IMG/VR virus record: IMGVR_UViG_3300001598_000039
Location: 1-64,000 of that record
DNA length: 64,000 bases
Source of the DNA: a virus
Lineage: Duplodnaviria > Heunggongvirae > Uroviricota > Caudoviricetes
Strand: one strand, 5' to 3'
Position numbers and translations under genes: made by a program. The notes beneath the pieces were generated by a model. That model had not been told where the DNA came from. It was given only the letters and a program-made list of their open reading frames with translations, and made no database searches. Every line of letters begins with the position of its first letter. The first letter of the stretch is position 1. Below, piece after piece: positions 1-64,000 of the stretch.

Positions 1-1
1 T

Positions 2-35
2 ATTATAACAAAAGGCCGCTGCTCTGTTAACTTAG
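2..35 (-). promoter_or_regulatory. Class I early promoter copy reading leftward out of the window
   Basis: RC reads CTAAGTTAACAG-N-TTTTGTTATAAT; same box as 26 other copies. Confidence 0.55.
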
Positions 36-220
36 AGCGGGCAGCCTTTCTTGAAGAGCGGGCATGCCTTGCAGTCATCGTAGAGGAGGCATCCCTTCTT
101 GGCCAAAAGCTCAAGCTCAGCCTTCGACTCATCGTAGCTGATGACTTCGTTGTACTCAGCCTTGCGGTACTCTTGGTTCCGCTTGACCTTGGCGTCGTCG
201 ATAGGGAGGGGATCTAGCAT
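32..220 (-). CDS. Small early protein (62 aa) with C-terminal CxxC...C cluster
   Basis: Track ORF; class I promoter and AAAGGAA RBS upstream. Confidence 0.6.
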   Translation of the reverse strand: MLDPLPIDDAKVKRNQEYRKAEYNEVISYDESKAELELLAKKGCLLYDDCKACPLFKKGCPL

Positions 221-251
221 GGCACCGTTCCTTTCTTTAGGTTACGGCGCT

Positions 252-286
252 ATTATAACAAAAGCCGCTAGCGCTGTTAACTTAAG
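252..286 (-). promoter_or_regulatory. Class I early promoter
   Basis: RC CTTAAGTTAACAGCGCTAGCGGCTTTTGTTATAAT upstream of ATG at 220 with AAAGGAA RBS. Confidence 0.7.
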
Positions 287-287
287 A

Positions 288-680
288 TCAGCGCCATTCG
301 TAGTGGCCAGGCTGCCAAGTCCTGATGATGACACCATTGACCAAAGTGTCAACATAACAGCCAGGAACCCAGACTTGGACAGGCGCCCTTACGACGCCCG
401 GAGCAGCAATGACTGGCGCTGGAGCAGGCGCAGGAGATGCAACGACAACAGTCTGTGGCTGTACAGCTTGGCCGACAATGGCGCCAACTGTCGCGCCCGC
501 AAGAAGTCCAAGGCCAAATCCTGCATGGACCTCATGATGCGGAGGGCGATGCGGCGCTGGATGCCAAGCATGTGGAGCTGGCCGAGGCGGAGGGCAATTG
601 CGCGGTCCAGGACCATGGCCAGGGTTAGCGGATGCAAGAGCTGCGCAAAGCAGCGAGACAGCAAATATGAGGCGTTTCAT
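288..680 (-). CDS. Secreted Pro/His-rich protein (~130 aa)
   Basis: Start moved to internal ATG MKRLIFAVSLLCAALASA (signal peptide, AXA site) placed 6 nt after TATAAT; track ORF 288..752. Confidence 0.55.
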   Translation of the reverse strand: MKRLIFAVSLLCAALASANPGHGPGPRNCPPPRPAPHAWHPAPHRPPHHEVHAGFGLGLLAGATVGAIVGQAVQPQTVVVASPAPAPAPVIAAPGVVRAPVQVWVPGCYVDTLVNGVIIRTWQPGHYEWR

Positions 681-686
681 GGGAGG

Positions 687-720
687 ATTATAACAAAGTC
701 TTGGATGCTTGTTAACGTAG
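687..720 (-). promoter_or_regulatory. Class I early promoter (variant box), leaderless spacing to ATG 680
   Basis: RC ...GTTAACAAGCATCCAAGACTTTGTTATAAT then CCTCCC then ATG. Confidence 0.6.
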
Positions 721-951
721 CGTCGTCGCGACCTTATGGAACTTCCAGTCACCTAGTGACTCCTCAGAGTTATAGAAGCCCATCCACTTGTCGACGTCCG
801 CCGCGACGAACTTCCTGGCGTCTTCAATGTCTTCGACGACCTTCAAGCCGTCCTTGCCGATGTAGCCGGTCTTCGTGTAATGCTCAGGGTCATCCTTGCC
901 CGGACAGCCAAAGAGGACATATCTTTTCTGGTCAGAGGTCGCCATAGCCAT
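712..951 (-). CDS. Hypothetical early protein (79 aa)
   Basis: GAGGAG RBS 9 nt before ATG; co-transcribed behind the small basic ORF. Confidence 0.55.
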   Translation of the reverse strand: MAMATSDQKRYVLFGCPGKDDPEHYTKTGYIGKDGLKVVEDIEDARKFVAADVDKWMGFYNSEESLGDWKFHKVATTLR

Positions 952-956
952 TATCC

Positions 957-1105
957 TACTCCTCTAGACTGCGCTTGAGGTCGAGCTTGAGGCGTTGGCG
1001 AGCTGAAGCCTTGTCCTTCTTGGTCTTGAAGACTTTGGACTTCATGTCCTTCGGCGCAATGAACCGAGGGAGCTTAGGTGCCTGCTTTCTTTTGAGCGTC
1101 TTCAT
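957..1105 (-). CDS. Small basic Lys/Arg-rich peptide (~49 aa)
   Basis: ATG directly after the class I TATAAT; not in the >=60-aa track; coordinates approximate. Confidence 0.35.
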
Positions 1106-1111
1106 GGCCAT

Positions 1112-1145
1112 ATTATAACAAAGCGGTTGCGCTCTGTTAACTTAG
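1112..1145 (-). promoter_or_regulatory. Class I early promoter
   Basis: RC CCTAAGTTAACAGAGCGCAACCGCTTTGTTATAAT immediately followed by ATG. Confidence 0.65.
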
Positions 1146-1246
1146 GACTCGGACGTCTCTTTGTCCTTGAAGGCTTCGAGGATTGGGCACTTGAGGCTGC
1201 ACGCTTTGTCGATGAACTGGCATTCGCCGTTAGTCACCTTGCACAT
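1142..1246 (-). CDS. 34-aa Cys-rich peptide (C-x7-C-x8-C-x3-C)
   Basis: Read by eye; preceded by a GTGGTAAATAG late-like motif; stop codon overlaps the next promoter box. Confidence 0.3.
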   Translation of the reverse strand: MCKVTNGECQFIDKACSLKCPILEAFKDKETSES

Positions 1247-1322
1247 AGGCTTGGTGCATGCCGTCAGATAGATCTAGAACTTGCACTTGTCCATAACAAG
1301 GCTATTTACCACTTCAGAGCGG

Positions 1323-1447
1323 TCACCAGCCAAGCTTGTCGAGGATCCAGCCTGTGATTGACTTGCTGCCAGTCAAGAAGAGCATGACATCAATGAAGGC
1401 CAGCACTCCAAGGACTTTAGGGGCTACTGTTGCGACTGACGCGAGCA
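1323..1447 (-). CDS. ~41-aa hydrophobic peptide
   Basis: AGAAAGGAAC RBS then ATG downstream of the class I promoter at 1486-1520; coordinates approximate. Confidence 0.3.
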
Positions 1448-1485
1448 TGCTCGTTCCAGCTTGTTCCTTTCTTACGTTCCGGCCA

Positions 1486-1520
1486 TATTATAACAAAAGC
1501 CCTAGGTCTTGTTAACCTAA
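1486..1520 (-). promoter_or_regulatory. Class I early promoter
   Basis: RC CCTTAGGTTAACAAGACCTAGGGCTTTTGTTATAAT. Confidence 0.65.
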
Positions 1521-1551
1521 GGCTTTCGGCTTGCTGCGAGGACCATTGCCA

Positions 1552-2238
1552 TCAGAGAGTGCGCTCGTTGGTCTCGGTCGAGATGAGCTTCGCCGACCAA
1601 GATCCCCAGACCGCGGCGTCATGCGTACGGACAGCTTCGCCGGTCTGGTAAGTCTGGATGCCACACGCATTGGCCTCGATCGTGTGGTCCCAACTTTCGT
1701 TGTCAGGACACTGGCAGTCGACGATGCCCGTGAAGTAGCCAGAAAGGCTCTTGACCTTGTTGCATGAAGGGACGCCATCACCGCAGAAGTCGCAGCCTGT
1801 GCCCTTGATGTACTTGAGTGCGCCGTTGCCAGCAAACATGAGGGAGATGAACTTCTCATGAGCCGACTGCGTCGTACCGACGATGTTGGTGTCAAAGCCA
1901 GTCCAACAGACAGTAGGGACGCTCCGGTATGCCTTGGAGGTCGTCTTGCCCATCATGTTGAGGATGCCTTCATCGATCCAAATGCGGTGCTCGACCTTCG
2001 TCTTGCTGTTCTTGACGTCGATGTAGACCTTTGAGGGGCCCGCTTCGGCGTCAGCGTATTCGACGACCATGGTGCCTTTGAGCGACTGGCTTGCGTAAGT
2101 ACGGACGCCTTTGCTCACAAACGGCATCTTCGCCGACATGGTGAAGCTGTAGGTGTCAACGACTTCAGGCTCAGGCTGGTAGCCGTAGGCCATAATGCTT
2201 GCAGCGCACAGAAGCGCCGCCATCAGGAGTTTCTTCAT
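1552..2238 (-). CDS. Secreted protein (228 aa), N-terminal signal peptide MKKLLMAALLCAASIMA
   Basis: Track ORF; class I plus class II promoters upstream; AGGAAG RBS. Confidence 0.7.
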   Translation of the reverse strand: MKKLLMAALLCAASIMAYGYQPEPEVVDTYSFTMSAKMPFVSKGVRTYASQSLKGTMVVEYADAEAGPSKVYIDVKNSKTKVEHRIWIDEGILNMMGKTTSKAYRSVPTVCWTGFDTNIVGTTQSAHEKFISLMFAGNGALKYIKGTGCDFCGDGVPSCNKVKSLSGYFTGIVDCQCPDNESWDHTIEANACGIQTYQTGEAVRTHDAAVWGSWSAKLISTETNERTL

Positions 2239-2305
2239 TTGTTTGGTTCTTCCTTGTTAGTTTGTCTGTTGCGGTCCTCGCAACATCTTCATATTGTACG
2301 CTACC

Positions 2306-2339
2306 ATTATAACAAAGCTTAGGCCATCTGTTAACTTAG
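2306..2339 (-). promoter_or_regulatory. Class I early promoter (followed by a class II TACAAT box at ~2292-2300)
   Basis: RC CCTAAGTTAACAGATGGCCTAAGCTTTGTTATAAT then GGTAGCGTACAATATG. Confidence 0.65.
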
Positions 2340-2350
2340 GCCATCTTGCT

Positions 2351-2390
2351 AAAAAACAGCTGGCCAGAGGTTTTGCCCTCTGGCCAGCTG
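2351..2390 (-). terminator. Rho-independent terminator (14-bp perfect stem CAGCTGGCCAGAGG / CCTCTGGCCAGCTG followed by T6 on the minus strand)
   Basis: Read directly from the sequence. Confidence 0.7.
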
Positions 2391-2451
2391 CCGATTGATC
2401 AGCGTATCGTTGATAGATTGAGCAAGCGTACGCCGTTCAGTCGTTATGTCC

Positions 2452-2958
2452 TTATTGTACCTTGCCCTTGGACAAGTTCTTGATGAGCTCAACGTCATCC
2501 AAGGCCTTCACCAGGTCTTCGTAGGCCAGTTCGTCAGCCTTGATGGTGCCGTCAGTGATCTTCTCCCGGACTAGGCCATCCAGCATGTCTTTGGATCGCT
2601 TGATGAAGTAGCTTGTGGCAGCGACATACCGGCGGAAGTCCTCAGTTGCGGCGATCTCATCCTTCTCCTCTTTGCTGACCTGTGCTGAAGGCGAGTCCTT
2701 GACCTCGATTCGGTAGGCCTTGTCCTTAGGCTTGAAGGTGACCATGTAGTCCATGTCTGAAGCGGCATTGTGGAAGTGCGCTTTGGATAGGCCATCCTTC
2801 TTGAAGTCCTTCAGCTCTTCGCCGAATGCCTTGTCGAACTTAGGCCCGAACTTCTGCTCCTTGGCCATCCGGTACCATAGGCCTTCTGAGTCGATTCCAA
2901 CACACCAGACTCCGATGAGCTCAATGGTGTCTTCCGTCTTGTTGTCCTTGTCGTTCAT
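2452..2958 (-). CDS. Hypothetical protein (168 aa)
   Basis: Track ORF; late-like GCAGTAAATAAGG motif 12 nt upstream of ATG. Confidence 0.6.
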   Translation of the reverse strand: MNDKDNKTEDTIELIGVWCVGIDSEGLWYRMAKEQKFGPKFDKAFGEELKDFKKDGLSKAHFHNAASDMDYMVTFKPKDKAYRIEVKDSPSAQVSKEEKDEIAATEDFRRYVAATSYFIKRSKDMLDGLVREKITDGTIKADELAYEDLVKALDDVELIKNLSKGKVQ

Positions 2959-2980
2959 AGCTAGACCTTATTTACTGCTG

Positions 2981-3009
2981 GCCGGCCGAGTGGGTCTGCT
3001 CGGCCGGCC
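2981..3009 (-). terminator. GC-rich hairpin (GGCCGGCCGAG...CTCGGCCGGCC) just downstream of gene 3019..3333
   Basis: 11-bp stem; no clear T-run. Confidence 0.45.
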
Positions 3010-3018
3010 GGTTGGATC

Positions 3019-3333
3019 TCAGTCGAAGGTGTACTTCTGGCCGGCGAAGCTGAGCTCTTTCACCGTACCGAGGTTCAAGGTCCGGTACTGGTGGCCAATG
3101 ACGCCGGGCTTCACCAGCTCTTCGACGACCATCATGTCGCGCTTCCGGAGGGTCTCATGGCGCTTAGCCGTCGCTTCCGGTTGGCTGAAGGTCCGGCTGT
3201 CCTCAAGCTTCTTGGAGCGGTGGATCTGCATTGTCCGCAGCTCGCCAGTCGTCTTCTTGATGAACTTGACCGTGAGGATCTTGTTGGCGATGTTCTCCTC
3301 GATGAGGTTCCTGACGAAGTCGATCTTGTCCAT
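3019..3333 (-). CDS. Hypothetical early protein (104 aa)
   Basis: Class I promoter and AAAGGAAG RBS upstream. Confidence 0.65.
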   Translation of the reverse strand: MDKIDFVRNLIEENIANKILTVKFIKKTTGELRTMQIHRSKKLEDSRTFSQPEATAKRHETLRKRDMMVVEELVKPGVIGHQYRTLNLGTVKELSFAGQKYTFD

Positions 3334-3367
3334 TGCGTTCTTCCTTTCTTTTAGGTTTGGTGAGTCT

Positions 3368-3402
3368 ATTATAACAAACTTCCTGCGTTCTGTTAACTTA
3401 AG
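3368..3402 (-). promoter_or_regulatory. Class I early promoter
   Basis: RC GGCTTAAGTTAACAGAACGCAGGAAGTTTGTTATAAT; leader with AAAGGAAG before ATG 3333. Confidence 0.7.
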
Positions 3403-3509
3403 CCTTATGGCTACGGAGGCTCGTCCGCTTCGTTGAGTTCGCCGAGGTCGTCGTACATGTAGCTGTTCATCTGCTGTTTCCTTTCTGCCGTTTGCCGGCT
3501 GACGGTGCT

Positions 3510-3544
3510 ATTATAACAAAAGCTGGCTTGCCTGTTAACTTAAG
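3510..3544 (-). promoter_or_regulatory. Class I early promoter, leftward member of divergent pair
   Basis: RC GCTTAAGTTAACAGGCAAGCCAGCTTTTGTTATAAT; 32 bp from rightward copy at 3577. Confidence 0.65.
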
Positions 3545-3576
3545 CTTTCTGCTTCCGCTGGAGCTTTGTGAGATGC

Positions 3577-3611
3577 CTTAAGTTAACGCGGCCCTGAGGC
3601 TTTGTTATAAT
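3577..3611 (+). promoter_or_regulatory. Class I early promoter, rightward member of divergent pair
   Basis: CTTAAGTTAACGCGGCCCTGAGGCTTTGTTATAAT; RBS AAAGGAAG; ATG 3651. Confidence 0.75.
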
Positions 3612-3650
3612 GTAGCCATCGGAAGCACCAATAAAGAAAGGAAGTTCAAG

Positions 3651-3935
3651 ATGCAGTTCGGACGCAAGATCAGCGACACCCTGGAAGAGCACAAGTATGG
3701 CTTCTCGTTCATGCGGGATGACACCGGCGGGCAGCGTGTTAAGGCCTTCACTGGCCGCGGAGTGAGTGCCGAGGCTGCCCTGGAGGATGCCAAGGCCAAA
3801 GCCCGCAGCTATCGGTCGAGCTACGCCGAGGAGCTGAACCGCAAGGCCCGCGACAAGGCTGCCGCTCGTGGTGACCGGTACCGTCCCTCGGAGATTCGAG
3901 TGAGCATCGTCGGCCGCAGCGAATGGCCCATGTGA
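3651..3935 (+). CDS. Hypothetical early protein (94 aa)
   Basis: Class I promoter, AAAGGAAG RBS, hairpin terminator at 3961-3996. Confidence 0.7.
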   Translation: MQFGRKISDTLEEHKYGFSFMRDDTGGQRVKAFTGRGVSAEAALEDAKAKARSYRSSYAEELNRKARDKAAARGDRYRPSEIRVSIVGRSEWPM

Positions 3936-3960
3936 CCTCGCTCGAGCTGAGTGCCTGAGT

Positions 3961-3996
3961 GGCCCGGCGGCATGCCAAGCGCAGCTGCCGGGCTTT
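3961..3996 (+). terminator. Hairpin terminator (GGCCCGGCGGC...GCTGCCGGGCTTTGC)
   Basis: Stem followed by TTTG. Confidence 0.5.
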
Positions 3997-4011
3997 GCAT
4001 CTTGGCCCAAC

Positions 4012-4046
4012 GCTTAAGTTAACAAGCTCCAGGAGCTTTGTTATAA
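4012..4046 (+). promoter_or_regulatory. Class I early promoter
   Basis: CTTAAGTTAACAAGCTCCAGGAGCTTTGTTATAAT. Confidence 0.75.
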
Positions 4047-4098
4047 TATAACCATCGGAAGCCAAACAGCAACCTAACTGAAAGAAAGGAAGTTCAAG

Positions 4099-4401
4099 AT
4101 GAGCAAGATCAGCAAAGCCCTCGCGGAAGAGTACGCCTCCCTCAAGAAGGACACGGACGCCAAGCTGGCCCGGATGAAGGAGATCAGCGCCCTGTTCCTC
4201 CAGGAGCACCAGGAGACTCAGGCTGAGCACCTCGACTTCGACGGCGTCCTCAAGTCCGCGTGGTTCGAGAAGACCACCAAGAAGCTGGACCTCGCCGCGG
4301 TTGAGGCCAAGTTCGGCATCAAGATCACCGAGGACTGCTACAAGTTCACCACGGCTAAGAGCCACAGCATGACTGTGGACCGGAAGCTCCTTCTTGGCTA
4401 A
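4099..4401 (+). CDS. Hypothetical early protein (100 aa)
   Basis: Class I promoter, AAAGGAAG RBS. Confidence 0.7.
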   Translation: MSKISKALAEEYASLKKDTDAKLARMKEISALFLQEHQETQAEHLDFDGVLKSAWFEKTTKKLDLAAVEAKFGIKITEDCYKFTTAKSHSMTVDRKLLLG

Positions 4402-4422
4402 GCGCCAGGCGAGCTCCGCGGT

Positions 4423-4458
4423 TGGCTGGAGGGCAACGGCTCTCCAGCCCGTTTTTGC
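4423..4458 (+). terminator. Rho-independent terminator (GGCTGGAG...CTCCAGCC followed by CGTTTTTGC)
   Basis: 8-bp stem plus T-run. Confidence 0.65.
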
Positions 4459-4475
4459 TTTCTGCGGCGCCAAGC

Positions 4476-4510
4476 CTTAAGTTAACAAGGCCGCGAGGCT
4501 TTGTTATAAT
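4476..4510 (+). promoter_or_regulatory. Class I early promoter
   Basis: CTTAAGTTAACAAGGCCGCGAGGCTTTGTTATAAT. Confidence 0.75.
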
Positions 4511-4542
4511 AGCCATGTCCAGAGGACAAAAGGAGAAAGCCA

Positions 4543-4701
4543 ATGAGGACCTACACTGTTGCCATGATTGACACCCGCAGGAACTTCCGCCGCCTCATCG
4601 CGGTCCAGGGCTACAGCTGCATCGACGCCGGCGCCGCTGCCAGGAAGGCGCTCGGCCCGGAGGGCTACGACCGTATCGAGTCCATCCGCTGCATCGGGTG
4701 A
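4543..4701 (+). CDS. 52-aa peptide
   Basis: AAAGGAGAAAG RBS downstream of the class I promoter; not in track. Confidence 0.45.
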   Translation: MRTYTVAMIDTRRNFRRLIAVQGYSCIDAGAAARKALGPEGYDRIESIRCIG

Positions 4702-4704
4702 AAG

Positions 4705-4739
4705 CTTAAGTTTACAAGCGCCAGCAGGTTTGTTATAAT
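4705..4739 (+). promoter_or_regulatory. Class I early promoter (TTTAC variant)
   Basis: CTTAAGTTTACAAGCGCCAGCAGGTTTGTTATAAT. Confidence 0.7.
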
Positions 4740-4762
4740 AGCCTCAAAAGGAGATCACCGAC

Positions 4763-4903
4763 ATGCCTGACAAAGAAGAGTTCCACTTCGTCCATTGCTC
4801 CCGCTGCGGCGCCAGCCTCTGCAAGGAGACCGACACCTACCGCTTCGGCGAGGATGGCGAGCCCGTCTGCTACGACTGTGCCGAAGAGCCTGACCGAGGC
4901 TAA
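4763..4903 (+). CDS. 46-aa zinc-ribbon-like peptide (CxxC...CxxC)
   Basis: AAAGGAGA RBS downstream of the class I promoter. Confidence 0.45.
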   Translation: MPDKEEFHFVHCSRCGASLCKETDTYRFGEDGEPVCYDCAEEPDRG

Positions 4904-4934
4904 AGTTAACAGAGGGCCATGGCTTTGTTATAAT
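4900..4934 (+). promoter_or_regulatory. Class I early promoter (CTAAAG variant)
   Basis: CTAAAGTTAACAGAGGGCCATGGCTTTGTTATAAT. Confidence 0.65.
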
Positions 4935-4964
4935 GGCCTCGTAACGCAAGAAAGGACCAACCAG

Positions 4965-5099
4965 ATGAAAGCGCTCATCAAGACCTGCACCGTCATCGGC
5001 ATCATCGTCTTCATCAACTTCCTCATGGCTCTTGGCTCGCCTGTCTTCCAGCTCACGGCGGCGATCATCCTCTTCTGCCTGCTCTACCGGGCAGTCTAA
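4965..5099 (+). CDS. 44-aa membrane peptide (single TM helix)
   Basis: AAGAAAGGA RBS; hydrophobic sequence. Confidence 0.45.
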   Translation: MKALIKTCTVIGIIVFINFLMALGSPVFQLTAAIILFCLLYRAV

Positions 5100-5129
5100 G
5101 TTAACAAGCGGCCTAGACTTTGTTATAAT
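5096..5129 (+). promoter_or_regulatory. Class I early promoter; leaderless spacing (ATG 5136 is 6 nt after TATAAT)
   Basis: CTAAGTTAACAAGCGGCCTAGACTTTGTTATAAT AGCCTC ATG. Confidence 0.7.
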
Positions 5130-5135
5130 AGCCTC

Positions 5136-5834
5136 ATGGACAAGCAAGAAGCAGAAGAGTACGCCAGCCAGTTGGACAGCATCACGCTGAGCTACTGGCA
5201 TGCCAAGGACTCCAAGGACAAGGCTTATTGGAAAGGCCAGTACCACCTGGTGTGGCTGGCCCTCAAGATGGCCGGGTATAGGGTCAAGCGGAAGAGCATC
5301 CGCGACGAGTCCAGGAGGCTTGTCCGGGTTGAGCATACGGCGATCTGCTTGGCTGAAGAGGCGGCTAAGCCGAAGCGTTGCCGCAAGAGCGAGTTCGTCA
5401 AGGTCGACATCAGGCCTGACGGCAAGTCCGGGAAGCAGCTGACTGGCCGAAGTGGAGACTGCACGGTCCGGGCCCTTACCTATGCCTTCAAGGGCAAGTA
5501 CACATACGAGCAGGTCTTCCGCAAGCAAGTGGCCAAGGCACGCCTGGTGTATGGCAACCCACGCAACTGGAACTGCGATGGGACTTGGAACGCTGTCCTT
5601 GTGGAGAACGGCTTCCGTCGGATCAAGCTGCACCCTCACATGTCTCAGGACCGCCTGGCGGGAGTCCTCCGGTCGGTTGAAGAGCCCATTGTGACCGTAT
5701 CAAACAGCCACGCCTCGATCCTCGAGCATGGCCGTACGGTTGACTCTTGGGACAGCCGAGCCAAGCGGATCCTGGAGATCTACGCCCCTGATGCCGTCGC
5801 TGACCGAGTCAGCCGGATCCTCTCCTTAAGTTAA
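5136..5834 (+). CDS. Hypothetical early protein (232 aa); C-terminal half has Cys...His spacing reminiscent of a papain-like fold (speculative)
   Basis: Leaderless start 6 nt after TATAAT. Confidence 0.65.
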   Translation: MDKQEAEEYASQLDSITLSYWHAKDSKDKAYWKGQYHLVWLALKMAGYRVKRKSIRDESRRLVRVEHTAICLAEEAAKPKRCRKSEFVKVDIRPDGKSGKQLTGRSGDCTVRALTYAFKGKYTYEQVFRKQVAKARLVYGNPRNWNCDGTWNAVLVENGFRRIKLHPHMSQDRLAGVLRSVEEPIVTVSNSHASILEHGRTVDSWDSRAKRILEIYAPDAVADRVSRILSLS

Positions 5835-5860
5835 CAGAGCGAGCGGACTTTGTTATAATA
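5826..5860 (+). promoter_or_regulatory. Class I early promoter
   Basis: CTTAAGTTAACAGAGCGAGCGGACTTTGTTATAAT; the upstream gene's stop codon lies inside the box. Confidence 0.75.
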
Positions 5861-5891
5861 GCCTTGTCAAACGACAGACAGGAACTAGAAG

Positions 5892-6128
5892 ATGCCTAAG
5901 AGCAAGACGCCGGCGGAAGCCAAAGCCAAGAAGAAGGAAGCAGCCATGGAGAAGAGCCTGACGGCCCTCAAGGAAGCCAAGAGCATGCTTGGCACTCTCC
6001 TTGACGAATGTGAGCGCTTCAACGATGAGGTCGCTGAGCCCGACTGGTACCTGCGAGAGGACTACGAGAAGGCGGTCAAGTGCATCGACTCAGCCCTGCG
6101 GGCGATCAGCCTTGTCCAGAAGGCCTAA
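5892..6128 (+). CDS. Hypothetical early protein (78 aa)
   Basis: Class I promoter, GGAAC RBS. Confidence 0.65.
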   Translation: MPKSKTPAEAKAKKKEAAMEKSLTALKEAKSMLGTLLDECERFNDEVAEPDWYLREDYEKAVKCIDSALRAISLVQKA

Positions 6129-6158
6129 GTTAACAAGAGGCCGGAAGTTTGTTATAAT
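6125..6158 (+). promoter_or_regulatory. Class I early promoter
   Basis: CTAAGTTAACAAGAGGCCGGAAGTTTGTTATAAT. Confidence 0.7.
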
Positions 6159-6212
6159 AGTCACGTCAGCCGGAATACGGCAAAAACCAACAAAAACAAG
6201 GAGAAAGCAGAG

Positions 6213-6407
6213 ATGAAGTTCTACAACATGGGCAAGAAGGCGCTCAAGCATGATGTCAAGTGCGGCACGAAGGTCGTGATCCCGGCCGGCACGAAGAACG
6301 TCAAGATCGCCTTCCGCCAGAGCCACCTGACCCGCATCGATGACGAGACCGGCAAGGTTGTGAACATGAACGTGTACATGGTTGGCAGCAAGGTGTTCCA
6401 CGCCTAA
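6213..6407 (+). CDS. Hypothetical early protein (64 aa)
   Basis: AAGGAGAAAG RBS; terminator downstream. Confidence 0.65.
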   Translation: MKFYNMGKKALKHDVKCGTKVVIPAGTKNVKIAFRQSHLTRIDDETGKVVNMNVYMVGSKVFHA

Positions 6408-6453
6408 GCCAAATACGCTTTCAAGCGACGAGGACGGCAACCCCTCGACTCAC

Positions 6454-6495
6454 GGCCCGCTAGCCAGACCATCCAGCTAGCGGGCCATTTATGTC
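6454..6495 (+). terminator. Rho-independent terminator (GGCCCGCTAGC...GCTAGCGGGCC then ATTTATGTCTC), followed by a (CT)6 microsatellite
   Basis: 11-bp perfect stem. Confidence 0.65.
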
Positions 6496-6518
6496 TCTCT
6501 CTCTCTCCTTCCAGGCGC

Positions 6519-6553
6519 CTTAAGTTAACACGGCCGCGCTCTTTTGTTATAAT
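6519..6553 (+). promoter_or_regulatory. Class I early promoter
   Basis: CTTAAGTTAACACGGCCGCGCTCTTTTGTTATAAT. Confidence 0.7.
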
Positions 6554-6600
6554 AGCACTGTCCGCCGGAAACGGCAAACCAAGCAAAAAGGAGAAAGCCA

Positions 6601-6705
6601 ATGCCTAGCAACAAGACCGGAACGATTGCTGACTACTACCGTGACATGACCCCTGAGCAGGCCAAGCGCGAGCTTGAGGCCCTGTATGCCGGGAAAGCTG
6701 TATAA
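6601..6705 (+). CDS. 34-aa peptide
   Basis: AAAGGAGAAAG RBS after the class I promoter. Confidence 0.4.
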   Translation: MPSNKTGTIADYYRDMTPEQAKRELEALYAGKAV

Positions 6706-6764
6706 TAGACCATGACGCCGGTGATGGCGTTACGCTGACAAAAAGCCACCAGTTCGCAGCGGAT

Positions 6765-6808
6765 AGCCAGTCGGAGTACACGAACCACTCCGGCTGGCTT
6801 CTTTTTTG
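6765..6808 (+). terminator. Rho-independent terminator (AGCCAGTCGGAGT...ACTCCGGCTGGCT then T7)
   Basis: 13-bp stem plus T-run. Confidence 0.7.
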
Positions 6809-6822
6809 CTTCCAGCCCAAAG

Positions 6823-6857
6823 CTTAAGTTTACAGGAGCCAGCGGCTTTGTTATAAT
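6823..6857 (+). promoter_or_regulatory. Class I early promoter (TTTAC variant), leaderless to ATG 6864; duplicate of the 8292 copy
   Basis: CTTAAGTTTACAGGAGCCAGCGGCTTTGTTATAAT GGCCTC ATG. Confidence 0.7.
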
Positions 6858-6863
6858 GGCCTC

Positions 6864-7157
6864 ATGAGAGCGAACGTCAAAGAAGCCAACAAGCACCTCC
6901 TCAAGGCCATGAAGCCTTGCTACTTCGACCACATCCCGGTCGCCGAGATCCAGGCTGTCCTGAAGGAGCACCAGATCATGCTGGTGAATGAGGACGGAAC
7001 ACCATTTGAAGCCATCTTCTGCGGCCGCTCCGGACATACCCTGATTGACCTAGCGATCTGCGGTGTGTGCGGCGCCGTAGTTGACAACCACAAGCTCTTC
7101 CTCAGCTGGTACACCATGCCGAGCGGGCGCTATGAGATCACCACTTACCTGAGCTGA
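6864..7157 (+). CDS. Hypothetical early protein (97 aa), Cys-rich C-terminus
   Basis: Leaderless. Confidence 0.65.
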   Translation: MRANVKEANKHLLKAMKPCYFDHIPVAEIQAVLKEHQIMLVNEDGTPFEAIFCGRSGHTLIDLAICGVCGAVVDNHKLFLSWYTMPSGRYEITTYLS

Positions 7158-7161
7158 GCGG

Positions 7162-7196
7162 CTTAAGTTAACGCCGTCACCAGACTTTGTTATAAT
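7162..7196 (+). promoter_or_regulatory. Class I early promoter
   Basis: CTTAAGTTAACGCCGTCACCAGACTTTGTTATAAT. Confidence 0.7.
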
Positions 7197-7231
7197 GCTG
7201 CTGTCAACCGAAACTGAAAGGAAACATTAAA

Positions 7232-7426
7232 ATGCTTCGCAAGTACACGAACGAACTGCTAGAGAGAGTTGAAGCTGGAGAGCTGACCGCGGACGAAGTC
7301 CTGCGCTCGCTTGTCGATTTCCTGCCTGAGGACACCGTCGAGGAGTTCTGCATCAACGGCGACTACGCCGAGCTCTTCGAGGATGAGGAGGACGAGGACA
7401 TCGAAGAGGCCGACGACGAGGAATAG
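7232..7426 (+). CDS. Highly acidic 64-aa protein (C-terminal EDEEDEDIEEADDEE); DNA-mimic candidate
   Basis: Track ORF; own promoter; TAG stop. Confidence 0.6.
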   Translation: MLRKYTNELLERVEAGELTADEVLRSLVDFLPEDTVEEFCINGDYAELFEDEEDEDIEEADDEE

Positions 7427-7432
7427 CCCAAG

Positions 7433-7467
7433 CTTAAGTTAACGTCAGCTCGGCGACTTGATATAAT
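7433..7467 (+). promoter_or_regulatory. Class I early promoter (-10 region TTGATATAAT)
   Basis: CTTAAGTTAACGTCAGCTCGGCGACTTGATATAAT. Confidence 0.65.
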
Positions 7468-7502
7468 CATCTCATCGGACGAACCAAACAAAAGGCCAAC
7501 CA

Positions 7503-7700
7503 ATGAACCTCAGCAAGACCGACAAGTTCAACTTCATCTGCTACGGCTTCTGCGCCCTGACCGCACTTGCAGCGCTCATCTGCCATCTGGCGAACGGCGG
7601 AAGCATCACCAGCACCGGGCATCTCAGCGCGGCATGCGGCTGGGTCGTCGCGATTGCTGAGTCGCTCCATCGCATTGCCGACCGGAATGATGAGCCTTAA
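7503..7700 (+). CDS. 65-aa putative membrane protein
   Basis: Track ORF; hydrophobic core. Confidence 0.55.
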   Translation: MNLSKTDKFNFICYGFCALTALAALICHLANGGSITSTGHLSAACGWVVAIAESLHRIADRNDEP

Positions 7701-7730
7701 GTTAACGCCAACGCGCCAGTTTGTTATAAT
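7696..7730 (+). promoter_or_regulatory. Class I early promoter
   Basis: CTTAAGTTAACGCCAACGCGCCAGTTTGTTATAAT. Confidence 0.7.
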
Positions 7731-7802
7731 AGCAACGTAACGGAACACAAGAGCAACACTGAAACAACAAATCACAAACCCAACCGAAAGGAACGAAAGA
7801 CA

Positions 7803-8222
7803 ATGAACGAGACGAACACGAACGAGACCACCCAGAAGCAGACGAACAATGAGGTCTGGAAGCAGATCCGGGCCCTTGGCAAGGAGAAGAAGGCGAAGCG
7901 CGCCGAGGTCGTCAAGGCCGTCGACAAGCTCTGGGCCGACTATGCCAAGTGGCGCGACGAGGAGTGCGCCACGAAGATCGCGGAGCTCCGCAAGTTCATC
8001 ACAGACCGCCATGACGAGCGCGTCGCCAAGCGGGCCAACCGCGAGGCTGACAAGGCCAAGAAGGCCGAGGAGAAGGAGGCCAAGGCCAAGGAGCGCGCCG
8101 AGAAGAAGGCGAAGCGCGAGGCTGAGAAGGCTGCCAAGGCTGCCGAGAAGGCCGCGGCCAAGGCTAAGAAGGCGGAGGAGAAGGCTGCTGCCAAGGCCGC
8201 TAAGGCTGCCGAGGCCAAGTAA
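7803..8222 (+). CDS. Histone H1-like Lys/Ala/Glu-rich protein (139 aa) with AKKAEEKAAAKA repeats
   Basis: Composition resembles H1/Hc1/AlgP-type KA repeats; terminator downstream. Confidence 0.65.
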   Translation: MNETNTNETTQKQTNNEVWKQIRALGKEKKAKRAEVVKAVDKLWADYAKWRDEECATKIAELRKFITDRHDERVAKRANREADKAKKAEEKEAKAKERAEKKAKREAEKAAKAAEKAAAKAKKAEEKAAAKAAKAAEAK

Positions 8223-8250
8223 GACGCCAACCTGACCACATGTTTCCTAT

Positions 8251-8279
8251 GGCCGGTCCGCAAGGACCGGCTTTCTTTG
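8251..8279 (+). terminator. Terminator hairpin (CCGGTCC...GGACCGG then CTTTCTTTG)
   Basis: Stem plus T-rich tail. Confidence 0.55.
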
Positions 8280-8291
8280 CCTCTGCCAAAG

Positions 8292-8326
8292 CTTAAGTTT
8301 ACAGGAGCCAGCGGCTTTGTTATAAT
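8292..8326 (+). promoter_or_regulatory. Class I early promoter (identical over ~45 bp to the 6823 copy)
   Basis: CCAAAGCTTAAGTTTACAGGAGCCAGCGGCTTTGTTATAAT. Confidence 0.7.
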
Positions 8327-8350
8327 AGCCACAGAAACGGAGATCCCAAC

Positions 8351-8632
8351 ATGCCAGACAAGGTCTACTTCATCTCGAACGACAGCGGCTTCCTCATGCG
8401 GAAGGGAACGCCCAAAGGCAAGCCCATGTTCAGGCAATGCTCGAACCCGGAGAAGGCATGGTGCACAGCCAACCGTGACGAAGCCGAGACCAAGGCCGCT
8501 GAGCTGCGTCGCAAAGGCTACATCAACAAGTGGCGCGACGGAGACGGCATCTGCGAGGTCAACAACAGCGACCATATCTTCGACGACTGCCTCGCCCTTA
8601 ACCAGCCCGCCAATGAGCCGAGCCACTCATGA
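8351..8632 (+). CDS. Hypothetical early protein (93 aa)
   Basis: Track ORF with GGAG RBS. Confidence 0.65.
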   Translation: MPDKVYFISNDSGFLMRKGTPKGKPMFRQCSNPEKAWCTANRDEAETKAAELRRKGYINKWRDGDGICEVNNSDHIFDDCLALNQPANEPSHS

Positions 8633-8722
8633 GCGCCAAGCCAATGGAGCTAACATCCGCCGGCCAAGTGAGGGCCTCATGAGCTCCAAGGCAAGTCTAG
8701 ATGAAAGCCAAAGCTGAGCGGC

Positions 8723-8757
8723 CTTAAGTTAACGCAAGCCAAGACCTTTGTTATAAT
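8723..8757 (+). promoter_or_regulatory. Class I early promoter
   Basis: CTTAAGTTAACGCAAGCCAAGACCTTTGTTATAAT. Confidence 0.7.
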
Positions 8758-8790
8758 AGCGCTGTCACAAACCTCCAGAAGGAGAACGAA

Positions 8791-9000
8791 ATGCCAAACA
8801 CCAAAGCCAAGCCCGCAGACCTCAAGCGCCAGCAAGCCAACAAAGCCATTGTCGCCAAGCTCGCCGAAATGGTTGAAGCCCATCCTGAGCTCCGCTTCCA
8901 ACAGATCCTCCAGGACATGGACATCATCAAGCCTAGCGAGGACCGCTTCTATGAGGAGCCGGACGTCACGCTCTCCCGAATGCTCGACTTCATCGCTTAG
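8791..9000 (+). CDS. Hypothetical early protein (69 aa)
   Basis: AAGGAGAAC RBS. Confidence 0.65.
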   Translation: MPNTKAKPADLKRQQANKAIVAKLAEMVEAHPELRFQQILQDMDIIKPSEDRFYEEPDVTLSRMLDFIA

Positions 9001-9013
9001 CCTGGACAGCAGA

Positions 9014-9048
9014 CTTAAGTTAACGAAGCCAAGAAGCTTTGTTATAAT
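9014..9048 (+). promoter_or_regulatory. Class I early promoter
   Basis: CTTAAGTTAACGAAGCCAAGAAGCTTTGTTATAAT. Confidence 0.7.
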
Positions 9049-9086
9049 CTTGCCAGAAACGGCAACCTAACTGAAAGGATGAAACA

Positions 9087-9203
9087 ATGCTGAAGCTCAT
9101 AGACCGAATCTTCTCCGGAATCCAAGACCTGGCGCAGTCCTGTCCCGAGTCCGCTAAGGCAGTCGACTTCATGTTCTCCTCAACATCTCACAACTTTGCC
9201 TGA
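9087..9203 (+). CDS. 38-aa peptide
   Basis: AAAGGATGAAAC RBS; not in track. Confidence 0.4.
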   Translation: MLKLIDRIFSGIQDLAQSCPESAKAVDFMFSSTSHNFA

Positions 9204-9207
9204 ACCA

Positions 9208-9435
9208 ATGAAAGCCATCATCCTCATAGCCATTCTAGCCGTCGCCGGCTTCCTGCTGTCGAACCGCTACAACCATGCTGACCTCCATCAAGACCATGAG
9301 GCGCTAGCAAGCCATGTCTTCGCGCTCGAGGCTATCGCCGAAGACACGAATGCCAGAGTCCGCGACAACCAAGCCAAACTCACCAAACTCCTGCAGATCG
9401 CCGAATCCTGCCGGAACCAAGACCTTGACCGCTAA
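9208..9435 (+). CDS. 75-aa N-terminally membrane-anchored protein
   Basis: Internal ATG of track ORF 9196..9435; MKAIILIAILAVAGFLL. Confidence 0.5.
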   Translation: MKAIILIAILAVAGFLLSNRYNHADLHQDHEALASHVFALEAIAEDTNARVRDNQAKLTKLLQIAESCRNQDLDR

Positions 9436-9465
9436 GCCTAGACTTCCAATTTCTCCTTGCCCGTG

Positions 9466-9668
9466 CATCCACGCCTGCGTGGCGCGCGCCTGCGCGCGTT
9501 CTAGGAATATCTATCTAGGTTTAAGATATAATAGGAGAAGATAGGATAGGATCTTATTATTTTTAGAAGTCTAGGTTTAGAATCTAGATTTTTTAAGAAT
9601 CTAGGTCTTAAGAATCTAAACTTAAAGTCTTTAGAAGTTTAACGCATGCGAGCACGCCTGCGCGCGTA
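9466..9668. repeat. AT-rich (~25% GC) 143-bp island carrying TCTAGG / AGAATCTAG iterons, bounded by GC-rich direct repeats CACGCCTGCGCGCG
   Basis: Seen directly; no ORF. Confidence 0.6.
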
Positions 9669-9671
9669 AGG

Positions 9672-9706
9672 CCTAAGTTAACAGAAGCCGGACAGTTTGT
9701 TATAAT
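9672..9706 (+). promoter_or_regulatory. Class I early promoter
   Basis: CCTAAGTTAACAGAAGCCGGACAGTTTGTTATAAT. Confidence 0.7.
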
Positions 9707-9751
9707 CCTACTGTCGCAAACCTCTGGAACTTAGTGAAAGGACTAAAGCCA

Positions 9752-10189
9752 ATGTCGGAGAACCACGCCCATTATTTGCCCGCCAATCTCCCGCCTAGCA
9801 TCAAGGCCAAGCTCGATGCCGGCGAGCGCCTTTCTGGACCACTCTTCGTCGGCCAAGGCTTCACCCACTCCGTTGGATCTGACTCCTATGGCGGCTACGT
9901 CGTCTCCATCGCTACCCTCCCGAACCGCAAGCCTATCGTCGGCCTTGTCTCCGCCGACAGCGTCATGCACGGCGACTGGACCGAAGGCACGATGGACAAC
10001 AGCGTTGACCTCGCCCAAGCCAAGCCCGAACAATGGATCACCACCTACGGCAAGAACAAAATCACAGGCGCGCCCAAGTGGTGGTTCTGCAGCGCAACCG
10101 GCGACCGCAAGAATCCTGTTGGCTACCGCATCGGCAAGTGCGGCTACTCCTGGAACGGCGCCTACTCCTACCGCGACCCCTCTTTCTGA
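9752..10189 (+). CDS. Hypothetical early protein (145 aa)
   Basis: ATG with AAAGGA RBS; the track start at 9734 is GTG. Confidence 0.6.
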   Translation: MSENHAHYLPANLPPSIKAKLDAGERLSGPLFVGQGFTHSVGSDSYGGYVVSIATLPNRKPIVGLVSADSVMHGDWTEGTMDNSVDLAQAKPEQWITTYGKNKITGAPKWWFCSATGDRKNPVGYRIGKCGYSWNGAYSYRDPSF

Positions 10190-10201
10190 GGCCAACCGCC
10201 G

Positions 10202-10230
10202 GGCTTCCGAGGCCCTCACCTTCGGAAGCC
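10202..10230 (+). terminator. Hairpin (GGCTTCCGA...TCGGAAGCC)
   Basis: 9-bp stem. Confidence 0.45.
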
Positions 10231-10361
10231 AATAATTCTATCATCCCACCCGCTCCTAATCCGCTCGGCTTCTCCAGCCAACCTTCCGTGCAACCCAATC
10301 CTAAGGCCGGCGAATGCAAAGCCAAACCTTGCGCGCCTGCGTAGCGCGCCCGAGCGCGAAG

Positions 10362-10396
10362 CCTAAGTTAACGAGACCCCATGCCTTTGTTATAAT
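10362..10396 (+). promoter_or_regulatory. Class I early promoter
   Basis: CCTAAGTTAACGAGACCCCATGCCTTTGTTATAAT. Confidence 0.7.
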
Positions 10397-10441
10397 AGCA
10401 CTGTCATCAAGCTCCAGAACTTAATGAAAGGACCAAACCAA

Positions 10442-10558
10442 ATGGACAACCCCTACCGCACCAACTATGCCCTCCTCTTCCTCGCCGGCCTTGCAACCGC
10501 GGTCCTCGTAAACCTGACTGCCTTCCTCATCGGCATGTCCGTCATCCTCGCCCGCTAA
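10442..10558 (+). CDS. 38-aa membrane peptide
   Basis: AAAGGACCAAAC RBS; hydrophobic. Confidence 0.4.
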   Translation: MDNPYRTNYALLFLAGLATAVLVNLTAFLIGMSVILAR

Positions 10559-10577
10559 CCAACAAGGAATCTAGACC

Positions 10578-10829
10578 ATGACCACTACCCCTACTCCCAT
10601 CGCCCTTCCCGTAGGCCTTCTTGCCCTCGAATCCACCTCGTCCATAGGCCGCACCTGCATCACCACTCCAGGCCGAGCGCTGACTGGCTGGGACATCTTC
10701 TTCCGCCTCGCCGACGCCTCTGGCATGCAGCCCAACGACTTCGGCAACGCCTACGATCCCCTTGTCTGCTGCGACCATGTCATGCTCGACACGCGCCTGC
10801 TAGCGCCTACGACACGCCCGAGCGCATAA
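10578..10829 (+). CDS. Hypothetical protein (83 aa)
   Basis: AAGGAA RBS. Confidence 0.5.
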   Translation: MTTTPTPIALPVGLLALESTSSIGRTCITTPGRALTGWDIFFRLADASGMQPNDFGNAYDPLVCCDHVMLDTRLLAPTTRPSA

Positions 10830-10902
10830 CGACGCGCGACAGGCCTTCCTCGGCTGCCAGCCAAGCCATCCTTCAACCTAGCCAGGCAGCTAGGCGACAG
10901 GC

Positions 10903-10937
10903 GCTAAGTTAACAAAAAGCACCAGGCATGTTATAAT
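10903..10937 (+). promoter_or_regulatory. Class I early promoter (degenerate -10 region CATGTTATAAT), leaderless spacing to ATG 10944
   Basis: GCTAAGTTAACAAAAAGCACCAGGCATGTTATAAT. Confidence 0.55.
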
Positions 10938-10943
10938 ACAAGC

Positions 10944-11186
10944 ATGCAGGACAGCCACATCCAAACCTATGAGGCCACTAGCCGGACCCTAGACCCTACC
11001 CGGCTATACCAAGCCTTGCGAGCCAGGCAGCTAGCCAACGATCCAGAGGCCAAGCAGTCAAGCTCGCCGGACAGCCTAGCGCCAGACCCTAGCCTGCTGC
11101 CCGAGGCCAACCTGTCAGCCAGCCAACCGCGGGTCCTAGGGCCTGGCCGACAGCCCGGCGACCGGTCCGAGGGCTTGTTAACTTAA
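10944..11186 (+). CDS. Doubtful ORF (80 aa, low complexity, CTAG-rich); may be a non-coding early transcript
   Basis: Repeats AGCCAGGCAGCTAG; ends at the 30-bp palindrome. Confidence 0.25.
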   Translation: MQDSHIQTYEATSRTLDPTRLYQALRARQLANDPEAKQSSSPDSLAPDPSLLPEANLSASQPRVLGPGRQPGDRSEGLLT

Positions 11187-11203
11187 GGCCTTAAGTTAAC
11201 AAG
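11174..11203. repeat. 30-bp perfect palindrome CTTGTTAACTTAAGG|CCTTAAGTTAACAAG, i.e. two facing class I -35 boxes; a third box without a -10 sits at ~11230-11247
   Basis: Seen directly. Confidence 0.8.
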
Positions 11204-11299
11204 GCATGTGCCAGGTGAGCCGAAAGCCTAAGTTAACAAGGCCATCCGGGCTGTGCCCGGCTAGCCAGGTGCCCGGGTGACGCGGGTTATAGGGCTGGC

Positions 11300-11520
11300 G
11301 CCAGGTGTCCTGGACTGGTCGTGGTGTCCAGGAGGTGTCCAGGGGGTGTCCAGTGGTTAGAGTCTGGCGTAGTTGGATGGTCGCGTATGGCGTATGGTGT
11401 ATGGTGTGTCTCGCGCTTAGCGCTTAGAGAGAGAGTCTGATGTGCAAGTGTATGGCGCCTAGTGTCTAGCATCTGGAGTATGGCTTAGCGCTTAGCGGCA
11501 TCAATGGCTTTCTACATAGT
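11300..11520. repeat. Short tandem repeat cluster: GGTGTCC(A/T)G x4, (C/T)GTATGG x3, CGCTTAG x2 (twice), (AG)5
   Basis: Seen directly inside a ~930-bp non-coding GT-skewed region 11190-12125. Confidence 0.7.
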
Positions 11521-12111
11521 ATTGGCCTAGTCTCTGCATGTGTCCGTCTGTGTATGCTTGCCTGCGTAGGCGATCTTTTTAGTCAGGCCTTGTTTGTAAG
11601 CCTTTGCCTTCAGTTGCTAGCATGAGTCTAGATCACTAGCATGTCTTTGGTGTATGCTTCTATGTCTGCTATGGCCTATGTTGTCTAGTGTGTTTCCCTG
11701 GGTAGCGGGCATTCCTCCAGGCCTATACCTAGTACCTCTCTGGCGAGGTTCTTCAATTGGGCCTAGTCTTGGCGTGAAGTGGTCATCCTTCTTTTTGCTA
11801 TGGGCCTTTTCACTGCTGTTGGTTTGGTTTCGGCCCTGGACTGGGAAGCCTGAATTTGAAGTTTGGGGTTTCTTGGCATGGGACAGCTGGCTTGCGTTAA
11901 ATAAAGTCTAGCAAGGAAAGGCTAGCTTATGAGGATCAAGGAGTATTTGAACGCGGGTGGGTTTCGGCTGGAGAAGGTTGCGGTTGACTTGGACAAGGTT
12001 GACTGCATCTAGAAGCCATTAGAAGATGGCATTGGCTGCATTGTCGTCATCTAGGGCCAGAAGTACCCGGTACGAGAGAGCTATGAGGCGGTCTTGAGGG
12101 ACTTGGCTGGC

Positions 12112-12122
12112 GAGGGTAAATA
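12112..12122 (+). promoter_or_regulatory. Class III late-like motif GAGGGTAAATAA, 5 nt before ATG 12128
   Basis: Consensus (A/G)(A/G)GTAAATA(G/A) shared by 8 sites. Confidence 0.5.
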
Positions 12123-12127
12123 ATGGC

Positions 12128-13045
12128 ATGATGACGCAACAGCAGTTGAACTACGCCTATTGGCAGAGGATGCGGCAGCAGGAGCTGTACCGCAGGTATC
12201 GTGCTACGATGATGGGAGGGCAGTCGGCGCCTGAAAGGTATGTGAAGGTCGCGTTTGCGATGTCTGGCGGAGAAGGCCAGATCATGTGCGAGGGCGTAGA
12301 TGTGGGGACATCGGGCAAGATGGTCGCGGTTGGTGGAAGTGTGACTGTCGAGGCGAAGCCGGCGCCTGGGTATCGGTTTGTGCGGTGGAAAGATGATGCT
12401 AGCGCTGGTGCGGTGAGGACGTTCAGCAATGTCGTCGAGGACACGTCGGCGGAAGTCGAGCTGGAGTACACGCAGTCTGAGGCTGGGCTTTGGACGGAGA
12501 CTTGGGAGGGCGTGACACGGATCTTTGAGCGGCATCCAGGATGCAGAGACAACTGGGAGCTGCTGAAGTCCGACGGGTCGCATGACCCAATGACATGCGT
12601 CGTCTACAACCCATCGCGCGGAGCGTGGATGTATGAGGATGCTGGGTCTCCTTACCATTCGGCGGAGGCCAAGCGGACGGACCGGGCGTTTGACGTCGAT
12701 GTCCCAGAGGGAGAAGGACGAGTCGCTCGGACGATCCATTTCGTCTGGACGGCTACGCCGGACGCTGCGATGCTGACAGTCAAGGCATTTGAGGATGGCC
12801 ATCAGGCTGAGTCTGAGGACTTGGTCTTGGAGAACATCCGATATGACGAGGGCGACCCGAAGCGCAGGCTCAGCTACAACACGCCGTGGCTGATGCAGAA
12901 GGGCCAGGAAGTGACGTTGAAGGCTTCGGGCAAGAATGGCATGCAGTTCAGCCATTGGGAAGACAGCAGCACGTCGCCGACGCGTGACGTCACAATGGAC
13001 AGCGCCAAGTCTTTGGAAGCGCACTTCGTCTACAGGAAGCCGTAA
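12128..13045 (+). CDS. Late protein (305 aa) with N-terminal leader MMTQQQLNYAYWQRMRQQELYRRY shared with the gene at 35970
   Basis: Track ORF; paralogous N-terminus. Confidence 0.7.
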   Translation: MMTQQQLNYAYWQRMRQQELYRRYRATMMGGQSAPERYVKVAFAMSGGEGQIMCEGVDVGTSGKMVAVGGSVTVEAKPAPGYRFVRWKDDASAGAVRTFSNVVEDTSAEVELEYTQSEAGLWTETWEGVTRIFERHPGCRDNWELLKSDGSHDPMTCVVYNPSRGAWMYEDAGSPYHSAEAKRTDRAFDVDVPEGEGRVARTIHFVWTATPDAAMLTVKAFEDGHQAESEDLVLENIRYDEGDPKRRLSYNTPWLMQKGQEVTLKASGKNGMQFSHWEDSSTSPTRDVTMDSAKSLEAHFVYRKP

Positions 13046-13057
13046 GCTAGGCTGAGC

Positions 13058-13423
13058 TTACGCGCCGAAGTCCGGACGGACTTTGAATAGGGCCTTGAGG
13101 TAGTTGGCTATCAAGCCGAAGTACTGAGGCCCATATCTTTTGGCGTCATGCTCGAGGATGCTTGAGAAGGCTTCACGGCAGTCGATCGGGCCTATGGCTT
13201 TGAGGCCTTTGAGCGAGAGGTCTAGGAAAGCTTGGGCTGCGGTCTGGAAGCCTTGCTGCCGAGGGCAGGAGAGGATGTAGGCGGAATGCGGCCAGCCGGC
13301 GTCATTCTTGACGTAGGTGAAGGCGAGGAAAGGCACATGGCCAGGCATAGAGGTGAAGTCGACGACTACGGCTTGGCATGGCGGCTTGGCGCAGAGAGTA
13401 GACAGCTGGATGTTGGCGCTCAT
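13058..13423 (-). CDS. Hypothetical protein (~121 aa), last gene of a 7-gene coupled operon
   Basis: Start at internal ATG overlapping the upstream stop (ATGA). Confidence 0.5.
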   Translation of the reverse strand: MSANIQLSTLCAKPPCQAVVVDFTSMPGHVPFLAFTYVKNDAGWPHSAYILSCPRQQGFQTAAQAFLDLSLKGLKAIGPIDCREAFSSILEHDAKRYGPQYFGLIANYLKALFKVRPDFGA

Positions 13424-13953
13424 AGACTTGTTTCGGCAGCGAGGGTTGCGAGTTCGGCGTGCAGGTTCTGGCAAGCAAGGGCGGCTGATGCCCATGGCAC
13501 GTCTTCAGCTTGGTAGGAATGGATGGCTTTGGATGCGTCGACGCCATAGAGCATGGAGCATTCGAGGCACGACTTGGCGTAGGCGCTGTGCGTTGCGCAT
13601 GTGAGGAGCGTAGCTGCATAGAAGCTATGCGGCATGGTGGTGCCATAGTCATCTTTGCATGCGGTGCAGGATTCATAGTTGGCATAGCCGAAGAGCAGGG
13701 TGAACGGCGAAGTAGGGTGCTTGCAGTGGATGGCGAATGGCGCAGCTTGAGTGGCGGTGTAGCGCTGCACTGGAGAGACGGCGTCCCAAGTCCGCTTGAC
13801 TGACATGAACTCTTGGCGCGCCTTGAAGATCGTGCTGCTCTGCTCCCAGGTCAGGCTTTCGGCGGAGATCTTCCCATCACGCTCGGCTGGAGTGAAGTGG
13901 CTGCCGGCGATCTCCCATCCAAGCAGCTGGAATGGCTGGATTGCGATGCTCAT
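13420..13953 (-). CDS. Hypothetical Cys-rich protein (177 aa)
   Basis: ATGA overlap coupling. Confidence 0.55.
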   Translation of the reverse strand: MSIAIQPFQLLGWEIAGSHFTPAERDGKISAESLTWEQSSTIFKARQEFMSVKRTWDAVSPVQRYTATQAAPFAIHCKHPTSPFTLLFGYANYESCTACKDDYGTTMPHSFYAATLLTCATHSAYAKSCLECSMLYGVDASKAIHSYQAEDVPWASAALACQNLHAELATLAAETSL

Positions 13954-14420
13954 CTGCCGAATGCCCTCTCAATAGCGTGGACGGCTGAACGCGCAGCATC
14001 ATGCAGGGCGTCGATGATTGTTTGGCGAAGCAATCCAGTGTTGGCATACATGCAACCATCATTGAACTTTTTGGTGTGGACAGCTGCAACTAGCGCTTCT
14101 TCTTTGCTCTTCTTGACGTACTGCTCAGTCGTGACTACTGGCAAGTTTGGGTCTTCGCCTCTCACTGACAGCTCCATGCGCAACTGCGCGATGCTTGACC
14201 ATACCTTTGCCATGTCTGGCACAGCGCTGTAGCCAATGCCGTCGAGCGACTTTGACGTCGCTTGGTAGGTGCAGATGCAGGCATAGCCGCTTGCGTCAAG
14301 CAGAATGAACGGGCTCAGCTCAGAGTCCGAGTGGAGTGGCGGGACGGCCGATGATGACGGCATGCGCGACGTCTGGGTTGCGCTTGGTGATGGCGGCTGC
14401 TGTCTGCTAGTCTGCTGCAT
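13950..14420 (-). CDS. Hypothetical protein (156 aa)
   Basis: Overlapping coupling. Confidence 0.5.
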   Translation of the reverse strand: MQQTSRQQPPSPSATQTSRMPSSSAVPPLHSDSELSPFILLDASGYACICTYQATSKSLDGIGYSAVPDMAKVWSSIAQLRMELSVRGEDPNLPVVTTEQYVKKSKEEALVAAVHTKKFNDGCMYANTGLLRQTIIDALHDAARSAVHAIERAFGR

Positions 14421-14877
14421 AGATGGCCTTCAGGCTCTTGCATTGGCTGAAGACGCCGTGTTCGGCCTCTTCAAGGTGTGGAGGGAGCTCGATGATCTCA
14501 AGAGCCGAGCAGTTGGCAAAGGCGTAGCAGCAGATCTTGGTGATGCTGTCTGGGAGCTTGACGAGCTTGAGCTTGGTGCAATGGGCAAAGATGAATGCCG
14601 GAAGCTCGGTGATGCGCGCTTTGACTGTTGCTCGCTGCAGTCGCCTACATCCGAGGAAAGCCTCTTGCCCGATGCTTTCAACTGTCTTCGGGATGGTGAC
14701 TGCCTGCAAGCCGCTGAACTTGGCGAGCGCGCCGTCTTCGAGGCGCTTGAGAGCAGCCGGGACCTTAGCGGACGTAGCTGCACGCTTGATGTCATCTGAT
14801 GTCGCGTACCGGCTTAGGCTAGCCGTGCTGCCAAGCACTTGTGCCAGCACTTCGTTTGGAGTCTGCATCTTAGGCAT
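14407..14877 (-). CDS. Leucine-rich-repeat protein (BspA-type LRR)
   Basis: Repeats of the type AFANCSALEIIELP / VFSQCKSLKAI. Confidence 0.6.
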   Translation of the reverse strand: MPKMQTPNEVLAQVLGSTASLSRYATSDDIKRAATSAKVPAALKRLEDGALAKFSGLQAVTIPKTVESIGQEAFLGCRRLQRATVKARITELPAFIFAHCTKLKLVKLPDSITKICCYAFANCSALEIIELPPHLEEAEHGVFSQCKSLKAIYAAD

Positions 14878-15430
14878 TATTTACGTCCTGGAGCTGGTGC
14901 ATCTTCACTGCTAGGTTAGACAGGCGGTCAGAAAGGCGGAAGTCAGAGAGGACTGCTTCTGCCCATAAGATTTCTGGCACTTGGTGCTGCTCGATGAAGT
15001 GGCTTGGGTCAAGGCCCGTCTTCAGTTGCGATGTGATGCAGGCCTTAGCGTACTCAGCTGGAGTGAAGGCGTCAATGAGGTGCATCTGGTAGAAGCTGCT
15101 TGTCATGTCAGCGTCATGCTCATCCTTGAACTTGCCACATGTGAAGACACTAGAGTCAGCGAAGAGCAGCATGTAAGGCATGACTGGATGGCCGACCTTG
15201 ACGATGAACGGCCTGCGCCTTGTCCTAGACCTCAACTGGACTGCTGAAGTCTTCCCATCATGGAGGCCGTACAACGGGCAGCTGAAGGCGTTAGAGCAGT
15301 CCAGCCACTCACGGTACATCTTGCCATAGAATGCCTTGTGCATGGCGCACTCATAGCTCTCGCAGTGCTCGTTCGTCACGAGGTCGACTTTGAAGCCGAA
15401 CAAGTGGAAGACCTTGCTTGAGCTATTCAT
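14870..15430 (-). CDS. Hypothetical protein (~186 aa)
   Basis: Start moved to ATG with AAGGAGAA RBS. Confidence 0.55.
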   Translation of the reverse strand: MNSSSKVFHLFGFKVDLVTNEHCESYECAMHKAFYGKMYREWLDCSNAFSCPLYGLHDGKTSAVQLRSRTRRRPFIVKVGHPVMPYMLLFADSSVFTCGKFKDEHDADMTSSFYQMHLIDAFTPAEYAKACITSQLKTGLDPSHFIEQHQVPEILWAEAVLSDFRLSDRLSNLAVKMHQLQDVNNA

Positions 15431-15713
15431 AGCAGTTCTCCTTGAACCAATACCTTCTGGCCAGATGTGTCTTGTTCCACGGATCAACGTGAGCAGGATT
15501 GATGCAGACGACATGCGGCCAACGCTCGACATCTTCCAAGTCAGCGCCATTTGCTGCAAGGAACTTCATGCACAGCTCGTCAGACGCAAAGTGCGCAACT
15601 GTCTCATAGATGCCGCTTGGCTCTCTTGCCTGGCGCAGCTCATATGCTTTAAGCGGCGCTTCGCTGCACCATCCGCAGACAATCCTGTATGTTCTGTACT
15701 TGTGCCTGATCAT
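15423..15713 (-). CDS. Hypothetical Cys-containing protein (96 aa)
   Basis: ATGA coupling. Confidence 0.5.
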   Translation of the reverse strand: MIRHKYRTYRIVCGWCSEAPLKAYELRQAREPSGIYETVAHFASDELCMKFLAANGADLEDVERWPHVVCINPAHVDPWNKTHLARRYWFKENCYE

Positions 15714-16264
15714 CGGCTGTGCAGAAGCAGCTCGACTGTTGGGTCAGCTGATATCGCGCCTTTGAAGATCCCTGAGGCTTTATGCAGCCGCTTCAGCTGG
15801 TTGATGTAATGGCGGTCAGACCTTCCAGCTGCTTTGCGGATGATTGCAAGCGCATGCTCAGGCGCAATGATGTCTGCTTGTCCCTTGATGCTGAGCGACA
15901 TGCACGCCTCTCCATAGGACTTGTATGGCTTCACTGCAGCAATGAACTGGCAGATGTCGTTGGCTTCCATCGCGAAGCTGATCAGGCTTGCGTCTTTCGG
16001 CGTAGCGACATACCTGTAGCTGCGCTTCGATGCGCCGTCTGGGTACTCCTCAAACTGGAGCTGGCGGATGTAGCGGCCTTCAACCAGGCCTTCGAATGAG
16101 GTCTTGCACTGGCCCGGCGGCGTATCAGGAAGGACGGTGTCATGCACATCTTTCCAGGTCACCGACTTCGGCCACGAGTCGACGACATACTTCAGCATCC
16201 GCATGTACAGGAGGTCAAGATGCTTATGGGCAAACTGGCTGGTGTCAATCTTGTCGCTAGTCAT
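15710..16264 (-). CDS. Hypothetical protein (~185 aa), first gene of the operon
   Basis: Leaderless ATG 6 nt after TATAAT; the track start 16309 is upstream of the promoter. Confidence 0.55.
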   Translation of the reverse strand: MTSDKIDTSQFAHKHLDLLYMRMLKYVVDSWPKSVTWKDVHDTVLPDTPPGQCKTSFEGLVEGRYIRQLQFEEYPDGASKRSYRYVATPKDASLISFAMEANDICQFIAAVKPYKSYGEACMSLSIKGQADIIAPEHALAIIRKAAGRSDRHYINQLKRLHKASGIFKGAISADPTVELLLHSR

Positions 16265-16270
16265 GACTCC

Positions 16271-16299
16271 ATTATACAACAACTGGGCGTTGTTGTCAA
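16271..16299 (-). promoter_or_regulatory. Consensus sigma70 promoter TTGACA-N17-TATAAT; its spacer contains the inverted repeat CAACAAC-GCCCA-GTTGTTG, which is also the hairpin just downstream of the PARP gene
   Basis: Seen directly on the minus strand. Confidence 0.7.
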
Positions 16300-16332
16300 C
16301 GCCCAGCATGCATCAGGTCTAGCTCAGTTGGA

Positions 16333-17562
16333 TCAGACCTTGAGCTCGACCAGGAAGTGGATCGTCGTCTGGTCTTCGCGATAGACCACCACCTCATCTT
16401 CACGGAGGTATGGGCCTTTATGGGCATGCACATGCGTTGTGCCAGGCTTGCGTTTTTGCAGCTTGTCCCATGTCATGCCGCTGCAGCTGCTGATCTCACT
16501 TCCGGTGCTGACGTTCAAGGCGCCCTTGTCTTCATCGACAGCGACGTCGAACACCGCCATCAGGCCGACATCAGACGTGCCACCTGACCAATACGAACCA
16601 CGAAGCGATGTGTAGTTGATGGACTTCGCCGCTTTTGGTGCAAAGTAAAGGCCCGCGCCCAACATTTTTCCAGTTACGTGGGCGTTGTTCTTGAGCAGCA
16701 GCCCATTCTTGATGATGTTCCACCAGTTCTCATTGCGCGAGCCGTGGAAGAACATCTTCGGCTCTTTGACGCCGTTGCTGCGGCAGAAGGCGTCAAACTT
16801 GTCCTGCGTCGTCTTGTTGATGATCCGCCAGGCCTGCTTGTAGCGAGAGCCAACCATGCCAAGGTGCTTGACGATCTGGTCTTTCTCCTGGTCGGTGACT
16901 TTGCGGAAGTCCAAGCCGAACTTCTCCAAGATCGTCTCTGTCTTTGACGAAGCGCCATCGCCGTTTGTCTTGGCCTTTGCAGCATTCGTCTCGAACTGCG
17001 TCTTGACGATGTTGAAGAGGTTCTGCTCGCGAGTCAAGATCGAAGGGATGTCGCTGTTGCTCTTGGCGAAGAACTTCGAGACGTCCGTCATCTTACGAGG
17101 CAGCGTACGGAAGAGCGTCATCAGCGTATCATTGAAGGACTTGTAGTCGCCGTCCTGCGTGTACAGCTTGTCGATCAGCTCTTGCGCCTTGTCGATCATG
17201 GTCTGCGTGATGTGGCCTTCATCAATGGTGTAGTTCTTCTTGATGACCTCATTGGCGTAGACACGCAGCTGCTTGACGAACTTGCGGACATCGACGTCTT
17301 GGATGTCGGCAAAGCCATCTGCACCGGTGCTGACTGAGCCATCGTCCTTCTTGACGAGCTCAGTCTGGTCGACGTAGCCTTTCTTCAGCTTGTTCTTCAG
17401 GATGCGGTCATACTCTTTGGCGTCATAGTGCTGGGTCGAAGGGTTCTGCCCGCCAATGCGCCCGTACTTCACCATGAAGCCGTTTCCGTCGGTGTCTGGC
17501 TGGATCTCATAGAACTTGTTGTTGTTGGCGCTTGTGACGCAGACTAAGTACTTGGCTTCCAT
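16333..17562 (-). CDS. Poly(ADP-ribose) polymerase-like protein (WGR domain plus PARP catalytic domain)
   Basis: N-terminal WGR (KYGRIGG); catalytic FFHGSRNENWWNIIKNGLL...GAGLYFAPKAAKSINYT. Confidence 0.8.
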   Translation of the reverse strand: MEAKYLVCVTSANNNKFYEIQPDTDGNGFMVKYGRIGGQNPSTQHYDAKEYDRILKNKLKKGYVDQTELVKKDDGSVSTGADGFADIQDVDVRKFVKQLRVYANEVIKKNYTIDEGHITQTMIDKAQELIDKLYTQDGDYKSFNDTLMTLFRTLPRKMTDVSKFFAKSNSDIPSILTREQNLFNIVKTQFETNAAKAKTNGDGASSKTETILEKFGLDFRKVTDQEKDQIVKHLGMVGSRYKQAWRIINKTTQDKFDAFCRSNGVKEPKMFFHGSRNENWWNIIKNGLLLKNNAHVTGKMLGAGLYFAPKAAKSINYTSLRGSYWSGGTSDVGLMAVFDVAVDEDKGALNVSTGSEISSCSGMTWDKLQKRKPGTTHVHAHKGPYLREDEVVVYREDQTTIHFLVELKV

Positions 17563-17597
17563 TTGTTAGGTCTTTCTGTATGTCAGGTGGTATGCTG

Positions 17598-17609
17598 CTA
17601 TTTACTTCT
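17598..17609 (-). promoter_or_regulatory. Class III late-like motif GAAGTAAATAG upstream of the PARP gene (35-nt leader)
   Basis: Matches the class III consensus. Confidence 0.5.
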
Positions 17610-18107
17610 TCAGTGGAACGCTTGCTGATGCTCAGGATTGCTGGCATTGAGCTTGTCGTACTTGAGGACAAGACAGTTGATGATGGAGTCTGAGACGAAC
17701 GATGGTGTCGTGAAGCTGCTGCTCAGCGCCATGACTTTGGTAATGACTTCATACTGCTTGAGGAAGTGGTCGTACTGCGACGACTCAACAAGGTCAGTCA
17801 AGAACCATACTTTGGTTGGAGGCATGAGCTTGAACTTGACTAGTGACTCATATGACCATGTCCGCCAGTGCGCGTTTGCCTGGTATCGCTTGCATGCTCT
17901 GATGTATTGGGCGACCAAGTCGACAAAGCCATCTGCGTCGAGTCCGCCTGCCAAAGAGACGTACAGCGACACTTCAGCTCTAGACTCAAACGTCAGCTGT
18001 GCCACTTTTGAGCCTCGCTCTCTTCTTCTCGATCTCCTGGAGCGCTCGCTCAAAGTATGCCGTCCGAGCACGGTCTCCGCCATCCCATATGAGCTTCTTC
18101 TCCTCAC
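17610..18107 (-). CDS. Hypothetical protein, C-terminal part; possibly the +1-frame continuation of 17986..18426
   Basis: Protein-like only downstream of the overlap; the Arg-rich N-terminus is probably not translated. Confidence 0.4.
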   Translation of the reverse strand: MRRRSSYGMAETVLGRHTLSERSRRSRRRERGSKVAQLTFESRAEVSLYVSLAGGLDADGFVDLVAQYIRACKRYQANAHWRTWSYESLVKFKLMPPTKVWFLTDLVESSQYDHFLKQYEVITKVMALSSSFTTPSFVSDSIINCLVLKYDKLNASNPEHQQAFH

Positions 18108-18426
18108 GGAGCATGCTCTTGAAGATGTTCAGGAACTTCACTCCGCTGATCAAAAGGTCAAAGAAGTCTGTCTCGAGAGCCGTCTGCAGCAAGTACTCAT
18201 TGTTGTCCGGCATGACCTCTTTGTACTGTATCGCCTGCGCATCGCGCTCTTTGACACGCTGGTCAGTGTAGGCCTTGAACTCCCGCGAGTACTTCGCCTG
18301 CTCTCTGAAGAAGCCAACAAGCTCGAGTGCGGAGAACAGAGGCGCACCAGCAAGAGCATACCTCATGCTGAACTCAGGCATAGACTTGCTGCTAGTCAGG
18401 TGCTCGTAGAGTTGGCGGTTCTTCAT
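17986..18426 (-). CDS. Hypothetical protein (146 aa), leaderless
   Basis: TGATACAAT ATGCCAT ATG architecture. Confidence 0.6.
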   Translation of the reverse strand: MKNRQLYEHLTSSKSMPEFSMRYALAGAPLFSALELVGFFREQAKYSREFKAYTDQRVKERDAQAIQYKEVMPDNNEYLLQTALETDFFDLLISGVKFLNIFKSMLREEKKLIWDGGDRARTAYFERALQEIEKKRARLKSGTADV

Positions 18427-18453
18427 ATGGCATATTGTATCACGCGGGCGCGT

Positions 18454-18465
18454 AGAAGTAAATAG
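18454..18465 (+). promoter_or_regulatory. Class III late-like motif TAGAAGTAAATAG, 8 nt before ATG 18473
   Basis: Consensus match. Confidence 0.5.
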
Positions 18466-18472
18466 TCCTACT

Positions 18473-19003
18473 ATGGCAAAGTCACGCTACTTCAAGTTCT
18501 ACAACGCCAACCCATTTGGCAAAGCTCTTCCAGACTGTGCAATCCGCAGCACCAGCTTAGGCCTGAACATCCCTTATGCTGAAGTCTGCAAGCGCCTACA
18601 CTGCCGGTTCAAAGATGGACAAGGGCTTGTACGTGACACCGGAGTCGACCTCTACAAGATCCAGGACACCTTCGACAAGTACTTCGAGGAAGTGGAGAAC
18701 TTTGACTCTGAGCTGAACCGCCCGCCTGAGTTTGATGACTTCGTTGACCCATTCTACGACACCGGCGAGTTTGAGGACATCAGCAACCAGCCTACGCTTG
18801 AAGAGTGGATCGAGCAGTATGAAGGAACAGGCCCTTATCTGGTGAGCCTTGATTCGCCAAAGCGTGACAGCGGCCATCTGGTCTACGTCTGTACCAACAC
18901 GCCATGCTTCTATGACACATGGGACTGCTCTAAGCTCCATGTTGATGCCTTCATGCGGATCAAAGGGATCCGCGACAACGAGGCGACGAAGAACTACCGC
19001 TGA
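18473..19003 (+). CDS. Hypothetical acidic protein (176 aa)
   Basis: Track ORF. Confidence 0.6.
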   Translation: MAKSRYFKFYNANPFGKALPDCAIRSTSLGLNIPYAEVCKRLHCRFKDGQGLVRDTGVDLYKIQDTFDKYFEEVENFDSELNRPPEFDDFVDPFYDTGEFEDISNQPTLEEWIEQYEGTGPYLVSLDSPKRDSGHLVYVCTNTPCFYDTWDCSKLHVDAFMRIKGIRDNEATKNYR

Positions 19004-19332
19004 CCGAGTTCGGCTAAGAACTTTGACGCCTTTGTGCTGATCACCGACGTGCCGCCAGTCTCAAGGTCCCATGTCTTGAACAGGCCTTGAAGTTGGATGA
19101 GGCTGTCTATGACCATTCCTTTGCTGAGGCCATGCTTAGTGCTCATCAGCATAGCATATTCCGCAGCAGTCTCGCAGTCAAGCACCGACTTGAAGACATC
19201 ACAGACTTCCATTGTGATAGCGCTGCCATCGCCACTCAAGCGCGGCTCATGGACTGGAACTTCGCCAATGTCTCTGGCATAGTTGCGCGTGGCGACATGC
19301 CTCCAATCAGCTGGCTTGAAGTCAGAGCTCAA
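18994..19332 (-). CDS. Hypothetical protein (112 aa)
   Basis: Track ORF; coupled to the upstream gene. Confidence 0.55.
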   Translation of the reverse strand: MSSDFKPADWRHVATRNYARDIGEVPVHEPRLSGDGSAITMEVCDVFKSVLDCETAAEYAMLMSTKHGLSKGMVIDSLIQLQGLFKTWDLETGGTSVISTKASKFLAELGQR

Positions 19333-19804
19333 TCCGCTGCTCCTTTGGAAGCGCCCAGACTTTCCTCCTGATCTTCAGCAGTTCAGGAAGCTCAATTGAA
19401 GTCTTGCCAGTTGCATAGGCGAACTTCAGCATCTTTTGGCCTACTTTTGATGTTGGGTCGTTCTTGAGCACATAGTCCTGCAGCTTTGTGTAGATGCCAT
19501 TAGGGTCACTGAGCATGCCATACTCGACCATCGCTTCGCACATGATGGCGGCGTGCTCGTCAGCAGATGGCTTCAAGAACTTCAGTTGGTTGAGCGCGGC
19601 GAAGAAGTGATTGACATAGTCTATGTTGAGATGCGCAAGCCCGGCGAACAGGTGCGCCAAGAAGCTCTTGTCTTGGAATGAGCATGTGACTCCATTCAAG
19701 CTGCACGTCATCTTGTACTTGGTGACGCTCATGTTGTGGTCCAAGTCTTCAGCTTGGGCAATGATGTCTCTGATGAGCCTGTTGATGTGCTGTTTGGCAG
19801 TCAT
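19322..19804 (-). CDS. Hypothetical protein (160 aa), leaderless (TGTTATAAT TGGAAC ATG)
   Basis: Extended -10 placed 6 nt before ATG. Confidence 0.6.
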   Translation of the reverse strand: MTAKQHINRLIRDIIAQAEDLDHNMSVTKYKMTCSLNGVTCSFQDKSFLAHLFAGLAHLNIDYVNHFFAALNQLKFLKPSADEHAAIMCEAMVEYGMLSDPNGIYTKLQDYVLKNDPTSKVGQKMLKFAYATGKTSIELPELLKIRRKVWALPKEQRIEL

Positions 19805-19893
19805 GTTCCAATTATAACACAGGCGCAGCTAGGTGTTCTGCCTAATTGCGCCGTTCACTTGTGACTATATGCCTAGTGCTCTTGGCGAGTGTC

Positions 19894-20166
19894 TCAGCCT
19901 TTACTCTCAGGCGGAACTTCTTTTGGCCGTGCCTTGATGGCGTTGATCTCATCCTGGATGTAGAAGATCGCCTTCTCCAGGTCTTCGACCGGATTCCACT
20001 TCGAGTCGTACCGGGCTAGGTACTTGATTGCGGAGCCGATGGAGAAGTTAGACTTCCATGCTCTGATCACTTTGATTGGCTCGTACGTCATGTCATCCAT
20101 GCGGTAGTGTGCTGGATGGTTGACCATGTCTGCTTTAGTCTCGTTGCTCTTGCTCTTCATAGGCAT
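19894..20166 (-). CDS. DUF3310-family phage protein
   Basis: VNHPAHY...IKVIRAW...GSAIKYLARY...VEDLEKAIFYI matches the DUF3310 signature. Confidence 0.65.
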   Translation of the reverse strand: MPMKSKSNETKADMVNHPAHYRMDDMTYEPIKVIRAWKSNFSIGSAIKYLARYDSKWNPVEDLEKAIFYIQDEINAIKARPKEVPPESKG

Positions 20167-20177
20167 ATCATACCACT

Positions 20178-20783
20178 TCAACGGATGAACTTCGCCTGCG
20201 CAAGCAAGTCTGTCTTCTGCTTCCAGATGGTGTAGCCAATCTTGATGAGGGTCTCATTTGAAGTTCCAAGCAGCTTGCTTACCAGCCATGTGACGAACCG
20301 GTTGTCCTGGTCATGCAGGATCATCTCTCGCCTATGGGCATCATAGCACCTAATGATCGCAGGCAGGTTGCTCTCGGCGACCCTGGCGAATGCCTCGAAC
20401 ACCGACTTCCGGATCTCATCCTTAGCTTCCCAGCCGTTTGTCATTGGCATGGACTTGTACAGCTTGAACATGACAGTTGGTGTCACAAGATGCCGGTACT
20501 TCCTGAAGATGTCCTTGAAGATTGTCCTGACTTCGGCATAGCTGAAGTTCAAGACGATGAAGCTCAGCAAGAATGCGAACGCGCCTTCATTCAGCTCGAT
20601 TCCCTCGACATCAAGCCGCATCTGCAGCTGGGCATAGCTCTTCAAGCTGTGCCAGTCAAATGCCTCGACGAAGTCGGCGAAGCTGTCACCAAGCGCATGC
20701 TTCCTTGCGTCATCATTGAACCTGATGTTCGCTTCATCTAGCAGAAGCCAGTCTGGGATGTTGTATTGGCCAAACTCTATCAT
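20178..20783 (-). CDS. Hypothetical protein (201 aa)
   Basis: ATGA coupling with the upstream gene. Confidence 0.6.
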   Translation of the reverse strand: MIEFGQYNIPDWLLLDEANIRFNDDARKHALGDSFADFVEAFDWHSLKSYAQLQMRLDVEGIELNEGAFAFLLSFIVLNFSYAEVRTIFKDIFRKYRHLVTPTVMFKLYKSMPMTNGWEAKDEIRKSVFEAFARVAESNLPAIIRCYDAHRREMILHDQDNRFVTWLVSKLLGTSNETLIKIGYTIWKQKTDLLAQAKFIR

Positions 20784-21751
20784 AAGGCGTCACCGCAGCG
20801 CATTACACGATTGAGGACATCTGGGCGCTTGGCCGCAATGTCTCTGACGACATCAGCCTTGTTGGCAGACTCAAGCAGGTACAAGATGCAGTCTTCATCT
20901 AGCTCTAGGCCAGCGATTGCCATCCGCATCAGCAGCTCGCTTGCAGTCTTGGCTTCATCAAGCATGAGCGTCAGCTCTTTGAACTGATCTGCGCCAGCGT
21001 AGAGCCATTCTGTTGCCTGTTTGAGGCCGCATCTGCTGCAGCAAGAGTAGACGACCGTTCCATAATGCTCCATGACGAACTTCGCCATGTACCTCTTCTC
21101 TTCGATGAGGTCGCTGTCTAGCAGCTGCTTTATGAAGTTCGTCCTAGTCCTGCCAGCAGTGGCGTCAATCTTGGCAAGCATCAAGTACTTGGTCTTCGCT
21201 GAAAGCTGCCTGAAGAAGTCAAGCTGCCAGATGCGGTCGTCAAACAAGCTGTACGGCGCCATCCCATGGATTGGAAGCGACGCGACTGTGCGGCCTTCAG
21301 CAAAGCTCGCATCACCGATCAGCATGCTTGGAACTTTGGAGAAGTCGCATTCGCCGCTAGATAGCTGCTCCAAGAAGCGAGAGTCGAGGAACTGCTGGGT
21401 GCTCTGCGACATCTTCGACTTGTATGGATGGCTCTCCACCTTATGGTTCTTCAAGAAGCGCCTGAACGGATTCTTCACTCGTTCATGCACCGGCGCAATG
21501 CACATCTGCCAAGCGAACTTTGCCGCCTGCTGGTGGTTCATATGCTCCAGCAGCTTGGCCATGCGTTCGACATGTTGCTCTTTTGCCTTGCATGCAACAT
21601 CCGCTTGGAAGAGCCTTCCACTGAGCCAGCTCTTAGCTAGGACATCAACAACCTGCCGGTCTGTCAAGTTCCCCAAGAACCAGAAGACAGAGTCCAAATT
21701 GGCTCCATCTTCAATGATGCGGTCTAGTGTACGGTGCAATGGCATGTCCAT
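20780..21751 (-). CDS. Hypothetical protein (~324 aa), leaderless (TGGTATAAT GGCGTC ATG)
   Basis: Start moved to the ATG after the -10; the track start is TTG. Confidence 0.6.
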   Translation of the reverse strand: MDMPLHRTLDRIIEDGANLDSVFWFLGNLTDRQVVDVLAKSWLSGRLFQADVACKAKEQHVERMAKLLEHMNHQQAAKFAWQMCIAPVHERVKNPFRRFLKNHKVESHPYKSKMSQSTQQFLDSRFLEQLSSGECDFSKVPSMLIGDASFAEGRTVASLPIHGMAPYSLFDDRIWQLDFFRQLSAKTKYLMLAKIDATAGRTRTNFIKQLLDSDLIEEKRYMAKFVMEHYGTVVYSCCSRCGLKQATEWLYAGADQFKELTLMLDEAKTASELLMRMAIAGLELDEDCILYLLESANKADVVRDIAAKRPDVLNRVMRCGDAL

Positions 21752-21782
21752 GACGCCATTATACCACAATCAGCAGTTCTTG

Positions 21783-22703
21783 TCAATAGGTGTTCATGGA
21801 GTAGTACTGCCTGTCATTGCAGTACAGCTCTCCGAGGCCGTCAAACTCGCCGACGCCATGGTACTTGCGCATCTGGTACGGCCAAAGCGACCTGTAGTCG
21901 AACTCTGTCCGGTCGCCATCTTTGAGGTATGCTCTAAGGCGCTCTCTGATCGCAGCCGGGTCATGGCTTGCAAGCAGGTCAAACTCCTCTTTCCGAACTT
22001 CGGTGGTGAGAGTCTGCGGGTTGACGATCAACTTGAAAGCCTCGCCATTCAGCACCTTGCAGCGACTGCTTGGCTTACGGTCAGGAACGTCTACACACTT
22101 GAGGTGGAAGAAGCCATGCACGGCGTCGCGATGCCTGCTGAGGCCAACACTTCCTTTGACAGGCACGCAGATGCTGAACTCCTTGTCTCCGTCGCTGAAC
22201 GTCAAGTCAATGTAGTCAGCGTACTCGCTCTCGTCGAACTTCAAGTCAACGCAGTTGAACTTCTTGTAGACTGGATCGCTGTCATCAAAGAAGAGCGGCC
22301 TGACTTCCATGATGAAGTCTCGTACGAGCTTGGACTTGAAGTCGTGCTCATCATACGCCCGATGCAGCTTGTCAAAGCGCTCAACTGACAGGCATCCGAC
22401 TTCTATGCTCTTGTTCACCTCACTGGCGCAAAGGCTCAAGTAGTGCTCATGCAAGCCGCGGAGAAGAGTCTCATGGCGTTCCAGCAAGTCAACGCACTTC
22501 CTAAGGTCGTCGATCCTGTCAAGTACTGAGACCTTGTCATCAAGCAGCTCAGACTCTGCTTTCCAGGTGTCGTGTATGAAGCCTTCACAAAGTCGGTTGA
22601 CCTTGCTTGAGGCAAGGCCATCTGCAGTCTTTGTCACCGCATCAGCTGCTTCACTGAACATCCTGTTGATAGACCCACAATCAATCACACGGCTGCTCGT
22701 CAT
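21783..22703 (-). CDS. Hypothetical protein (306 aa)
   Basis: GGAG RBS. Confidence 0.6.
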   Translation of the reverse strand: MTSSRVIDCGSINRMFSEAADAVTKTADGLASSKVNRLCEGFIHDTWKAESELLDDKVSVLDRIDDLRKCVDLLERHETLLRGLHEHYLSLCASEVNKSIEVGCLSVERFDKLHRAYDEHDFKSKLVRDFIMEVRPLFFDDSDPVYKKFNCVDLKFDESEYADYIDLTFSDGDKEFSICVPVKGSVGLSRHRDAVHGFFHLKCVDVPDRKPSSRCKVLNGEAFKLIVNPQTLTTEVRKEEFDLLASHDPAAIRERLRAYLKDGDRTEFDYRSLWPYQMRKYHGVGEFDGLGELYCNDRQYYSMNTY

Positions 22704-23067
22704 AGTTGTCTCCAGGCTTCATCCACTTGCAGTACCGCCCATGATGATGGCGGTCAAAGAACACAAACTTCCATCCTTGCTTGAACTCCATCACAGCTCG
22801 GACTGGACGATGCTCATTCTTGATCCCAGCCGCGCCAGCCACTATCCACCAGCTGTCAGTAAGCGGCTCAGGCTTGTAGGAGTCGTCACCGCTGACAGAC
22901 GCCATCATCAGCTTCTTGGCGTCGTACTTTGGCTTCACTTTGTCTGCCACAAACTCCACTTCTTGCAGGCGAGTTACGACTTTCCCGTTAGCATCAAGCT
23001 CACGGTATGTAAGCTTGACTGGAGGGAACTTCAAAGATGGTGATGTCATCTGCTCAGTACTCATCAT
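22681..23067 (-). CDS. Hypothetical protein (~128 aa)
   Basis: Start at MMSTEQ with AAGGGA RBS; overlaps the stop of the vWA gene. Confidence 0.5.
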   Translation of the reverse strand: MMSTEQMTSPSLKFPPVKLTYRELDANGKVVTRLQEVEFVADKVKPKYDAKKLMMASVSGDDSYKPEPLTDSWWIVAGAAGIKNEHRPVRAVMEFKQGWKFVFFDRHHHGRYCKWMKPGDNYDEQPCD

Positions 23068-24577
23068 CACGTCCCTTGCTAGGCTTGAAACGCAGCTTCT
23101 GTCCCCACTTGCAGAAGTTCTCATTGCCATCTGCAGTGAGAATCCACAAAACCGGGTAAGGAGGAGGATTTTCCGGCGCGTCTCCAAAACTGTCCGTCAT
23201 GTAGATGAAACAATCACTCACGATGCCATGCTGCTTGACGTAGTCGAATGGCGGGCAGAATGACGTTCCGCCAAAGCCTTTCCACTTGAAGGACTTGACG
23301 TCATCAATGGGGAACGGGTTGGTGTCATCATACTCCTTGTAGTCCGACACTTCCGCATCACACTGGATGAGATGGAGCTCATAGCCACCAAATGTCTTGA
23401 GGAGAGACACAAGCTCACTCATGAACTTTGGGATGTCTCCAGTACAAGAACCAGACGTGTCGATCGCAACGGTGACATTGATGCGCTCTTGACGGCGGGA
23501 CTGCAAGTACAGGCCATTGTAGACATGCCTGCGGCTTGGAGGAAGCCAGCGCCGAGACCCGTTGTAGCATGAGGTCACAAACTGCGATAGGACTTCCTGC
23601 CAGCGGATCTCCGGCTTCTTGAGGTTGTCCACAATCTGGGAGATATGGCTAGGAAGATGCCCCTGGATGCGTTCACACTGCTGAGCGGCAGAGATCGCTG
23701 CCTCTCGCACCTTCTCAACCGTCGACTCGCTGATGCCAGGCTGGTAGTCAGGGTCGAAGCCGACGTCGCCGTATTTGTCCTTGATCGGCCATTCACCTTC
23801 ACCATTGCCATTGCCGCTGCTGCCAGACTTCTTCTGCTTCTTCTTGCCGCCGCTCTTGTTGTCGCCATCCTGGTCATCTTGATCGTCTTGGCCATTGCCA
23901 TCCTGCTGCTTCTTGCGAGGGTCCTTCGACTCTTCGGAGACATGCTCCTTGTGCAGATGCTTGTCGAACTGGCCAGAAAGCTGCTTGTGGCTCTTCTTGC
24001 TCTGAGACTCGCTGCTTCCATCGCCGTCATCAGAGTCGTCCGACCCATCTGATCCGCCAGAACTTCCTTCATTTGACTTGCCTGACAAGCCGGCAGCCTT
24101 CATCATCTGCTTGCGGCCGCCCTTCTTCTGCTGCTGGAGAAGCCACTCATAGCACTCTTCTGCCGACTTTCCACGAAGCTCTGGAGGCTGCACGACGCCA
24201 TCTTCAGGCATCTTGAGCTTGTCTTGTGACAGGAGGTTGTTGACCTCCATGTCAGTTGCGATGTTGAAGATCTCCTGCTCACGGTTCTGCAAACGGGCAA
24301 AATGCATCAGGATGCAGTGCCAAGTCTCATGGGCAAGGACGAACTCCTGCTCGTCTGGCGTAAGGCCAGACCAGAAGGCGATGTCACAGTAGATGTTGGT
24401 GCCATCGGTGCAAGCCGTCCTGACTCGCATGTCTCGGACAGGAACAAGGTCCATCCGCATCAAGACGCCGCCGGTGAACGGGTACTTGAGAAGCAGCTTC
24501 TGCCGGTTGACTGCCAGCAGAGACCGCATCTTCGACTTCAGCTCTTTCAGCTCTTCAGCGCTAAGTTGTTTTGCCAT
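23054..24577 (-). CDS. Zn-metallopeptidase (HExxH: LAHETWHCILMH) fused to a vWA/MIDAS domain (DTSGS); DUF2201-like partner of MoxR
   Basis: Motifs read directly; start moved to MAKQLSAEEL with AAAGGACAA RBS; own TAGTACAAT promoter. Confidence 0.75.
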   Translation of the reverse strand: MAKQLSAEELKELKSKMRSLLAVNRQKLLLKYPFTGGVLMRMDLVPVRDMRVRTACTDGTNIYCDIAFWSGLTPDEQEFVLAHETWHCILMHFARLQNREQEIFNIATDMEVNNLLSQDKLKMPEDGVVQPPELRGKSAEECYEWLLQQQKKGGRKQMMKAAGLSGKSNEGSSGGSDGSDDSDDGDGSSESQSKKSHKQLSGQFDKHLHKEHVSEESKDPRKKQQDGNGQDDQDDQDGDNKSGGKKKQKKSGSSGNGNGEGEWPIKDKYGDVGFDPDYQPGISESTVEKVREAAISAAQQCERIQGHLPSHISQIVDNLKKPEIRWQEVLSQFVTSCYNGSRRWLPPSRRHVYNGLYLQSRRQERINVTVAIDTSGSCTGDIPKFMSELVSLLKTFGGYELHLIQCDAEVSDYKEYDDTNPFPIDDVKSFKWKGFGGTSFCPPFDYVKQHGIVSDCFIYMTDSFGDAPENPPPYPVLWILTADGNENFCKWGQKLRFKPSKGRDDEY

Positions 24578-24696
24578 AAAGCGGGTTGTCCTTTGATTGG
24601 TGTACGGTGCTATTGTACTACATGCAAGGCTAAATGTTAACCCGGCATGGCGCACTCGCGCCAGAGGCCGGGAGAACAACTACAAATCAGAGCCGC

Positions 24697-25845
24697 TTAG
24701 AAGCGGTAGCGCTGGCGGAGCGCCTTGCCATGGGCATCGGACCACTGCTGGTACATCTTGTGCTGGAAGAGGTACTCGCAGGCCTGGTCGCCAGGGAAGC
24801 TCTTCGTGCCCTGCATAGCAGCCATCATCGCCATCGACGCGAAGTCGGAGGAGAGCGCCATGCAGATGCGGTAGAAGCCATCAACGCGACGTGCCTGGTC
24901 ATCGTCATTCTCGCCGCGCCAGACGAGGTACGTCATGGCAGAGCAGAGGGCGTAGATTCGGTCAGGCTGTGTCGGGATGACGATCTTCGCCTTGGGGTCA
25001 GTCATCATCTGGAGCACCGAGCCGAAGTTCTTGTTGATCTTGTGGAACTCGACGAACTCAACCCCAGCACGGTTGCCGACAAGGCCATACACCAGCGAGC
25101 GGATGAGGCTTTCGTCAGAGCCATGGAAGATGTTCAGCATACGGCTGACGCGCTCCCAAGCGCGAGGCGTCGGCCAACCACGCTCCAAGTTCTCGCCTTC
25201 CTGGTGGAACAGGTAGTTCGGACGGAATGCGATGAAGCCGGTGACAGACGGGTGGATGTCGTTCTTCTGCGCCCAACGAGACCACTGCTCCCAGTTGGAC
25301 TCAAGCTCGACGTGCATGAAGCGGTTTGCAAGAGCCGCAGACATCGTGGTGGCGACCGCACGGTCTTCGACACGGTTGCCGGCGCCGACGATGTACCAGC
25401 CATCAGGGATCTTGTAGTTCTCACCAAGACGGCGGTCGAGGATGAGCTCATACGCAGCGACCTGCAGCGAACGGTCAGCGGCGGTGATCTCATCGAACAG
25501 GATGATGCCACGAGACTTAGGGTCACGAGGAAGGTCGCCAGTGATGAACCACTCGACGGACTTGTCCTCTTTGTTAGGGACAGGCAGTCCCTTGAGGTCA
25601 ACCGGCTCGCGCTGTGCCAAGCGGATGTCAATGAAGCCGATGCCAAGCTGCTGGGCGACCGACTTGATGACTGTCGACTTGCCGCAGCCGGGAGCTCCCC
25701 AGACCATCAGCGGCGGAATGGTAGCCGCATCTTCTGGATGCTCGGCCAAGGCGTTGCAGTTCATCTTCAGGATGAGGCCGAGCTGCTCAGCCCAGATGCA
25801 GTTGTGGTTGTCGATCGCGGTTGCGCTCTTCTCTGTCTTGCTCAT
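24697..25845 (-). CDS. MoxR-family AAA+ ATPase
   Basis: Walker A GAPGCGKST, Walker B ILFDEI, sensor region; MoxR/AAA_5-like. Confidence 0.8.
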   Translation of the reverse strand: MSKTEKSATAIDNHNCIWAEQLGLILKMNCNALAEHPEDAATIPPLMVWGAPGCGKSTVIKSVAQQLGIGFIDIRLAQREPVDLKGLPVPNKEDKSVEWFITGDLPRDPKSRGIILFDEITAADRSLQVAAYELILDRRLGENYKIPDGWYIVGAGNRVEDRAVATTMSAALANRFMHVELESNWEQWSRWAQKNDIHPSVTGFIAFRPNYLFHQEGENLERGWPTPRAWERVSRMLNIFHGSDESLIRSLVYGLVGNRAGVEFVEFHKINKNFGSVLQMMTDPKAKIVIPTQPDRIYALCSAMTYLVWRGENDDDQARRVDGFYRICMALSSDFASMAMMAAMQGTKSFPGDQACEYLFQHKMYQQWSDAHGKALRQRYRF

Positions 25846-25886
25846 AGTGTTCCTTGTTTGTAGTTGTTCTGTAGCTTGATGGAGAC

Positions 25887-25915
25887 ATTATACAACGTGC
25901 CGCGGTTCTTGTAAA
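25887..25915 (-). promoter_or_regulatory. Sigma70-like promoter TTTACA-N17-TATAAT for the MoxR gene, preceded by a terminator hairpin at 25919-25945
   Basis: Seen directly. Confidence 0.65.
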
Positions 25916-25972
25916 CTTAAAAGGCGCCGTCCTTCCGGAGGCGCCTCAATTGAGCTCAGCTCTAGCTTGTCC

Positions 25973-26236
25973 TTAGCGCGGTGGCAGCCAGATCTGGCAG
26001 CAGTTGACCTCATAGCCAAACTTCCTGGTCAAGAAGTTGTACACAAACGTCTCGACGACGTCATAGTAGTCAGCTTTGCCTTCCTGCGACCAGATTGCCT
26101 CCGGCAGGTCCAGCGTGAACTGTCGTGGAAGCTGGTCCGCGTACTCATGACGCCCACGGTAGGACCGGACCGGCGTCCCGTCGAAGGCGATGTTGGTGAT
26201 CAAGGCCTGATAGCCCTGTTCAGTGTCTGTCATCAT
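25973..26236 (-). CDS. Hypothetical protein (87 aa)
   Basis: AGGAGAGAGCA RBS; TGTACAATAT -10. Confidence 0.6.
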   Translation of the reverse strand: MMTDTEQGYQALITNIAFDGTPVRSYRGRHEYADQLPRQFTLDLPEAIWSQEGKADYYDVVETFVYNFLTRKFGYEVNCCQIWLPPR

Positions 26237-26304
26237 TGCTCTCTCCTGATGGAAAGTTGGCGATATGCCACGGACGCCCGCGGCTAGTTGATATTGTACA
26301 TGCC

Positions 26305-26898
26305 TCAGCCGATGTTCTTGACCCGGAACTTCTTGAAGAAGTCATTAGTCCGCAGGAACTTGAGCAAGTACTCGATCAGCTCTTGCTCAGAGACGATCTT
26401 GTAGTTCCATAAGTCAACGCCGACGTTCAGGTTCAAGACACGGTGCTCTTCGTCAATGGTTATGACCTTGCCAGAATGCCTGTGCCCATGGACATGGATG
26501 TCACCAACTTTGAATGTTCCAGCTGCCCTAGAGTCATAGGATGGGTAGTGTGACACCGAGACGTCAGGGAACAGCTTCCCAAGGCTTGTCCGCATGCTCT
26601 TGCACAGGCATGGCGTCTTGTTGTTCAGGTCGTGGTTGCCTTGCAGGTTGACGAATGTTGGCTTGATCTGCTTGATGTACTCTGCTGGGTTGACCTTCAT
26701 GCCTTCGACGCCGCGGTCATCGCCATACTGGCAGAAGTCGCCGACATGGATGATGATGTCTTCTTCCTTGGCGCGCTCATTGCAGCTCCTGACCAAGGCG
26801 GCGTTCATCTTCTCCACCGTCTTGAATGGGCGGTGGCTGTACTCGAGGATCTTGGACATACCAAGATGGAAGTCAGCTGTGAAGAAACGTCGTGCCAT
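26305..26898 (-). CDS. Calcineurin-like metallophosphoesterase
   Basis: GDFCQYGD, GNHD and HGH motifs; leaderless TGATACAAT ATGACCT ATG. Confidence 0.75.
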   Translation of the reverse strand: MARRFFTADFHLGMSKILEYSHRPFKTVEKMNAALVRSCNERAKEEDIIIHVGDFCQYGDDRGVEGMKVNPAEYIKQIKPTFVNLQGNHDLNNKTPCLCKSMRTSLGKLFPDVSVSHYPSYDSRAAGTFKVGDIHVHGHRHSGKVITIDEEHRVLNLNVGVDLWNYKIVSEQELIEYLLKFLRTNDFFKKFRVKNIG

Positions 26899-26911
26899 AG
26901 GTCATATTGTA

Positions 26912-28078
26912 TCACGCCTTGGAGCTGCTGTAAAACTCATCTGCCAGCTTCTTGTCTTTCGTTGAATCCACCAAGTTCTCCGGCTTGAGCGTCTTGTTGA
27001 GCTGCTCCAAAAGGCCTTTCTGCTCGGCGGTCAAGTTGGTCAACGGCTCAATTATGACTCTAGCCACTAGGTCGCCAACGCCTGAGGCACTCTTGATGCC
27101 GCCATAAGGTACTACAAGTGGATGCCCAGCGGTTGTGCCTGGGCTCATCTTGGCCTTCTTGTAGCCATACGCCGTAGGCACATCTACATCGCCGCCAAGC
27201 GATGCTAGCAGAGGCGATACATGCAAGACAGTCTGCAAGTCGTTGCCCGTTGTGCGCTTGAAGAGGCCAGACTCGTCTTCTCCTACGATGCAGACGATGT
27301 ACATGTTCCCATCGGCTCCTCCGCAAACTCCACACTCTCCTTTGCCGGCAAGCCTGAGGCGCGTTCCATCGGCTACTCCCTGTGGGATCTTGACTTCGAC
27401 ATCTTTACGGACTTTGAGGCGACGCTCTCCATTGCACTTCTTGCAGACATGCGCGCTGATTCCTGTTCCGCCGCAATGCCGGCATGTTGTGACTTGCTGC
27501 ATGAAGCCAAACGGCGTGCGCTGCTGAGAGACCTCTTGGCCAGACCCTCCACAATGAGGGCACTCTTCAAGCTTAGTCCCTTTCTCAATGCCAGTCCCGC
27601 CACAGCAGTCGCACGGCACAGTCGCACTGACTTCAAACTTCTTGGTGCAGCCATAGAGCATCTCTTTGAAGTTGATCTTCATGTGGAGCTGCATGTTCCG
27701 CCCATCTACTGGAGCATTGACATCTGGCATCTCCCGCTTAGGCTGCTCTCGATGCATTCCAAACGGGTCAAAGCCAAACCCTCTGAACTGCGATGCCTGG
27801 CGCCGCATGAAGTCGCGCAGGTCATCGTCATCCATTCCAAAGCCGTTTCCATGAGGCCCATCAAAGCCGAACTCATCGTACTGCTTCCGCTTCTCCGGGT
27901 CAGACAGCACTTCGTATGCCTCGCTGATGGCAGCAAACTTGTCTTTCGCAGCCGGGTCATCAGGATTGCGGTCAGGATGGTGCTTCATCGCGAGCTTGCG
28001 GTAGGCCTTTTTCAGGTCATCCGCACTCACGTCTTTGCTTACGCCAAGAGTCTTGTAGTAGTCTTCTTTCTGTGCCAT
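26912..28078 (-). CDS. dnaJ: DnaJ/Hsp40 co-chaperone (J domain with HPD, four CxxCxGxG zinc fingers, C-terminal domain)
   Basis: [13 protein letters not shown]...HPDRN; [32 protein letters not shown]. Confidence 0.85.
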
Positions 28079-28191
28079 GGCTTGCTTGCCCATTCAGTCT
28101 CAGTATGCCTATTCTACACCACCTGCCACCAAATGTTAAAGGCCGCCACCCGTAGGCAGTGGCCATCACCAACCACAAATTGGTCATTTCC

Positions 28192-29430
28192 TCACTTGGC
28201 AGCCGGCTTAGCGACTCCGTTGAGCTTCTCCAGCGTCATCGTGTTGATGAGCATGTTCAGCGGATTGGATGCAGCCTGACCATCGGCTCCACCAAGAGTC
28301 ATCATCGTCGGGAGCTTGAGGCCAGCAATGCCCTTGCCGAGGTTCTCCCACTTGGCCTTGGCAATTCCAAGCTCGAGGTCAAGCTGGGCACGCTGCAACT
28401 CAGTAATGGCGCCGCTCTTCTCAATGGCGATCTTCTTAGCCTCAGCCGTAGCGATCTGCTGTTCCGCTTTCAGCTTGATTGCCTCAAGGTTAGCCGCTTC
28501 AGTCTGCTTCTGGATCTCCGCGACCTCACGGAGCTTCTCCGCTTCGATCTTGGCGACTTCCTTCTGCTTCTGGACTTCAATCGAGGCGACTTCCTTCTCC
28601 TTAGCGGCCTTGATCAGCATCTCCTGCTTCTCAAGCTCCTGGACAGTCACTTTCTTCTGGGCAGCGATCTCCGCGAGCTTCTTCTCCTTTTCAGCAGCCT
28701 GGACAGCATTTGCCATTTCCGCCTCGGCCTTTCCTCGCTGCTCAGCGATCTGCATCTGGTAGTTCGCTTCGACTTTCACCTTCTCAGCTTCGAGCTTCTG
28801 CTGCTCAGCAAGAGCAAGGCGCTTGGCAAGGTCAGCTTCTTTCTGCTTGGCGAACTGCACCTGGGTCTCATTGTCGTACCGCGGCAGTCCAGCACAAGTG
28901 AAGCTCACAACATCGATGCCTTCAGCAAGCAGGTTAGGCTCATGGACGATCGCATCATGGATCTTCTTGGCGAACTCTGGGAACTTCTCCACAGACTCCG
29001 ACGGCGTGTACTGGGAAGCAATGCACTGGGCGACAGTCTGGAGTGATGTCCTCACCTTTGCCCAGATCTTCTCATCATCGCCTTCGACCTGCTGGTGGAG
29101 CCTGATGATCTGCTCGTCATTGGTCGAGTCGATCCGGTAGCCGATCTGGCAGTTGAGCCGCGCAGTCGTCTTGTTGCTGAACTGCATCTCGATGGCGTCG
29201 CGCTCTCCCTCATTGCAGATCTCCACACTGGCTTTCGGGTACTCCCAAATGCGCGGCCAGGGCCTAGCATACCAGCCACCATCGCGACGGACCTCAATGC
29301 CGCCATCGACATTCTGGATGATCTGAAGGTTCTGGACGTCGTTGACATGAAGCATCTTGAAGAACCCAATAAGCGCGAGGATCCCACAAAGGATCACCGT
29401 GATGAACACTCCTGCGAATCTGTTAGTCAT
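28192..29430 (-). CDS. SPFH/band-7 (stomatin/prohibitin-like) membrane protein with a long coiled-coil
   Basis: N-terminal TM helix, SPFH core, KAEAE repeat-rich coiled coil. Confidence 0.7.
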   Translation of the reverse strand: MTNRFAGVFITVILCGILALIGFFKMLHVNDVQNLQIIQNVDGGIEVRRDGGWYARPWPRIWEYPKASVEICNEGERDAIEMQFSNKTTARLNCQIGYRIDSTNDEQIIRLHQQVEGDDEKIWAKVRTSLQTVAQCIASQYTPSESVEKFPEFAKKIHDAIVHEPNLLAEGIDVVSFTCAGLPRYDNETQVQFAKQKEADLAKRLALAEQQKLEAEKVKVEANYQMQIAEQRGKAEAEMANAVQAAEKEKKLAEIAAQKKVTVQELEKQEMLIKAAKEKEVASIEVQKQKEVAKIEAEKLREVAEIQKQTEAANLEAIKLKAEQQIATAEAKKIAIEKSGAITELQRAQLDLELGIAKAKWENLGKGIAGLKLPTMMTLGGADGQAASNPLNMLINTMTLEKLNGVAKPAAK

Positions 29431-29472
29431 AGTCTCTGTTGTCTTTCTGTTTGGTGTGGTTGGTTAGTTTGG

Positions 29473-29622
29473 TCAGTTGCTGCCCTTTTCTGCCTTGCTG
29501 GTGTCCTTGCCGTGGATGCGGAAGAACTCCTTTATGCCAAGGTAGATCACCTGGGCAGCGAAATAGATGAATCCGGCGCTGAATACGGCCAACGCCAAGC
29601 CGATGATGATGCGTGCTAGCAT
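29473..29622 (-). CDS. 49-aa membrane peptide
   Basis: Internal ATG with AAGGA RBS. Confidence 0.4.
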   Translation of the reverse strand: MLARIIIGLALAVFSAGFIYFAAQVIYLGIKEFFRIHGKDTSKAEKGSN

Positions 29623-29623
29623 G

Positions 29624-29794
29624 TCAGTCCTTGTGGTTTGTGGTGTAGATAGGCTTCGGAGTTGGAGTGACATCTTGGTAGCCCATCCTGTTGAAGAGCT
29701 TGTTGAGCTCCTTCAAGTCCTTCGCATAGATGAAGTCGCCATTTGGCATCTCGCAGCAGCAATGGGTCTTCTCCTCTGTCACTATAACTCTCAT
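29624..29794 (-). CDS. 56-aa peptide with a CCC motif, leaderless
   Basis: TATACAAT ... ATG; not in track. Confidence 0.3.
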   Translation of the reverse strand: MRVIVTEEKTHCCCEMPNGDFIYAKDLKELNKLFNRMGYQDVTPTPKPIYTTNHKD

Positions 29795-29826
29795 TGGTTC
29801 CATTGTATACCTCTTTAGAGCAGATG

Positions 29827-30270
29827 TTAAGCCAGAACTGAGGCCAGGTACTTCGATGCGGCGCTCATGTCCATGGACCCTCGGAATGGCGCCAAGGTCT
29901 TCATGGCTTGGCCCATGTTCTTCTTCACCTTCTCGATGCCGGCATCCTGGAGGGCCTTCTGGATTGCGGCCTCCATCTCTTCCTGCGTCATCTGCTTCGG
30001 AAGGTATGTCTTGAGGACTTCAAGCTCAGCCTTCTCCTTTGAGCTCAAGTCGGTCCGCCCAGCAGCATCAAACTGGCTGATGCTGTCTTGATGGCTCTTC
30101 ACAGCCTTCTGCACCGCCTTGATGCAGGCTTCAGACGTCACCGGCTTGCCAGCATTGATGGTTTGGTTCTTGATGTCGGACATCAGAGCGCGCAAGCAGT
30201 CCCGCTTGACCACGTCTTTGGCAAGCATGGCCGTCTTGATGTCGGATTGGATCTGGTCGTATAGTTCCAT
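29827..30270 (-). CDS. GatB/YqeY-domain protein
   Basis: Overall similarity to the YqeY family; TTAACT-N17-TATAAT promoter and AGGAGAGAACA RBS. Confidence 0.65.
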   Translation of the reverse strand: MELYDQIQSDIKTAMLAKDVVKRDCLRALMSDIKNQTINAGKPVTSEACIKAVQKAVKSHQDSISQFDAAGRTDLSSKEKAELEVLKTYLPKQMTQEEMEAAIQKALQDAGIEKVKKNMGQAMKTLAPFRGSMDMSAASKYLASVLA

Positions 30271-30486
30271 TGTTCTCTCCTATGAGGACATTATAATATG
30301 GAAGCAAGTAGAAGTTAAGCCGCCTAGCTGACAGGCGGCTCCTCGATGCCATCATTCTTTAGCCTCTGTCTGGTTGCTCAGCAAAGAGGGTGGCGCGCTA
30401 GTCCTTCCTGCTGCCGCACGCCGTAGCAGCACATGTTTCGTCATGGATGGTTAGTTTGGTTTGCAGTTTGGCATCTCAAATCTAGG

Positions 30487-32013
30487 TCAGGCCGCGAGGA
30501 CCTCAGAGACCTTTGCGTAGCGCGGCGTGTCAAGCATCTCCTTGAGCACCTGCCAGGGGTCAGTGCTGTTCGACATGACCATCTTGAGGACGTTCTGCGA
30601 GTAGCCGCTGACAAGGGCGACTCCAGCTTCGTTCTGCGTCAGAGGGATCGTGCCGGTCCGCGAAGCGACATTCCAATAGATCAGGCGAGGAAAAGCATAG
30701 CCAGCGGCCTTGAACTTACGGCCAATCTCCTTGAAGAGCGCGGTCTCATTTGCGCTGTAGCGGCCAGCTCCATAGCTGTAGGTGCCCTGATTGAACTCCA
30801 TATCGGAGACGATGAGCACATCAGGGATGTCTTCTTGCTTGAGCTGGTTGTCAACAGCAGTCTTCAAGATGAGGTCAAACACCGCGGCGATGTTGGTACT
30901 GCCGCCCCAATCCATGCGCTCGACCGTGTTGAGCTTCTGTGCAAGCGTCTTGCAGTTCTTGAGGCTGACAAGAGCAGGGCTGTCACTGAAAGTCATGACC
31001 TTGTCCGCGAACGGGCCAGTCAGGTGCTCAGACGTATAGATGCCAAGCGCGATCGAGACATCAATTGCACGCATCCTCGACTTGTTGTCGACCTGTGTCC
31101 ACATCGATCCAGACACATCAGCAACCGTAAGGAGGTTGCGCTCGAGGTTGACAGCTGGAAGCGCCTTCCAGAGAGCTTCGAGCGTCGCATCAGGGCGAGA
31201 CATTCCAGGAGTGCTGTACTTGTAGACGATGTCCGTAGGGAAGTTCGCTGCAGAGTTGATCTTGGCTTCGCCGGACTCGACCTTGTCAAGGAACTTCTGG
31301 CGACCCGCAGGGTCATGCTTCAGGAACGCATCCTTGTAGCGGATGTTGGCCTTTGAAGGGACGCTCTGGTAGTTGATGTCAGTCCACTTGTTGGCAGACA
31401 TCTTCTTCTCCACGACGTCGATCTTCGCGCGGAGCGAAGAGAGCGCCTTGCGGTAGTTCTTAGGCTGCATGCCGAACGCCTTGCAGAGCCTGTTTGCAAG
31501 CGCCCTAGTGGTATCGGACGAGGTGTTGATCGAAGGCATCCACTTGGCCAGCAGCGAGATGCTAGGCTTGCCATCAGCGAGGTCAGCAATGTCCTGGTGG
31601 AACTGCTTGCTGATGAACTGGATGACGTCATCTTCAAGCGAAGTGTCCATAAGGCAGAAGAGGTCATCATAGCGGCCGTACTCTGCAAGAAGAGGAATGA
31701 GCTTCAGCGCGTCTTCCTTGTCATACTGTGCCAGCCACTTGAACATGATGCGGAACGACCGGCGCTCACCAAGACCACCACGGACGTCACGGAGCATGAA
31801 CATCCAGCGGATAGCGTACTCTTTGTTCTCCGCGAACGCTTCTGCGAACTTGTGCTCGATCTCCTTCTCACCGAGCTTGCGCAGTGACGAGACTGCGAAG
31901 TTGAGGTCAAGCAGCTTCTTGCCTGAAGTTGCGTAGCCTACTGCGCCATTCTCCGTGATAGAGACTTCTGCTGCGAGCGTATTGTCCAGTGCCTTAGCGA
32001 ATGTGTCGTTCAT
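30487..32013 (-). CDS. vWA-domain protein of the TROVE/Ro60-like DUF2828 type
   Basis: MIDAS DVSGSM; N-terminal helical repeats; start moved to MNDTFAKAL with AAGGAA RBS and a 70-nt leader from GGTGTACAATAC. Confidence 0.55.
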   Translation of the reverse strand: MNDTFAKALDNTLAAEVSITENGAVGYATSGKKLLDLNFAVSSLRKLGEKEIEHKFAEAFAENKEYAIRWMFMLRDVRGGLGERRSFRIMFKWLAQYDKEDALKLIPLLAEYGRYDDLFCLMDTSLEDDVIQFISKQFHQDIADLADGKPSISLLAKWMPSINTSSDTTRALANRLCKAFGMQPKNYRKALSSLRAKIDVVEKKMSANKWTDINYQSVPSKANIRYKDAFLKHDPAGRQKFLDKVESGEAKINSAANFPTDIVYKYSTPGMSRPDATLEALWKALPAVNLERNLLTVADVSGSMWTQVDNKSRMRAIDVSIALGIYTSEHLTGPFADKVMTFSDSPALVSLKNCKTLAQKLNTVERMDWGGSTNIAAVFDLILKTAVDNQLKQEDIPDVLIVSDMEFNQGTYSYGAGRYSANETALFKEIGRKFKAAGYAFPRLIYWNVASRTGTIPLTQNEAGVALVSGYSQNVLKMVMSNSTDPWQVLKEMLDTPRYAKVSEVLAA

Positions 32014-32119
32014 ATCTGTTTCCTTTGTGCACGACGCGCTTGTTTTCCAGTGGTAGTGGGATTGTGTTCGTTGCTGGGTGCGTCGTATGGTTGTATTGTA
32101 CACCAGAAGCCAATTGAAG

Positions 32120-32467
32120 TTAAGCCAGCTTTCCAGAATGGAGGAGCTTAAGGGCGGAGTTGACTTTCGATGCGATGCCGTCCGCATTCTTGGCGTTCAG
32201 GTATGTGTAGATGACGTGCTTCCGGATGTCAGCATCAAGAGGTATCATGGCGCCATCAACATAGTTGCGCATGTCTAGGATCTCAAAGTAGAAGTACTGG
32301 CCGCCGCGCTTCTTGTTCACATACTTGCCGTACTCGATGTAGGGTGACATCTTGTCCTTCCCTCTGAAGCTGATGATGCTGACGTCGTCGATGTCGTCGT
32401 TCCCAACATTGGTCGGCTTGTAGTTGAGCTTCTTCAAGAAGTCTAGCTTGTCAATTGGTTCTGCCAT
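32120..32467 (-). CDS. Hypothetical protein (115 aa), leaderless
   Basis: GCGTACAAT ACTATAGTT ATG. Confidence 0.6.
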   Translation of the reverse strand: MAEPIDKLDFLKKLNYKPTNVGNDDIDDVSIISFRGKDKMSPYIEYGKYVNKKRGGQYFYFEILDMRNYVDGAMIPLDADIRKHVIYTYLNAKNADGIASKVNSALKLLHSGKLA

Positions 32468-32494
32468 AACTATAGTATTGTACGCGCCTGGGCG

Positions 32495-32506
32495 TAGGGT
32501 AAATAG
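32495..32506 (+). promoter_or_regulatory. Class III late-like motif TAGGGTAAATAG (32-nt leader, AAAGGAAG RBS)
   Basis: Consensus match. Confidence 0.5.
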
Positions 32507-32538
32507 GCCTAGACATCAGCATACAAAGGAAGCATACA

Positions 32539-33144
32539 ATGGCAGTTTCATTCAAAGAGGAGTTCAAAGACGTCCTTGAGCCTGAGCGCAAGATCACTAG
32601 CTTCGGCATCAGCCCACTAAACAACCTTCAAGAGCTCCGCTTCTACGCCGGCGGCCACAAGTTCAGCCAACTCTGCGGCTTCAAGTTCAAGTCGAAGTTT
32701 GACTCGCCTGTCGCTAAAGAAGACCCATACTTCCAAGTCTCCTTCGTATGCAAGCTCCGCTCTAAGATCTGGCGCGAGCAGAACACCAACACCTCTCGCT
32801 GGTATGTATTTGTCCGCACAAGCCCAGTGCAAGTGCGTGTCCTCAGCAAGAAGACGCTGCTTGAAGAGTACGGTTTTGACTTGGACAAGTTCTTCGACTC
32901 AGACCTCTTCAAGAAGTTTGTCCCTCAGTTCCAGAGCGCTGTGAAGAATGGTGTGGAGAAGATCATCCCAGAGTTCATCGACCGAGAGCTTGTCGCTAAG
33001 GGTGGCGAAGAGAAGAACAAGGTAGAGATCGACTTGGCAAAGAACTACCAGCGCGCCATCAGCGATTCGATCCCTTACATCGCCAAGACGTACGTTGAGG
33101 ACAAGAACTACACATTGAACGACCTTGACTTCAAGTGGAAGTGA
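32539..33144 (+). CDS. Hypothetical protein (201 aa)
   Basis: Track ORF; same frame as the next three ORFs. Confidence 0.6.
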   Translation: MAVSFKEEFKDVLEPERKITSFGISPLNNLQELRFYAGGHKFSQLCGFKFKSKFDSPVAKEDPYFQVSFVCKLRSKIWREQNTNTSRWYVFVRTSPVQVRVLSKKTLLEEYGFDLDKFFDSDLFKKFVPQFQSAVKNGVEKIIPEFIDRELVAKGGEEKNKVEIDLAKNYQRAISDSIPYIAKTYVEDKNYTLNDLDFKWK

Positions 33145-33147
33145 CCG

Positions 33148-34731
33148 ATGAACGAGTCGATCCTAGACAAGCCGCAAGACGGCCTTTGCCCAGAGATATG
33201 GGAAAAACAGCCTGATGGCAGTTGGACAATGCATGATGCCGTCCGCCAGAAGCTCATCGCTTTGGCAGTAAGCGTCCTTGAGTCTGCGCATCTGCCAACA
33301 CACAACATCATCTTGCGCTTGACCGGGTCGCTCACATCGAACTCCTACACACCGGTATCTGATGTTGATGTACACATTAGCGGCTTCAGAGTCAGGGAGT
33401 TCCAAGAGATGACATAGAAGCGCATCAGCGAAGTCCTAGATGCGATGAAAGCCGCTAGCCATGACGATGTCTTCATTGGCCAGCACCCGATTGAGCTCTA
33501 CTACCAAGTGAGCGAGTTCCAAGACTTCATGTCGGTTGGATGCTATGACCTACTTGAAGGACGCTGGGAAGTTGGCCCGGAGATGACCGACAAGGAGTTT
33601 GACCCGTACAGTGAGTACTTCGACGTCGACATGCGCGGAGTCAAGTCCATCATGGCGGACGTCCGCAACACTATCCTCCGGCCGTATGAGAAGCTGGTCG
33701 CCTACAAGAACAGCTCAGACCAAGACTTCAGAGATGAGCTTGCAGTCAAGATCACTGCAGACCTAGAAGAGGCGGTCAAGCTGTTCGAGTAGCTGCGGAA
33801 CTACAGGAAGGTGTACAGCAGCCCTAAGAGCAGAGAAGAAGCGCTGAAGCGCCGGAGCTCGATGAAATGGAAGGTAGCTGACTCAACATTCAAGCTGATG
33901 GACAAGTTCGGCTACCTTGGAATCATGCGGGCCTACAAGCAGGCCCTTAACTCAGGCATCCAGCCGGACCAGTTCCCAAAGTTGGCCGAGTGGTTGCTTG
34001 GAAAGATGAAAGAGACAACTATGAAAGCACTTAACGACAGTGAGTACAGCATAAGCCTTGATGAGTCACAAGTCGACGAAAGCGGCGACACCATCAAAGC
34101 AGCTGTGCTTGCGGCGCTTCTTGCCATCCCTGGCGTATGCGGAGCTGAGCAGATCAAGCCGGCTCTCAACAGCAAGCAGCCTCTAGCAGCAGTTGAGCAA
34201 GTCCGTGCCAAAGCAAGCCCTAAGGCATCCTATAGCGGCTACTCATACTCCCATGCCACCAACATTGTTGCGTTGACCCTCTTTTGGGAAGCCCAGAACC
34301 AAGGCAAAGAAGGAATTGACCGTGTTGCGTCAGTCCTCTTGAACCGCTGCGACGGAGATGAGAAGAAGCTCCCTCTCGCTTGCCTCAAGAACGCGTACAG
34401 CTCAAAGGCAAAGCGCTACGTCTGGCAGTTCAGCTGCTGGGATGAGAAGGGGATCCACAAGATCCAGCGATCGACGCAGCGTCCAGGCAACTACCGCATC
34501 TTCATCCCGCGTGAGGTGAAAGCTGGAAAGCAAGCCTCAATCGACGTCTGGAAGTACTGCAATGAAGTCGCAGTCAAGCTCTGCGACGGCAAGTTCAAGA
34601 CGCTCGGAGACTGGACTGAGTACTACAACCCCGCTAGAGTGACACCAACTTGGGCTGACGAGCTGACTTCGGTCGAGACCTTCGGCAACCACAAGTTTGG
34701 CATCCTCAAGCGCCATGCGGCTTACACCTGA
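33148..34731 (+). CDS. One reading frame interrupted by two TAG codons (33415-33417, 33790-33792). N-terminal minimal nucleotidyltransferase whose catalytic domain spans the first TAG, plus a C-terminal SleB-like cell-wall hydrolase
   Basis: GS...SDVDVHI before the TAG and HDDVFIGQ third-carboxylate strand after it; the downstream segments lack ATG and RBS; Hydrolase_2 signature TLFWEAQNQGKEGIDRVASVLLNR...QFSCW. Confidence 0.55.
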
Positions 34732-34889
34732 TGCACAAAGAAGAAGTAGACCGCCTGCTTGACCAACTGGAGTACGCCGTCAAGAGCGACTCCTATGTCC
34801 TGTCCTACAGTGACATTGACTCTATCATCAACAGGCTTGACCGCCTTAGAGAGCACATCAACGCAACCTATGGAGCAAGAGGAAGATGA
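34731..34889 (+). CDS. 52-aa coiled-coil peptide
   Basis: TGATG and ATGA overlaps on both sides. Confidence 0.4.
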   Translation: MHKEEVDRLLDQLEYAVKSDSYVLSYSDIDSIINRLDRLREHINATYGARGR

Positions 34890-35173
34890 GCGACCAGCTT
34901 TCAGCAGATCCGGCTCTAGATGAGCCATTGACACTCATGGACTTGCTCAAGACGCCTGATCCAATGCTCTCGGTCCTCTACCCGGATACGCCTCCATCCT
35001 ACTTTGCAGACAAGGGAGACGTCTTCACTAAGCCAAAGAACCCAATTGAGCGCTACCAAGACGCTCCGATCAAGCCTTACATCAAGACCCGTGACTTCAA
35101 CAACAGCGAGGACGAGCCATACCTCAACAAGCCAAAGCCTGGCATTGAGATCGGCATTAAGGTCTCGTTCTGA
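34886..35173 (+). CDS. Hypothetical Pro-rich protein (95 aa)
   Basis: GAGGAAG RBS. Confidence 0.55.
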   Translation: MSDQLSADPALDEPLTLMDLLKTPDPMLSVLYPDTPPSYFADKGDVFTKPKNPIERYQDAPIKPYIKTRDFNNSEDEPYLNKPKPGIEIGIKVSF

Positions 35174-35930
35174 GCAAATGGGCGATCATCATGTCCTTGA
35201 TCTCACTCTGCATGTCAGGGAGCTCAATGAGCTTTCCTGATGTTTCGGTGAGATGGTTCAAGTAGAGCTTGAACTTGGCGTACTGCGGAACATAATGCCC
35301 ATACTTCAGCAGGTACTCATAGAGGTTCAGCTGGAGTGCGTAGTGGAAGAAGTTGGTGTCGTCGACATGGTCAATGGGGTCTAGCCCATACTTGTCGTAC
35401 TTGTTCTCCGTGTCGATCGAGGCATTCGTCTTGTGGTCGATGATGATGTACGTCTCAGGGTCTTTCCTTGACTTGGCGAAGAGATCGATTGTTCCAGCTA
35501 TGCGAAGGTCAGGGTCAAAGACGATCTTCTCTACCCCAAGGATGTCTAGCTTGTTCCTGAATGCAGTCGCCATCTTGACAGCGTTCTTGAAAGTCGCAAC
35601 TTCCTTGGCATTCTCCGCGGTGTTCCGTATCTCCCGTCCTAGCTCAACGTCTTCGCAGACTTCGTGGCAGCGTGTGCCAAACTTGCATGACGCCGCTCCT
35701 TTGGCTTTCCATTTGGCCTGGATCTCTTCGACGGTCAAGCCTTCGCGCTTGGCGCATCGAGCGGTGATCTCGCCAGTCGGGTCGAATGGCTGGAAGAACT
35801 GGCCGATGAATCCGGTGCCACTAGTGTACTGGATCTCCTTGCCATTGATGGTTGACGTGTAGCGGTGGCTGAGCTCTTCAAAGATGATCTCGACTCCCGC
35901 AGGGTTCTTGGCTTTGCTGCATGCTGGCAT
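35157..35930 (-). CDS. PD-(D/E)XK nuclease (Cas4/YqaJ-like exonuclease fold)
   Basis: GTIDLF ... IIDHK motif; start moved to the leaderless ATG (TGGGTACAAT AAGACCATT ATG). Confidence 0.6.
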   Translation of the reverse strand: MPACSKAKNPAGVEIIFEELSHRYTSTINGKEIQYTSGTGFIGQFFQPFDPTGEITARCAKREGLTVEEIQAKWKAKGAASCKFGTRCHEVCEDVELGREIRNTAENAKEVATFKNAVKMATAFRNKLDILGVEKIVFDPDLRIAGTIDLFAKSRKDPETYIIIDHKTNASIDTENKYDKYGLDPIDHVDDTNFFHYALQLNLYEYLLKYGHYVPQYAKFKLYLNHLTETSGKLIELPDMQSEIKDMMIAHLLRTRP

Positions 35931-35952
35931 AATGGTCTTATTGTACCCAGAT

Positions 35953-35964
35953 GGAAGTAAATAG
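35953..35964 (+). promoter_or_regulatory. Class III late-like motif TGGAAGTAAATAG, 6 nt before ATG 35970
   Basis: Consensus match. Confidence 0.5.
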
Positions 35965-35969
35965 CCAAG

Positions 35970-37247
35970 ATGAACGCCCAACAACTCAACTATGCCTACT
36001 GGCAGCGCATGCGGCAACAGCAGCTGTACCGCGCCTATGTCGCAGGCGGATACGGCCAAGCACGCAACTCCTATGACAAGATCGCCAAGGTGTCGGATGA
36101 CTGGTTCTTGAACTACATCGAGTACGACGCCAAGAAGATCAGCCCGGACAAGGCTAATGCGGTGTTCAAGACTCAGCCAACTGCAGTTGCTGGAGGGATG
36201 TGCACAGGAGTCCATAAGGGCAGCATGCATCTCCGCCAGCTCGACTGGTACTACAATGAAGAGGCGGAGTTCATCATCCGGATGAAGAAGTGCGTTGAGA
36301 CTGGAGTCTTGTACGACAGCATCGGCGTCACAGCAGCATCTCCAAAGCTGACTTGGCAGACCGTCAAGGACAACATTGAGAGCAAGCGCTACAATGAGTA
36401 CTATGACATCCTCCCATATTTGACCGTCGATGGTGTGAACGAGCGAGGCATCTTTGCCCAAAGCAACGTCGTAGAAGTCAATGGGATCGAGCATATCAAC
36501 ATCAATCCAGGCAAGATTGACTGCTGTTGTTCAGTTATGCTCGTCCGCTTCATCCTTGACCATGTTGGGAGCATTGATGAGCTAGAGTCTTACCTCGGCA
36601 AGCTCCATCTCTACAACGCTCCGCGTGACAAGATCGCCTACAACAACCATGTGCTGGTAGCTGACAAGCTAGGCAACACCAAGATCATTGAGTTCAAGGA
36701 GTCAAGCTTTGAGGTCATCAGTGGCTTCAACGTCATGACGAACTTCAGGACGAATGGCGGCTTCCATACTGTTGGCTCTGGCGCTGCGATCAGCGCAGAC
36801 TGGTCATCCATCGAACCAAATGGCATCGGTGTTGAGCGTTGGGAAGCTGGCGCGCGCTTCGTCAACTACCGCCATAGTGGTGACCTTGAGAGCTTCAAGA
36901 ACCTGCGTAACGTCCTCAACTACACTAACGCCTACAGCAGGCCTGTTGTCAAAGGCCAAACTTGGCTGACAGACAACTTGTCTGGAGACTTGACCGTCAG
37001 CGATGCGCTTGACTACCATAACGGGACGATACTTCCTGAGCGGAAAGCCGTCTATGATGCCGCATTGGATGGCTACAGAGAGATGTATGACACCCGCTCC
37101 CGTACCGATGGGAACAAGACATGGCTCACCACTCATGGCGCCATCTATGACTTGGCGAACCTGTCATGCAACATCCAGACACAGCAAGACACCTGCTGGA
37201 ATGTCCAATTTGATGGGACGGTCACTAAAGACCAAACTGCAGCTTGA
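35970..37247 (+). CDS. Ntn-hydrolase of the choloylglycine hydrolase / penicillin V acylase type, with an N-terminal pro-leader shared with gene 12128
   Basis: CTGV...HLRQLDWYY (Cys nucleophile, Arg/Asp pair) after a ~77-aa leader starting MNAQQLNYAYWQRMRQQQLYRAY. Confidence 0.6.
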   Translation: MNAQQLNYAYWQRMRQQQLYRAYVAGGYGQARNSYDKIAKVSDDWFLNYIEYDAKKISPDKANAVFKTQPTAVAGGMCTGVHKGSMHLRQLDWYYNEEAEFIIRMKKCVETGVLYDSIGVTAASPKLTWQTVKDNIESKRYNEYYDILPYLTVDGVNERGIFAQSNVVEVNGIEHININPGKIDCCCSVMLVRFILDHVGSIDELESYLGKLHLYNAPRDKIAYNNHVLVADKLGNTKIIEFKESSFEVISGFNVMTNFRTNGGFHTVGSGAAISADWSSIEPNGIGVERWEAGARFVNYRHSGDLESFKNLRNVLNYTNAYSRPVVKGQTWLTDNLSGDLTVSDALDYHNGTILPERKAVYDAALDGYREMYDTRSRTDGNKTWLTTHGAIYDLANLSCNIQTQQDTCWNVQFDGTVTKDQTAA

Positions 37248-37249
37248 CA

Positions 37250-38032
37250 TCAGCTTGCGACTGAGAAGGCGAACTCCTTCTTCAGCTTAGGCAGCATGTC
37301 ACTAAGCACAAACTTTGTCCGCGAGTCTCGAGATGGGACTTTGAACTTCGATCCAGAGACATTGGCGTCATGCCTGTAGTAGATGAAGGCGCCAGGCCAG
37401 TTGAACTGTTTGAACTTGATGGCACATCCATAAGCGGCATTCACTTTCTTCAGGTGGTCAGCGACTTTGACGTGCGACATGGAGTATGGGTTGATGAAAC
37501 TAGTGTAAGGCAAGAAGCTGCTGTCTGCAATGAGTGACTGGAACAGTGCGATGTGGCCAACTGATCCGTAACTGTTCATGTAGTCATAGAGCTCTTTTGT
37601 CTTGGCGACGTAGACAAAGCCTGTAGTGTACCCGCATGCACCAAAGCCTTTCACTTCAGCAGCTTCAGCTTGCGCTTCAGCCGCAGCGCCACTCCAGATG
37701 AAGTCATCATCGTCGATGCGGGTTGCGATCATCTTTGACCCTGGCTGCCATCTTGCCTTCAGCTCTTGCTCAAGGCAGCTGTACCTGATGACGGATGCCT
37801 TGAATGGCATTGGAGCAAGAGCCTTCTGCAGAGCTTGGACTCGGTCTAGCGCCAGCCAATCATGAACCGCAAGAAGCAGCTCAAAGCTCTTGTTGGTCTG
37901 GTTGGCTAACGATGGAAGCAAGTTTGACTTAAGCAGCTGCAGGCGCTGCTTGTACATCTGGTCTGAGAGCAATGTGCCGACGTCGAATCCAAATGGCGTG
38001 CACAGGAACCTAGTTATGATGATGTGCTTCAT
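37250..38032 (-). CDS. Putative glycosyltransferase-like protein (260 aa)
   Basis: Gene context only; ATGA coupling to the GT2 gene. Confidence 0.4.
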   Translation of the reverse strand: MKHIIITRFLCTPFGFDVGTLLSDQMYKQRLQLLKSNLLPSLANQTNKSFELLLAVHDWLALDRVQALQKALAPMPFKASVIRYSCLEQELKARWQPGSKMIATRIDDDDFIWSGAAAEAQAEAAEVKGFGACGYTTGFVYVAKTKELYDYMNSYGSVGHIALFQSLIADSSFLPYTSFINPYSMSHVKVADHLKKVNAAYGCAIKFKQFNWPGAFIYYRHDANVSGSKFKVPSRDSRTKFVLSDMLPKLKKEFAFSVAS

Positions 38033-39546
38033 AGGTAGAAGTTGTTCTGCTTCAGGAGCTCAACCTTAGACTCGATGATCGCCAGCCTCTGCGCTTCAAC
38101 ACATGGCGTCTCATAGGACTCATGCATCAAGTCAGCGATGAGGTAGTAGACTGCTGCTTGGCGTGCTGTGTCGATCGCTGCATGTTGGCAGCTGTTCGGG
38201 TTGTCTCCAATGGTGTAGACGAAGAGCGGCTCATCCATGACAGCAAGCGACTTGCACTTGTCGTATGTCCTGAGGCTCCAGATGACGTCGTTGAACCTGA
38301 TGCGGTCTGGGATGAACTGCGGGCAAAGCTCCGTCTTAACACAACTAGTCGCCGGTTGGCATAGACGGACAACATCCTTGAGCGCATGCCCGTCAAATTT
38401 GGCAAGGCGCCGCACTCCATCACGGACATCATATCGGGCGCACTTCACCAAGTCAGGCGAACCGGATGCGATGATGAGCTTATGCAGATGCTCTAGAGCA
38501 GTGTCCGAGACATAGTAGTCGTCGCTGTCCAAGAACAACGTGTAGGCCGCTCCAGGAACATGCCTAAGTGCAACATTGCGTGCGCCTCCTCCATAGGCTT
38601 TCTTGTCTAGGAGCTCGTACTCGACTTTAGTTGGCCAGTTGGCTGCAATCTTCTTCAGCAACTCCGCCGTGCCATCAGTAGAAGCGTCGTCGACTAGCAC
38701 AACTTTGAAGTGCTTGAACGTCTGGCTCATGATGCTGTCTATGCACCGTTCCAGAAAGGCTTCGCTGTTGAAGGTCGGTATGATGATCCTGAAGAATGGA
38801 GAGTCATCACCAACCGCATACGGGACATTCAGCTTCCAGCCAACATAGGACTCAAGGTATCTGGCGCGCGACTGCATGCTCCTGTTGTCTGTGCAGAGGC
38901 CTCCATTTCTGCTGAACCTCAGGTTCTCCAGCAGCTTGACCCCGTCATTGGCGACTCTGACTAGCGGGACATTGTTCTCTTGCGCCCAAACAGCGGTTAT
39001 CTCGTCATCCCCAAAGTTCTTTGGCCTAGCAAGATACAATGACTTCCTCAAGCCAATCTCCTTAGGGCAGCACATCGCGACTCCCATGCCAACACGATGA
39101 CAAGGAAGGTCAGTGTCGTAGTCTAGCTGGAACAAGTGGACGGTTCGGTTCAAGAAGCTGATCCTGCCATTGGTGATGCCGTTGTAGACATGGCCATGGT
39201 ATGAGCAGATCGCCTTCCTCCCGTACTTGTCGACTTTGGCCTTCAAGCTTGCAATGTAGTTCGGCGGGTAGTCAATGTCGTCGTCCACAGTCGCGTAGTA
39301 GCCATCAAAGTCGCCGGCCCAGTACATCTTGTTGTTGCATCCAAGGTCTCTGATGCCAGTCTTTGCGTTCGCCAGGACAGTGATGATCTTCTTTGACTTA
39401 GGGAGCTCAGGAGGCACTTCGTCATAGCCATTCAGGCAGATGCAGAGCCTGTCGCACTGAGGCAAGAGCTCAGCTACAGCGTTCAGCAGTCCTTGCTTGC
39501 GCTGAGGTTGAGATGCGATCGCGACTGTGACTTCATTAGTGGCCAT
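38029..39546 (-). CDS. Two-domain glycosyltransferase (C-terminal GT2 domain)
   Basis: IIIPTFNSEAFLERCIDSIMSQTF...VVLVDDASTDGT. Confidence 0.75.
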   Translation of the reverse strand: MATNEVTVAIASQPQRKQGLLNAVAELLPQCDRLCICLNGYDEVPPELPKSKKIITVLANAKTGIRDLGCNNKMYWAGDFDGYYATVDDDIDYPPNYIASLKAKVDKYGRKAICSYHGHVYNGITNGRISFLNRTVHLFQLDYDTDLPCHRVGMGVAMCCPKEIGLRKSLYLARPKNFGDDEITAVWAQENNVPLVRVANDGVKLLENLRFSRNGGLCTDNRSMQSRARYLESYVGWKLNVPYAVGDDSPFFRIIIPTFNSEAFLERCIDSIMSQTFKHFKVVLVDDASTDGTAELLKKIAANWPTKVEYELLDKKAYGGGARNVALRHVPGAAYTLFLDSDDYYVSDTALEHLHKLIIASGSPDLVKCARYDVRDGVRRLAKFDGHALKDVVRLCQPATSCVKTELCPQFIPDRIRFNDVIWSLRTYDKCKSLAVMDEPLFVYTIGDNPNSCQHAAIDTARQAAVYYLIADLMHESYETPCVEAQRLAIIESKVELLKQNNFYL

Positions 39547-40207
39547 GGCAAGATATCCTGAAGAACTGGTTGTTGATGCTGAACTCCGATGTCAAGTAGC
39601 CAGGAGCAAAATGGCGCTTCCAGCAGGCATAGTTGAAGCTGAGCTGGTCACGATGGCTTCCTTTGATGAGCTCTGTTGCCCAAAGGTTGTCTAGCAGGAC
39701 GCAGTCCGAGTCATTGTGCCGCCGAAGCATGATGTTCGACTCAACCATCCCGAGGTCTTTTGGGTACCCTTCGGCTTGGTATCGTGCCATTTGGGATGAG
39801 ACTTCTTCCGCACTAGCCTTGCCAAGGTCAATGCATGCCTGCGCTTCGGCATAGATACAATGCCTGCTAGGATGGATCCTAGTGTAGAATGGTGTCCGCT
39901 CAAGGTTGTACTGCTTGATGAACTTTGAAAGATCACCAATGATAGATATATTCCCGTCTACCCAGATCGAAGTATCATACTCTCTTAGGTACCGGTGCGG
40001 ACAGATCTTCACAACACGCTGCTGCTTGACCAGCGAGAGGTACCGCAAGTCTTCTGGAATCTGGCGGAACTGCCAAACCGGCGCACATGCTGGTCTGTCG
40101 CTGAAGCAGATGAAGTCAATGCCTTCACACTCAGCTGGGACATGGAGCTTGTCATAGCCGCCAGTGATGCACGTGTAGCAGACGATGTTGTTCATGCCTT
40201 GTTCCAA
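39536..40207 (-). CDS. DUF616/TOD1-like putative glycosyltransferase; paralog of the gene at 59867
   Basis: NIVCYTCITGGYD signature. Confidence 0.5.
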   Translation of the reverse strand: MEQGMNNIVCYTCITGGYDKLHVPAECEGIDFICFSDRPACAPVWQFRQIPEDLRYLSLVKQQRVVKICPHRYLREYDTSIWVDGNISIIGDLSKFIKQYNLERTPFYTRIHPSRHCIYAEAQACIDLGKASAEEVSSQMARYQAEGYPKDLGMVESNIMLRRHNDSDCVLLDNLWATELIKGSHRDQLSFNYACWKRHFAPGYLTSEFSINNQFFRISCHGH

Positions 40208-41184
40208 ATCTGTTCACCGTACTGATCAAGGAACTTGAACAGGTCACACTTCCAGTTGTCCATATCACCATCGCCTTTGCGCAGCGACTCGGTGTTCTTG
40301 TCATAGCAGCTCAAAGCGGAGTTCAGCGGATAGTGTATTGGCTTGAACTCAGTCTTGATTGGGACAATTGTTGCATCGACAGGCACCACTCTGGTCATCT
40401 TTCCAGTGTACCAGTTGAGGATCATGTCAGCAAACTCAAACCGGCTTGCCATGTTAGGAATGCCTGTACAGCCACCACATATGTTCACAATGCCTCGCTT
40501 GCGCTGGTAGATTGCACGGAGAAGCATTGTGCAGAAGCGCTCGGTCGATGTTGGTATGGACATCTGGTCATCAGGAACAGCAAGCAGAGGGTTCTTTGTC
40601 CCAGGAACAAGCTCTCCAAGCGCTTTCTTCATGTTCCGGACGAACTTGTGGACAAAGGACTTAGACTTATGCTGGCCATAGAGCCACGACGTACGGGCAA
40701 TGCACCATCTTCCAGACGGCATCGCCAACCTTACGTTCTGCTCTCCTAAGAGCTTATGGAGGCCATACTGGTTCGTTGGGAACTCATCTCTGCGGAGCGT
40801 GTTGTCCTCGTGTTCGCTGAACTCAGAGAAGACATAGTCCGTCGAGACGTGGATGAGATGCGTCTTCTTGAACTCACAGGCTTCAGCAATGTACTTAGGC
40901 ACCAGCGCGTTCATGATGTAGGACTGGTGTTCACCATCTCCTTCCGCGGCAGTCGTGTCAGTGAACGCTGCACAGTTGATGCAGAAGTCATAGTGGATTG
41001 ACTTCATGAAGTACGCAGACAGAGCGTAAGGGACATCCAAAGAGATGTCCTTATGCGTCAGCCCGGTGACGACTCCAATCTTAGACTTTGGCGTAGCTGC
41101 CATCTTTGACAGCATCTCATGGACATCGTGCCCGAGCATCCCATCAGCACCAAGCACCAGTATGTCTAGCTTCTTGTTGAACAT
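40192..41184 (-). CDS. RmlD-like NAD(P)-dependent sugar reductase (dTDP-4-dehydrorhamnose reductase family)
   Basis: ILVLGADGMLG, VSTDYVF, YxxxK, RTSWLYG. Confidence 0.7.
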   Translation of the reverse strand: MFNKKLDILVLGADGMLGHDVHEMLSKMAATPKSKIGVVTGLTHKDISLDVPYALSAYFMKSIHYDFCINCAAFTDTTAAEGDGEHQSYIMNALVPKYIAEACEFKKTHLIHVSTDYVFSEFSEHEDNTLRRDEFPTNQYGLHKLLGEQNVRLAMPSGRWCIARTSWLYGQHKSKSFVHKFVRNMKKALGELVPGTKNPLLAVPDDQMSIPTSTERFCTMLLRAIYQRKRGIVNICGGCTGIPNMASRFEFADMILNWYTGKMTRVVPVDATIVPIKTEFKPIHYPLNSALSCYDKNTESLRKGDGDMDNWKCDLFKFLDQYGEQIWNKA

Positions 41185-41185
41185 G

Positions 41186-41521
41186 TCAGAACCTTATCAA
41201 CACATCTTGCGGCTTCAAGTCTCGCATCGAGCTTGCAAGCCATTCCTCAAGCTTCTCTTTCGACCCAAACCGACGTATGTCATTCTTCCGCGTCTCGCGT
41301 CGTTCCGCTGCAACCGTTCGGACAAGCCATCCAAGAGCATGCGGACTTTGTGCTTGCCATTCGCCAACGTTCGTCTCAAAGTAGCAGACAAGCGCATTTG
41401 GGTCGCACGTCTTCAGGTAGTCAATGAGCTTCTGCACAGTCAGCATGTTCTTGACACACCAAGCACGTTCTTCAGCCTTAGTCCTGAATGGCCAGCCGCG
41501 AGGCTTCTTGGCATCGCTCAT
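41186..41521 (-). CDS. Hypothetical protein (111 aa)
   Basis: Track ORF within the operon. Confidence 0.5.
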   Translation of the reverse strand: MSDAKKPRGWPFRTKAEERAWCVKNMLTVQKLIDYLKTCDPNALVCYFETNVGEWQAQSPHALGWLVRTVAAERRETRKNDIRRFGSKEKLEEWLASSMRDLKPQDVLIRF

Positions 41522-42249
41522 CGGTACCAGACCTTTCCTGTATCCTTGTAGGACTCTAACTGCTCTTCCATCCAGGTGTCATAGTCTGCACCATGCTCAT
41601 CCTTCTCTGACAGTAGGACGGTATCTTGGCCTTTAAGGAATGGCTCTAGCATCTTCGCCATGCCGCCGCCAGCAGCATAGTCGGCCTTAGCGGCTTCAAC
41701 AAACCGAGGCAAGACCGTCTTGATGCCAACACACACTTCGCTGTCTTTGTTGTATGCAGCACCACCAATGTAGTACTGGAAGATGTTCTTAGTCAAAGGC
41801 GTACCATCAACATATTCCGCCGGCGAGTAGAAGCCGTGCAAGAAGCCGCGAGGGATGAAGACTTTGTTTGCGACCTCGCCACTCAAAGCGAACAACTTCG
41901 CTGAACCGAACGTCTTTGAGTCTGGGCGTGCGTCGATGATGAAGTCATAAATCAGTCCAGAGACGCATTCGACGAACTTCGACTGGCAGTAGATGCCTTT
42001 CTGGGCATGCAAGCCACGGCAGACATTTGGGATGGACGTAGACCGATTGATCTGCCTAAGCCAATGGAGGTCAGCAAACCAGATCGGGATGTTGTCAACC
42101 GGCCATTGCCCAAAAGACTTCATGACCTCGGTGAACGAGCCTCTGCTGTCCGCATTTACCTTGGGCATGATAGAAAACACTTGCGACATCTCGTCGCCCT
42201 CAACAGCAGCGAACTCCGTGCAGTAGTGGATGAACTCAGAACTAGCCAT
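41518..42249 (-). CDS. RmlC-like cupin (dTDP-4-dehydrorhamnose 3,5-epimerase family)
   Basis: HAQKGIYCQSKFVECVSGLIYDFIIDARPDSKTFG...IPRGFLHGF; leaderless promoter GATGTACAAT inside the end of the NAD kinase gene. Confidence 0.65.
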   Translation of the reverse strand: MASSEFIHYCTEFAAVEGDEMSQVFSIMPKVNADSRGSFTEVMKSFGQWPVDNIPIWFADLHWLRQINRSTSIPNVCRGLHAQKGIYCQSKFVECVSGLIYDFIIDARPDSKTFGSAKLFALSGEVANKVFIPRGFLHGFYSPAEYVDGTPLTKNIFQYYIGGAAYNKDSEVCVGIKTVLPRFVEAAKADYAAGGGMAKMLEPFLKGQDTVLLSEKDEHGADYDTWMEEQLESYKDTGKVWYR

Positions 42250-42263
42250 GGCCATATTGTACA

Positions 42264-42986
42264 TCAGCCAAGGTACTGGTCATTCACCATCGTGCTGTTC
42301 CTGAGCTTGCGGCATTCTGGGCACATGAATGCGTCGTACCCAACGACAGACATGTTCTGGCAGGCGCTCTCTATGGTCACGCTCTGGCCAGCCTTAACCT
42401 TGACCTCTTTCACCAGCTTGTCGAATGTAAGCTGGACGTCAAAGTCTCGCCGGAAGATGACTTCTGCCTTGTCCTGCTGCCTGATGACCAAGTTGTTGAT
42501 GCCATACGTAGGAGCAATGAACCCTATGCCAATACCTTCGGTGAAGATGAGCCTAGCGACAGACTTGAAGTAGGCGTGGCTTCCAAGAGGAGTTGCAGCA
42601 ATGAGGCCATCTGCCATGACATTCTCCATGTACAGGCGGCCATTCACTTTGAGGTCAAACCTAAGGCATGACGTCAAGTCTAAGTTCTTCAAGGTGAGCT
42701 CAGACATAGCCACTTCAGACCAATCTAGCCCTCCAACCTGGCACCTGATGAGTGGCTGGACAGTGATCTTGAAGCTCGCATCAGCCTTTCCAGTGCCAAG
42801 GAAGTCATTCAAGATGTTGGCATGCTTTTGGCACAGCCCATAGTTCCTGATTGGAGCTATGGCTTTCTTGAAGTTCTTTGCTCTTGCCTTAGAGAGAAGC
42901 GTTCCGTCGCCGCCATATGCGATGGCAATGGACTTGTTCTGCTCTTCGAACTTCTTGATCAGGCTTTCTGCGGTATCACTCATCAT
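42264..42986 (-). CDS. NAD+ kinase
   Basis: GGDGT and DGLIAATPLGSHAY motifs. Confidence 0.75.
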   Translation of the reverse strand: MMSDTAESLIKKFEEQNKSIAIAYGGDGTLLSKARAKNFKKAIAPIRNYGLCQKHANILNDFLGTGKADASFKITVQPLIRCQVGGLDWSEVAMSELTLKNLDLTSCLRFDLKVNGRLYMENVMADGLIAATPLGSHAYFKSVARLIFTEGIGIGFIAPTYGINNLVIRQQDKAEVIFRRDFDVQLTFDKLVKEVKVKAGQSVTIESACQNMSVVGYDAFMCPECRKLRNSTMVNDQYLG

Positions 42987-43848
42987 CGCTGTAGTAGAGG
43001 AGGCTCATGTCATCGTGGTGCATCCAGCCTGTGATGTCTGTCTTGCAGTGCGCTCGGACATCAGCGACAGCCTTTGCTCCTAAGATCTGCTCAATCGCCT
43101 TCTCTAGGCGCTTGCAGTCGCATGGATCCGTCTTCAGGAACTCAATGCTCTCCCAGTCCGGCTTCTGGAGAGTGCCTTTAGCCGTAAGCCAACCAGCAAC
43201 ATATCCCCATTTGTAGCCCTTCTTGACTCCTTTGAAGGCCATAGGGAATTGCTCGTTCAGCGCCTTCGAGTCGATCGGACGAAGGACAATATGCCAGCCA
43301 TTCCTTGTAGGGACTAGGAACGCGTCGTCCGGTGTCTTTCCACAGGCGACTAGCGCATCCTTGACATAGTTGAAGACATCATCCTTGGTGACGCCATACA
43401 TCTCATCATTGTCCAGGTCGATGATCCACTTCTTGTCGCGGCTCTTGTGCATGCGGCACAGCGCTGACCTGAGGATGTGCTGGAACTTGATCGTAGGATT
43501 GTCCAAGCTGTCAAGGCAGAGCTTCAGCAAGTCAATCATGCAGTCTCTGACGGACCTAACCTGCGGCAAGATGTATGCGCGGGCATGATTTGACCTGCAG
43601 AGGTCGATGATAGTTGAGCGCTTCTTGTCATAGTACTCAACCGAAGACACCTCATACGTCTTGATCAGCCGGTTGGTCTCATTTGATCCATACTCAGTCC
43701 CGCGGACGTCTTTAGCACGGCGCAGGATCTGGATGATGTACCGGTCATAGGTGTCATTGATCTCCTTGCCGTCCTTCTTGCCACCGGTCTTGACTGCTTT
43801 CTTGAACTCAAGGTGTGGCCGAAACAAGTCAAAGTTGTCTATCGTCAT
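42976..43848 (-). CDS. Hypothetical protein (290 aa), leaderless (GGTGTAGAAT AGTTCC ATG)
   Basis: Track ORF. Confidence 0.6.
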   Translation of the reverse strand: MTIDNFDLFRPHLEFKKAVKTGGKKDGKEINDTYDRYIIQILRRAKDVRGTEYGSNETNRLIKTYEVSSVEYYDKKRSTIIDLCRSNHARAYILPQVRSVRDCMIDLLKLCLDSLDNPTIKFQHILRSALCRMHKSRDKKWIIDLDNDEMYGVTKDDVFNYVKDALVACGKTPDDAFLVPTRNGWHIVLRPIDSKALNEQFPMAFKGVKKGYKWGYVAGWLTAKGTLQKPDWESIEFLKTDPCDCKRLEKAIEQILGAKAVADVRAHCKTDITGWMHHDDMSLLYYSDDE

Positions 43849-43929
43849 GGAACTATTCTACACCGCCGGTGAGCAAAAGTTAAGCCGCACCCTTGCGAGC
43901 GCGGCTCTTTGATTCATAGAGGATAGCGC

Positions 43930-44850
43930 TTAGTCCCAAAGAGACAAAGCGTTGTCCTTCAGGTAGTTCATGACGCTATTCACCGCTACTTGGCAGCGCT
44001 GGCTGATCTTGTCGTACTGCAGACAGTCATATGTCCCAGGGTAGATCGGGAGAGGATAGTCTTTAGCCATGCCAACGGTATGGTCAGCTTTGTCCTCGAT
44101 GCCATGGTTGGTGTACCAAAGGACTAGCTTGCAGTTGAGGACAAGGCGTTCCAAGTCGGCTTTGTAGAGCTTCGAAGCGAGCTTGTCGACTTCATCCGGA
44201 TAGAGCTTCGCGAGCTGGCCATCGTCTTTGCCCTTTGCCTTCTTGGCGACGTCTGGGTTCTTCTTGTTGTACTCAGCTCTGGCGCGCTCGACGTACTGCA
44301 TTGGAAGGCCGTGCGAGTCGTAGAGATATGGGATGCGCTCGATCAAGTCCAAGAACAGCTGGTAGCCTTGGTTCCAAGTCACGCGGTCATCGTATCCTCT
44401 GAACATGCGCTGGAACGCCCACTTGATGGTGTACTTGAGGTCGCCGAGCATAATGAACGGCCGCTTGATTGCCCACCAGACAGTCTCATACCATGGCTCT
44501 TCATTGCGCCAAGCTTCGAGCTGCTCACTGAAGTCATCATACTCCTTGCGCTTGCCATCTTTGCCTTGGCAGATGATCCCACTGGCGTAGTCATAGTAGT
44601 ACTTGTACTGCTTGTTGGCCATGCGGATGTAGTCCTTCAGCTCCTTAAGAGCCTCCGGATGGCCTTTCGCCTTGAAGCGCTTCATTGTGACCTTCTTGGC
44701 CTTGCCGGTCTTAGCATCAGTCTCGATCCTGATGATCCGGAAGTCACGGAGATCTTGTTCACCGCGCTTCTTGGCCGCGGCAATGCTCTTCTTTGCTCGC
44801 TCAGTCTCTTCAGTGATGAACTTGGCGTCGCCTTCTGTCATGACTTTCAT
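43930..44850 (-). CDS. Hypothetical protein (306 aa)
   Basis: Track ORF. Confidence 0.6.
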   Translation of the reverse strand: MKVMTEGDAKFITEETERAKKSIAAAKKRGEQDLRDFRIIRIETDAKTGKAKKVTMKRFKAKGHPEALKELKDYIRMANKQYKYYYDYASGIICQGKDGKRKEYDDFSEQLEAWRNEEPWYETVWWAIKRPFIMLGDLKYTIKWAFQRMFRGYDDRVTWNQGYQLFLDLIERIPYLYDSHGLPMQYVERARAEYNKKNPDVAKKAKGKDDGQLAKLYPDEVDKLASKLYKADLERLVLNCKLVLWYTNHGIEDKADHTVGMAKDYPLPIYPGTYDCLQYDKISQRCQVAVNSVMNYLKDNALSLWD

Positions 44851-44865
44851 AAGTCTGTCCCTTGT

Positions 44866-45063
44866 TCAGCGGCGCAGCATTTGGCCGTTTGCCTTGTAGA
44901 CAACCGTCTTGCCGTTCCGCATGGTGATAGCAACCTTAGCATTGTTGCCTGATCCTGTCACTTGCGCATTGACGATCTCATCAGACACCCGAAAGCGGCG
45001 GATGATCTGCTTAGTGTCATTGTAGAGGTCGCAAGCTTTGCCTTTGAAGTTGGTGTAGTACAT
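44866..45063 (-). CDS. Hypothetical protein (65 aa)
   Basis: Track ORF. Confidence 0.5.
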   Translation of the reverse strand: MYYTNFKGKACDLYNDTKQIIRRFRVSDEIVNAQVTGSGNNAKVAITMRNGKTVVYKANGQMLRR

Positions 45064-45114
45064 AGTCTAGTGTCCTCAGTCTACTTACTGTTCAGTCCTT
45101 GCTCAAATTGTACC

Positions 45115-46089
45115 TCAGCAGATGAAGCATGAAGCTATCGCCAAGTCAATCTCCTTCGCCCGTTTCTTCATCTTCGCCTCTTGGCTTTTCGTCAATGGGT
45201 CTTTCACAAGCTCCCATGTATCGGTGTCAAGATAAGTGTTTGGGTTGAAGGTTGTGTCTTCAAAGTAGCCGCAGTAGCCGCGGGCATTCATGACGACCAA
45301 ACATGTTGACCCATCTTTGCGCTCAATTGGGATCGCCTTCTGGTCATGGATGTGGCCGCAACACCAAGCTTTGATCGACGGATGCTTCTCTATAAACCAC
45401 TCTAGTTGGCTGACATAGGACGCATTGACGCAGCTGTCTCGGTACGATGACTGAATGCAGCGGTCAGTCGGGCAATGATGAGTAAGGATCACAACAGGCT
45501 TTGGTTGGTCGCCAGCTTCATTAGCCGCAAGCTCCTCTTCAAAGCGCTCTATTGTCCGGTTGAACCAGCGGAGGTAGTGCTCAGGCGAAAGCTTGGTGTA
45601 GGTGAACTGGTCATCCTGGCCAAGGAAAGGCGCCTTTGCGTATGGAGCGAAGTGCCAATCATTCATCCCTCGATGTGGATGGACTGCAAGCCGCATGTTC
45701 AGCTGTTGGTCGTTCTCGCTTGGAGTCGCGCAGTATGGGAGCTTGTAATCTGTGTAGAGTGTGCTTCCCAAGAAGATGATGCCATTGACTTCCTTCTTGT
45801 AGACTCCAACATTGACATCGAGGTAGGTGATCGCCGACTCAGCTGGAAATGCCGCTGACAACTCATTCTTGAGATCCTGGATGCAGACTCCAGACCGGCG
45901 AGTGTAAGCAAGATGGTTGCCTGAGACAATCAGCCCATTCTGAATGTTCTTTTTTGCCCATTTGATGACCTGCGCGGTGTCTCCTGACGTATCGCCGCAC
46001 AGGACAGTGAAAACATCATTGTTCCTGAGACTGAACGAATGGGCGGCGTTCACATCGAGATGCAAGTCTGAAAGCACACGGATCTTCAT
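45115..46089 (-). CDS. Calcineurin-like metallophosphoesterase (324 aa)
   Basis: GDTSGD, GNH and GHIHD motifs; leaderless GCATGATATAAT AGGCTT ATG. Confidence 0.7.
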   Translation of the reverse strand: MKIRVLSDLHLDVNAAHSFSLRNNDVFTVLCGDTSGDTAQVIKWAKKNIQNGLIVSGNHLAYTRRSGVCIQDLKNELSAAFPAESAITYLDVNVGVYKKEVNGIIFLGSTLYTDYKLPYCATPSENDQQLNMRLAVHPHRGMNDWHFAPYAKAPFLGQDDQFTYTKLSPEHYLRWFNRTIERFEEELAANEAGDQPKPVVILTHHCPTDRCIQSSYRDSCVNASYVSQLEWFIEKHPSIKAWCCGHIHDQKAIPIERKDGSTCLVVMNARGYCGYFEDTTFNPNTYLDTDTWELVKDPLTKSQEAKMKKRAKEIDLAIASCFIC

Positions 46090-46101
46090 AAGCCTATTAT
46101 A

Positions 46102-46596
46102 TCATGCTTGTGGCTTGCGGTCAAAGTCCCAATCTTGCCATGGCCCAGGATAGCTCTTCCATTCATGGTAGGTGTCAATCTCATACTCTGCGGTGAAACG
46201 AGTGTTTTCCTCGAAAGAGAGCATGATTGTATGCCCGTCATAGCCGTACTTCTCCAAGACGCTGTACATGTAGCCAACAATCAGCACTCTGCATGCCTCA
46301 TTGAACATCTCTCGTTCCTCGCGGTCAAACATCTGGCCGTACTTGCTGTCAATGATGGTCTTGCACAGCTCTTTCCAGCCTTGCTCTTTGATGTAGGTGT
46401 CGCGATGCTTGTTTCCAGCGCAAGTCACATAGCTCCTGTCAAGGCAGATTTCCCTCGAAAGCCCTTTGACCAGAGTCTTGAGCTTGTCAAACTCCTCTTC
46501 AGTATAGTCCTCCTCATCAACTGTGCAGTCTAGGCAGACATGCTTGAACGTGATGACCAAGTCTGGATATGCTGTTGTCTTGCGCCTACGAGGCAT
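46102..46596 (-). CDS. Hypothetical protein (164 aa)
   Basis: Track ORF. Confidence 0.55.
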   Translation of the reverse strand: MPRRRKTTAYPDLVITFKHVCLDCTVDEEDYTEEEFDKLKTLVKGLSREICLDRSYVTCAGNKHRDTYIKEQGWKELCKTIIDSKYGQMFDREEREMFNEACRVLIVGYMYSVLEKYGYDGHTIMLSFEENTRFTAEYEIDTYHEWKSYPGPWQDWDFDRKPQA

Positions 46597-46597
46597 T

Positions 46598-46837
46598 TCA
46601 GTTTCCCTTCTTCCTAGAGAATGTCTGCATCAGGAGTATGGCAATGCACCATACGAAGCATGAGGCGAAGTAGACTTCAACAACAAGCGCCAATGGCAGC
46701 CAAAGCGGCGAAAGTACCCAAATCCAAGGCCAGGTAAGTATACCTAACAGCTTGAAGGCAACAAAATGGACCGCAAGCAATGCGGAGAACAAGAAGTTTG
46801 GCCCAGTTATGCTCCATTTTGATGGTGTAGAATGCAT
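46598..46837 (-). CDS. 79-aa membrane protein with 2-3 TM helices (holin-like candidate), leaderless
   Basis: GGGTATAAT GTTGCT ATG; hydrophobic. Confidence 0.5.
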   Translation of the reverse strand: MHSTPSKWSITGPNFLFSALLAVHFVAFKLLGILTWPWIWVLSPLWLPLALVVEVYFASCFVWCIAILLMQTFSRKKGN

Positions 46838-46864
46838 AGCAACATTATACCCGTGGGCGATAGG

Positions 46865-46876
46865 CGAAGTAAATAA
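46865..46876 (+). promoter_or_regulatory. Class III late-like motif GCGAAGTAAATAA ahead of the fibre genes
   Basis: Consensus match; GAAGGG RBS before ATG 46907. Confidence 0.5.
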
Positions 46877-46906
46877 AAACACGCCACGAACGAAGGGCCT
46901 AACGAA

Positions 46907-49900
46907 CATGTCTACATACACAGATCTTCACAACAGAGTCAAAGAAACGCTCAACGTTGACTTCCACTCACGCATTACGCCCCAACGCGCTCGCTTCCTG
47001 AACGAGGAGAATGAGTACTGGGGAACTTTCTCCGGAACGCTCTCAGCGGATGACATCGACGTCAATGGCGGAACTCTCACCAATGTGAAGGTCAACCATG
47101 CGACACTTAGCGACGTCACACTGAAGACAAGCGACGGAACTTCGATCGACATGAACTCGCTGGCGAATGACGTCCAGCAGATCTCCGCTGTCGCTTACAC
47201 AGAGATCCCTAAGATCTACGGCGACATCCGCTACCTTTCAGGCCAGATCAGCTCATCTGACACTAAGTTCGAGGAGTTCAAAGCTGAGACGAACGGCAAG
47301 TTCGACTATGTGAGCGCAGCGATCAGCAACGAGGTCGCAGATAGAATCAGCGCCGATACAGCTATCTATGAGACGGTTGATTCAGTCTCATGCAAGCTCT
47401 CTACAGACTATGTTGCCCGCATCGCCACCGAGAAGAGCGAGCGAGTCGCCTTCGACAACCAGCTTGACACCAAGATCGACCAGCGCGTTGATGCGGAAGC
47501 AGCCGCTCGTGCAGCGGCTGACACAGAGCTTTCAGACAGCTTCCTGTCTGCGCTCTACCATGACAAGCACTACACGCTGAACCCAGTCGACACGACGGTC
47601 TACCCATACGTCACGAAGGAGTTCGCCGTCAACATCATCACCAACAAGCTTGCAGATGCGCTAGTCTATGACCAAGTCAATGGCAAGCAAGTCGGCAAGA
47701 TTGAAGGCGACGTTGATTCGTTCACTTTCACCGCTTTCGGCAACATTGATGAAGAGTACAAAGTTGGCCTTGTTCCTGGATATGGCTATGACTTCAAGAA
47801 CGGCGTCACCCAGCTCTACACAATCAATGGCTACCAGCTCGTCGTTGAGAAGGGCACAACCCTCACTTCAACTAAGATCACTCTCAAGCCAACGGCGACT
47901 GAGTACTATAAGCTCAATTGGGACAAGACTGCAGAAGAACGCCTGATGCTTGGCCGCATCACCGCTGCATACGCAAACCCAGCGAACAAGGTGCTCAGCG
48001 GCTTCGTCACGGTCAACACGACTGACTCGACGATGGCGGCATTCAACGTCCAGTACGCTGAGTTCAACAACACAACAAAGACGGACATCAGCGTCACCAA
48101 CAGCGACGTCATCACCTACAACGGTGACAACACCTTCGACTTCAAGAAGAACATCGCTGACTACAAGTACATCTCCCTCAGCAACACTTTGGCTGAAGGC
48201 GCTCCTATCTTCGGCAAGGTCTACGAGATCGACGTCGACAAGGAAGGCGAGACATTGAAGTCTGTCCGAGTCAAGCTTCTGGACAAGGTTGACAAGGTTG
48301 AGCTCACTCAGGAGAACGGCTTCAAGGCTGAAGTCTCTGGTGACCTCTCAAGCACCACTTACCTCAGTGCATCTGACAGCCTGGTGTTCCATGAGCGCAA
48401 GGAGGCGATCCGCTACAAGTACGGCTTCTATGATGAGACCGACACATCTTTCGCAACTCCAGTCGGCTACATCGCAATCACAGACCTCAACACCAAGATG
48501 TCTGATGACTTCGACTGCACGCTCAGTGCTGACTTGACGACGATCGAGAAGATCCCTGAGCTCAAGCGCAAGTTCGAGCTCACCCGTACGCCTGGCACAA
48601 GCAAATGGACAACCGGCCAGACGGTTGAGGGCAATGTCATCACCATCGAGTTCGACAAGGAAGCAAAGACCTTTGACTACACGATCGTCACAGCGGTCCA
48701 CCACAAAGTCATTCAGGCGAGCTTCATCACCAACAACACGACGGTGTTCGTCGATGAGGACTTCTCCGAGGACATCGCGAAGTCGCAAGCAGTTGTGCTT
48801 GACTTCACTGGTTCGCCGCATGAGCTGATCCCAGAGAAGACCTTCCGCGTCAACGTCGGAGAGAAGGTCACCGAAGTTGGCCCAACCTGGGTGTTTGACC
48901 CTAAGACGGCCGGTATGGATGTCGTCAAGATGGTTGTCCCCAACAAGAAGGCGGACGACATCAGCCGCGAAGAGGTCATCGTCACCAAGTTTGAGACTGG
49001 AACGCTTGGTGGAAGCGTCCAGGTGAAGTTCATTGATGAGCTTGGCCGTGACATCCGGGTCTACAATGAGAAGAGCCTCACTTATCGCGTCCCAACCAAC
49101 ACTTACACGACCTTCAAGATCCAAGAGGTCCAGCCTGACATCTTCTTGCTGGTGGACCTCAATGAGAACTCTCAGGAAGGCCGCCTCGCAAAGCTGCGCG
49201 AGGACCTCAACAATGAGATCAGTGCCCGCAAGGATGACTCTGAGTTCCTCTCAGCAGGACTTAGCGGACTCAGCGGCCAAGTTGAAGACCTCAGCGCCGA
49301 AGTCTCAGGCATCATTACGCGCGACCGCAAGGACCTTACGTACTTCGGTGAGCTCAACTATGTCGACGACACGGTTGACAAGCACCTGAGCTGCTTCCTC
49401 CGCAACCAGTCGCGTTGGTACGGCCAGGATGACTACAAGTTCCACTACGGCTTCATGTACCGCCTGTCAGCCGAGCAGTCGCACTTGATTGACTCGACTG
49501 GAGCAACTAACTACCTCGGCGTCAACGACTACATCATCTTCAACAAGGAGCGCACGCTCAGCGACGTCACCTTCAACGACATGGTGATGATCCGCGACGC
49601 CGCGGGTGAAGCTGCAGCAATGCAGAAGTGGGTGTGTGACAACTTCGTCACTCTCAGCGGTGGTAATGAGATCCGCGGCACAAATACATTCACTGGAGTA
49701 CTTTCAGCTAAGGATGCCAAAGTCGACTACCTCAGCGCGGCAAAGGTAGATGTGGTCAACCTCAGCGGCTCCTACTACGACTTCACCAGCGGAAAGATCC
49801 ACGACCTCGAGGTCACTGGAAAGCTGACAGTCCATGAGACTGAGACCGAAGCCGACATCGACAAGCTCTCAGCGAACACCGCAATGATCACTTCAGCTGG

Positions 49901-50042
49901 CATCAGCGTCGAAGTGGTTGGCAAGTCGACAGTCACATCTGCTGAAGTCACAAACCTCACCGCGACAGCAGCTAAGGTCACAAACCTAACGGCTGACTCG
50001 CTCAACAACATCTACATTGGAGACCGCAGCAAGACTCTCTAG
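46907..50042 (+). CDS. Large tail-fibre-like protein (1045 aa); ends at an in-frame TAG
   Basis: Track ORF from the internal ATG MSTYTDL; 25-aa LSxGLSGxxxDLSAEVSG-type repeats near the C-terminus. Confidence 0.7.
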
Positions 50043-51278
50043 AGCATCATCGACCTGTCAGTTGACAACCTCAGCGCGCAGATCAGTGCAACGTCATGTG
50101 ACCTCTCCAATTGGCTCAACAACCTTCAGCTCAGTGTTGGAGGAGTCAGCGCCATTGTTGATGCGCTGAGCACGGGGCTTTCAGGAAAGATCGATGCGCT
50201 TGAACTGAGCGTCAATGGAGTCTCCGGCTTGGTTGACCAACTCAGCGGAGAGCTCAATACGACATCTGGACTCCTCAGCAACCAAATCACCGCTCTCTGG
50301 GCGGATGTGAAAGGTGGAGTCAACTACAAAGGCCACCTCAAGTCCTACCGCGACGCTGAAGAGAAGACTGTTGACCTGTCAGCGATCTACCTCCACAGCT
50401 TCAGCGAGTACACACCAGGGACGCTCCTGAACAATGGCTGGATGTACTGCTTCACAACGGAAGAGGCTACGAAGAAGTACACGACGAAGGATGGCATTGC
50501 TCTTGAAGACCGTGACTACATCATCGTCCACAGCCATAGCGACCTCTCGGCAGTCCCAGTCTCAGCAATTGGCCGCTCGACGATTGACATCATCGACGCA
50601 GCTGATGATGACTATGTCCGCATCGACCTCCTCGCTAAGGTCTCCGCTGACCTGTCAACAGACTACAGCGGCAAGATCAACAACCTGACGCTCAGCGTCA
50701 GCGGCATCAGCGGAGTTGTCAACAGCCTTTCCGCTGGACTCTCCGGCAAGATCGACAGCCTCGAGCTGAGCGTCAATGGAGTCAGCGCGGTAGTCAATGC
50801 TCTCAGCAATGGCCTCTCTGTCAAGATTGACGCATTGGAGCTCAGTGCAAACGGCATCAGCAATGTGGTTGATGCGGTCAGCGCCGGGCTTTCGACGAAG
50901 ATCGATGCCCTTGAGCTCAGTGCAAATGGCATCAGTGGCATCATCGATGCCCTCAGCGCAGGATTGAGCGGCAAGATCGACGCGCTTGAGCTCAGCACAA
51001 ACGGCATCTCCGGCGTAGTTGATGCGTTGAGCGCCGGCCTCTCTGGAAAGATTGACCAGCTCGAGCTCAGCGTCGCAGGAATCAGCTCGCGGTTTGATGG
51101 CCTCAGCGACCACCTCTCATTCACCCTCAGCGGAATCAGCAGGGAGAAGGATGCGGTCCATGACATCAGCTCGGACAACCTGATCATCACTGACGAGCAG
51201 GTCTCTCCTGGACATGTCCACAACCGCTACTACATGACCTTCCTCAGCGGAACTTTGGTGCTGAACCCAATCGCATAA
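50043..51278 (+). CDS. Fibre segment in the same frame as 46907..50042, separated only by TAG 50040-50042. It carries a 25-aa (75-bp) tandem repeat array, and coding continues upstream of the first possible start (TTG 50229)
   Basis: Repeat unit ELSVNGVSAVVNALSNGLSVKIDAL x>=7; no in-frame ATG or GTG between the TAG and 50229. Confidence 0.55.
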   Translation, partial: SIIDLSVDNLSAQISATSCDLSNWLNNLQLSVGGVSAIVDALSTGLSGKIDALELSVNGVSGLVDQLSGELNTTSGLLSNQITALWADVKGGVNYKGHLKSYRDAEEKTVDLSAIYLHSFSEYTPGTLLNNGWMYCFTTEEATKKYTTKDGIALEDRDYIIVHSHSDLSAVPVSAIGRSTIDIIDAADDDYVRIDLLAKVSADLSTDYSGKINNLTLSVSGISGVVNSLSAGLSGKIDSLELSVNGVSAVVNALSNGLSVKIDALELSANGISNVVDAVSAGLSTKIDALELSANGISGIIDALSAGLSGKIDALELSTNGISGVVDALSAGLSGKIDQLELSVAGISSRFDGLSDHLSFTLSGISREKDAVHDISSDNLIITDEQVSPGHVHNRYYMTFLSGTLVLNPIA

Positions 51279-51316
51279 CCAGGGCAAACGACAGAATCTA
51301 AAAGGTAAGTAAGAAC

Positions 51317-54300
51317 ATGAGCACATACACGCAGGAACAACCAAACATCTTCATCCTGAACGACAAGAACATTGTCCATGGGCTGAATGGTGATACGCCG
51401 CTTGGCCATAACCCAATCCCATCCCTGAGCTTGCATGTTGAGTCGTACAAGACTCTCAGCGGAATGGCAGATGGCATCAGCGCAGTGGTTGATTCGCTCT
51501 CATCAGGCCTCAGCGGAAAGATTGACCAGCTTGAACTCAGTGCGAACGGCATCAGTGGATACGTTGACAAGCTGGAGCTTAGCGCTTCTGGCATCAGCGG
51601 AATCGTCAATAGCCTTAGTGCTGGCCTCAGCGGAAAGATTGACGCCTTAGAGCTCTCAGTCAAAGGCGTAAGTGCAGTTGTTGATGCTCTAAGTGCTGGC
51701 CTCAGTGGAAAGATCGATGCAGTCCAGCTCTCTGTTGCTGGACTCTCTAACTACACCAAAGACCTTGCACTCAGTGCAACCGGACTCAGCGACAGCATCT
51801 CAGCGTTGGCGCTCAGCGTCAACGGAGTGAGCGGAGTCGTAGATGCCAACAAGGCTGCTTCAGAGCAGCGCGATGTGTATCTCTCAGGAGTCATCTCCAA
51901 CATCATCTCAGCTGACCTCTATGCCCTGAGTGGGGAAGTTTCTGCAGTTTCAAGCGCTCTTGACCTCAAGATCGAGACACTTTCGACTGACCTCAGCGAT
52001 ACTGTGAACAAGCAGTTTGTCCACATCAGTGGCGACACGATTGGTGGATCGCTCTCTGTTTCTGGCACAACGACAATCAGCAGCGACCTGATCGCGAAGA
52101 AGTCACTCTACGTCGGAACAAATGTGACTACGACCGAGGACGTCAACACAATCGTCCTTGGCGACCGCACTTCTCCTGCTGGCCGTGATTCCTTCGTGTG
52201 GAACGGCAACAACGGCGCGGTCTATGATGTCACAACTCATGGCACACACGGCACGTTCAACATCAATCCTGAAGGCGGACTCAATGGCCTCTACATTGGC
52301 CAAGAGACTCTGTCGACAACGTTCAGCAAGTACCAGCTTACTGCAACAATGCCAACAGACCTCAGCGACTTCACTAATGGCGCTGGATATGCGCTTTCGG
52401 CTGATGTCCCAACTAAGGTCTCCCAGGTCGAGAACGACGCCGCATTCCTGAGTGCCGAAGACTTTGACCTCAGCTCAGACACCACAAACCACAAGATCAT
52501 CCTTGTTGCTGGAGACAAGACATACTCTATCGACACGACAGACTTCATCAAGTCCCGGATGATCTACAAGGCGCAGATCACCACAAACCTCTCTGGTGAG
52601 AAGGTCCTCCGCCTTTGGTTCAGCGCTTCTGAGACAGACTTCATTGACATCGTCCTCACAGACCTCGTCAAGATCTACACAGCCGGCTACGGCATCAGCG
52701 TGGACAACGAGTACCGCATCCATGTCACAGACGTCATCGCCAAGAAAGTTGACCTTGATGCAGTGAGCGGCGCAGTCGACACAATCAACAACTCGACGGT
52801 GCCTTACCTCAGCGGAGTCATCAGCGGAACGCTCAGTGACATCACTGACCTCCGCCTCTATGCTGACAGCCTCAGCAACACGACGGTCATCGATCCTGGC
52901 GAGAAGTACCCAACTTACAAGGGAACGATCCCAACGCTCTCAAGTGCGATCGCCAAGCTCCGTGATGAGATCGGCAGCGGAATGACGCTTGCTGGCCACA
53001 TCCAGCTTGCACGCAACACAAGCAGCCCTTACGTCCCAACTTACAATGATGACACGCTCTCTGGCATCTTCCGCTACTTCAACCTTGCTGAACAAGGCAA
53101 GCTCCGCAGCGGAAACGTCTATGAGGTGAGCATCACTGGCCTCGACTACACAAGCACGACCGACCTGCAGAACTCCTTCTTCATGACGAAGGACGCAACA
53201 CCAATCAAGCTTGCGCATCGTGACCACATCATCATCCACAGCCATGACGGTGGTGACATCCGCCTTGAAGACGTCGCCAACTACATGGAGGTCATCCCGG
53301 CGGTCCGCTACTTTGAGTACTACAGACTGAGCGGCGCTACTGACGCTCTCTGTGCAGCGGTCGACTACCTCTCAGGAACGCCGTCTAACAAGGTGATGAT
53401 CAGCACAGACTGCACTCTCGAAGCGCTCTCAGCTGAAGGCTATCCTTACAACACCGGCGACATCCTGATCATCAAGAGCACGATTCTCCCATCGATCGGG
53501 ACGAATCCGGCCAAGTACCAGCATACCGCATACGTCTACGACGATGAAGTTGATGACTTCAAGCAGATGGATGACAACTATGCTCTTGACCATGTCTACG
53601 TCAACAATGAGTTCACATACTCTGGCCCATGGACGAAGATCGGCAACATCGACAAGCAGAGCACAGACATCATCTCTGTTGCAACGACACAATGCTCGCT
53701 GACGGACATGTTCAAGCAGATCTTCTCTAAGAAGGAAGCTCCAACAAAGACCAAGACTCCTGCTGAGACGCTGACAGTCAAGAACGGCACTGCGACATTG
53801 AACTCCTACTATGAAGCAGGAACAACAATCACGCCGGCACTCACAGCGAACATCAGCCGTGGCTGCTTCACTCCATGGCATGTCCTCAGCAGTGGCCTTG
53901 ACACATATCGCCAGAATCCAACTGGCCTGTCTGACTTCACACTCCAGATCACTGACACCTATGGCCAGTCTGTGACAAGCAGCTACACATCAGCCGACAC
54001 CCGCACTGGAGCACAGCTTACTGGTGAGACCAACAACTACAACATGCTTTCGACGTTGACACCGGTCAAACTGGTCATCGACAAGGACTATGTTGCTACA
54101 GCTAAGGTCACTTACAACACCAGCAACTTCGCTTTGGACAATGAGGGTGAGACGACTACACTCAAGTTCGATGGAACTACGCTGACGAAGACCTCTGGTA
54201 CGGTCATCCCATACTACAAGGTGTTCTACGGCACAAAGACTTCGAAGGCGCAGGACATGTCGACTTGCGACTCAGCGTACATCCGTGGAACAGGCATGGC

Positions 54301-54580
54301 ATCTACGACTTCGACTGCTGGTAACGGCACAAAGGTCACTATCAGCTTGCCAGTCGGAACGCTCCGCGTCGTAATCGCCTACCCAAGCCGCTTCACAAGC
54401 AACCTTGCATCCGTTACGGACAAGAACGGCATGGGAGCAAACGTCCGCAGCGCGTTCAATGCATCTCCAATCCTCCGCACAGTGAAGGACGCCGGCAACA
54501 GCGATGTTGAGTACAAAGTCTTCTACACAGACTTCGCATCTCCAACGGACAAGGCTAATGAGTACACCGCAACAATCTAA
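51317..54580 (+). CDS. Large tail-fibre-like protein (1087 aa) with the same 25-aa repeats at its N-terminus
   Basis: Track ORF; AAAAGGTAAG RBS. Confidence 0.7.
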   Translation: MSTYTQEQPNIFILNDKNIVHGLNGDTPLGHNPIPSLSLHVESYKTLSGMADGISAVVDSLSSGLSGKIDQLELSANGISGYVDKLELSASGISGIVNSLSAGLSGKIDALELSVKGVSAVVDALSAGLSGKIDAVQLSVAGLSNYTKDLALSATGLSDSISALALSVNGVSGVVDANKAASEQRDVYLSGVISNIISADLYALSGEVSAVSSALDLKIETLSTDLSDTVNKQFVHISGDTIGGSLSVSGTTTISSDLIAKKSLYVGTNVTTTEDVNTIVLGDRTSPAGRDSFVWNGNNGAVYDVTTHGTHGTFNINPEGGLNGLYIGQETLSTTFSKYQLTATMPTDLSDFTNGAGYALSADVPTKVSQVENDAAFLSAEDFDLSSDTTNHKIILVAGDKTYSIDTTDFIKSRMIYKAQITTNLSGEKVLRLWFSASETDFIDIVLTDLVKIYTAGYGISVDNEYRIHVTDVIAKKVDLDAVSGAVDTINNSTVPYLSGVISGTLSDITDLRLYADSLSNTTVIDPGEKYPTYKGTIPTLSSAIAKLRDEIGSGMTLAGHIQLARNTSSPYVPTYNDDTLSGIFRYFNLAEQGKLRSGNVYEVSITGLDYTSTTDLQNSFFMTKDATPIKLAHRDHIIIHSHDGGDIRLEDVANYMEVIPAVRYFEYYRLSGATDALCAAVDYLSGTPSNKVMISTDCTLEALSAEGYPYNTGDILIIKSTILPSIGTNPAKYQHTAYVYDDEVDDFKQMDDNYALDHVYVNNEFTYSGPWTKIGNIDKQSTDIISVATTQCSLTDMFKQIFSKKEAPTKTKTPAETLTVKNGTATLNSYYEAGTTITPALTANISRGCFTPWHVLSSGLDTYRQNPTGLSDFTLQITDTYGQSVTSSYTSADTRTGAQLTGETNNYNMLSTLTPVKLVIDKDYVATAKVTYNTSNFALDNEGETTTLKFDGTTLTKTSGTVIPYYKVFYGTKTSKAQDMSTCDSAYIRGTGMASTTSTAGNGTKVTISLPVGTLRVVIAYPSRFTSNLASVTDKNGMGANVRSAFNASPILRTVKDAGNSDVEYKVFYTDFASPTDKANEYTATI

Positions 54581-54593
54581 GGAACACTAAACT

Positions 54594-56612
54594 ATGGCAT
54601 TCACACCAGACAACCCGATCCCAACAACGCTGAGCTCGATTCCACGCCTCGACTTCGCGGTGGGATTTGCACCACAGACGGCGTTTCCGCTGAACGTGCT
54701 CGGGTACTTTGAACACTACAATGAGGCGCTTTCCGCTGCTGAAATGGCGAAAGACGCTGGATCTAGCGAATCGCGGTACTACATTGGCCAGCAACTGACG
54801 GTGTTTGACCGCACTACTGGCAAAGTGAAGACATACTACATCTCACCAGAGCATACCTTGGTAGAGCTTCCTGATGAGAAGACGATTGGTGACAACTTTG
54901 TCTGGCTCAGCGGCAACAACACCGCCGCCCGCAACCACCTAGTCTGCGGCAACAATGAGCTTAGCGGCAACAACCGCTTCATCTATGGCCAAACGGACAT
55001 CTCAGCCACGCAGGTTTCAGACTACTTCTACTTTGGCACGCCTGAATCCGGCCTAAGCGCGGTTAAGTCGACAGCAACACTCAGCTCCAACATGTTCGAC
55101 TTCACGCTGATGAATGCGGACGTCGCCAATGGCATGGGCGAGCTGAAGTCTAAGAACTACTCTCACGCTGAAGGCGATGCCACTAGTGCGCTTGGTATGT
55201 GCAGCCATGCTGAAGGTTGCTCAACTATCGCCAAGATGCCATACTCTCATGCCGAAGGTTTTGAGACAATGGCAGGTGATCCAACACAAGGATTCTCTGC
55301 AGGCCAAGCGAACCATGCTGAAGGCTACCAAACGAGTGCGTTTGGCGGTTCGGCAAACCACGCTGAAGGCTACAAGACATATGCTGACTCTGCCTATGCT
55401 GCTCACGCAGAAGGAATTGAGACAAGCGCAACTGGCTTGGCATCTCACGCTGCTGGCGTAAGTGCGGCGGTCTCAGCACAGTATGCCTATGGATGGAACG
55501 GCGACACTGGAGTCATTTACAAAGACCACGGCCAAGGCACGTTCAACCTTAACCCAATCGACGGCCTTAAGGGGATCTACATCGGTGACAAGACTCTCAG
55601 CGGAATCATCTCAGCGGAGATCAGCGCGGTCTCATCTCTCCTTGAACTGAGTTCGAACGGCATCAGTTCAGTCGTCAAAGCGCTCTCAACTGGTCTCTCT
55701 ACTGAACTCAGCAACCTTGAGCTGAGCGTCAGCGGCATCAGCTCAATCACCAATTCGCTCAGCACCGGCCTCTCAACCGCGATCGATGCTAAGGTTTGGG
55801 TCCTCGATCCTGAAGCGACATCAACTCCAATGTCAGCTGGAGCAAACACTGACCTCTCTATCATCAAGCTGACCGAGACTGAGTACGGCGCAATTGCATC
55901 TGATCCAACTCTCTCCGCGCAGCTCAATGACGGCAACAAGCTGTACATCATCTCCGCAGACTACATCAATGCCTACGGCGAGTCTATCCGCAACTTGGTG
56001 CTTCCAACTGATGCGACTGAAGACTATGCTGCAACAAAGGGCTATGTTGACACAACCGCAAGCCAGACTTCTGGAGCGCTCGAGCTCAGTGTTGGCGGCC
56101 TTTCAAACTACGTCAACCTGCTGGCACTGAGCGCAAACGGCATCAGCGGAGTTGTCAGTGCATTGGAGCTCAGCACAAATGGCATCAGTGCGGTGGTCAA
56201 GTCACTTAGTTCTGACCTGTCTGACGCAATCAACAGCAAGCTCTGGATCTACGACCCAGCCGCAATTGCATCACCAGTCTCAGCTGGAGCTGCAAGCAAC
56301 CTCTCAGTCATCAAGATTGACAAGGACAGCTACGATGAGATCATTGCTGACTCTACTCTGTCAACTCAGCTGCTCAGTGGCGACCGCCTCTACATTGTGG
56401 AGTCTGAGTACAACGACAGCTACGGCAAGCAGATCAAGAATGTCGGTGCTCCTACTGAAGATGATGATGCGGTGACGCTCTCGTATGTTGACACCAAGTT
56501 GGCGACATTCAAGAGCCTCTACACCCAGCTTACAGGAATCAGCCAAACGTCGCAGCTGTCTGACATTATCGACGCGGTGGTTGCAATCAAGAATGCTCTG
56601 AGCGACTTCTGA
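54594..56612 (+). CDS. Tail-fibre protein with xHAEG repeats and the 25-aa repeats
   Basis: YSHAEGDATSALGMCSHAEGCS...ANHAEGYQT...ANHAEGYKT...AAHAEGIET. Confidence 0.7.
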   Translation: MAFTPDNPIPTTLSSIPRLDFAVGFAPQTAFPLNVLGYFEHYNEALSAAEMAKDAGSSESRYYIGQQLTVFDRTTGKVKTYYISPEHTLVELPDEKTIGDNFVWLSGNNTAARNHLVCGNNELSGNNRFIYGQTDISATQVSDYFYFGTPESGLSAVKSTATLSSNMFDFTLMNADVANGMGELKSKNYSHAEGDATSALGMCSHAEGCSTIAKMPYSHAEGFETMAGDPTQGFSAGQANHAEGYQTSAFGGSANHAEGYKTYADSAYAAHAEGIETSATGLASHAAGVSAAVSAQYAYGWNGDTGVIYKDHGQGTFNLNPIDGLKGIYIGDKTLSGIISAEISAVSSLLELSSNGISSVVKALSTGLSTELSNLELSVSGISSITNSLSTGLSTAIDAKVWVLDPEATSTPMSAGANTDLSIIKLTETEYGAIASDPTLSAQLNDGNKLYIISADYINAYGESIRNLVLPTDATEDYAATKGYVDTTASQTSGALELSVGGLSNYVNLLALSANGISGVVSALELSTNGISAVVKSLSSDLSDAINSKLWIYDPAAIASPVSAGAASNLSVIKIDKDSYDEIIADSTLSTQLLSGDRLYIVESEYNDSYGKQIKNVGAPTEDDDAVTLSYVDTKLATFKSLYTQLTGISQTSQLSDIIDAVVAIKNALSDF

Positions 56613-56668
56613 TAAGCCGCCAACGTACGCAACAATGGCCAAGCTGCAAAGCTTGGCCATTTGTGTCT

Positions 56669-57307
56669 TCAGCGGATGGCTTGCGGTGATGGATCAGCTG
56701 CAACAAACCTGTCGTAGTTGGCATCAAAGAACTCTTTGTAGCCAGTCTTGGCGTCGCCATTTGGCGCGATGTTCTGGTAGTCTCCAAAGATTGTTGTGAT
56801 CGCACCGACTCTTTCGCTGTAGCCATCCAAATGCTGGACATTGGCGACTCGCACGCAGACGATAGTCCTTGTCAAGTATGGCCCAAGGCTAGATTTGAGC
56901 GCCCAAAGCTCGGAGTCTCTGAACCAAAGGTAGTCGTTCATGTCCAAGATGAAGACTAACGTATGCTTAGCTTCAATGAACTTATTGATTGTAGGCTCGA
57001 CCTCCTGCGTGAAGCTGTACAAGTTGTCCTTCTTAAGGTGACAGCGCCGCATGTTCAGCTTGAAGTTCAATGCCTGGATGTCACTCCCGTCCGTGACAAT
57101 AGTCCAATTGTTGGTGTTGCAGTAGAGTGACCTGAACTCACCGGGTGAGTCTAGAAAGAGCTTTACGGGCATCACTCCTGTCATGTAGTTAAGCACGCGG
57201 CTGCCATTGAACGGAGACTTGTAGACTTTGTACGGCTCAAGCCTAGACATGCTTAGGGCGTCATTTGCCCAGCATTCGGAGCCAAGAGGGAATATGAACT
57301 TAGACAT
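56669..57307 (-). CDS. Hypothetical protein (~212 aa) in the glycosyltransferase operon
   Basis: Start moved to MSKFIFPLGS, overlapping the upstream stop. Confidence 0.5.
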   Translation of the reverse strand: MSKFIFPLGSECWANDALSMSRLEPYKVYKSPFNGSRVLNYMTGVMPVKLFLDSPGEFRSLYCNTNNWTIVTDGSDIQALNFKLNMRRCHLKKDNLYSFTQEVEPTINKFIEAKHTLVFILDMNDYLWFRDSELWALKSSLGPYLTRTIVCVRVANVQHLDGYSERVGAITTIFGDYQNIAPNGDAKTGYKEFFDANYDRFVAADPSPQAIR

Positions 57308-58136
57308 GTTGGATCCTCCATAATGGGTTGAGGTGGTCAGCGACCGGGTCTTGGATCTGTGATTTTGGCCCGTGCCTGAAATAGCTAGGAACGAAGACAC
57401 GGTCATAGCTGTCAGGATGCCAAGCGTTTCCAATGAAGCCGGCCCAATAGCTGAATGTACTGTTGCATAGGACTTTGTGCTTGAACATCCCTAGCATCAG
57501 CAAGTCTTCATGTGCAGCTTGGCCTGATATGAAGTGGACTGCATCAAAGTGCTCTCCAAACAGCTTTCCATAGAGCTTGGCGTTCAGGGAATTGTCGTCT
57601 GACAGGACATAGAGGTCAGTCAGCTCATTAGAGTTCGACTGCTGCATCAGCTTAAAGCAGCGAGCAAAGTAGGTGCTTCGGTCAAAGTAGTCAAATGGGC
57701 TGTCTGGATTGATGTAGTCTCCATTGCGGATATGGATTGCTGCGGAATGGTCGAAGTCGAGGTAGATGTTCCTCTCTCTCATTCGCTTCCAAGCTGGAGA
57801 TTGGAGTATGGTCTCTTTGCAGAACTCCTCAACCATGTCCAACGTGAAGTCAAGTCCAAACCGTTGGTGGTAGCAGCTAGTGAAGTCCGTCACATTATGG
57901 CTTATGCTAGATGGCGGCGTAGGCTCGCTCGGATCAGCAATCAGATGATCTAAGCCAAGATCCACTAGAGCTGGCATTTGGTTGAAGTCATCGATCGCCT
58001 TGTTTCGCAGCATCTTCCAACCAGTGGTGTCTCCGCAGCGCTTGTCCGCCGCATAGGTGATCATCAATGGGTACAGCTGGTTAGCAAGACGGCCATAGAT
58101 GTTGTTGCACTCAAAGTATGCTAGCTGTCTCTTCAT
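57300..58136 (-). CDS. GT11-family alpha-1,2-fucosyltransferase-like glycosyltransferase
   Basis: HIRNGDY and NSTFSYWAGF motifs. Confidence 0.65.
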   Translation of the reverse strand: MKRQLAYFECNNIYGRLANQLYPLMITYAADKRCGDTTGWKMLRNKAIDDFNQMPALVDLGLDHLIADPSEPTPPSSISHNVTDFTSCYHQRFGLDFTLDMVEEFCKETILQSPAWKRMRERNIYLDFDHSAAIHIRNGDYINPDSPFDYFDRSTYFARCFKLMQQSNSNELTDLYVLSDDNSLNAKLYGKLFGEHFDAVHFISGQAAHEDLLMLGMFKHKVLCNSTFSYWAGFIGNAWHPDSYDRVFVPSYFRHGPKSQIQDPVADHLNPLWRIQHV

Positions 58137-59032
58137 GTCAAGTAGTCCTTCACCATCGCTTCAACATCGCATGCCATGCCGGTGTCAGCAGTATTGGTTG
58201 CACGATACGCTGGCTTTGCCTCGAAGTCCGCGACAACTAGCGGCAGATGCACAAAGTTCGCTCCAGAATGGATGAACGCCCAGATGATGCAAGACGTAAG
58301 GCGCTCAAGCAAGTAGCCTCCAACTCGACAGTTCATCTGCAACAAGCGGTCTCTTCCATATGTAGCGAGCAACGTCAGCATAGTTGGCTTGATGATGCTC
58401 CACCAGCACTCGAACAGTGACTTCCTCATGGTGAAGATTGTCCCAAAATGGACGGCTCGCTCAGCTAGTGCTTTCGACAAGCCGGCTTGAAGGTTGAGCG
58501 GGACATTCTGCCGCAAGATGCTGATCGCCGTCTTGACTTCGTCTAGAGTTATGCCTACGCCATCCTCTTCAAGCTGGATCCAAAAGTACTCCGCGATGTC
58601 AGATGGATTGTCATTGAAGTGCTTGCTGTTGCGATCTTGGCGGTAATGCTCGATGAATGGGCATGGCGCGAGGCCATCAACTTTGTGGTGTTCCATGAAT
58701 GCCAGCTGCTCGCTTGGACCAAAGACAATGCTTGGGTCAACTAGTTCGGTCTTGACCGGCAAGATCCCATGGTCGACCTTGGTTGTGAAGAACCGGCGGT
58801 AGTGGCAGAAGCCAACGTAGTCTGGGCGCCCAAAGTCATTTAGATGCTCAGCGACGTGCCAGACCGTGTTGAACTCACTTACAGGCAAGCCATACCGCTC
58901 AAATGATCCATCTGCTCGCCCTGCATGGAGAGCGGCGTTGCATTTTGGAGTCGTCCCAATCCTGATGAACGGCAGATGCCAATCGTCTCGTCGCTTGAAG
59001 TCCGTCGCGAAGACTTGGATTGTTGGTGCCAT
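58133..59032 (-). CDS. DUF4422-family putative glycosyltransferase
   Basis: GFCHYRRFF motif; paralog at 60654. Confidence 0.55.
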   Translation of the reverse strand: MAPTIQVFATDFKRRDDWHLPFIRIGTTPKCNAALHAGRADGSFERYGLPVSEFNTVWHVAEHLNDFGRPDYVGFCHYRRFFTTKVDHGILPVKTELVDPSIVFGPSEQLAFMEHHKVDGLAPCPFIEHYRQDRNSKHFNDNPSDIAEYFWIQLEEDGVGITLDEVKTAISILRQNVPLNLQAGLSKALAERAVHFGTIFTMRKSLFECWWSIIKPTMLTLLATYGRDRLLQMNCRVGGYLLERLTSCIIWAFIHSGANFVHLPLVVADFEAKPAYRATNTADTGMACDVEAMVKDYLT

Positions 59033-59033
59033 G

Positions 59034-59864
59034 TCAGCTTCTGCTCCAGATCAGGTCAGACGGGAAACAGCTGCTCTGTAGTTTGACTGCATCATATTTG
59101 GACGCATCTGCTCCAGCAACAAGCGACTTCATCTCTTCCATGGTGAAGATCTGCTTCTGCTGCGTGCCTTGTGTGCGCCCGCAGTCAAGCTCGCTGAACT
59201 GCTTCTTGGCATAGAGGCCTTTGAAGAAGTGCTCACAGTAGTTGCCATACAGCTCGTACTCGCTGATGATGCAGCTAGTCTCATTGTTCCCAGTATAGAC
59301 GGTGCTTTCAAATGTGAAGTCGGCGAACTGCTGCGGAGACATGCCGTACCGCTTCAGCATGTCATCTAAGATGCTCTTCTTGAACAGGCCAAGATCGGCA
59401 ATGTATGACTCTCCGGCTTCGCGCTGTACTTGGCCGCCAGTAAGCTTGCTGATGAAGTTGATGTAGTACTGGTTGTCATCCTTGCCGAGGTATTGGATCG
59501 GACGGCCATCTTCGCCAAACAACTTGAAGTCTCTGATGAACACCAAGTCAGAGTCGCAGATGAAGACGTACTCAGTCTTGGTCTTGTCTTGGAGCAGCTT
59601 TAGAAGCTGCTGGAGCACCCAATTTGGCCTGAACTTCGACTTCCTGAGGTCAACAAATGGAAGGACGTCTAGGTCGTTGAACAAGAAGACCTTATGGCCA
59701 GCGACTTCGCCATCTTTGGCTTCTCCTTTGTTCGGCATGGAGATGTAGAAGTCTCCGATTGCGTTCTGAGTTCCTGGAATGTCAATATACTTCAAGATGG
59801 ACTCAACTACGAGCCCAACCTTGTTCAGGTCTTTGATGGTTGTGGGGATGAATACGTCTGTCAT
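59034..59864 (-). CDS. Hypothetical protein (~277 aa) in the glycosyltransferase operon
   Basis: Start moved to MTDVFIPTT. Confidence 0.5.
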   Translation of the reverse strand: MTDVFIPTTIKDLNKVGLVVESILKYIDIPGTQNAIGDFYISMPNKGEAKDGEVAGHKVFLFNDLDVLPFVDLRKSKFRPNWVLQQLLKLLQDKTKTEYVFICDSDLVFIRDFKLFGEDGRPIQYLGKDDNQYYINFISKLTGGQVQREAGESYIADLGLFKKSILDDMLKRYGMSPQQFADFTFESTVYTGNNETSCIISEYELYGNYCEHFFKGLYAKKQFSELDCGRTQGTQQKQIFTMEEMKSLVAGADASKYDAVKLQSSCFPSDLIWSRS

Positions 59865-59866
59865 GG

Positions 59867-60661
59867 TCAGTCTTTCAGGTAGAGGCACTCCACTTGCTCG
59901 TTGAACATCCATTTGATGTCCGGCTTGGTGATGTCATAGAAGATGTTCATGTTTGGCGAATTTGGCCGGTTTGGGTTCCCGTTGTGCCAGTACCATTGCA
60001 TGTAGCTCGAGCGCAAGATCTGCTCACTTACCGGCAGTACCTTGATTTGGTTGAACCAGACGTTGAGCACATAGGTGTAGACAGTCTGGTCAAGGCGCTC
60101 GATCGCGGTCTCAGTCCCTAAGTACTTAAGGAACGCCATGCTAAGTGCTTCAAAGTCACTGTTCAGTTTGCCTCGACGGACAATCTTGAAGCAGCCTTGG
60201 AATAGCCCTCTGTAAGTAAGGTCGTAGTGAGAGTCCGCCAGCATCTTGAAGAACTTCTCCGCTTGGGCCAGCGGGTAGTTCCGTCCGGCAAGCCATGCAT
60301 TGTACTCTGGCGCGAACAGTGACCTCAGAGGATGAGGCATCAGGCACATGTCGTAGCCGCCGTCATCCATCAGTTTGACCAACTTTGCCAACGGGCGCTT
60401 CACTTCGATGTTGGCGTCGATGTAGATGCAGATGTCTGAAGTCACATACTTGAAGAGGTTGAAGCGGATCGCATAGCAGCGGTCAAAGACACTCATGCCA
60501 AGAAGGCTCTCGTCATAGACTACCTTCCAAGTAGACGACTTCAAGTTTGGGTCATCTGTGACAAGCACATACTCACAATTCGGGTCTTTCTCCTTGACTT
60601 CGTGGACGCACTCGTAACCATTGATGATGTAGCAGAGGATGCTGTACTTTGGCTTAGGCAT
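59867..60661 (-). CDS. DUF616/TOD1-like putative glycosyltransferase (paralog of 39536..40207)
   Basis: YSILCYIINGYE signature. Confidence 0.5.
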   Translation of the reverse strand: MPKPKYSILCYIINGYECVHEVKEKDPNCEYVLVTDDPNLKSSTWKVVYDESLLGMSVFDRCYAIRFNLFKYVTSDICIYIDANIEVKRPLAKLVKLMDDGGYDMCLMPHPLRSLFAPEYNAWLAGRNYPLAQAEKFFKMLADSHYDLTYRGLFQGCFKIVRRGKLNSDFEALSMAFLKYLGTETAIERLDQTVYTYVLNVWFNQIKVLPVSEQILRSSYMQWYWHNGNPNRPNSPNMNIFYDITKPDIKWMFNEQVECLYLKD

Positions 60662-61466
60662 TAGGCTTCTCCCATTTGATGTGCTTGCCGGCGTCGATGG
60701 TCATTAGCGGGAACTTGGTGAATTGCAGTCCGCTTGCTTCAAGACAATGGAAGAAGCATGACGTGTACCGCTCAAAGACGTACGCCAGCCAGTATGGATG
60801 CATCTTCTTCTGGTCAACTCCAGCATGGTCAAGCTCTTCTAGCAACTGTTTGGCTGCCGGGAATGCGATCGAGCCAAACAGCCTGAACAGCTCAGTCTTG
60901 CATGTGAAGATGTTGCATAGGTAGTTGGTGCTCTCTTTGAATGCCTCTTCCATCTTGGTCTTCAGCGTCTGAGGAGTGCACTCCAAGAAGATCTCAAATG
61001 CCCGCTGTGGCCATCCTTTAGGCAAGATGTCCTCTCTAGTCAAGAGCTCAATCTGCTCCCAAATGTAGGTAAATGGTGTCTTTGTCTTGTCTAGGACGTC
61101 GAATGCTGGATGCAGGATGCCATTGGTCTTAGACATCAAGATCGCTTGCAGTTGCTGTTCAGGAGTAAGGATGTAGTCTCGATCAAGCTGCTCAGCTTTG
61201 ATGTTCAACAGCGGTCCATTGACTTGCGCCGAAGTGAAGAAACGGCGGTACTGGCAATAACCAATGTAGTCACAGCCAAAGTCCTGCAAGTTGTACCACA
61301 ACCAGAAGAGCTTTGGTGTCTCATCTGGCCGCACAACTCGGTCAAAGATGAAGTTTTGACACTTGATGGCGCAGTCTGACTCTTGACCTCCAAACCGAAT
61401 GAACGGCAAGTTCCAGTCAACACCATGCCGGTGGTCGCATGCAAAGATCCTGATTGTAGGGTTCAT
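60654..61466 (-). CDS. DUF4422-family putative glycosyltransferase, leaderless (GCGTACAAT ATGCCTG ATG)
   Basis: IGYCQYRRFF motif; start moved from the GTG at 61487. Confidence 0.55.
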   Translation of the reverse strand: MNPTIRIFACDHRHGVDWNLPFIRFGGQESDCAIKCQNFIFDRVVRPDETPKLFWLWYNLQDFGCDYIGYCQYRRFFTSAQVNGPLLNIKAEQLDRDYILTPEQQLQAILMSKTNGILHPAFDVLDKTKTPFTYIWEQIELLTREDILPKGWPQRAFEIFLECTPQTLKTKMEEAFKESTNYLCNIFTCKTELFRLFGSIAFPAAKQLLEELDHAGVDQKKMHPYWLAYVFERYTSCFFHCLEASGLQFTKFPLMTIDAGKHIKWEKPNA

Positions 61467-61487
61467 CAGGCATATTGTACGCGGCAC

Positions 61488-63458
61488 TCAAAGGCTGTCA
61501 ATGCTCTCAACTGCACCTTCAGCATTGACCAACTTCATGAACTCGGCTCCAGTCAAGACCTTGATTCCAAGCTCCTTGGCCTTCCTGTTCTTCGAAGATC
61601 CGGACTCGGTGTCATCGGTCACTAGATAGGTCAGCTTCTTGTTGACTCCACTCTTGACTTCGTATCCAGCAGCCTCAGCCAAATGCTCAGCTTCAGACCG
61701 AGGAACAGAAAGCGACCCGGTGAAGCATACTGAGCCCTTCAGCGCAGGCTTTGCGCCAGACGTGTCTCCGGTGCACTCGGCGGGCTTGTATCTAGGGCTA
61801 TGAATGAACTTATTGAGGTCAGCAACGGCATCTCCAAGGTCATCTAGGAACCTGCTAAGAGCGCTGTCACCTACGCCATTCGGCAGGCCGAGCACTTTGA
61901 TAGATTCATCAAACCACACCGACATGTCTGTTCCAGCTTCGACCTGCTCTAAGATCTTGTCAAGGCCAAAATGGTCAACAATCTTACCAACCGTCGTCTC
62001 AGCAATGCCATGGAAGTTCAGTGAAGCAAAGATGTCCTTCTTCCGGCTAGTGAAGACCTTACTGTCAAGCTCATCGTAGAGGCCAACTTCAGATTTATGC
62101 TTGCTGTCCGGCTTGAAGGCTATCAGGTCATCATAGCTGAAGATCCCAAACCGCTCAAGAGTTGCAACTGAGCAGTTCTTGACATCAAGCCGCTTGATGA
62201 AATGCTCAATCTGCAGCAGTTTCTGGTCTTTGCAGCATTTGTTCTTGCACCGCAAGTTGACACCATCGCGCTCAAGCTTAGTTCCGCAACAGGTGCAGAA
62301 CTCTGGAACGGGGACATCAATGCACTGCGCGCCGCTTTCAACGACTCCAAGAAGCTTCGGTATGACGTCGCCTGATCGGCAGATCGAAACAATGCTTCCA
62401 AGCTTGACGCCTTTCTTAGCCATGAAGTCAAGGTTATGTAGTGTGCACTTGCCAACCATGACTCCACCAATCTCAATCGGGTCTAGGATGCCAACTGGGA
62501 CGTAGTAGCCATCTTTGCTTGGACCCTGGAACTCGACTTCAAGGAGTTTGGTGTCGAACCGCTGCAAGTTTGTCTTGAAGGCGACCTGCGCATCAGGACG
62601 GTAAGTGTCTTCATTGCGGTATGACCCATCAGAGATGACTAGACCATCAGTATCATAGGGGAAGTCTTGCGTCGCGAAGCTGAAGAGCTCATCAACAACA
62701 TCTTCTTTGACCGCAGGCACAAGCTTCTTGTTCTTCTTTCCCTTCTCCACGGAGTATCTGTAGGAGTCGATGTCATAGAAGATGTGCCATGCAGTCTCAA
62801 ACCCATTCTCCTCAAGGAAGGCAAACTGCTCATCCTTAGTGTACTTGTCTCCAAGCACGGTGTAAGCAACAAAAGAGACGTCTTGGATGTCCTTAGGATC
62901 CCAATCTCCTCGGTTGATCAGCCCAGCAACGACGTTTCGAGCAGCCTTCATGTTTCGCTGCTTCTGGATGTCTTTCTTAACTACCAATTCGCCGCGGATG
63001 TAGGTCTCTTCTTCAGCGTTGATCTTCTGCTTGAGGCCGTTGATGTAAGGAGCTTTGTCCGTGATGTCACTTCCAACCATGCCATCGCCACGCGTCGCAA
63101 AAGATACTAAGCTTCCTCCAACATACTTTGCGATGCCAGAGATGCCGTCGATCTTGGCTGAGACATTCACCTTGCCAGTAGTATGCTTCGCTAGGTACTT
63201 GCAAACCTTGTCAGGCTCTTCATACTTTAGCTTGTCGAGGCTGCCCGCAATCCAGCGATGGGTGACCTTCTTAGCAGAGCTGCTTTCGGCTGAGACATCG
63301 TTCAGCGCATCACGGAATGAGTCGTACTCCTCTGCGCTGATGTTTGCCTGAAGCTGCTCTAGAAGAGCATCGAACTCCTGGTCAGACATGGTTGGCGACC
63401 CGGCTCGGTAAGCCGCGTTTGCCGCAATGAGGTCTTCTTTGGCTTTGGTGATGTCCAT
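61488..63458 (-). CDS. ligA: NAD+-dependent DNA ligase (LigA)
   Basis: KxDG adenylation motif (SAKIDGISG), Cys4 zinc finger CTCCGTKLERDGVNLRC, HhH and C-terminal BRCT-like region; leaderless GGTATAGAAT AGACTC ATG. Confidence 0.8.
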   Translation of the reverse strand: MDITKAKEDLIAANAAYRAGSPTMSDQEFDALLEQLQANISAEEYDSFRDALNDVSAESSSAKKVTHRWIAGSLDKLKYEEPDKVCKYLAKHTTGKVNVSAKIDGISGIAKYVGGSLVSFATRGDGMVGSDITDKAPYINGLKQKINAEEETYIRGELVVKKDIQKQRNMKAARNVVAGLINRGDWDPKDIQDVSFVAYTVLGDKYTKDEQFAFLEENGFETAWHIFYDIDSYRYSVEKGKKNKKLVPAVKEDVVDELFSFATQDFPYDTDGLVISDGSYRNEDTYRPDAQVAFKTNLQRFDTKLLEVEFQGPSKDGYYVPVGILDPIEIGGVMVGKCTLHNLDFMAKKGVKLGSIVSICRSGDVIPKLLGVVESGAQCIDVPVPEFCTCCGTKLERDGVNLRCKNKCCKDQKLLQIEHFIKRLDVKNCSVATLERFGIFSYDDLIAFKPDSKHKSEVGLYDELDSKVFTSRKKDIFASLNFHGIAETTVGKIVDHFGLDKILEQVEAGTDMSVWFDESIKVLGLPNGVGDSALSRFLDDLGDAVADLNKFIHSPRYKPAECTGDTSGAKPALKGSVCFTGSLSVPRSEAEHLAEAAGYEVKSGVNKKLTYLVTDDTESGSSKNRKAKELGIKVLTGAEFMKLVNAEGAVESIDSL

Positions 63459-63476
63459 GAGTCTATTCTATACCAG

Positions 63477-63965
63477 TCAAGCGTTCTTGTTAACTTTGCT
63501 TTCGGCGAACTCTGTGAACTCCTTGAAGTAAGGAATCTGCTCAAGGAGGATGTCAATGAACTGGTGCCATTCGATGAGCTTGTGGTTCTTGCGCTGCCTG
63601 AACATATTGAGCAACACCTCGTAGTTCATCGAGCAGGTCGCTTTGTACAGATAGCCGGACGGGACATTCTGGCGGATCAAGCGGAAGGCACCATAGTCTT
63701 TAGTCTCGACGTAGGAGTCACGGACATCATTGAGCACCTCAGTCAGCTGAGCACGAGCCGCAATTAGACGTTCCTTCAACTCAGTTGGAATGTTGACATA
63801 CTCCAGGTCATCCATGCCAAAGTCCTTGTCTTCGTACGGCCTTGATGCTCCTTTGTGTTGGAAGCTGCATGAGTTACGGGTGACCGACTGCTTGTATGTG
63901 TCAAACTCAGCCCACCAGTAGAAAGGCGCAGTGATGTCCATCGTCACATGGATCTGGCGAAGCAT
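63477..63965 (-). CDS. Hypothetical protein (162 aa); the N-terminal boundary is uncertain near the window end
   Basis: Track ORF. Confidence 0.5.
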   Translation of the reverse strand: MLRQIHVTMDITAPFYWWAEFDTYKQSVTRNSCSFQHKGASRPYEDKDFGMDDLEYVNIPTELKERLIAARAQLTEVLNDVRDSYVETKDYGAFRLIRQNVPSGYLYKATCSMNYEVLLNMFRQRKNHKLIEWHQFIDILLEQIPYFKEFTEFAESKVNKNA

Positions 63966-64000
63966 CTTGCGGTGTTCAGACCCAGCGGTGATCAGCCGGC

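What the first reader, a model, noticed from the sequence alone, without database searches (positions are those of the whole stretch)
37250..42264. Sugar-nucleotide and glycosyltransferase module I (GT2, DUF616-like, RmlD-like, RmlC-like) adjacent to an NAD kinase
The phage encodes RmlC-like and RmlD-like enzymes without RmlA or RmlB. This suggests it diverts the host dTDP-4-keto-6-deoxyglucose pool. Three glycosyltransferase-like genes are coupled by ATGA overlaps. Together with module II (56669-61466) this gives roughly nine glycosyltransferase-like genes, which is far above typical phage content. Possible targets are virion proteins, DNA hypermodification, or remodelling of host surface glycans to exclude superinfection.
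Basis: partly seen in the sequence, partly recalled or inferred. Interest (0 to 1): 0.6.

Follow-up and report, generated by a model that had tools for sequence, protein, structure and literature searches.

The report
Variable sugar-coat gene island in gut jumbo phage
A giant uncultivated gut phage carries working-looking genes for the last two steps of rhamnose-sugar synthesis plus several sugar-attaching enzymes; this is one version of a gene island that differs between related phages, and what it coats (virus particle, host surface or DNA) is still unknown.

Summary
On the minus strand, 37250-42986 holds tightly coupled genes: NAD-kinase-like, RmlC-like, a 111-aa ORF, RmlD-like, a TOD1/MUCI70 (DUF616) glycosyltransferase, a two-domain transferase and a PF11316 transferase.

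New findings:
- RmlC-like and RmlD-like keep all catalytic residues. The RmlC-like model has the RmlC fold.
- RmlC-like is widely conserved in a lineage of uncultivated gut or rumen jumbo phages, many of which read TAG as glutamine. It sits beside a highly variable glycan island.
- Some relatives carry RmlA+RmlB+RmlC, and one carries all four enzymes. The pathway assignment is therefore sound.
- No RmlA or RmlB lies in this 64-kb window, but the rest of the genome is unseen.
- The "GT2" gene matches both domains of Pasteurella heparosan synthase, in swapped order.
- In recoded relatives, in-frame TAG is about 7-fold enriched in island genes over neighbouring replication genes, as in lysin and fibre genes. 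This suggests late expression.
- In relatives the NAD kinase usually sits among NAD-salvage genes, so its link to RmlD is uncertain.

The glycan's target is unresolved. I favour virion proteins, then host envelope glycans. This is a new member of a known kind and moderately interesting.

The parts
43855..43907 (-). Terminator-like hairpin (43907-43882) followed by a promoter-like site (43883-43855). Probable 5' boundary of the transcription unit that contains module I.
   Evidence: stem of 11 pairs with 7 GC pairs and a T-rich tail, then TTAACT-17-TAGAAT. This is a consensus match only, not proof of function.
42976..43848 (-). p290: a conserved lineage protein of unknown function and first gene of the unit. 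Probably not a glycan enzyme.
   Evidence: phrog_14949 at 4e-15. 119 homologue clusters on contigs up to 408 kb. AlphaFold2 pLDDT 90.5 but no PDB fold match. Overlaps the NADK-like start by 8-11 nt. Distant homologues occur only in phages of Bacteroidota.
42264..42986 (-). NAD-kinase-like protein, 240 aa.
   Evidence: GGDGT and DGLIAATPLGSHAY motifs. 17 NCBIfam NAD-kinase models match, all below their cut-offs. PDB NAD kinases match at about 6e-5. A family of at least 176 clusters exists. It is 43% identical to a homologue in L034. In relatives it sits in NAD-salvage contexts.
41518..42264 (-). RmlC-like dTDP-4-keto-6-deoxyhexose 3,5-epimerase, 248 aa, with a lineage-specific helical C-terminal appendage.
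   Evidence: PF00908 at 4.9e-26. Catalytic H86, K96, Y164 and D222, and the substrate-binding residues, are invariant in 39 homologues. AlphaFold2 pLDDT 90.1, and the top Foldseek hits are all RmlC (E about 1e-15, TM about 0.8 on the target).
41186..41521 (-). orf111: a small protein of unknown function between RmlC and RmlD.
   Evidence: No family in any library. Its homologues in L008 and L020 lie elsewhere, next to the ligase or p164, so it is probably not part of the pathway.
40192..41184 (-). RmlD-like NAD(P)H-dependent dTDP-4-dehydrorhamnose reductase, 330 aa.
   Evidence: PF04321 at 1.6e-40. TIGR01214 at 2.7e-39, below the equivalog cut-off. PDB RmlD at 8.5e-18. GADGMLG, STDYVF and YGLHK motifs are present. 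Orthologues at 33-37% identity occur in L002, L034 and L025.
39536..40207 (-). TOD1/MUCI70 (DUF616)-type glycosyltransferase-like protein, 219-223 aa. It is the transferase most often paired with RmlC-like in relatives.
   Evidence: PF04765 at 5.1e-18 and phrog_26101 at 2.6e-18. Homologues at 51-60% identity lie next to RmlC-like in L002, L011 (two copies), L019, L020 and L027.
38029..39546 (-). Two-domain glycosyltransferase, 505 aa: an N-terminal KfiA/GT45-like domain (about residues 7-157) and a C-terminal GT2 domain (about 247-381).
   Evidence: Both domains match Pasteurella heparosan synthase B (8viw), at 1.1e-11 and 2.8e-9, in swapped order. KfiA (5z8b) matches at 1.1e-8 and chondroitin synthase at 1e-12. 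DDD and DSDD motifs are kept. PF00535 at 6.9e-28. TuaG is the best NCBIfam match.
37250..38032 (-). PF11316 ('putative rhamnosyl transferase') protein, 260 aa. Last gene of the unit.
   Evidence: PF11316 at 7.6e-10, above the gathering cut-off but covering only part of the profile. No PDB match. Found only in the window and in L001 among the loci examined.
56669..61487 (-). Module II: six co-directional genes next to the NAD-dependent ligase. They are 56669-57433 (no family), 57300-58136 (GT11), 58133-59032 (DUF4422), 59034-59912 (DUF6492), 59867-60661 (weak GT2) and 60654-61487 (DUF4422).
   Evidence: The 59867-60661 product is 33% identical to the N-terminal half of the roughly 500-aa protein that lies directly beside RmlC-like in L005 and L006. 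None has a transmembrane segment.
46809..56612 (+). Context: three large Ser/Thr-rich, fibre-like proteins of 1489 aa (one in-frame TAG), 1087 aa and 672 aa, lying between modules I and II. They are candidate acceptors.
   Evidence: Weak tail-protein PHROG hits. Ser+Thr is 18.6-22.6%, against 13.7% for the window. The N-terminus of the 1489-aa protein is conserved in relatives. Homologues lie beside the island or p164 in L009/L026, L011, L022, L027 and L029.

Best explanation
Module I is this phage's version of a variable glycan-synthesis island found across a lineage of uncultivated gut or rumen jumbo phages.

Shown or strongly supported:
- RmlC-like and RmlD-like are intact enzymes of the dTDP-6-deoxyhexose branch.
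- Together they would convert dTDP-4-keto-6-deoxy-D-glucose to dTDP-L-rhamnose.
- The precursor must come from RmlA and RmlB encoded elsewhere. That is probably the host, because none is in this window.

Inferred:
- Three soluble GT-A-type transferases, with four catalytic domains in all, use this sugar and host UDP-sugars in the cytoplasm. They are the TOD1/MUCI70-like protein, the heparosan-synthase-like GT45+GT2 protein and the PF11316 protein.
- Their product would be a rhamnose-containing oligosaccharide or short polymer.
- Module II would add further residues.
- The genes are probably expressed late.
- The most likely acceptor is virion surface protein, for example the neighbouring Ser/Thr-rich fibre-like proteins. 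This would give each phage variant its own glycan coat.
- The NAD-kinase-like gene probably belongs to the phage's general NAD(P) metabolism. At most it helps supply NADPH to RmlD.

Sub-confidences: enzymology of the RmlC/RmlD step about 0.8; late expression about 0.55; virion acceptor about 0.35-0.4. The overall confidence given is for the whole statement, including the acceptor.
For: Family and fold assignments:
-.
- The catalytic residues of RmlC are invariant across 39 lineage homologues.

Pathway context in relatives:
- L025 has RmlC, then RmlB (GDP_Man_Dehyd 3e-50), RmlA (NTP_transferase 4e-66), a 158-aa ORF and RmlD.
- L029 has RmlA (5e-72), RmlB (1e-58) and RmlC.
- RmlC+RmlD pairs occur in L002 and L034.

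The island is hypervariable between the same flanking genes (PD-(D/E)XK exonuclease on one side, p290/p65/p164 on the other):
- It holds GT92, GT11, LicD, IspD, CTP_transf_3, methyltransferases, DUF4422, UDP-glucose dehydrogenase, Stealth_CR2, GT32-like, GT-D-like and ATP-grasp TupA genes in different relatives.

No membrane components:
- No module I or II protein has a transmembrane segment.
- No flippase, polymerase or priming transferase is present.

TAG distribution in recoded relatives:
- Island genes carry 84 in-frame TAG in 7632 codons. Adjacent replication-type genes carry 20 in 12151 (odds ratio 6.75, p = 1.5e-18).
- Lysin and fibre-like genes are also TAG-rich, while the ligase and metallophosphoesterase genes have none and p290 has none or one.
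- This matches the late-gene recoding model of bioRxiv 10.1101/2021.08.26.457843.

Fibre-like genes:
- They co-vary in the same neighbourhood.
- They are Ser/Thr-rich.
Against: - No glycan, acceptor or activity has been observed. The acceptor is inferred only from gene position, solubility and codon usage.
- In this window the island genes contain no TAG at all. Only the lysin and the 1489-aa fibre-like gene have one each. The late-expression argument therefore rests on relatives.
- TAG enrichment could instead reflect faster evolution of island genes.
- Module I is co-oriented with replication-type genes and possibly co-transcribed with them. That would fit early or middle expression.
- Gene sets with Stealth, LicD and cytidylyltransferases in relatives look like capsule or teichoic-acid machinery, which favours a host-envelope target.
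- RmlC-like occurs without RmlD or any transferase nearby in some relatives (L022, L026), and this is unexplained.
- NCBIfam equivalog cut-offs for rmlC and rmlD are not reached, so the exact sugar could differ.
Confidence: 0.4

Rival explanations
1. Host-envelope remodelling. The soluble transferases add rhamnose and other residues to the host's own lipid-linked capsule, O-antigen or wall-polysaccharide intermediates at the cytoplasmic face of the membrane. The host's export machinery then displays the altered glycan. This would mask receptors against superinfection, or stop progeny being lost on cell debris.
For: - The gene content of the island in relatives is typical of capsule or teichoic-acid-type polymers: Stealth_CR2, LicD, IspD, CTP_transf_3, UDP-glucose dehydrogenase and ATP-grasp TupA.
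- The best characterised relatives of the GT2 domain act on lipid-linked or capsule polymers: TuaG, PglI, heparosan and chondroitin synthases.
- Published reading of similar jumbo-phage clusters favours surface polysaccharide diversification (PMC7824862).
- Peripheral transferases of such pathways normally lack transmembrane segments, so one search does not argue against this.
- The host is probably a member of Bacteroidota. From my own knowledge, their capsules govern phage susceptibility.
Against: - No priming transferase, flippase, polymerase, ABC exporter or GtrA/GtrC-like membrane protein is in the window or in any island examined.
- The phage would have to match each host's pathway exactly.
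- Late-class codon usage in relatives leaves little time for exported glycan to protect against superinfection.
- No lysogeny genes were seen in the window.
Confidence: 0.3
2. DNA hypermodification. The transferases glycosylate a hydroxylated base in phage DNA, with RmlC and RmlD supplying an unusual donor sugar. This would resemble the epimerase-plus-transferase pairs that decorate 5hmC in metagenomic phages.
For: - The RmlC-like gene is embedded among replication and repair genes: PD-(D/E)XK exonuclease, NAD-dependent ligase, ThyX, a metallophosphoesterase, and PIF1 or DnaB in relatives.
- Epimerase-plus-transferase pairs that modify DNA are documented (bioRxiv 10.1101/2023.12.21.572611).
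- Group transfer to DNA occurs late, before packaging (PMC13326640 abstract), so late expression is compatible.
Against: - No cytosine C5-methyltransferase, TET/JBP dioxygenase, ThyA-type hydroxymethylase or 5hoC synthase was found among about 70 window ORFs or in the annotated flanks of relatives.
- Islands of up to 13 genes with Stealth, LicD, methyltransferases and cytidylyltransferases are far more complex than known DNA glycans.
- No rhamnosylated DNA base is known to me.
Confidence: 0.08
3. Same enzymes, different chemistry. The RmlC-like and RmlD-like pair makes a 6-deoxyhexose other than L-rhamnose, or uses a nucleotide other than dTDP. The lone RmlC-like gene of many relatives would then have a role outside the classical four-step pathway.
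For: - Both proteins score well below the NCBIfam equivalog cut-offs: 75.7 against 155.75 for rmlC, and 135 against 224 for rmlD.
- RmlC-like has a lineage-specific insertion of about 40 aa and an invariant C-terminal WY motif.
- RmlC-like stands alone in L022 and L026.
- The RmlC fold also houses mono-epimerases and GDP-heptose epimerases.
Against: - The best sequence and fold matches are all genuine dTDP RmlC enzymes. Mono-epimerases and GDP-heptose enzymes score much lower.
- All four catalytic residues needed for double epimerisation are invariant.
- RmlA-type thymidylyltransferase and RmlB-type dehydratase genes are adjacent in L025 and L029.
Confidence: 0.12
4. The module is bacterial DNA, through mis-assembly or contamination, or an inactive passenger.
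For: The closest functional relatives of every enzyme are bacterial. Composition is unremarkable.
Against: - The same gene order occurs on an independent contig that is 98% identical (L001).
- The flanking genes are syntenic in more than ten phage contigs of 26-52% GC.
- GC content is uniform across the window.
- Catalytic residues are conserved.
- Overlapping start and stop codons couple the genes to lineage-specific phage genes.
Confidence: 0.02

Closest known systems
Bacterial dTDP-L-rhamnose pathway (RmlA, RmlB, RmlC, RmlD)
   Same: - RmlC fold and catalytic His, Lys, Tyr and Asp residues.
- RmlD Rossmann motif and Thr/Tyr/Lys triad.
- Relatives L025 and L029 carry RmlA and RmlB beside the same RmlC-like gene.
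   Different: - Only the last two steps are present in this window.
- Both proteins fall below the NCBIfam equivalog cut-offs.
- RmlC-like has an extra helical appendage of about 60 aa ending in an invariant WY motif.
- RmlD-like is 30-40 aa longer than bacterial RmlD.
phAPEC8-like coliphages (Phapecoctavirus), with an adjacent RmlC/RmlD pair
   Same: A lytic phage carries dTDP-4-dehydrorhamnose 3,5-epimerase and reductase genes side by side, with no RmlA or RmlB annotated next to them.
   Different: - Only 27-37% identity.
- Different phage lineage and host.
- Here the pair is joined to three or four glycosyltransferase domains and lies inside a hypervariable island.
- As far as I know, the function of the phAPEC8 pair is also untested.
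Polysaccharide ('LPS') gene clusters of jumbo cyanophages such as P-SSM2 and S-SCSM2R
   Same: Large, variable clusters of epimerases or dehydratases, cupin sugar isomerases, nucleotidyltransferases and many paralogous glycosyltransferases in big phage genomes. S-SCSM2R has 13 glycosyltransferases and an RmlC (PMC7824862; PMC12801897).
   Different: - Different phage group and habitat (gut, TAG-recoded).
- The island here is anchored on a conserved RmlC-like gene beside replication genes.
- The function of the cyanophage clusters is itself only inferred.
Virion glycosylation in mycobacteriophages (Freeman et al. 2023, cited in PMC12619734 and PMC12801897)
   Same: Phage-encoded soluble glycosyltransferases would modify structural proteins in the cytoplasm. 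The number and type of transferases vary between related phages.
   Different: - There the transferases sit in the structural operon and the glycans have been shown by mass spectrometry.
- Here the position is beside replication genes and fibre-like genes, and no glycan has been observed.
- No sugar-nucleotide enzymes were reported there, as far as I recall.
Pasteurella multocida heparosan synthase PmHS2, E. coli KfiA and chondroitin synthase K4CP
   Same: The 505-aa protein matches both catalytic domains, with DXD-type motifs kept, and lacks transmembrane segments like these class II synthases.
   Different: - Domain order is swapped (GT45-like first).
- Identity is only about 25-30%.
- No UDP-glucose dehydrogenase is in the window, though L002 and L011 have one.
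- Polymerising activity is untested.
Giant-virus glycan machinery (Mimivirus UDP-L-rhamnose pathway and fibril glycosylation; chlorovirus hyaluronan synthase). From my own knowledge, not checked here.
   Same: A virus encodes its own 6-deoxyhexose synthesis and many glycosyltransferases to build glycans on its particle or on the host surface.
   Different: Those are eukaryotic viruses with a UDP-based pathway and a bifunctional epimerase/reductase. There is no sequence relationship to this module.

Membership tests
RmlC (dTDP-4-dehydrorhamnose 3,5-epimerase, PF00908 / TIGR01221) | Score above the Pfam gathering threshold | tested here: met
   91.9 bits against 27
RmlC (dTDP-4-dehydrorhamnose 3,5-epimerase, PF00908 / TIGR01221) | Score above the NCBIfam equivalog cut-off | tested here: not met
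   75.7 bits against 155.75
RmlC (dTDP-4-dehydrorhamnose 3,5-epimerase, PF00908 / TIGR01221) | Catalytic His63/Asp170 dyad, Lys73 and Tyr133 (Salmonella numbering), plus the RGxFxE and QxNxS substrate motifs | tested here: met
   H86, K96, Y164, D222, R41, F44, Q71, N73 and S75 are invariant in 39 homologues. They align with 1dzr.
RmlC (dTDP-4-dehydrorhamnose 3,5-epimerase, PF00908 / TIGR01221) | RmlC jelly-roll fold | tested here: met
   AlphaFold2 pLDDT 90.1. The top 25 Foldseek PDB hits are RmlC enzymes or proteins engineered from them, with E down to 9e-16 and TM about 0.8 on the target.
RmlC (dTDP-4-dehydrorhamnose 3,5-epimerase, PF00908 / TIGR01221) | Genomic association with RmlA, RmlB and RmlD | tested here: met
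   RmlD is 1 kb away in the window. RmlA and RmlB are adjacent in relatives L025 and L029. Neither is in the window itself.
RmlC (dTDP-4-dehydrorhamnose 3,5-epimerase, PF00908 / TIGR01221) | Double epimerisation of dTDP-4-keto-6-deoxy-D-glucose | not testable with these tools
   Needs an enzyme assay.
RmlD (dTDP-4-dehydrorhamnose reductase, PF04321 / TIGR01214) | Pfam gathering threshold; NCBIfam equivalog cut-off | tested here: inconclusive
   Pfam is met, 139.4 bits against 27. TIGR01214 is not met, 135 against 224. PDB RmlD matches at 8.5e-18.
RmlD (dTDP-4-dehydrorhamnose reductase, PF04321 / TIGR01214) | GxxGxxG dinucleotide motif and the Thr / Tyr-x3-Lys catalytic triad | tested here: met
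   GADGMLG, STDYVF and YGLHK are read directly from the translation and aligned with 1vl0.
GT2 glycosyltransferase (PF00535) | Pfam threshold and DXD motifs | tested here: met
   98.1 bits against 23.3. VDDAS and DSDDY align with PmHS2.
Two-domain glycosaminoglycan synthase (PmHS2 / KfiA+KfiC type) | Both a GT45-type and a GT2-type catalytic domain in one soluble protein | tested here: met
   Residues 7-157 match PmHS2 302-455 (1.1e-11) and KfiA (1.1e-8). Residues 247-373 match PmHS2 32-155 (2.8e-9). No transmembrane segment.
Two-domain glycosaminoglycan synthase (PmHS2 / KfiA+KfiC type) | Same domain order, UDP-GlcA supply, and alternating polymerisation | tested here: not met
   Domain order is reversed. 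No UDP-glucose dehydrogenase is in the window. Polymerisation cannot be tested here.
TOD1/MUCI70 (PF04765, formerly DUF616) | Pfam threshold | tested here: met
   65.9 bits against 21.4, covering profile positions 128-288 of 314. No solved structure matches by sequence.
PF11316 'putative rhamnosyl transferase' | Pfam threshold; demonstrated rhamnosyl transfer | tested here: inconclusive
   39.1 bits against 23, but only residues 21-141 are matched. The family name is itself a prediction. No PDB match.
NAD kinase (PF01513 / PF20143) | Curated score cut-offs | tested here: not met
   NAD_kinase_C scores 23.2 against 23.7. All 17 NCBIfam NAD-kinase models match below their cut-offs, the best at 43 bits against 220.
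NAD kinase (PF01513 / PF20143) | GGDG motif and the glycine-rich DGxxxxTPTGSTAY motif | tested here: met
   AYGGDGTLL and ADGLIAATPLGSHAY align with 7mh7. The Asn of the 'NE/ND' motif is Ser here.
Phage seroconversion cassette (GtrA/GtrB/GtrC type) | Membrane flippase, bactoprenol glucosyltransferase and a polytopic serotype-specific transferase | tested here: not met
   No transmembrane segment in any module protein. There are only weak GtrB-like PHROG hits to the generic GT2 domain.
Phage DNA glycosylation systems | A neighbouring enzyme that creates the acceptor base (ThyA-type hydroxymethylase or 5hoC synthase, or C5-methyltransferase plus 5mYOX) | tested here: not met
   None among about 70 window ORFs. 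Only a ThyX-type gene is present, at 63477-63965. The rest of the genome was not seen.

The most novel reading that the evidence does not exclude
A whole lineage of gut and rumen jumbo phages (contigs up to about 400 kb, many reading TAG as glutamine) builds strain-specific complex glycans on its own virions late in infection. The glycans contain rhamnose and possibly glycosaminoglycan-like units. The genes lie in a hypervariable island anchored on a phage-specific RmlC. The coat would serve as camouflage or as an adhesin in the animal gut. This would be a bacterial-virus counterpart of the glycosylated fibrils of giant viruses.
Probability: 0.15. Interest if true: 0.8.

Novelty: new member of a known kind. 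Interest (0 to 1): 0.45.

Why it matters
Phage-encoded glycan synthesis is known in jumbo cyanophages, mycobacteriophages and giant viruses. It is almost unexplored in the huge phages of animal guts.

This locus gives a defined and testable system:
- a conserved RmlC-like anchor;
- a cassette that changes between relatives, from no genes to 13, and that includes a full rhamnose pathway in some;
- a codon-usage signal for expression timing.

If the glycans decorate virions, they would affect host range, immune recognition and mucus binding of abundant gut phages. If they remodel host capsules, they would add a new layer to phage-Bacteroidota interactions. In either case the soluble rhamnose enzymes and transferases are candidates for glyco-engineering.

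Tried and rejected
- Megablast of the module against 50,697 phage records found nothing. tblastn of the 1087-aa protein also found nothing.
- Exact look-up of the RmlD-like protein failed, because the window differs by a few residues from the recorded contig.
- A single-protein scan of IMG/VR with RmlD-like found nothing.
- PADLOC gave no defence-system match for any module protein.
- PDB sequence searches gave nothing for the 1087-aa and 672-aa proteins, p290, the PF11316 protein or the TOD1-like protein.
- p290 folded with high confidence but had no Foldseek match in the PDB. My guess that it is a primase-polymerase was therefore not supported and I dropped it.
- The genome-contig scan with the 505-aa transferase returned only generic GT2-domain matches from many phyla. 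None covered the GT45-like domain, so it gave no clue to donor or host.
- No tRNA, and so no suppressor tRNA, is in the window.
- Re-calling ORFs with TAG, TGA or TAA read as sense codons was uninformative at 52% GC, because spurious antisense ORFs appear.
- I considered NADK-RmlD functional coupling as a main point. I downgraded it after finding NADK homologues in NAD-salvage contexts away from RmlC.
- I first described RmlC-like as a universal core gene. I softened this after an unbiased check through p290 homologues. One locus has EXO-RmlC 10 kb away (L185). The other has RmlD-like next to p290 but no RmlC within 10 kb (L186).
- The paper of Pyle et al. could not be fetched by its journal DOI, so I used the preprint instead.

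Full report
**What is there**

The interval 37250-42986 holds seven co-directional minus-strand genes. In the order they are transcribed:

| Coordinates | Product | Main evidence |
|---|---|---|
| 42264-42986 | NAD-kinase-like | see below |
| 41518-42264 | RmlC-like | PF00908, 4.9e-26 |
| 41186-41521 | 111-aa ORF | no family |
| 40192-41184 | RmlD-like | PF04321, 1.6e-40 |
| 39536-40207 | TOD1/MUCI70 (ex-DUF616) protein | 5.1e-18 |
| 38029-39546 | 505-aa transferase | PF00535, 6.9e-28 |
| 37250-38032 | PF11316 'putative rhamnosyl transferase' protein | 7.6e-10 |

The junctions are ATGA overlaps (GT505/GT260, RmlD/TOD1, RmlC/orf111), an 11-nt overlap (TOD1/GT505) and a 1-nt overlap (NADK/RmlC). 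A strong hairpin with a T-tract and a promoter-like site lie at 43907-43855. They suggest the unit starts one gene further upstream, with the conserved 290-aa protein p290.

**What kind of genome this is**

- The window has no near match in 50,697 phage records.
- It encodes PARP+WGR, DnaJ, a MoxR ATPase with a VWA metallopeptidase, a TROVE-like protein, an NAD-dependent ligase and ThyX.
- A contig that is 98% identical exists in a Logan assembly. An 87.7-kb JGI contig carries identical p290 and NADK-like proteins.
- Homologues of RmlC-like and p290 lie on contigs of 100-408 kb from gut and rumen-type metagenomes. One record is named as a pig gut metagenome.
- These relatives span 26-52% GC.
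- Many relatives read TAG as glutamine. The L002 RmlC-like gene has six or seven in-frame TAG codons, and these are Q in the recorded protein.
- In the window, TAG ends only 3 of 49 genes. It occurs in frame once in the endolysin-like gene and once in the 1489-aa fibre-like gene. The public gene calls read through both.
- Distant p290 homologues are found only in phages of Bacteroidota: Cellulophaga phi17:2, the Lak phages and a crAss-like phage. The host is therefore probably a member of that phylum. This is an inference.

**The sugar-nucleotide enzymes**

RmlC-like:
- It aligns with Salmonella RmlC.
- His63, Lys73, Tyr133 and Asp170, and the RGxFxE and QxNxS substrate motifs, are all conserved. 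They are invariant across 39 lineage homologues.
- Its AlphaFold2 model (pLDDT 90.1) has the RmlC jelly-roll. The best Foldseek hits are all RmlC.
- It differs from bacterial RmlC by three extra helices and an invariant C-terminal Trp-Tyr.

RmlD-like:
- It keeps the dinucleotide motif and the Thr/Tyr/Lys triad.

Both proteins fall below the NCBIfam equivalog cut-offs. They are divergent members of their families rather than textbook orthologues.

**The decisive context comes from relatives**

I used exact-protein look-ups, IMG/VR and JGI scans, local tblastn and Pfam. In about 17 non-redundant loci, the same RmlC-like gene sits between a PD-(D/E)XK exonuclease and a block of conserved genes: p290, p306, p65, a metallophosphoesterase, p164 and then the ligase. 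The cargo between them varies:

| Cargo beside RmlC-like | Loci |
|---|---|
| Nothing | L022, L026 |
| One transferase of about 500 aa | L006 |
| TOD1-like plus others | L019, L020, L011, L027 |
| GT-D-like plus a GT505-like protein | L008 |
| Twelve genes: GT92, GT11, LicD, IspD, CTP_transf_3, methyltransferases, DUF4422 | L005 |
| RmlC+RmlD plus TOD1, GT2 and UDP-glucose dehydrogenase | L002 |
| RmlC+RmlD | L034 |
| RmlA+RmlB+RmlC plus GT92-like and a cytidylyltransferase | L029 |
| RmlC-RmlB-RmlA-x-RmlD | L025 |

RmlA-type thymidylyltransferase (4e-66 and 5e-72) and RmlB-type dehydratase (3e-50 and 1e-58) lie next to the lineage's RmlC-like gene. This makes the dTDP-6-deoxyhexose assignment firm.

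The window itself has no RmlA or RmlB among about 70 scanned ORFs. The idea that it uses the host's dTDP-4-keto-6-deoxyglucose is therefore reasonable, but it is unproven for the whole genome.

I made an unbiased check through two p290 homologues. One locus has EXO-RmlC 10 kb away. The other has an RmlD-like gene abutting p290 and no RmlC within 10 kb. RmlC-like is therefore widespread in the lineage, but not shown to be universal.

**The transferases**

- The 505-aa 'GT2' is really two enzymes in one.
  - Residues 7-157 match the GT45-type alpha-GlcNAc-transferase domain of Pasteurella heparosan synthase B (1.1e-11) and E. coli KfiA (1.1e-8).
  - Residues 247-373 match the GT2 domain of the same synthase (2.8e-9) and of chondroitin synthase.
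  - The DXD-type motifs are kept, but the domain order is reversed.
- The TOD1/MUCI70-like protein is the transferase most often found beside RmlC-like in relatives. That makes it my candidate for the rhamnose-using enzyme. This is an inference.
- Module II (56669-61487) adds GT11, two DUF4422 proteins, DUF6492 and a weak GT2. The weak GT2 is homologous to the transferase that abuts RmlC-like in L005 and L006.
- None of the module I or II proteins has a transmembrane segment. No flippase, polymerase, exporter or priming transferase is present.

**Timing**

- In five TAG-recoded relatives, in-frame TAG codons are concentrated in island genes: 84 in 7632 codons.
- They are rare in the adjacent replication-type genes: 20 in 12151 codons (odds ratio 6.75, p = 1.5e-18).
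- Lysin and fibre-like genes are also TAG-rich. The ligase and metallophosphoesterase genes have none, and p290 has none or at most one.
- In the published model, recoded codons mark late structural and lysis genes, because these cannot be translated before the code switch (bioRxiv 10.1101/2021.08.26.457843).
- By that logic the glycan genes are late genes.
- Caveats: the window's own island genes have no TAG, and faster evolution of island genes could also raise TAG density.

**The NAD kinase**

- The 240-aa protein has the GGDG and glycine-rich NAD-kinase motifs. It matches only NAD kinases, but weakly.
- Such genes are rare in deposited phage genomes: 10 of 50,697 records.
- They form a family of at least 176 clusters in metagenomes.
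- In relatives the homologue lies among nicotinamidase-like, NAPRTase, nucleoside-deoxyribosyltransferase-like, AAA_28 and NADAR genes. That is a context of NAD salvage.
- Its 1-nt overlap with RmlC here, and its presence 4 kb from RmlC-RmlD in L034 (43% identity), allow a role in supplying NADPH to RmlD. General NAD(P) metabolism is the better-supported reading.

**What the glycan is attached to**

This cannot be settled from sequence.

For a virion target:
- all the enzymes are soluble;
- relatives show late-class codon usage;
- the island shares a hypervariable neighbourhood with large Ser/Thr-rich fibre-like genes (18.6-22.6% Ser+Thr against 13.7% for the window);
- there is precedent in mycobacteriophages and, from my own knowledge, in giant viruses.

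For a host-envelope target:
- the cargo in relatives looks like capsule or teichoic-acid machinery (Stealth, LicD, cytidylyltransferases);
- this is the usual published reading of jumbo-phage clusters (PMC7824862).

For DNA:
- there is only the position among replication genes and the precedent of epimerase-plus-transferase pairs on 5hmC;
- no acceptor-base enzyme was found.

My estimates are about 0.35-0.4 for virion, 0.3 for host envelope and 0.08 for DNA. The remainder is unknown.

**Verdict**

This is a real, intact and well-organised glycan module. It is one allele of a lineage-wide variable island. It is a new member of a known kind, phage-encoded glycan synthesis. It has some fresh features: an RmlC-like anchor with its own appendage, a swapped heparosan-synthase-like transferase, and a codon-usage clue to timing. 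Interest is moderate.

Noticed in passing
window 33790-33792 and 50040-50042: Each site is a single in-frame TAG, one inside the endolysin-like gene (33445-34731) and one inside the 1489-aa fibre-like gene (46809-51278). Public gene calls read through both. TAG ends only 3 of 49 genes, and no tRNA is in the window. The phage seems to use TAG as a sense codon at very low density, and only in late-type genes.
   Followed up: partly
L002, L005, L006, L019, L020 (relatives): In-frame TAG is about 7-fold enriched in glycan-island genes over neighbouring replication genes. The ligase and metallophosphoesterase genes are TAG-free in every locus, and p290 has none or at most one. This could serve as a general marker of expression class in this lineage.
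   Followed up: yes
window 42976-43848 (p290): A lineage-wide protein (119 homologue clusters) with a confident AlphaFold2 model (pLDDT 90.5, pTM 0.85) but no Foldseek match in the PDB. Distant homologues occur only in phages of Bacteroidota (Cellulophaga phi17:2, Lak, crAss-like). Function unknown.
   Followed up: partly
window 35970-37247 (+): A 425-aa protein with weak similarity to the Ntn-hydrolase C45 and choloylglycine (bile-salt) hydrolase families (NCBIfam 2.7e-5 and 9e-4). Among the loci examined it is present only in this phage and its 98% twin. It converges on the end of module I with a 2-nt gap.
   Followed up: no
L183 2902-7801; L184 3856-4377; L034 12787-16935: Homologues of the NAD-kinase-like gene sit beside isochorismatase (nicotinamidase-like), NAPRTase, Nuc_deoxyri_tr2, AAA_28 and NADAR genes. 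This suggests a phage NAD(P) salvage or reconstitution cluster, possibly a counter to NAD-depleting host defences.
   Followed up: partly
window 16333-17562, 23054-25845, 26912-28093, 30487-32187: PARP catalytic domain with a WGR domain, a MoxR-type AAA ATPase with a VWA/DUF2201 metallopeptidase, a full-length DnaJ, and a TROVE-like DUF2828/DUF7788 protein. This is an unusual set of eukaryote-like or chaperone functions for a phage.
   Followed up: no
window 35157-36494 (-): The ORF list gives a 445-aa exonuclease, but the first 190 codons or so overlap the opposite-strand 425-aa gene and look non-coding. Public gene calls and homologues support a 257-aa PD-(D/E)XK exonuclease starting at 35930.
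   Followed up: yes
window 4000-12000: This stretch has no ORF over 232 aa but many 50-100-aa plus-strand ORFs, with positive AT skew. It looks like a block of small genes, possibly early ones. No tRNA genes are present.
   Followed up: no
L022 12510-14290; L185 1386-2228 and 5340-6002: IS605-type OrfB/TnpB (Cas12f-like TNB) genes and a Y1 transposase lie inside related jumbo-phage contigs, close to the RmlC-like neighbourhood.
   Followed up: no
window (ORF set of alignment A2): Among the remaining ORFs, one each matches YqeY (3e-36), BspA-type LRR_5 (1e-23), the InlB B-repeat Flg_new_2 (1e-13) and DUF3310 (2.5e-14). I did not map these matches to individual ORFs.
   Followed up: no
L186 4426-5769 and 9021-10798: A relative carries a Ser/Thr protein kinase and CoaBC-like flavoprotein/DFP genes. 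It also has an RmlD-like gene overlapping the start of its p290 homologue by 4 nt, with no RmlC-like gene within 10 kb.
   Followed up: no

What the first reader, a model, noticed from the sequence alone, without database searches (positions are those of the whole stretch)
50040..50229. Tail-fibre gene pair separated by a single in-frame TAG, with repeat continuity across the stop
The 46907..50042 fibre ORF ends in TAG, and the next ORF (track start TTG 50229) is in the same frame. The 186 nt between them encode further copies of the same 25-aa repeat (LSVGGVSAIVDALSTGLSGKIDALELSVNGVSGLVDQ) and contain no in-frame ATG or GTG. This is a second, independent locus where coding runs through a TAG. 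It would add ~410 residues to the C-terminus of a subset of fibres, comparable to the Q-beta A1 read-through protein, or to all fibres if TAG is fully suppressed late.
Basis: seen in the sequence. Interest (0 to 1): 0.8.

Follow-up and report, generated by a model that had tools for sequence, protein, structure and literature searches.

The report
Amber codon read as glutamine in fibre gene
The "pair" of fibre genes is one 1456-codon gene containing a single in-frame TAG that this phage lineage most likely reads as glutamine, which is a new example of the already described stop-codon recoding of late phage genes rather than a new read-through mechanism.

Summary
A fibre-like ORF (ATG 46908, not 46907) ends at TAG 50040-50042. 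The same frame stays open to TAA 51276-51278. The 62 codons after the TAG contain no ATG, GTG or TTG and encode one and a half copies of the 25-aa repeat.

The decisive evidence comes from a sister strain (95.4% nucleotide identity). It has CAG (Gln) at this position and one uninterrupted ORF. The supposed TTG start at 50229 is CTG there. dN/dS between the two strains is 0.02-0.06 on both sides of the TAG and in the 62-codon gap.

The sister carries its own in-frame TAG in the third fibre gene, where the window has CAA (Gln). The window has two more in-frame TAGs inside a conserved cell-wall-hydrolase gene (33148-34731). More distant relatives carry dozens of in-frame TAGs, aligned mainly with Gln, and no genuine in-frame TGA or TAA (one crude, apparently frameshifted translation set aside).

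Best reading: genetic code 15 (TAG read as Gln), used very sparingly here. No suppressor tRNA was found in the 71 kb I could read, so how TAG is decoded is inferred, not shown. A Q-beta-like leaky stop, a nonsense mutation and a sequencing error are all less likely. This is a new member of a known kind, of moderate to low interest.

The parts
46908..51278 (+). One fibre-like gene: 1456 sense codons (counting TAG as Gln) plus TAA. Public gene calls split it into 1044/1096 aa and 349 aa.
   Evidence: The sister strain has a single ORF (P0012). dN/dS is 0.02-0.06 throughout.
50040..50042 (+). In-frame TAG, codon 1045, most likely decoded as glutamine.
   Evidence: It is CAG in sister strain L007 at the homologous position. 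TAG aligns mainly with Gln across the clade.
50043..50228 (+). 62 codons with no ATG/GTG/TTG. They are coding: the start of a predicted helical shaft, containing the first 25-aa repeat copy (50124-50198).
   Evidence: There are 5 synonymous and 1 non-synonymous differences from the sister. Paralogue fibre C aligns across the TAG in one HSP, E = 8e-16.
50229..50231 (+). TTG taken as a start by ORF callers. It is an internal Leu codon of the repeat. A GGAG lies 8 nt upstream (50217-50220), so minor internal initiation cannot be excluded.
   Evidence: It is CTG in the sister strain. The sequence was read directly.
50304..50621 (+). Conserved small beta-rich knob domain (DVKGGVNYKGH...LNNGWMY...DYIIVHSH...IDIID..DDDYVR), the second such knob in the protein.
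   Evidence: Invariant columns in alignment A2. It is the only part of the AF2 model with pLDDT 70-81.
50685..51134 (+). Array of five to six 25-aa repeats (75-nt period).
51135..51275 (+). C-terminal module ending ...YYMTFLSGTLVLNPIA. Five of the seven homologues compared and the upstream fibre of relative L003 end in a similar module; the 1044-aa product would lack it.
33148..34731 (+). Second recoded gene: nucleotidyltransferase-like N-terminal domain plus SleB-type cell-wall hydrolase, 527 codons, with in-frame TAGs at 33415-33417 (codon 90) and 33790-33792 (codon 215).
   Evidence: phrog_36119 spans residues 10-218, and PF07486 matches at 385-517. Many homologues cover 100% of it as single proteins.
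55329..55331 (+). CAA (Gln), codon 246 of fibre C (54594-56612). The sister strain has an in-frame TAG here.

Best explanation
The window belongs to a large phage from a lineage that reads the amber codon TAG as glutamine (genetic code 15).

Shown:
- 46908-51278 is one gene for a 1456-residue fibre-like protein.
- Codon 1045 is a TAG that is interchangeable with CAG/CAA in this lineage.

Inferred:
- The gene cannot be translated to full length until amber suppression is active in the infected cell. Suppression is presumably supplied by a phage suppressor tRNA(CUA) encoded outside the sequence available here.
- Once TAG is suppressed, the ribosome inserts Gln and continues through a helical repeat shaft, a second knob domain, a further repeat array and the conserved C-terminal module.
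- In this genome the recoding is very sparse: three TAGs in 64 kb, in the fibre gene and a cell-wall hydrolase gene. Other genes, including at least one Pfam-supported gene, still end in TAG. This fits the published model in which early genes follow the host code and TAG-containing late genes are gated by the code switch.
For: 1. A sister strain (Logan ERR11637157 contig; L007, 95.4% identical over 18.9 kb) has CAG at the TAG position. Its fibre is one ORF under the standard code.
2. dN/dS between the two strains is 0.021 upstream, 0.061 in the 62-codon gap and 0.051 downstream. The TTG at 50229 is CTG in the sister.
3. The reverse case also occurs. The sister has an in-frame TAG in the fibre C orthologue where the window has CAA.
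4. The same genome has two in-frame TAGs inside a conserved hydrolase gene. One PHROG profile spans the first. Many homologues are single proteins covering 100% of it. The closest homologue has Q at the second TAG column. A restart at GTG 33811 would cut the invariant RK of the RKVYSSP motif.
5. In relatives, stops inside homologous alignments are TAG more than 100 times. The four other stops (three TAA, one TGA) all lie just upstream of the probable true start of a gene, as judged from positions. L002 has 49 in-frame TAGs in 13 of 14 genes, and none of its genes ends in TAG. Its deposited protein carries Q at those codons.
6. In a DnaB alignment of the clade, the 21 columns holding a TAG have Q in 35% of the other sequences, against a Q background of 2.8%. 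Several of these columns are otherwise all Q.
7. The downstream segment lacks the N-terminal module (M.YT...FLKD.DI...) that six of its seven stand-alone homologues share. The upstream ORF lacks the C-terminal module in which most of these fibres end.
8. Paralogue fibre C aligns across the TAG in one HSP (IYIGDKTLSGII..., E = 8e-16).
9. The phenomenon is documented. TAG-to-Gln recoding concentrated in structural and lysis genes is described in bioRxiv 10.1101/2021.08.26.457843. Proteomic proof, including a tail fibre protein, is in PMC9523058.
Against: - No tRNA gene and no Rfam family was found in the window plus the 6.9 kb beyond it, nor any suppressor tRNA in any related locus I fetched. 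The agent of decoding is therefore unobserved. The genome is incomplete: the source contig is about 88 kb and relatives' contigs are 127-252 kb.
- TAG still closes about 5 of 73 predicted genes, at least one with a Pfam domain reaching its end. TAG is therefore not purely a sense codon here.
- The window has only three recoded codons, so the statistical case from this genome alone is weak. The chance that all four in-frame stops in the two strains are TAG is about 0.09 under random nonsense mutation.
- The efficiency of suppression is unknown, so a mixture of 1044-aa and 1456-aa products cannot be excluded.
Confidence: 0.85

Rival explanations
1. Programmed leaky termination of the Q-beta A1 type. 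TAG is a real stop read through at low frequency by a host tRNA. This would give a major 1044-aa fibre and a minor 1456-aa fibre, both functional.
For: TAG is used as a terminator elsewhere in the window. No suppressor tRNA was found. Partial suppression would give two isoforms by default.
Against: The stop is not conserved: the 95%-identical sister has CAG and can only make the long form. The short form lacks the C-terminal module in which most of the homologues end. No stable RNA structure follows the stop (z = 0.06). The same codon interrupts an enzyme domain in the hydrolase gene, where a truncated product makes no sense. The clade uses TAG as a general Gln codon.
Confidence: 0.07
2. A recent nonsense mutation in a standard-code phage. 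The fibre is truncated at 1044 aa. The downstream part is either dead or expressed separately from TTG 50229, which has a GGAG 8 nt upstream.
For: CAG to TAG is a single transition. The window strain also has TTG where the sister has CTG, with a GGAG at 50217-50220. Public gene callers model it this way.
Against: This requires independent tolerated nonsense mutations in three late genes across two strains. All are TAG, and both that can be compared with the sister strain fall at Gln codons. There is no frameshift or further stop in the 411 downstream codons, and dN/dS is 0.05. The 349-aa product would begin inside a repeat and lack the N-terminal module shared by most stand-alone homologues. 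The relatives are plainly code 15.
Confidence: 0.06
3. A sequencing or assembly error, or a rare population variant fixed in the consensus.
For: It is a single base in metagenomic data. The two assemblies that carry it may derive from the same reads.
Against: The TAG is identical in a Logan assembly and in the JGI-derived proteins. Three such TAGs occur in the window and a fourth in the sister strain, always TAG.
Confidence: 0.02

Closest known systems
TAG-to-Gln (genetic code 15) recoded gut and animal-microbiome phages, such as crAss-like, Lak and the 'gemstone' clades (bioRxiv 10.1101/2021.08.26.457843; proteomic validation in PMC9523058; Phassvirus group in PMC10607447)
   Same: In-frame TAG in structural and lysis-type genes. 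TAG is interchangeable with CAG/CAA. Some genes remain compatible with the standard code. Close relatives differ in where and how much they are recoded. Standard-code gene callers fragment the genes.
   Different: The recoding is extremely sparse: 3 TAGs in 64 kb, which changes coding density by roughly 0.4% (my estimate). The genome is 53% G+C, whereas the published route to recoding stresses low G+C. No suppressor tRNA has been seen yet. The lineage has no close relative in GenBank phages (fibre: no hit; DnaB at most 28% identity) or in IMG/VR.
Q-beta A1 (read-through coat protein)
   Same: A C-terminal extension of a virion protein lies beyond an in-frame stop.
   Different: As I recall it (not checked here), Q-beta uses a conserved leaky UGA read by host tRNA at a few per cent, and both products are required. 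Here the stop is replaced by CAG in the nearest strain, the codon is TAG, and the lineage uses it as a regular Gln codon.
Laboratory amber mutants grown on supE (Gln-inserting) suppressor hosts
   Same: A CAG-to-TAG change in an essential late gene is rescued by a glutamine-inserting amber suppressor, restoring the wild-type protein.
   Different: Here the state is natural, recurs at several sites and strains, and sits within a clade whose other members are pervasively recoded.

Membership tests
Code 15 (TAG to Gln) recoded phages | In-frame TAG inside conserved protein-coding genes, with coding continuing downstream | tested here: met
   The fibre gene has a TAG at 50040. The hydrolase gene has TAGs at 33415 and 33790. 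Homologues and a PHROG profile span them.
Code 15 (TAG to Gln) recoded phages | TAG positions align with glutamine in homologues | tested here: met
   TAG 50040 corresponds to CAG in the sister. The sister's TAG corresponds to CAA in the window. Hydrolase TAG 2 aligns with Q in the nearest homologue; TAG 1 aligns with N/T/Q. In DnaB columns holding a TAG, Q is at 35% against a 2.8% background. Internal repeats of P0002 have Q at the TAG codons.
Code 15 (TAG to Gln) recoded phages | Only one stop codon is recoded; there is no in-frame TGA or TAA | tested here: met
   There are more than 100 TAG against 4 TAA/TGA, and all 4 lie just upstream of the probable true start of a gene. In L022 the crude translation also shows many TAA/TGA and looks frameshifted, so it was not used.
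Code 15 (TAG to Gln) recoded phages | Recoded codons concentrated in late (structural, lysis) genes | tested here: met
   In the window only the fibre gene and the cell-wall hydrolase gene carry them. The ligase, exonuclease and DnaB genes have none. In lower-G+C relatives, however, even DnaB is recoded.
Code 15 (TAG to Gln) recoded phages | Phage-encoded suppressor tRNA(CUA) or other code-change machinery | tested here: inconclusive
   ARAGORN and Rfam find nothing in the window plus L006 (71 kb), and no suppressor in any fetched locus. The genome is incomplete. No release factor or aminoacyl-tRNA synthetase appeared among the proteins scanned.
Code 15 (TAG to Gln) recoded phages | Gln found at TAG positions in expressed protein | not testable with these tools
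   This needs proteomics.
Q-beta A1-type programmed read-through | The leaky stop codon is conserved among relatives, because both the short and long products are needed | tested here: not met
   The sister strain has CAG and a single ORF.
Q-beta A1-type programmed read-through | A local sequence or structure context that promotes read-through | tested here: not met
   The 125 nt around and after the TAG fold no better than shuffled sequence (z = 0.06).
Phage tail fibre | Homology to a characterised tail fibre or spike | tested here: inconclusive
   Only weak hits were found: phrog_1204 'tail protein' at E = 5.6e-4, and nothing significant in Pfam or PDB sequences. The fibre assignment rests on architecture. 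There are three tandem long genes; fibres A and B begin MSTYT, and the longer N-terminal motif is shared by fibre B and most stand-alone homologues. Repeats, knob domains and adjacent glycosyltransferase genes complete the picture.

The most novel reading that the evidence does not exclude
Minimal, "cryptic" recoding. A comparatively G+C-rich (53%) member of a code 15 clade keeps only a handful of amber codons, placed in a fibre gene and a cell-wall hydrolase gene. They would act as a translational gate for late functions. Incomplete suppression at codon 1045 could also yield two fibre lengths (1044 and 1456 aa) on the virion. Such genomes are invisible to coding-density screens, so the prevalence of recoded phages would be underestimated.
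Probability: 0.2. Interest if true: 0.55.

Novelty: new member of a known kind. Interest (0 to 1): 0.3.

Why it matters
The practical consequence is for annotation. Public gene calls (JGI, Logan) split this fibre gene into 1044/1096-aa and 349-aa pieces, and split the hydrolase gene into pieces as well.

A genome with three recoded codons in 64 kb changes coding density by roughly 0.4% (my estimate). Coding-density comparisons, the kind of screen that reveals heavily recoded genomes (PMC9523058), would probably miss it.

Biologically, it adds a previously unsampled large-phage lineage to the list of TAG-to-Gln users. DnaB is at most 28% identical to any GenBank phage. G+C in the lineage ranges from 25% to 53%. 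TAG and CAG/CAA exchange between strains only 5% apart, and the number of recoded codons appears lower in the higher-G+C members I looked at (an impression, not a tested trend). It does not reveal a new mechanism.

Tried and rejected
- GenBank phages: megablast and tblastn of the fibre region found no match.
- IMG/VR: scans with the junction peptide and with the fibre alignment found no relative.
- GTDB genome contigs: two scans found nothing.
- Exact-protein look-ups failed several times. In some searches this was because of start-codon choice, or my own error in trimming a minus-strand ORF at the wrong end (later corrected). Searches failed for reasons I did not establish, so the JGI source contig could not be retrieved.
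- Reaching the sister strain's hydrolase gene through an identical small neighbour returned only a 1.1-kb contig.
- The suppressor tRNA search was negative everywhere: ARAGORN on the window and all 30 loci, and Rfam on the window plus L006.
- No RNA structure stands out downstream of the TAG. There is no promoter in the gap, and only one weak terminator-like hairpin at 50134-50152, no more than chance gives.
- The AlphaFold2 model of the 411-aa extension was low confidence (mean pLDDT 53), so I ran no fold search on it.
- A naive comparison of ORF totals under alternative codes was uninformative, because any reassignment lengthens ORFs. A greedy code 15 ORF selection produced spurious antisense ORFs.
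- The stop-type argument alone is weak (P about 0.09).
- Pyrrolysine decoding was considered and set aside, because TAG exchanges with CAG/CAA and aligns with Gln.

Full report
**1. Observation**

The sequence shows ...GAC CGC AGC AAG ACT CTC TAG AGC ATC ATC GAC CTG.... The TAG at 50040-50042 closes an ORF whose likely start is ATG 46908.

The frame stays open for 411 more codons, to TAA 51276-51278. The first ATG/GTG/TTG after the TAG is TTG 50229.

The 25-aa repeat LELSVNGISGVVDALSAGLSGKIDA has copies at fused residues 1073 and 1098. These lie inside the 186-nt stretch and run across the TTG. Further copies are at residues 1260-1385. No copy lies upstream of the TAG, so the repeats show that 50124-50228 is coding. 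They do not by themselves show continuity across the stop.

The 62-codon gap scores like coding sequence. A Logan assembly of SRR1221442 is identical to the window over the 14,435 bases compared directly and has the same TAG; a second stretch of that contig carries the window's ligase gene.

**2. What the window is**

The window is 53% G+C and has no tRNA gene. Its genes include:
- an NAD-dependent DNA ligase
- an exonuclease
- an HNH endonuclease
- a Ro-like RNA-binding protein
- a PARP-like protein
- many small ORFs with no database match
- a dTDP-sugar and glycosyltransferase cluster flanking three long tandem fibre-like genes: A 46908-51278, B 51317-54580 and C 54594-56612

A DnaB helicase lies just beyond the window.

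Nothing similar exists in GenBank phages; DnaB is at most 28% identical. Nothing similar exists in IMG/VR or GTDB genomes either. Relatives with 55-67% DnaB identity sit on metagenomic contigs of up to 136 and 252 kb. This is probably a large phage of an unsampled lineage.

The "tail fibre" label is an inference from architecture, because database support is weak.

**3. The decisive comparison**

The 90% protein cluster of the fibre contains a 1489-aa member, P0012. Its contig (Logan ERR11637157, 46.4 kb) is colinear with window 36809-55704 at 95.4% identity.

At the TAG position that strain has CAG, giving ...SKTLQSIIDLSV..., and the gene is a single standard-code ORF.

Comparing the two strains codon by codon:

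| Segment | dS | dN/dS |
|---|---|---|
| Upstream 1044 codons | 0.18 | 0.021 |
| 62-codon gap (5 synonymous, 1 non-synonymous) | 0.12 | 0.061 |
| Codons after the TTG (1108-1456) | 0.17 | 0.051 |

The TTG at 50229 is CTG in the sister, so it is an internal leucine codon rather than a conserved start.

Within the window itself, paralogue fibre C aligns with fibre A across the TAG in one HSP (IYIGD-KTLSGII...LELSSNGISSVVKALSTGLS; E = 8e-16).

**4. TAG is a sense codon in this lineage**

(a) The sister strain has an in-frame TAG at codon 246 of its fibre C orthologue (NHAEGY*TRAFGG). The window has CAA there (NHAEGYQTSAFGG), and the frame continues.

(b) The window gene 33148-34731 has two in-frame TAGs.
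- A single PHROG profile covers residues 10-218, across the first TAG. A SleB-type hydrolase domain follows.
- Forty-seven homologues were found, many covering 100% of the 527 residues as one protein.
- In the alignment the TAG columns hold N/T/Q and Q/S/T/K. The nearest homologue (57% identity) has N and Q.
- The nearest possible restart after the second TAG would remove the invariant RK of the RKVYSSP motif.
- Two IMG/VR homologues of this gene carry 4 and 9 in-frame TAGs.

(c) The more distant syntenic relative L002/L003 (36.7% G+C) has 49 in-frame TAGs in 13 of 14 genes, and no gene there ends in TAG. The deposited protein P0002 has Q at each TAG of its gene.

(d) Across all fetched relatives, stops inside alignments to window proteins are TAG more than 100 times. 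The three TAA and one TGA all lie just upstream of the probable true start of a gene.

(e) DnaB genes of seven relatives contain one to nine in-frame TAGs each. In the 21 alignment columns holding a TAG, the other sequences have Q in 35% of cells, against 2.8% overall. Four of the columns are otherwise all Q.

Only two loci in the window show coding continuity across a TAG.

**5. Architecture argues for one protein**

Six of the seven stand-alone homologues of the downstream part (420-1115 aa) begin with a conserved module of about 50 residues (M.YT....FLKD.DI...G....G....NG..S.DL), which I take to be an attachment module. Five of them end in a C-terminal module (...Y.L..L.GTLVL...).

In the window, the segment after the TAG lacks the N-terminal module. 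The ORF before the TAG lacks the C-terminal one.

In relative L002 the homologous material sits in two adjacent genes of 1251 and 500 aa, each with both modules. Fibre A therefore looks like a fusion that predates the split of the two strains. That is an inference.

The AlphaFold2 model of the extension is of low confidence (pLDDT 53). It suggests helix, then a small beta knob, then a long helix, then a small beta domain.

**6. Mechanism**

Shown:
- It is one gene.
- TAG and Gln codons exchange in this lineage.
- The clade is pervasively recoded.

Inferred:
- TAG is decoded as Gln by an amber suppressor tRNA supplied by the phage. This matches the published model in which structural and lysis genes with in-frame stops are translated only after the code switch (bioRxiv 10.1101/2021.08.26.457843). 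That model has proteomic confirmation of Gln at TAG, including in a tail fibre protein (PMC9523058).

I found no tRNA or Rfam hit in the 71 kb available for this phage, and no suppressor in any related locus. That step remains open.

About five predicted genes still end in TAG, among them a BspA-type LRR protein whose Pfam domain reaches its C-terminus. This is compatible with dual use of the codon.

**7. Rivals**

- **Q-beta-type leaky termination.** It fails on conservation of the stop and on context.
- **Plain nonsense mutation with a restart at TTG 50229.** A GGAG lies 8 nt upstream, and the TTG is specific to this strain, so this cannot be wholly excluded. It would need repeated tolerated TAG-only nonsense events in strongly constrained late genes, at Gln codons wherever the sister strain allows a check.
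- **Sequencing error.** This is unlikely given two assemblies and four such codons.

**8. Verdict**

The Q-beta analogy and the "gene pair" framing are not.

This is a new, sparsely recoded, relatively G+C-rich member of the known class of TAG-to-Gln phages. Its interest is mainly for annotation and for the natural history of recoding, not for mechanism.

Noticed in passing
window 33148-34731 (+): A cell-wall hydrolase gene (nucleotidyltransferase-like N-terminal part plus a SleB-type PF07486 domain) has two in-frame TAGs, at 33415 and 33790. Public gene calls hold only fragments of it (for example the 289-aa P0016).
   Followed up: yes
L007 18521-18523 (sister strain); window 55329-55331: The sister strain (95% identical) has an in-frame TAG in its fibre C orthologue where the window has CAA. 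This is the reverse of the situation at 50040.
   Followed up: yes
window 16336-17562 (-): A 409-aa protein has a WGR domain and a poly(ADP-ribose) polymerase catalytic domain (PF05406 E = 1.3e-7; PF00644 E = 8.5e-19). This domain combination struck me as unusual for a phage.
   Followed up: no
window 30487-32187 (-): A 566-aa protein matches phrog_850 ('RNA-binding protein', which looked Ro/TROVE-like to me) at E = 2.7e-135. Rfam found no partner RNA (Y RNA or tRNA) anywhere in the window.
   Followed up: partly
window 50217-50231: A GGAG lies 8 nt upstream of TTG 50229. The TTG is CTG in the sister strain. A fortuitous internal initiation site, present only in the strain that carries the TAG, is possible.
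   Followed up: partly
window 50685-51134; also 51317-51900 (fibre B) and about 55650 onward (fibre C): The 25-aa repeat is shared by all three fibre genes. It matches plant leucine-rich-repeat receptor kinases in a PDB sequence search (E about 2e-8). AlphaFold2 (low confidence) instead models it as a long helix.
   Followed up: partly
window 37250-46089 and 56669-61487 (-): The fibre genes are flanked by sugar-nucleotide and glycosyltransferase genes. These include a dTDP-sugar isomerase, an RmlD-like epimerase, a rhamnosyltransferase, GT2, GT11 and DUF4422 proteins. This could point to glycosylation of the fibres or modification of the host surface.
   Followed up: no
window 14410-14877 (-) and 12128-13045 (+): A BspA-type LRR protein (PF13306, E = 1e-23) ends in TAG and overlaps the next gene's start. 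A protein with InlB B-repeat domains (PF18998) lies nearby.
   Followed up: no
L002/L003 6225-11503 compared with window 46908-51278: In a distant syntenic relative, the material of fibre A is split between two adjacent genes (1251 and 500 aa), each with its own N- and C-terminal modules. Fibre A looks like an in-frame fusion of the two.
   Followed up: partly
L011-L025 (DnaB relatives): G+C in the clade ranges from 25% to 49% (53% in the window). The number of in-frame TAGs per DnaB gene ranges from 0 to 9. The window phage and the 47% and 49% G+C loci have 0, 0 and 1.
   Followed up: partly
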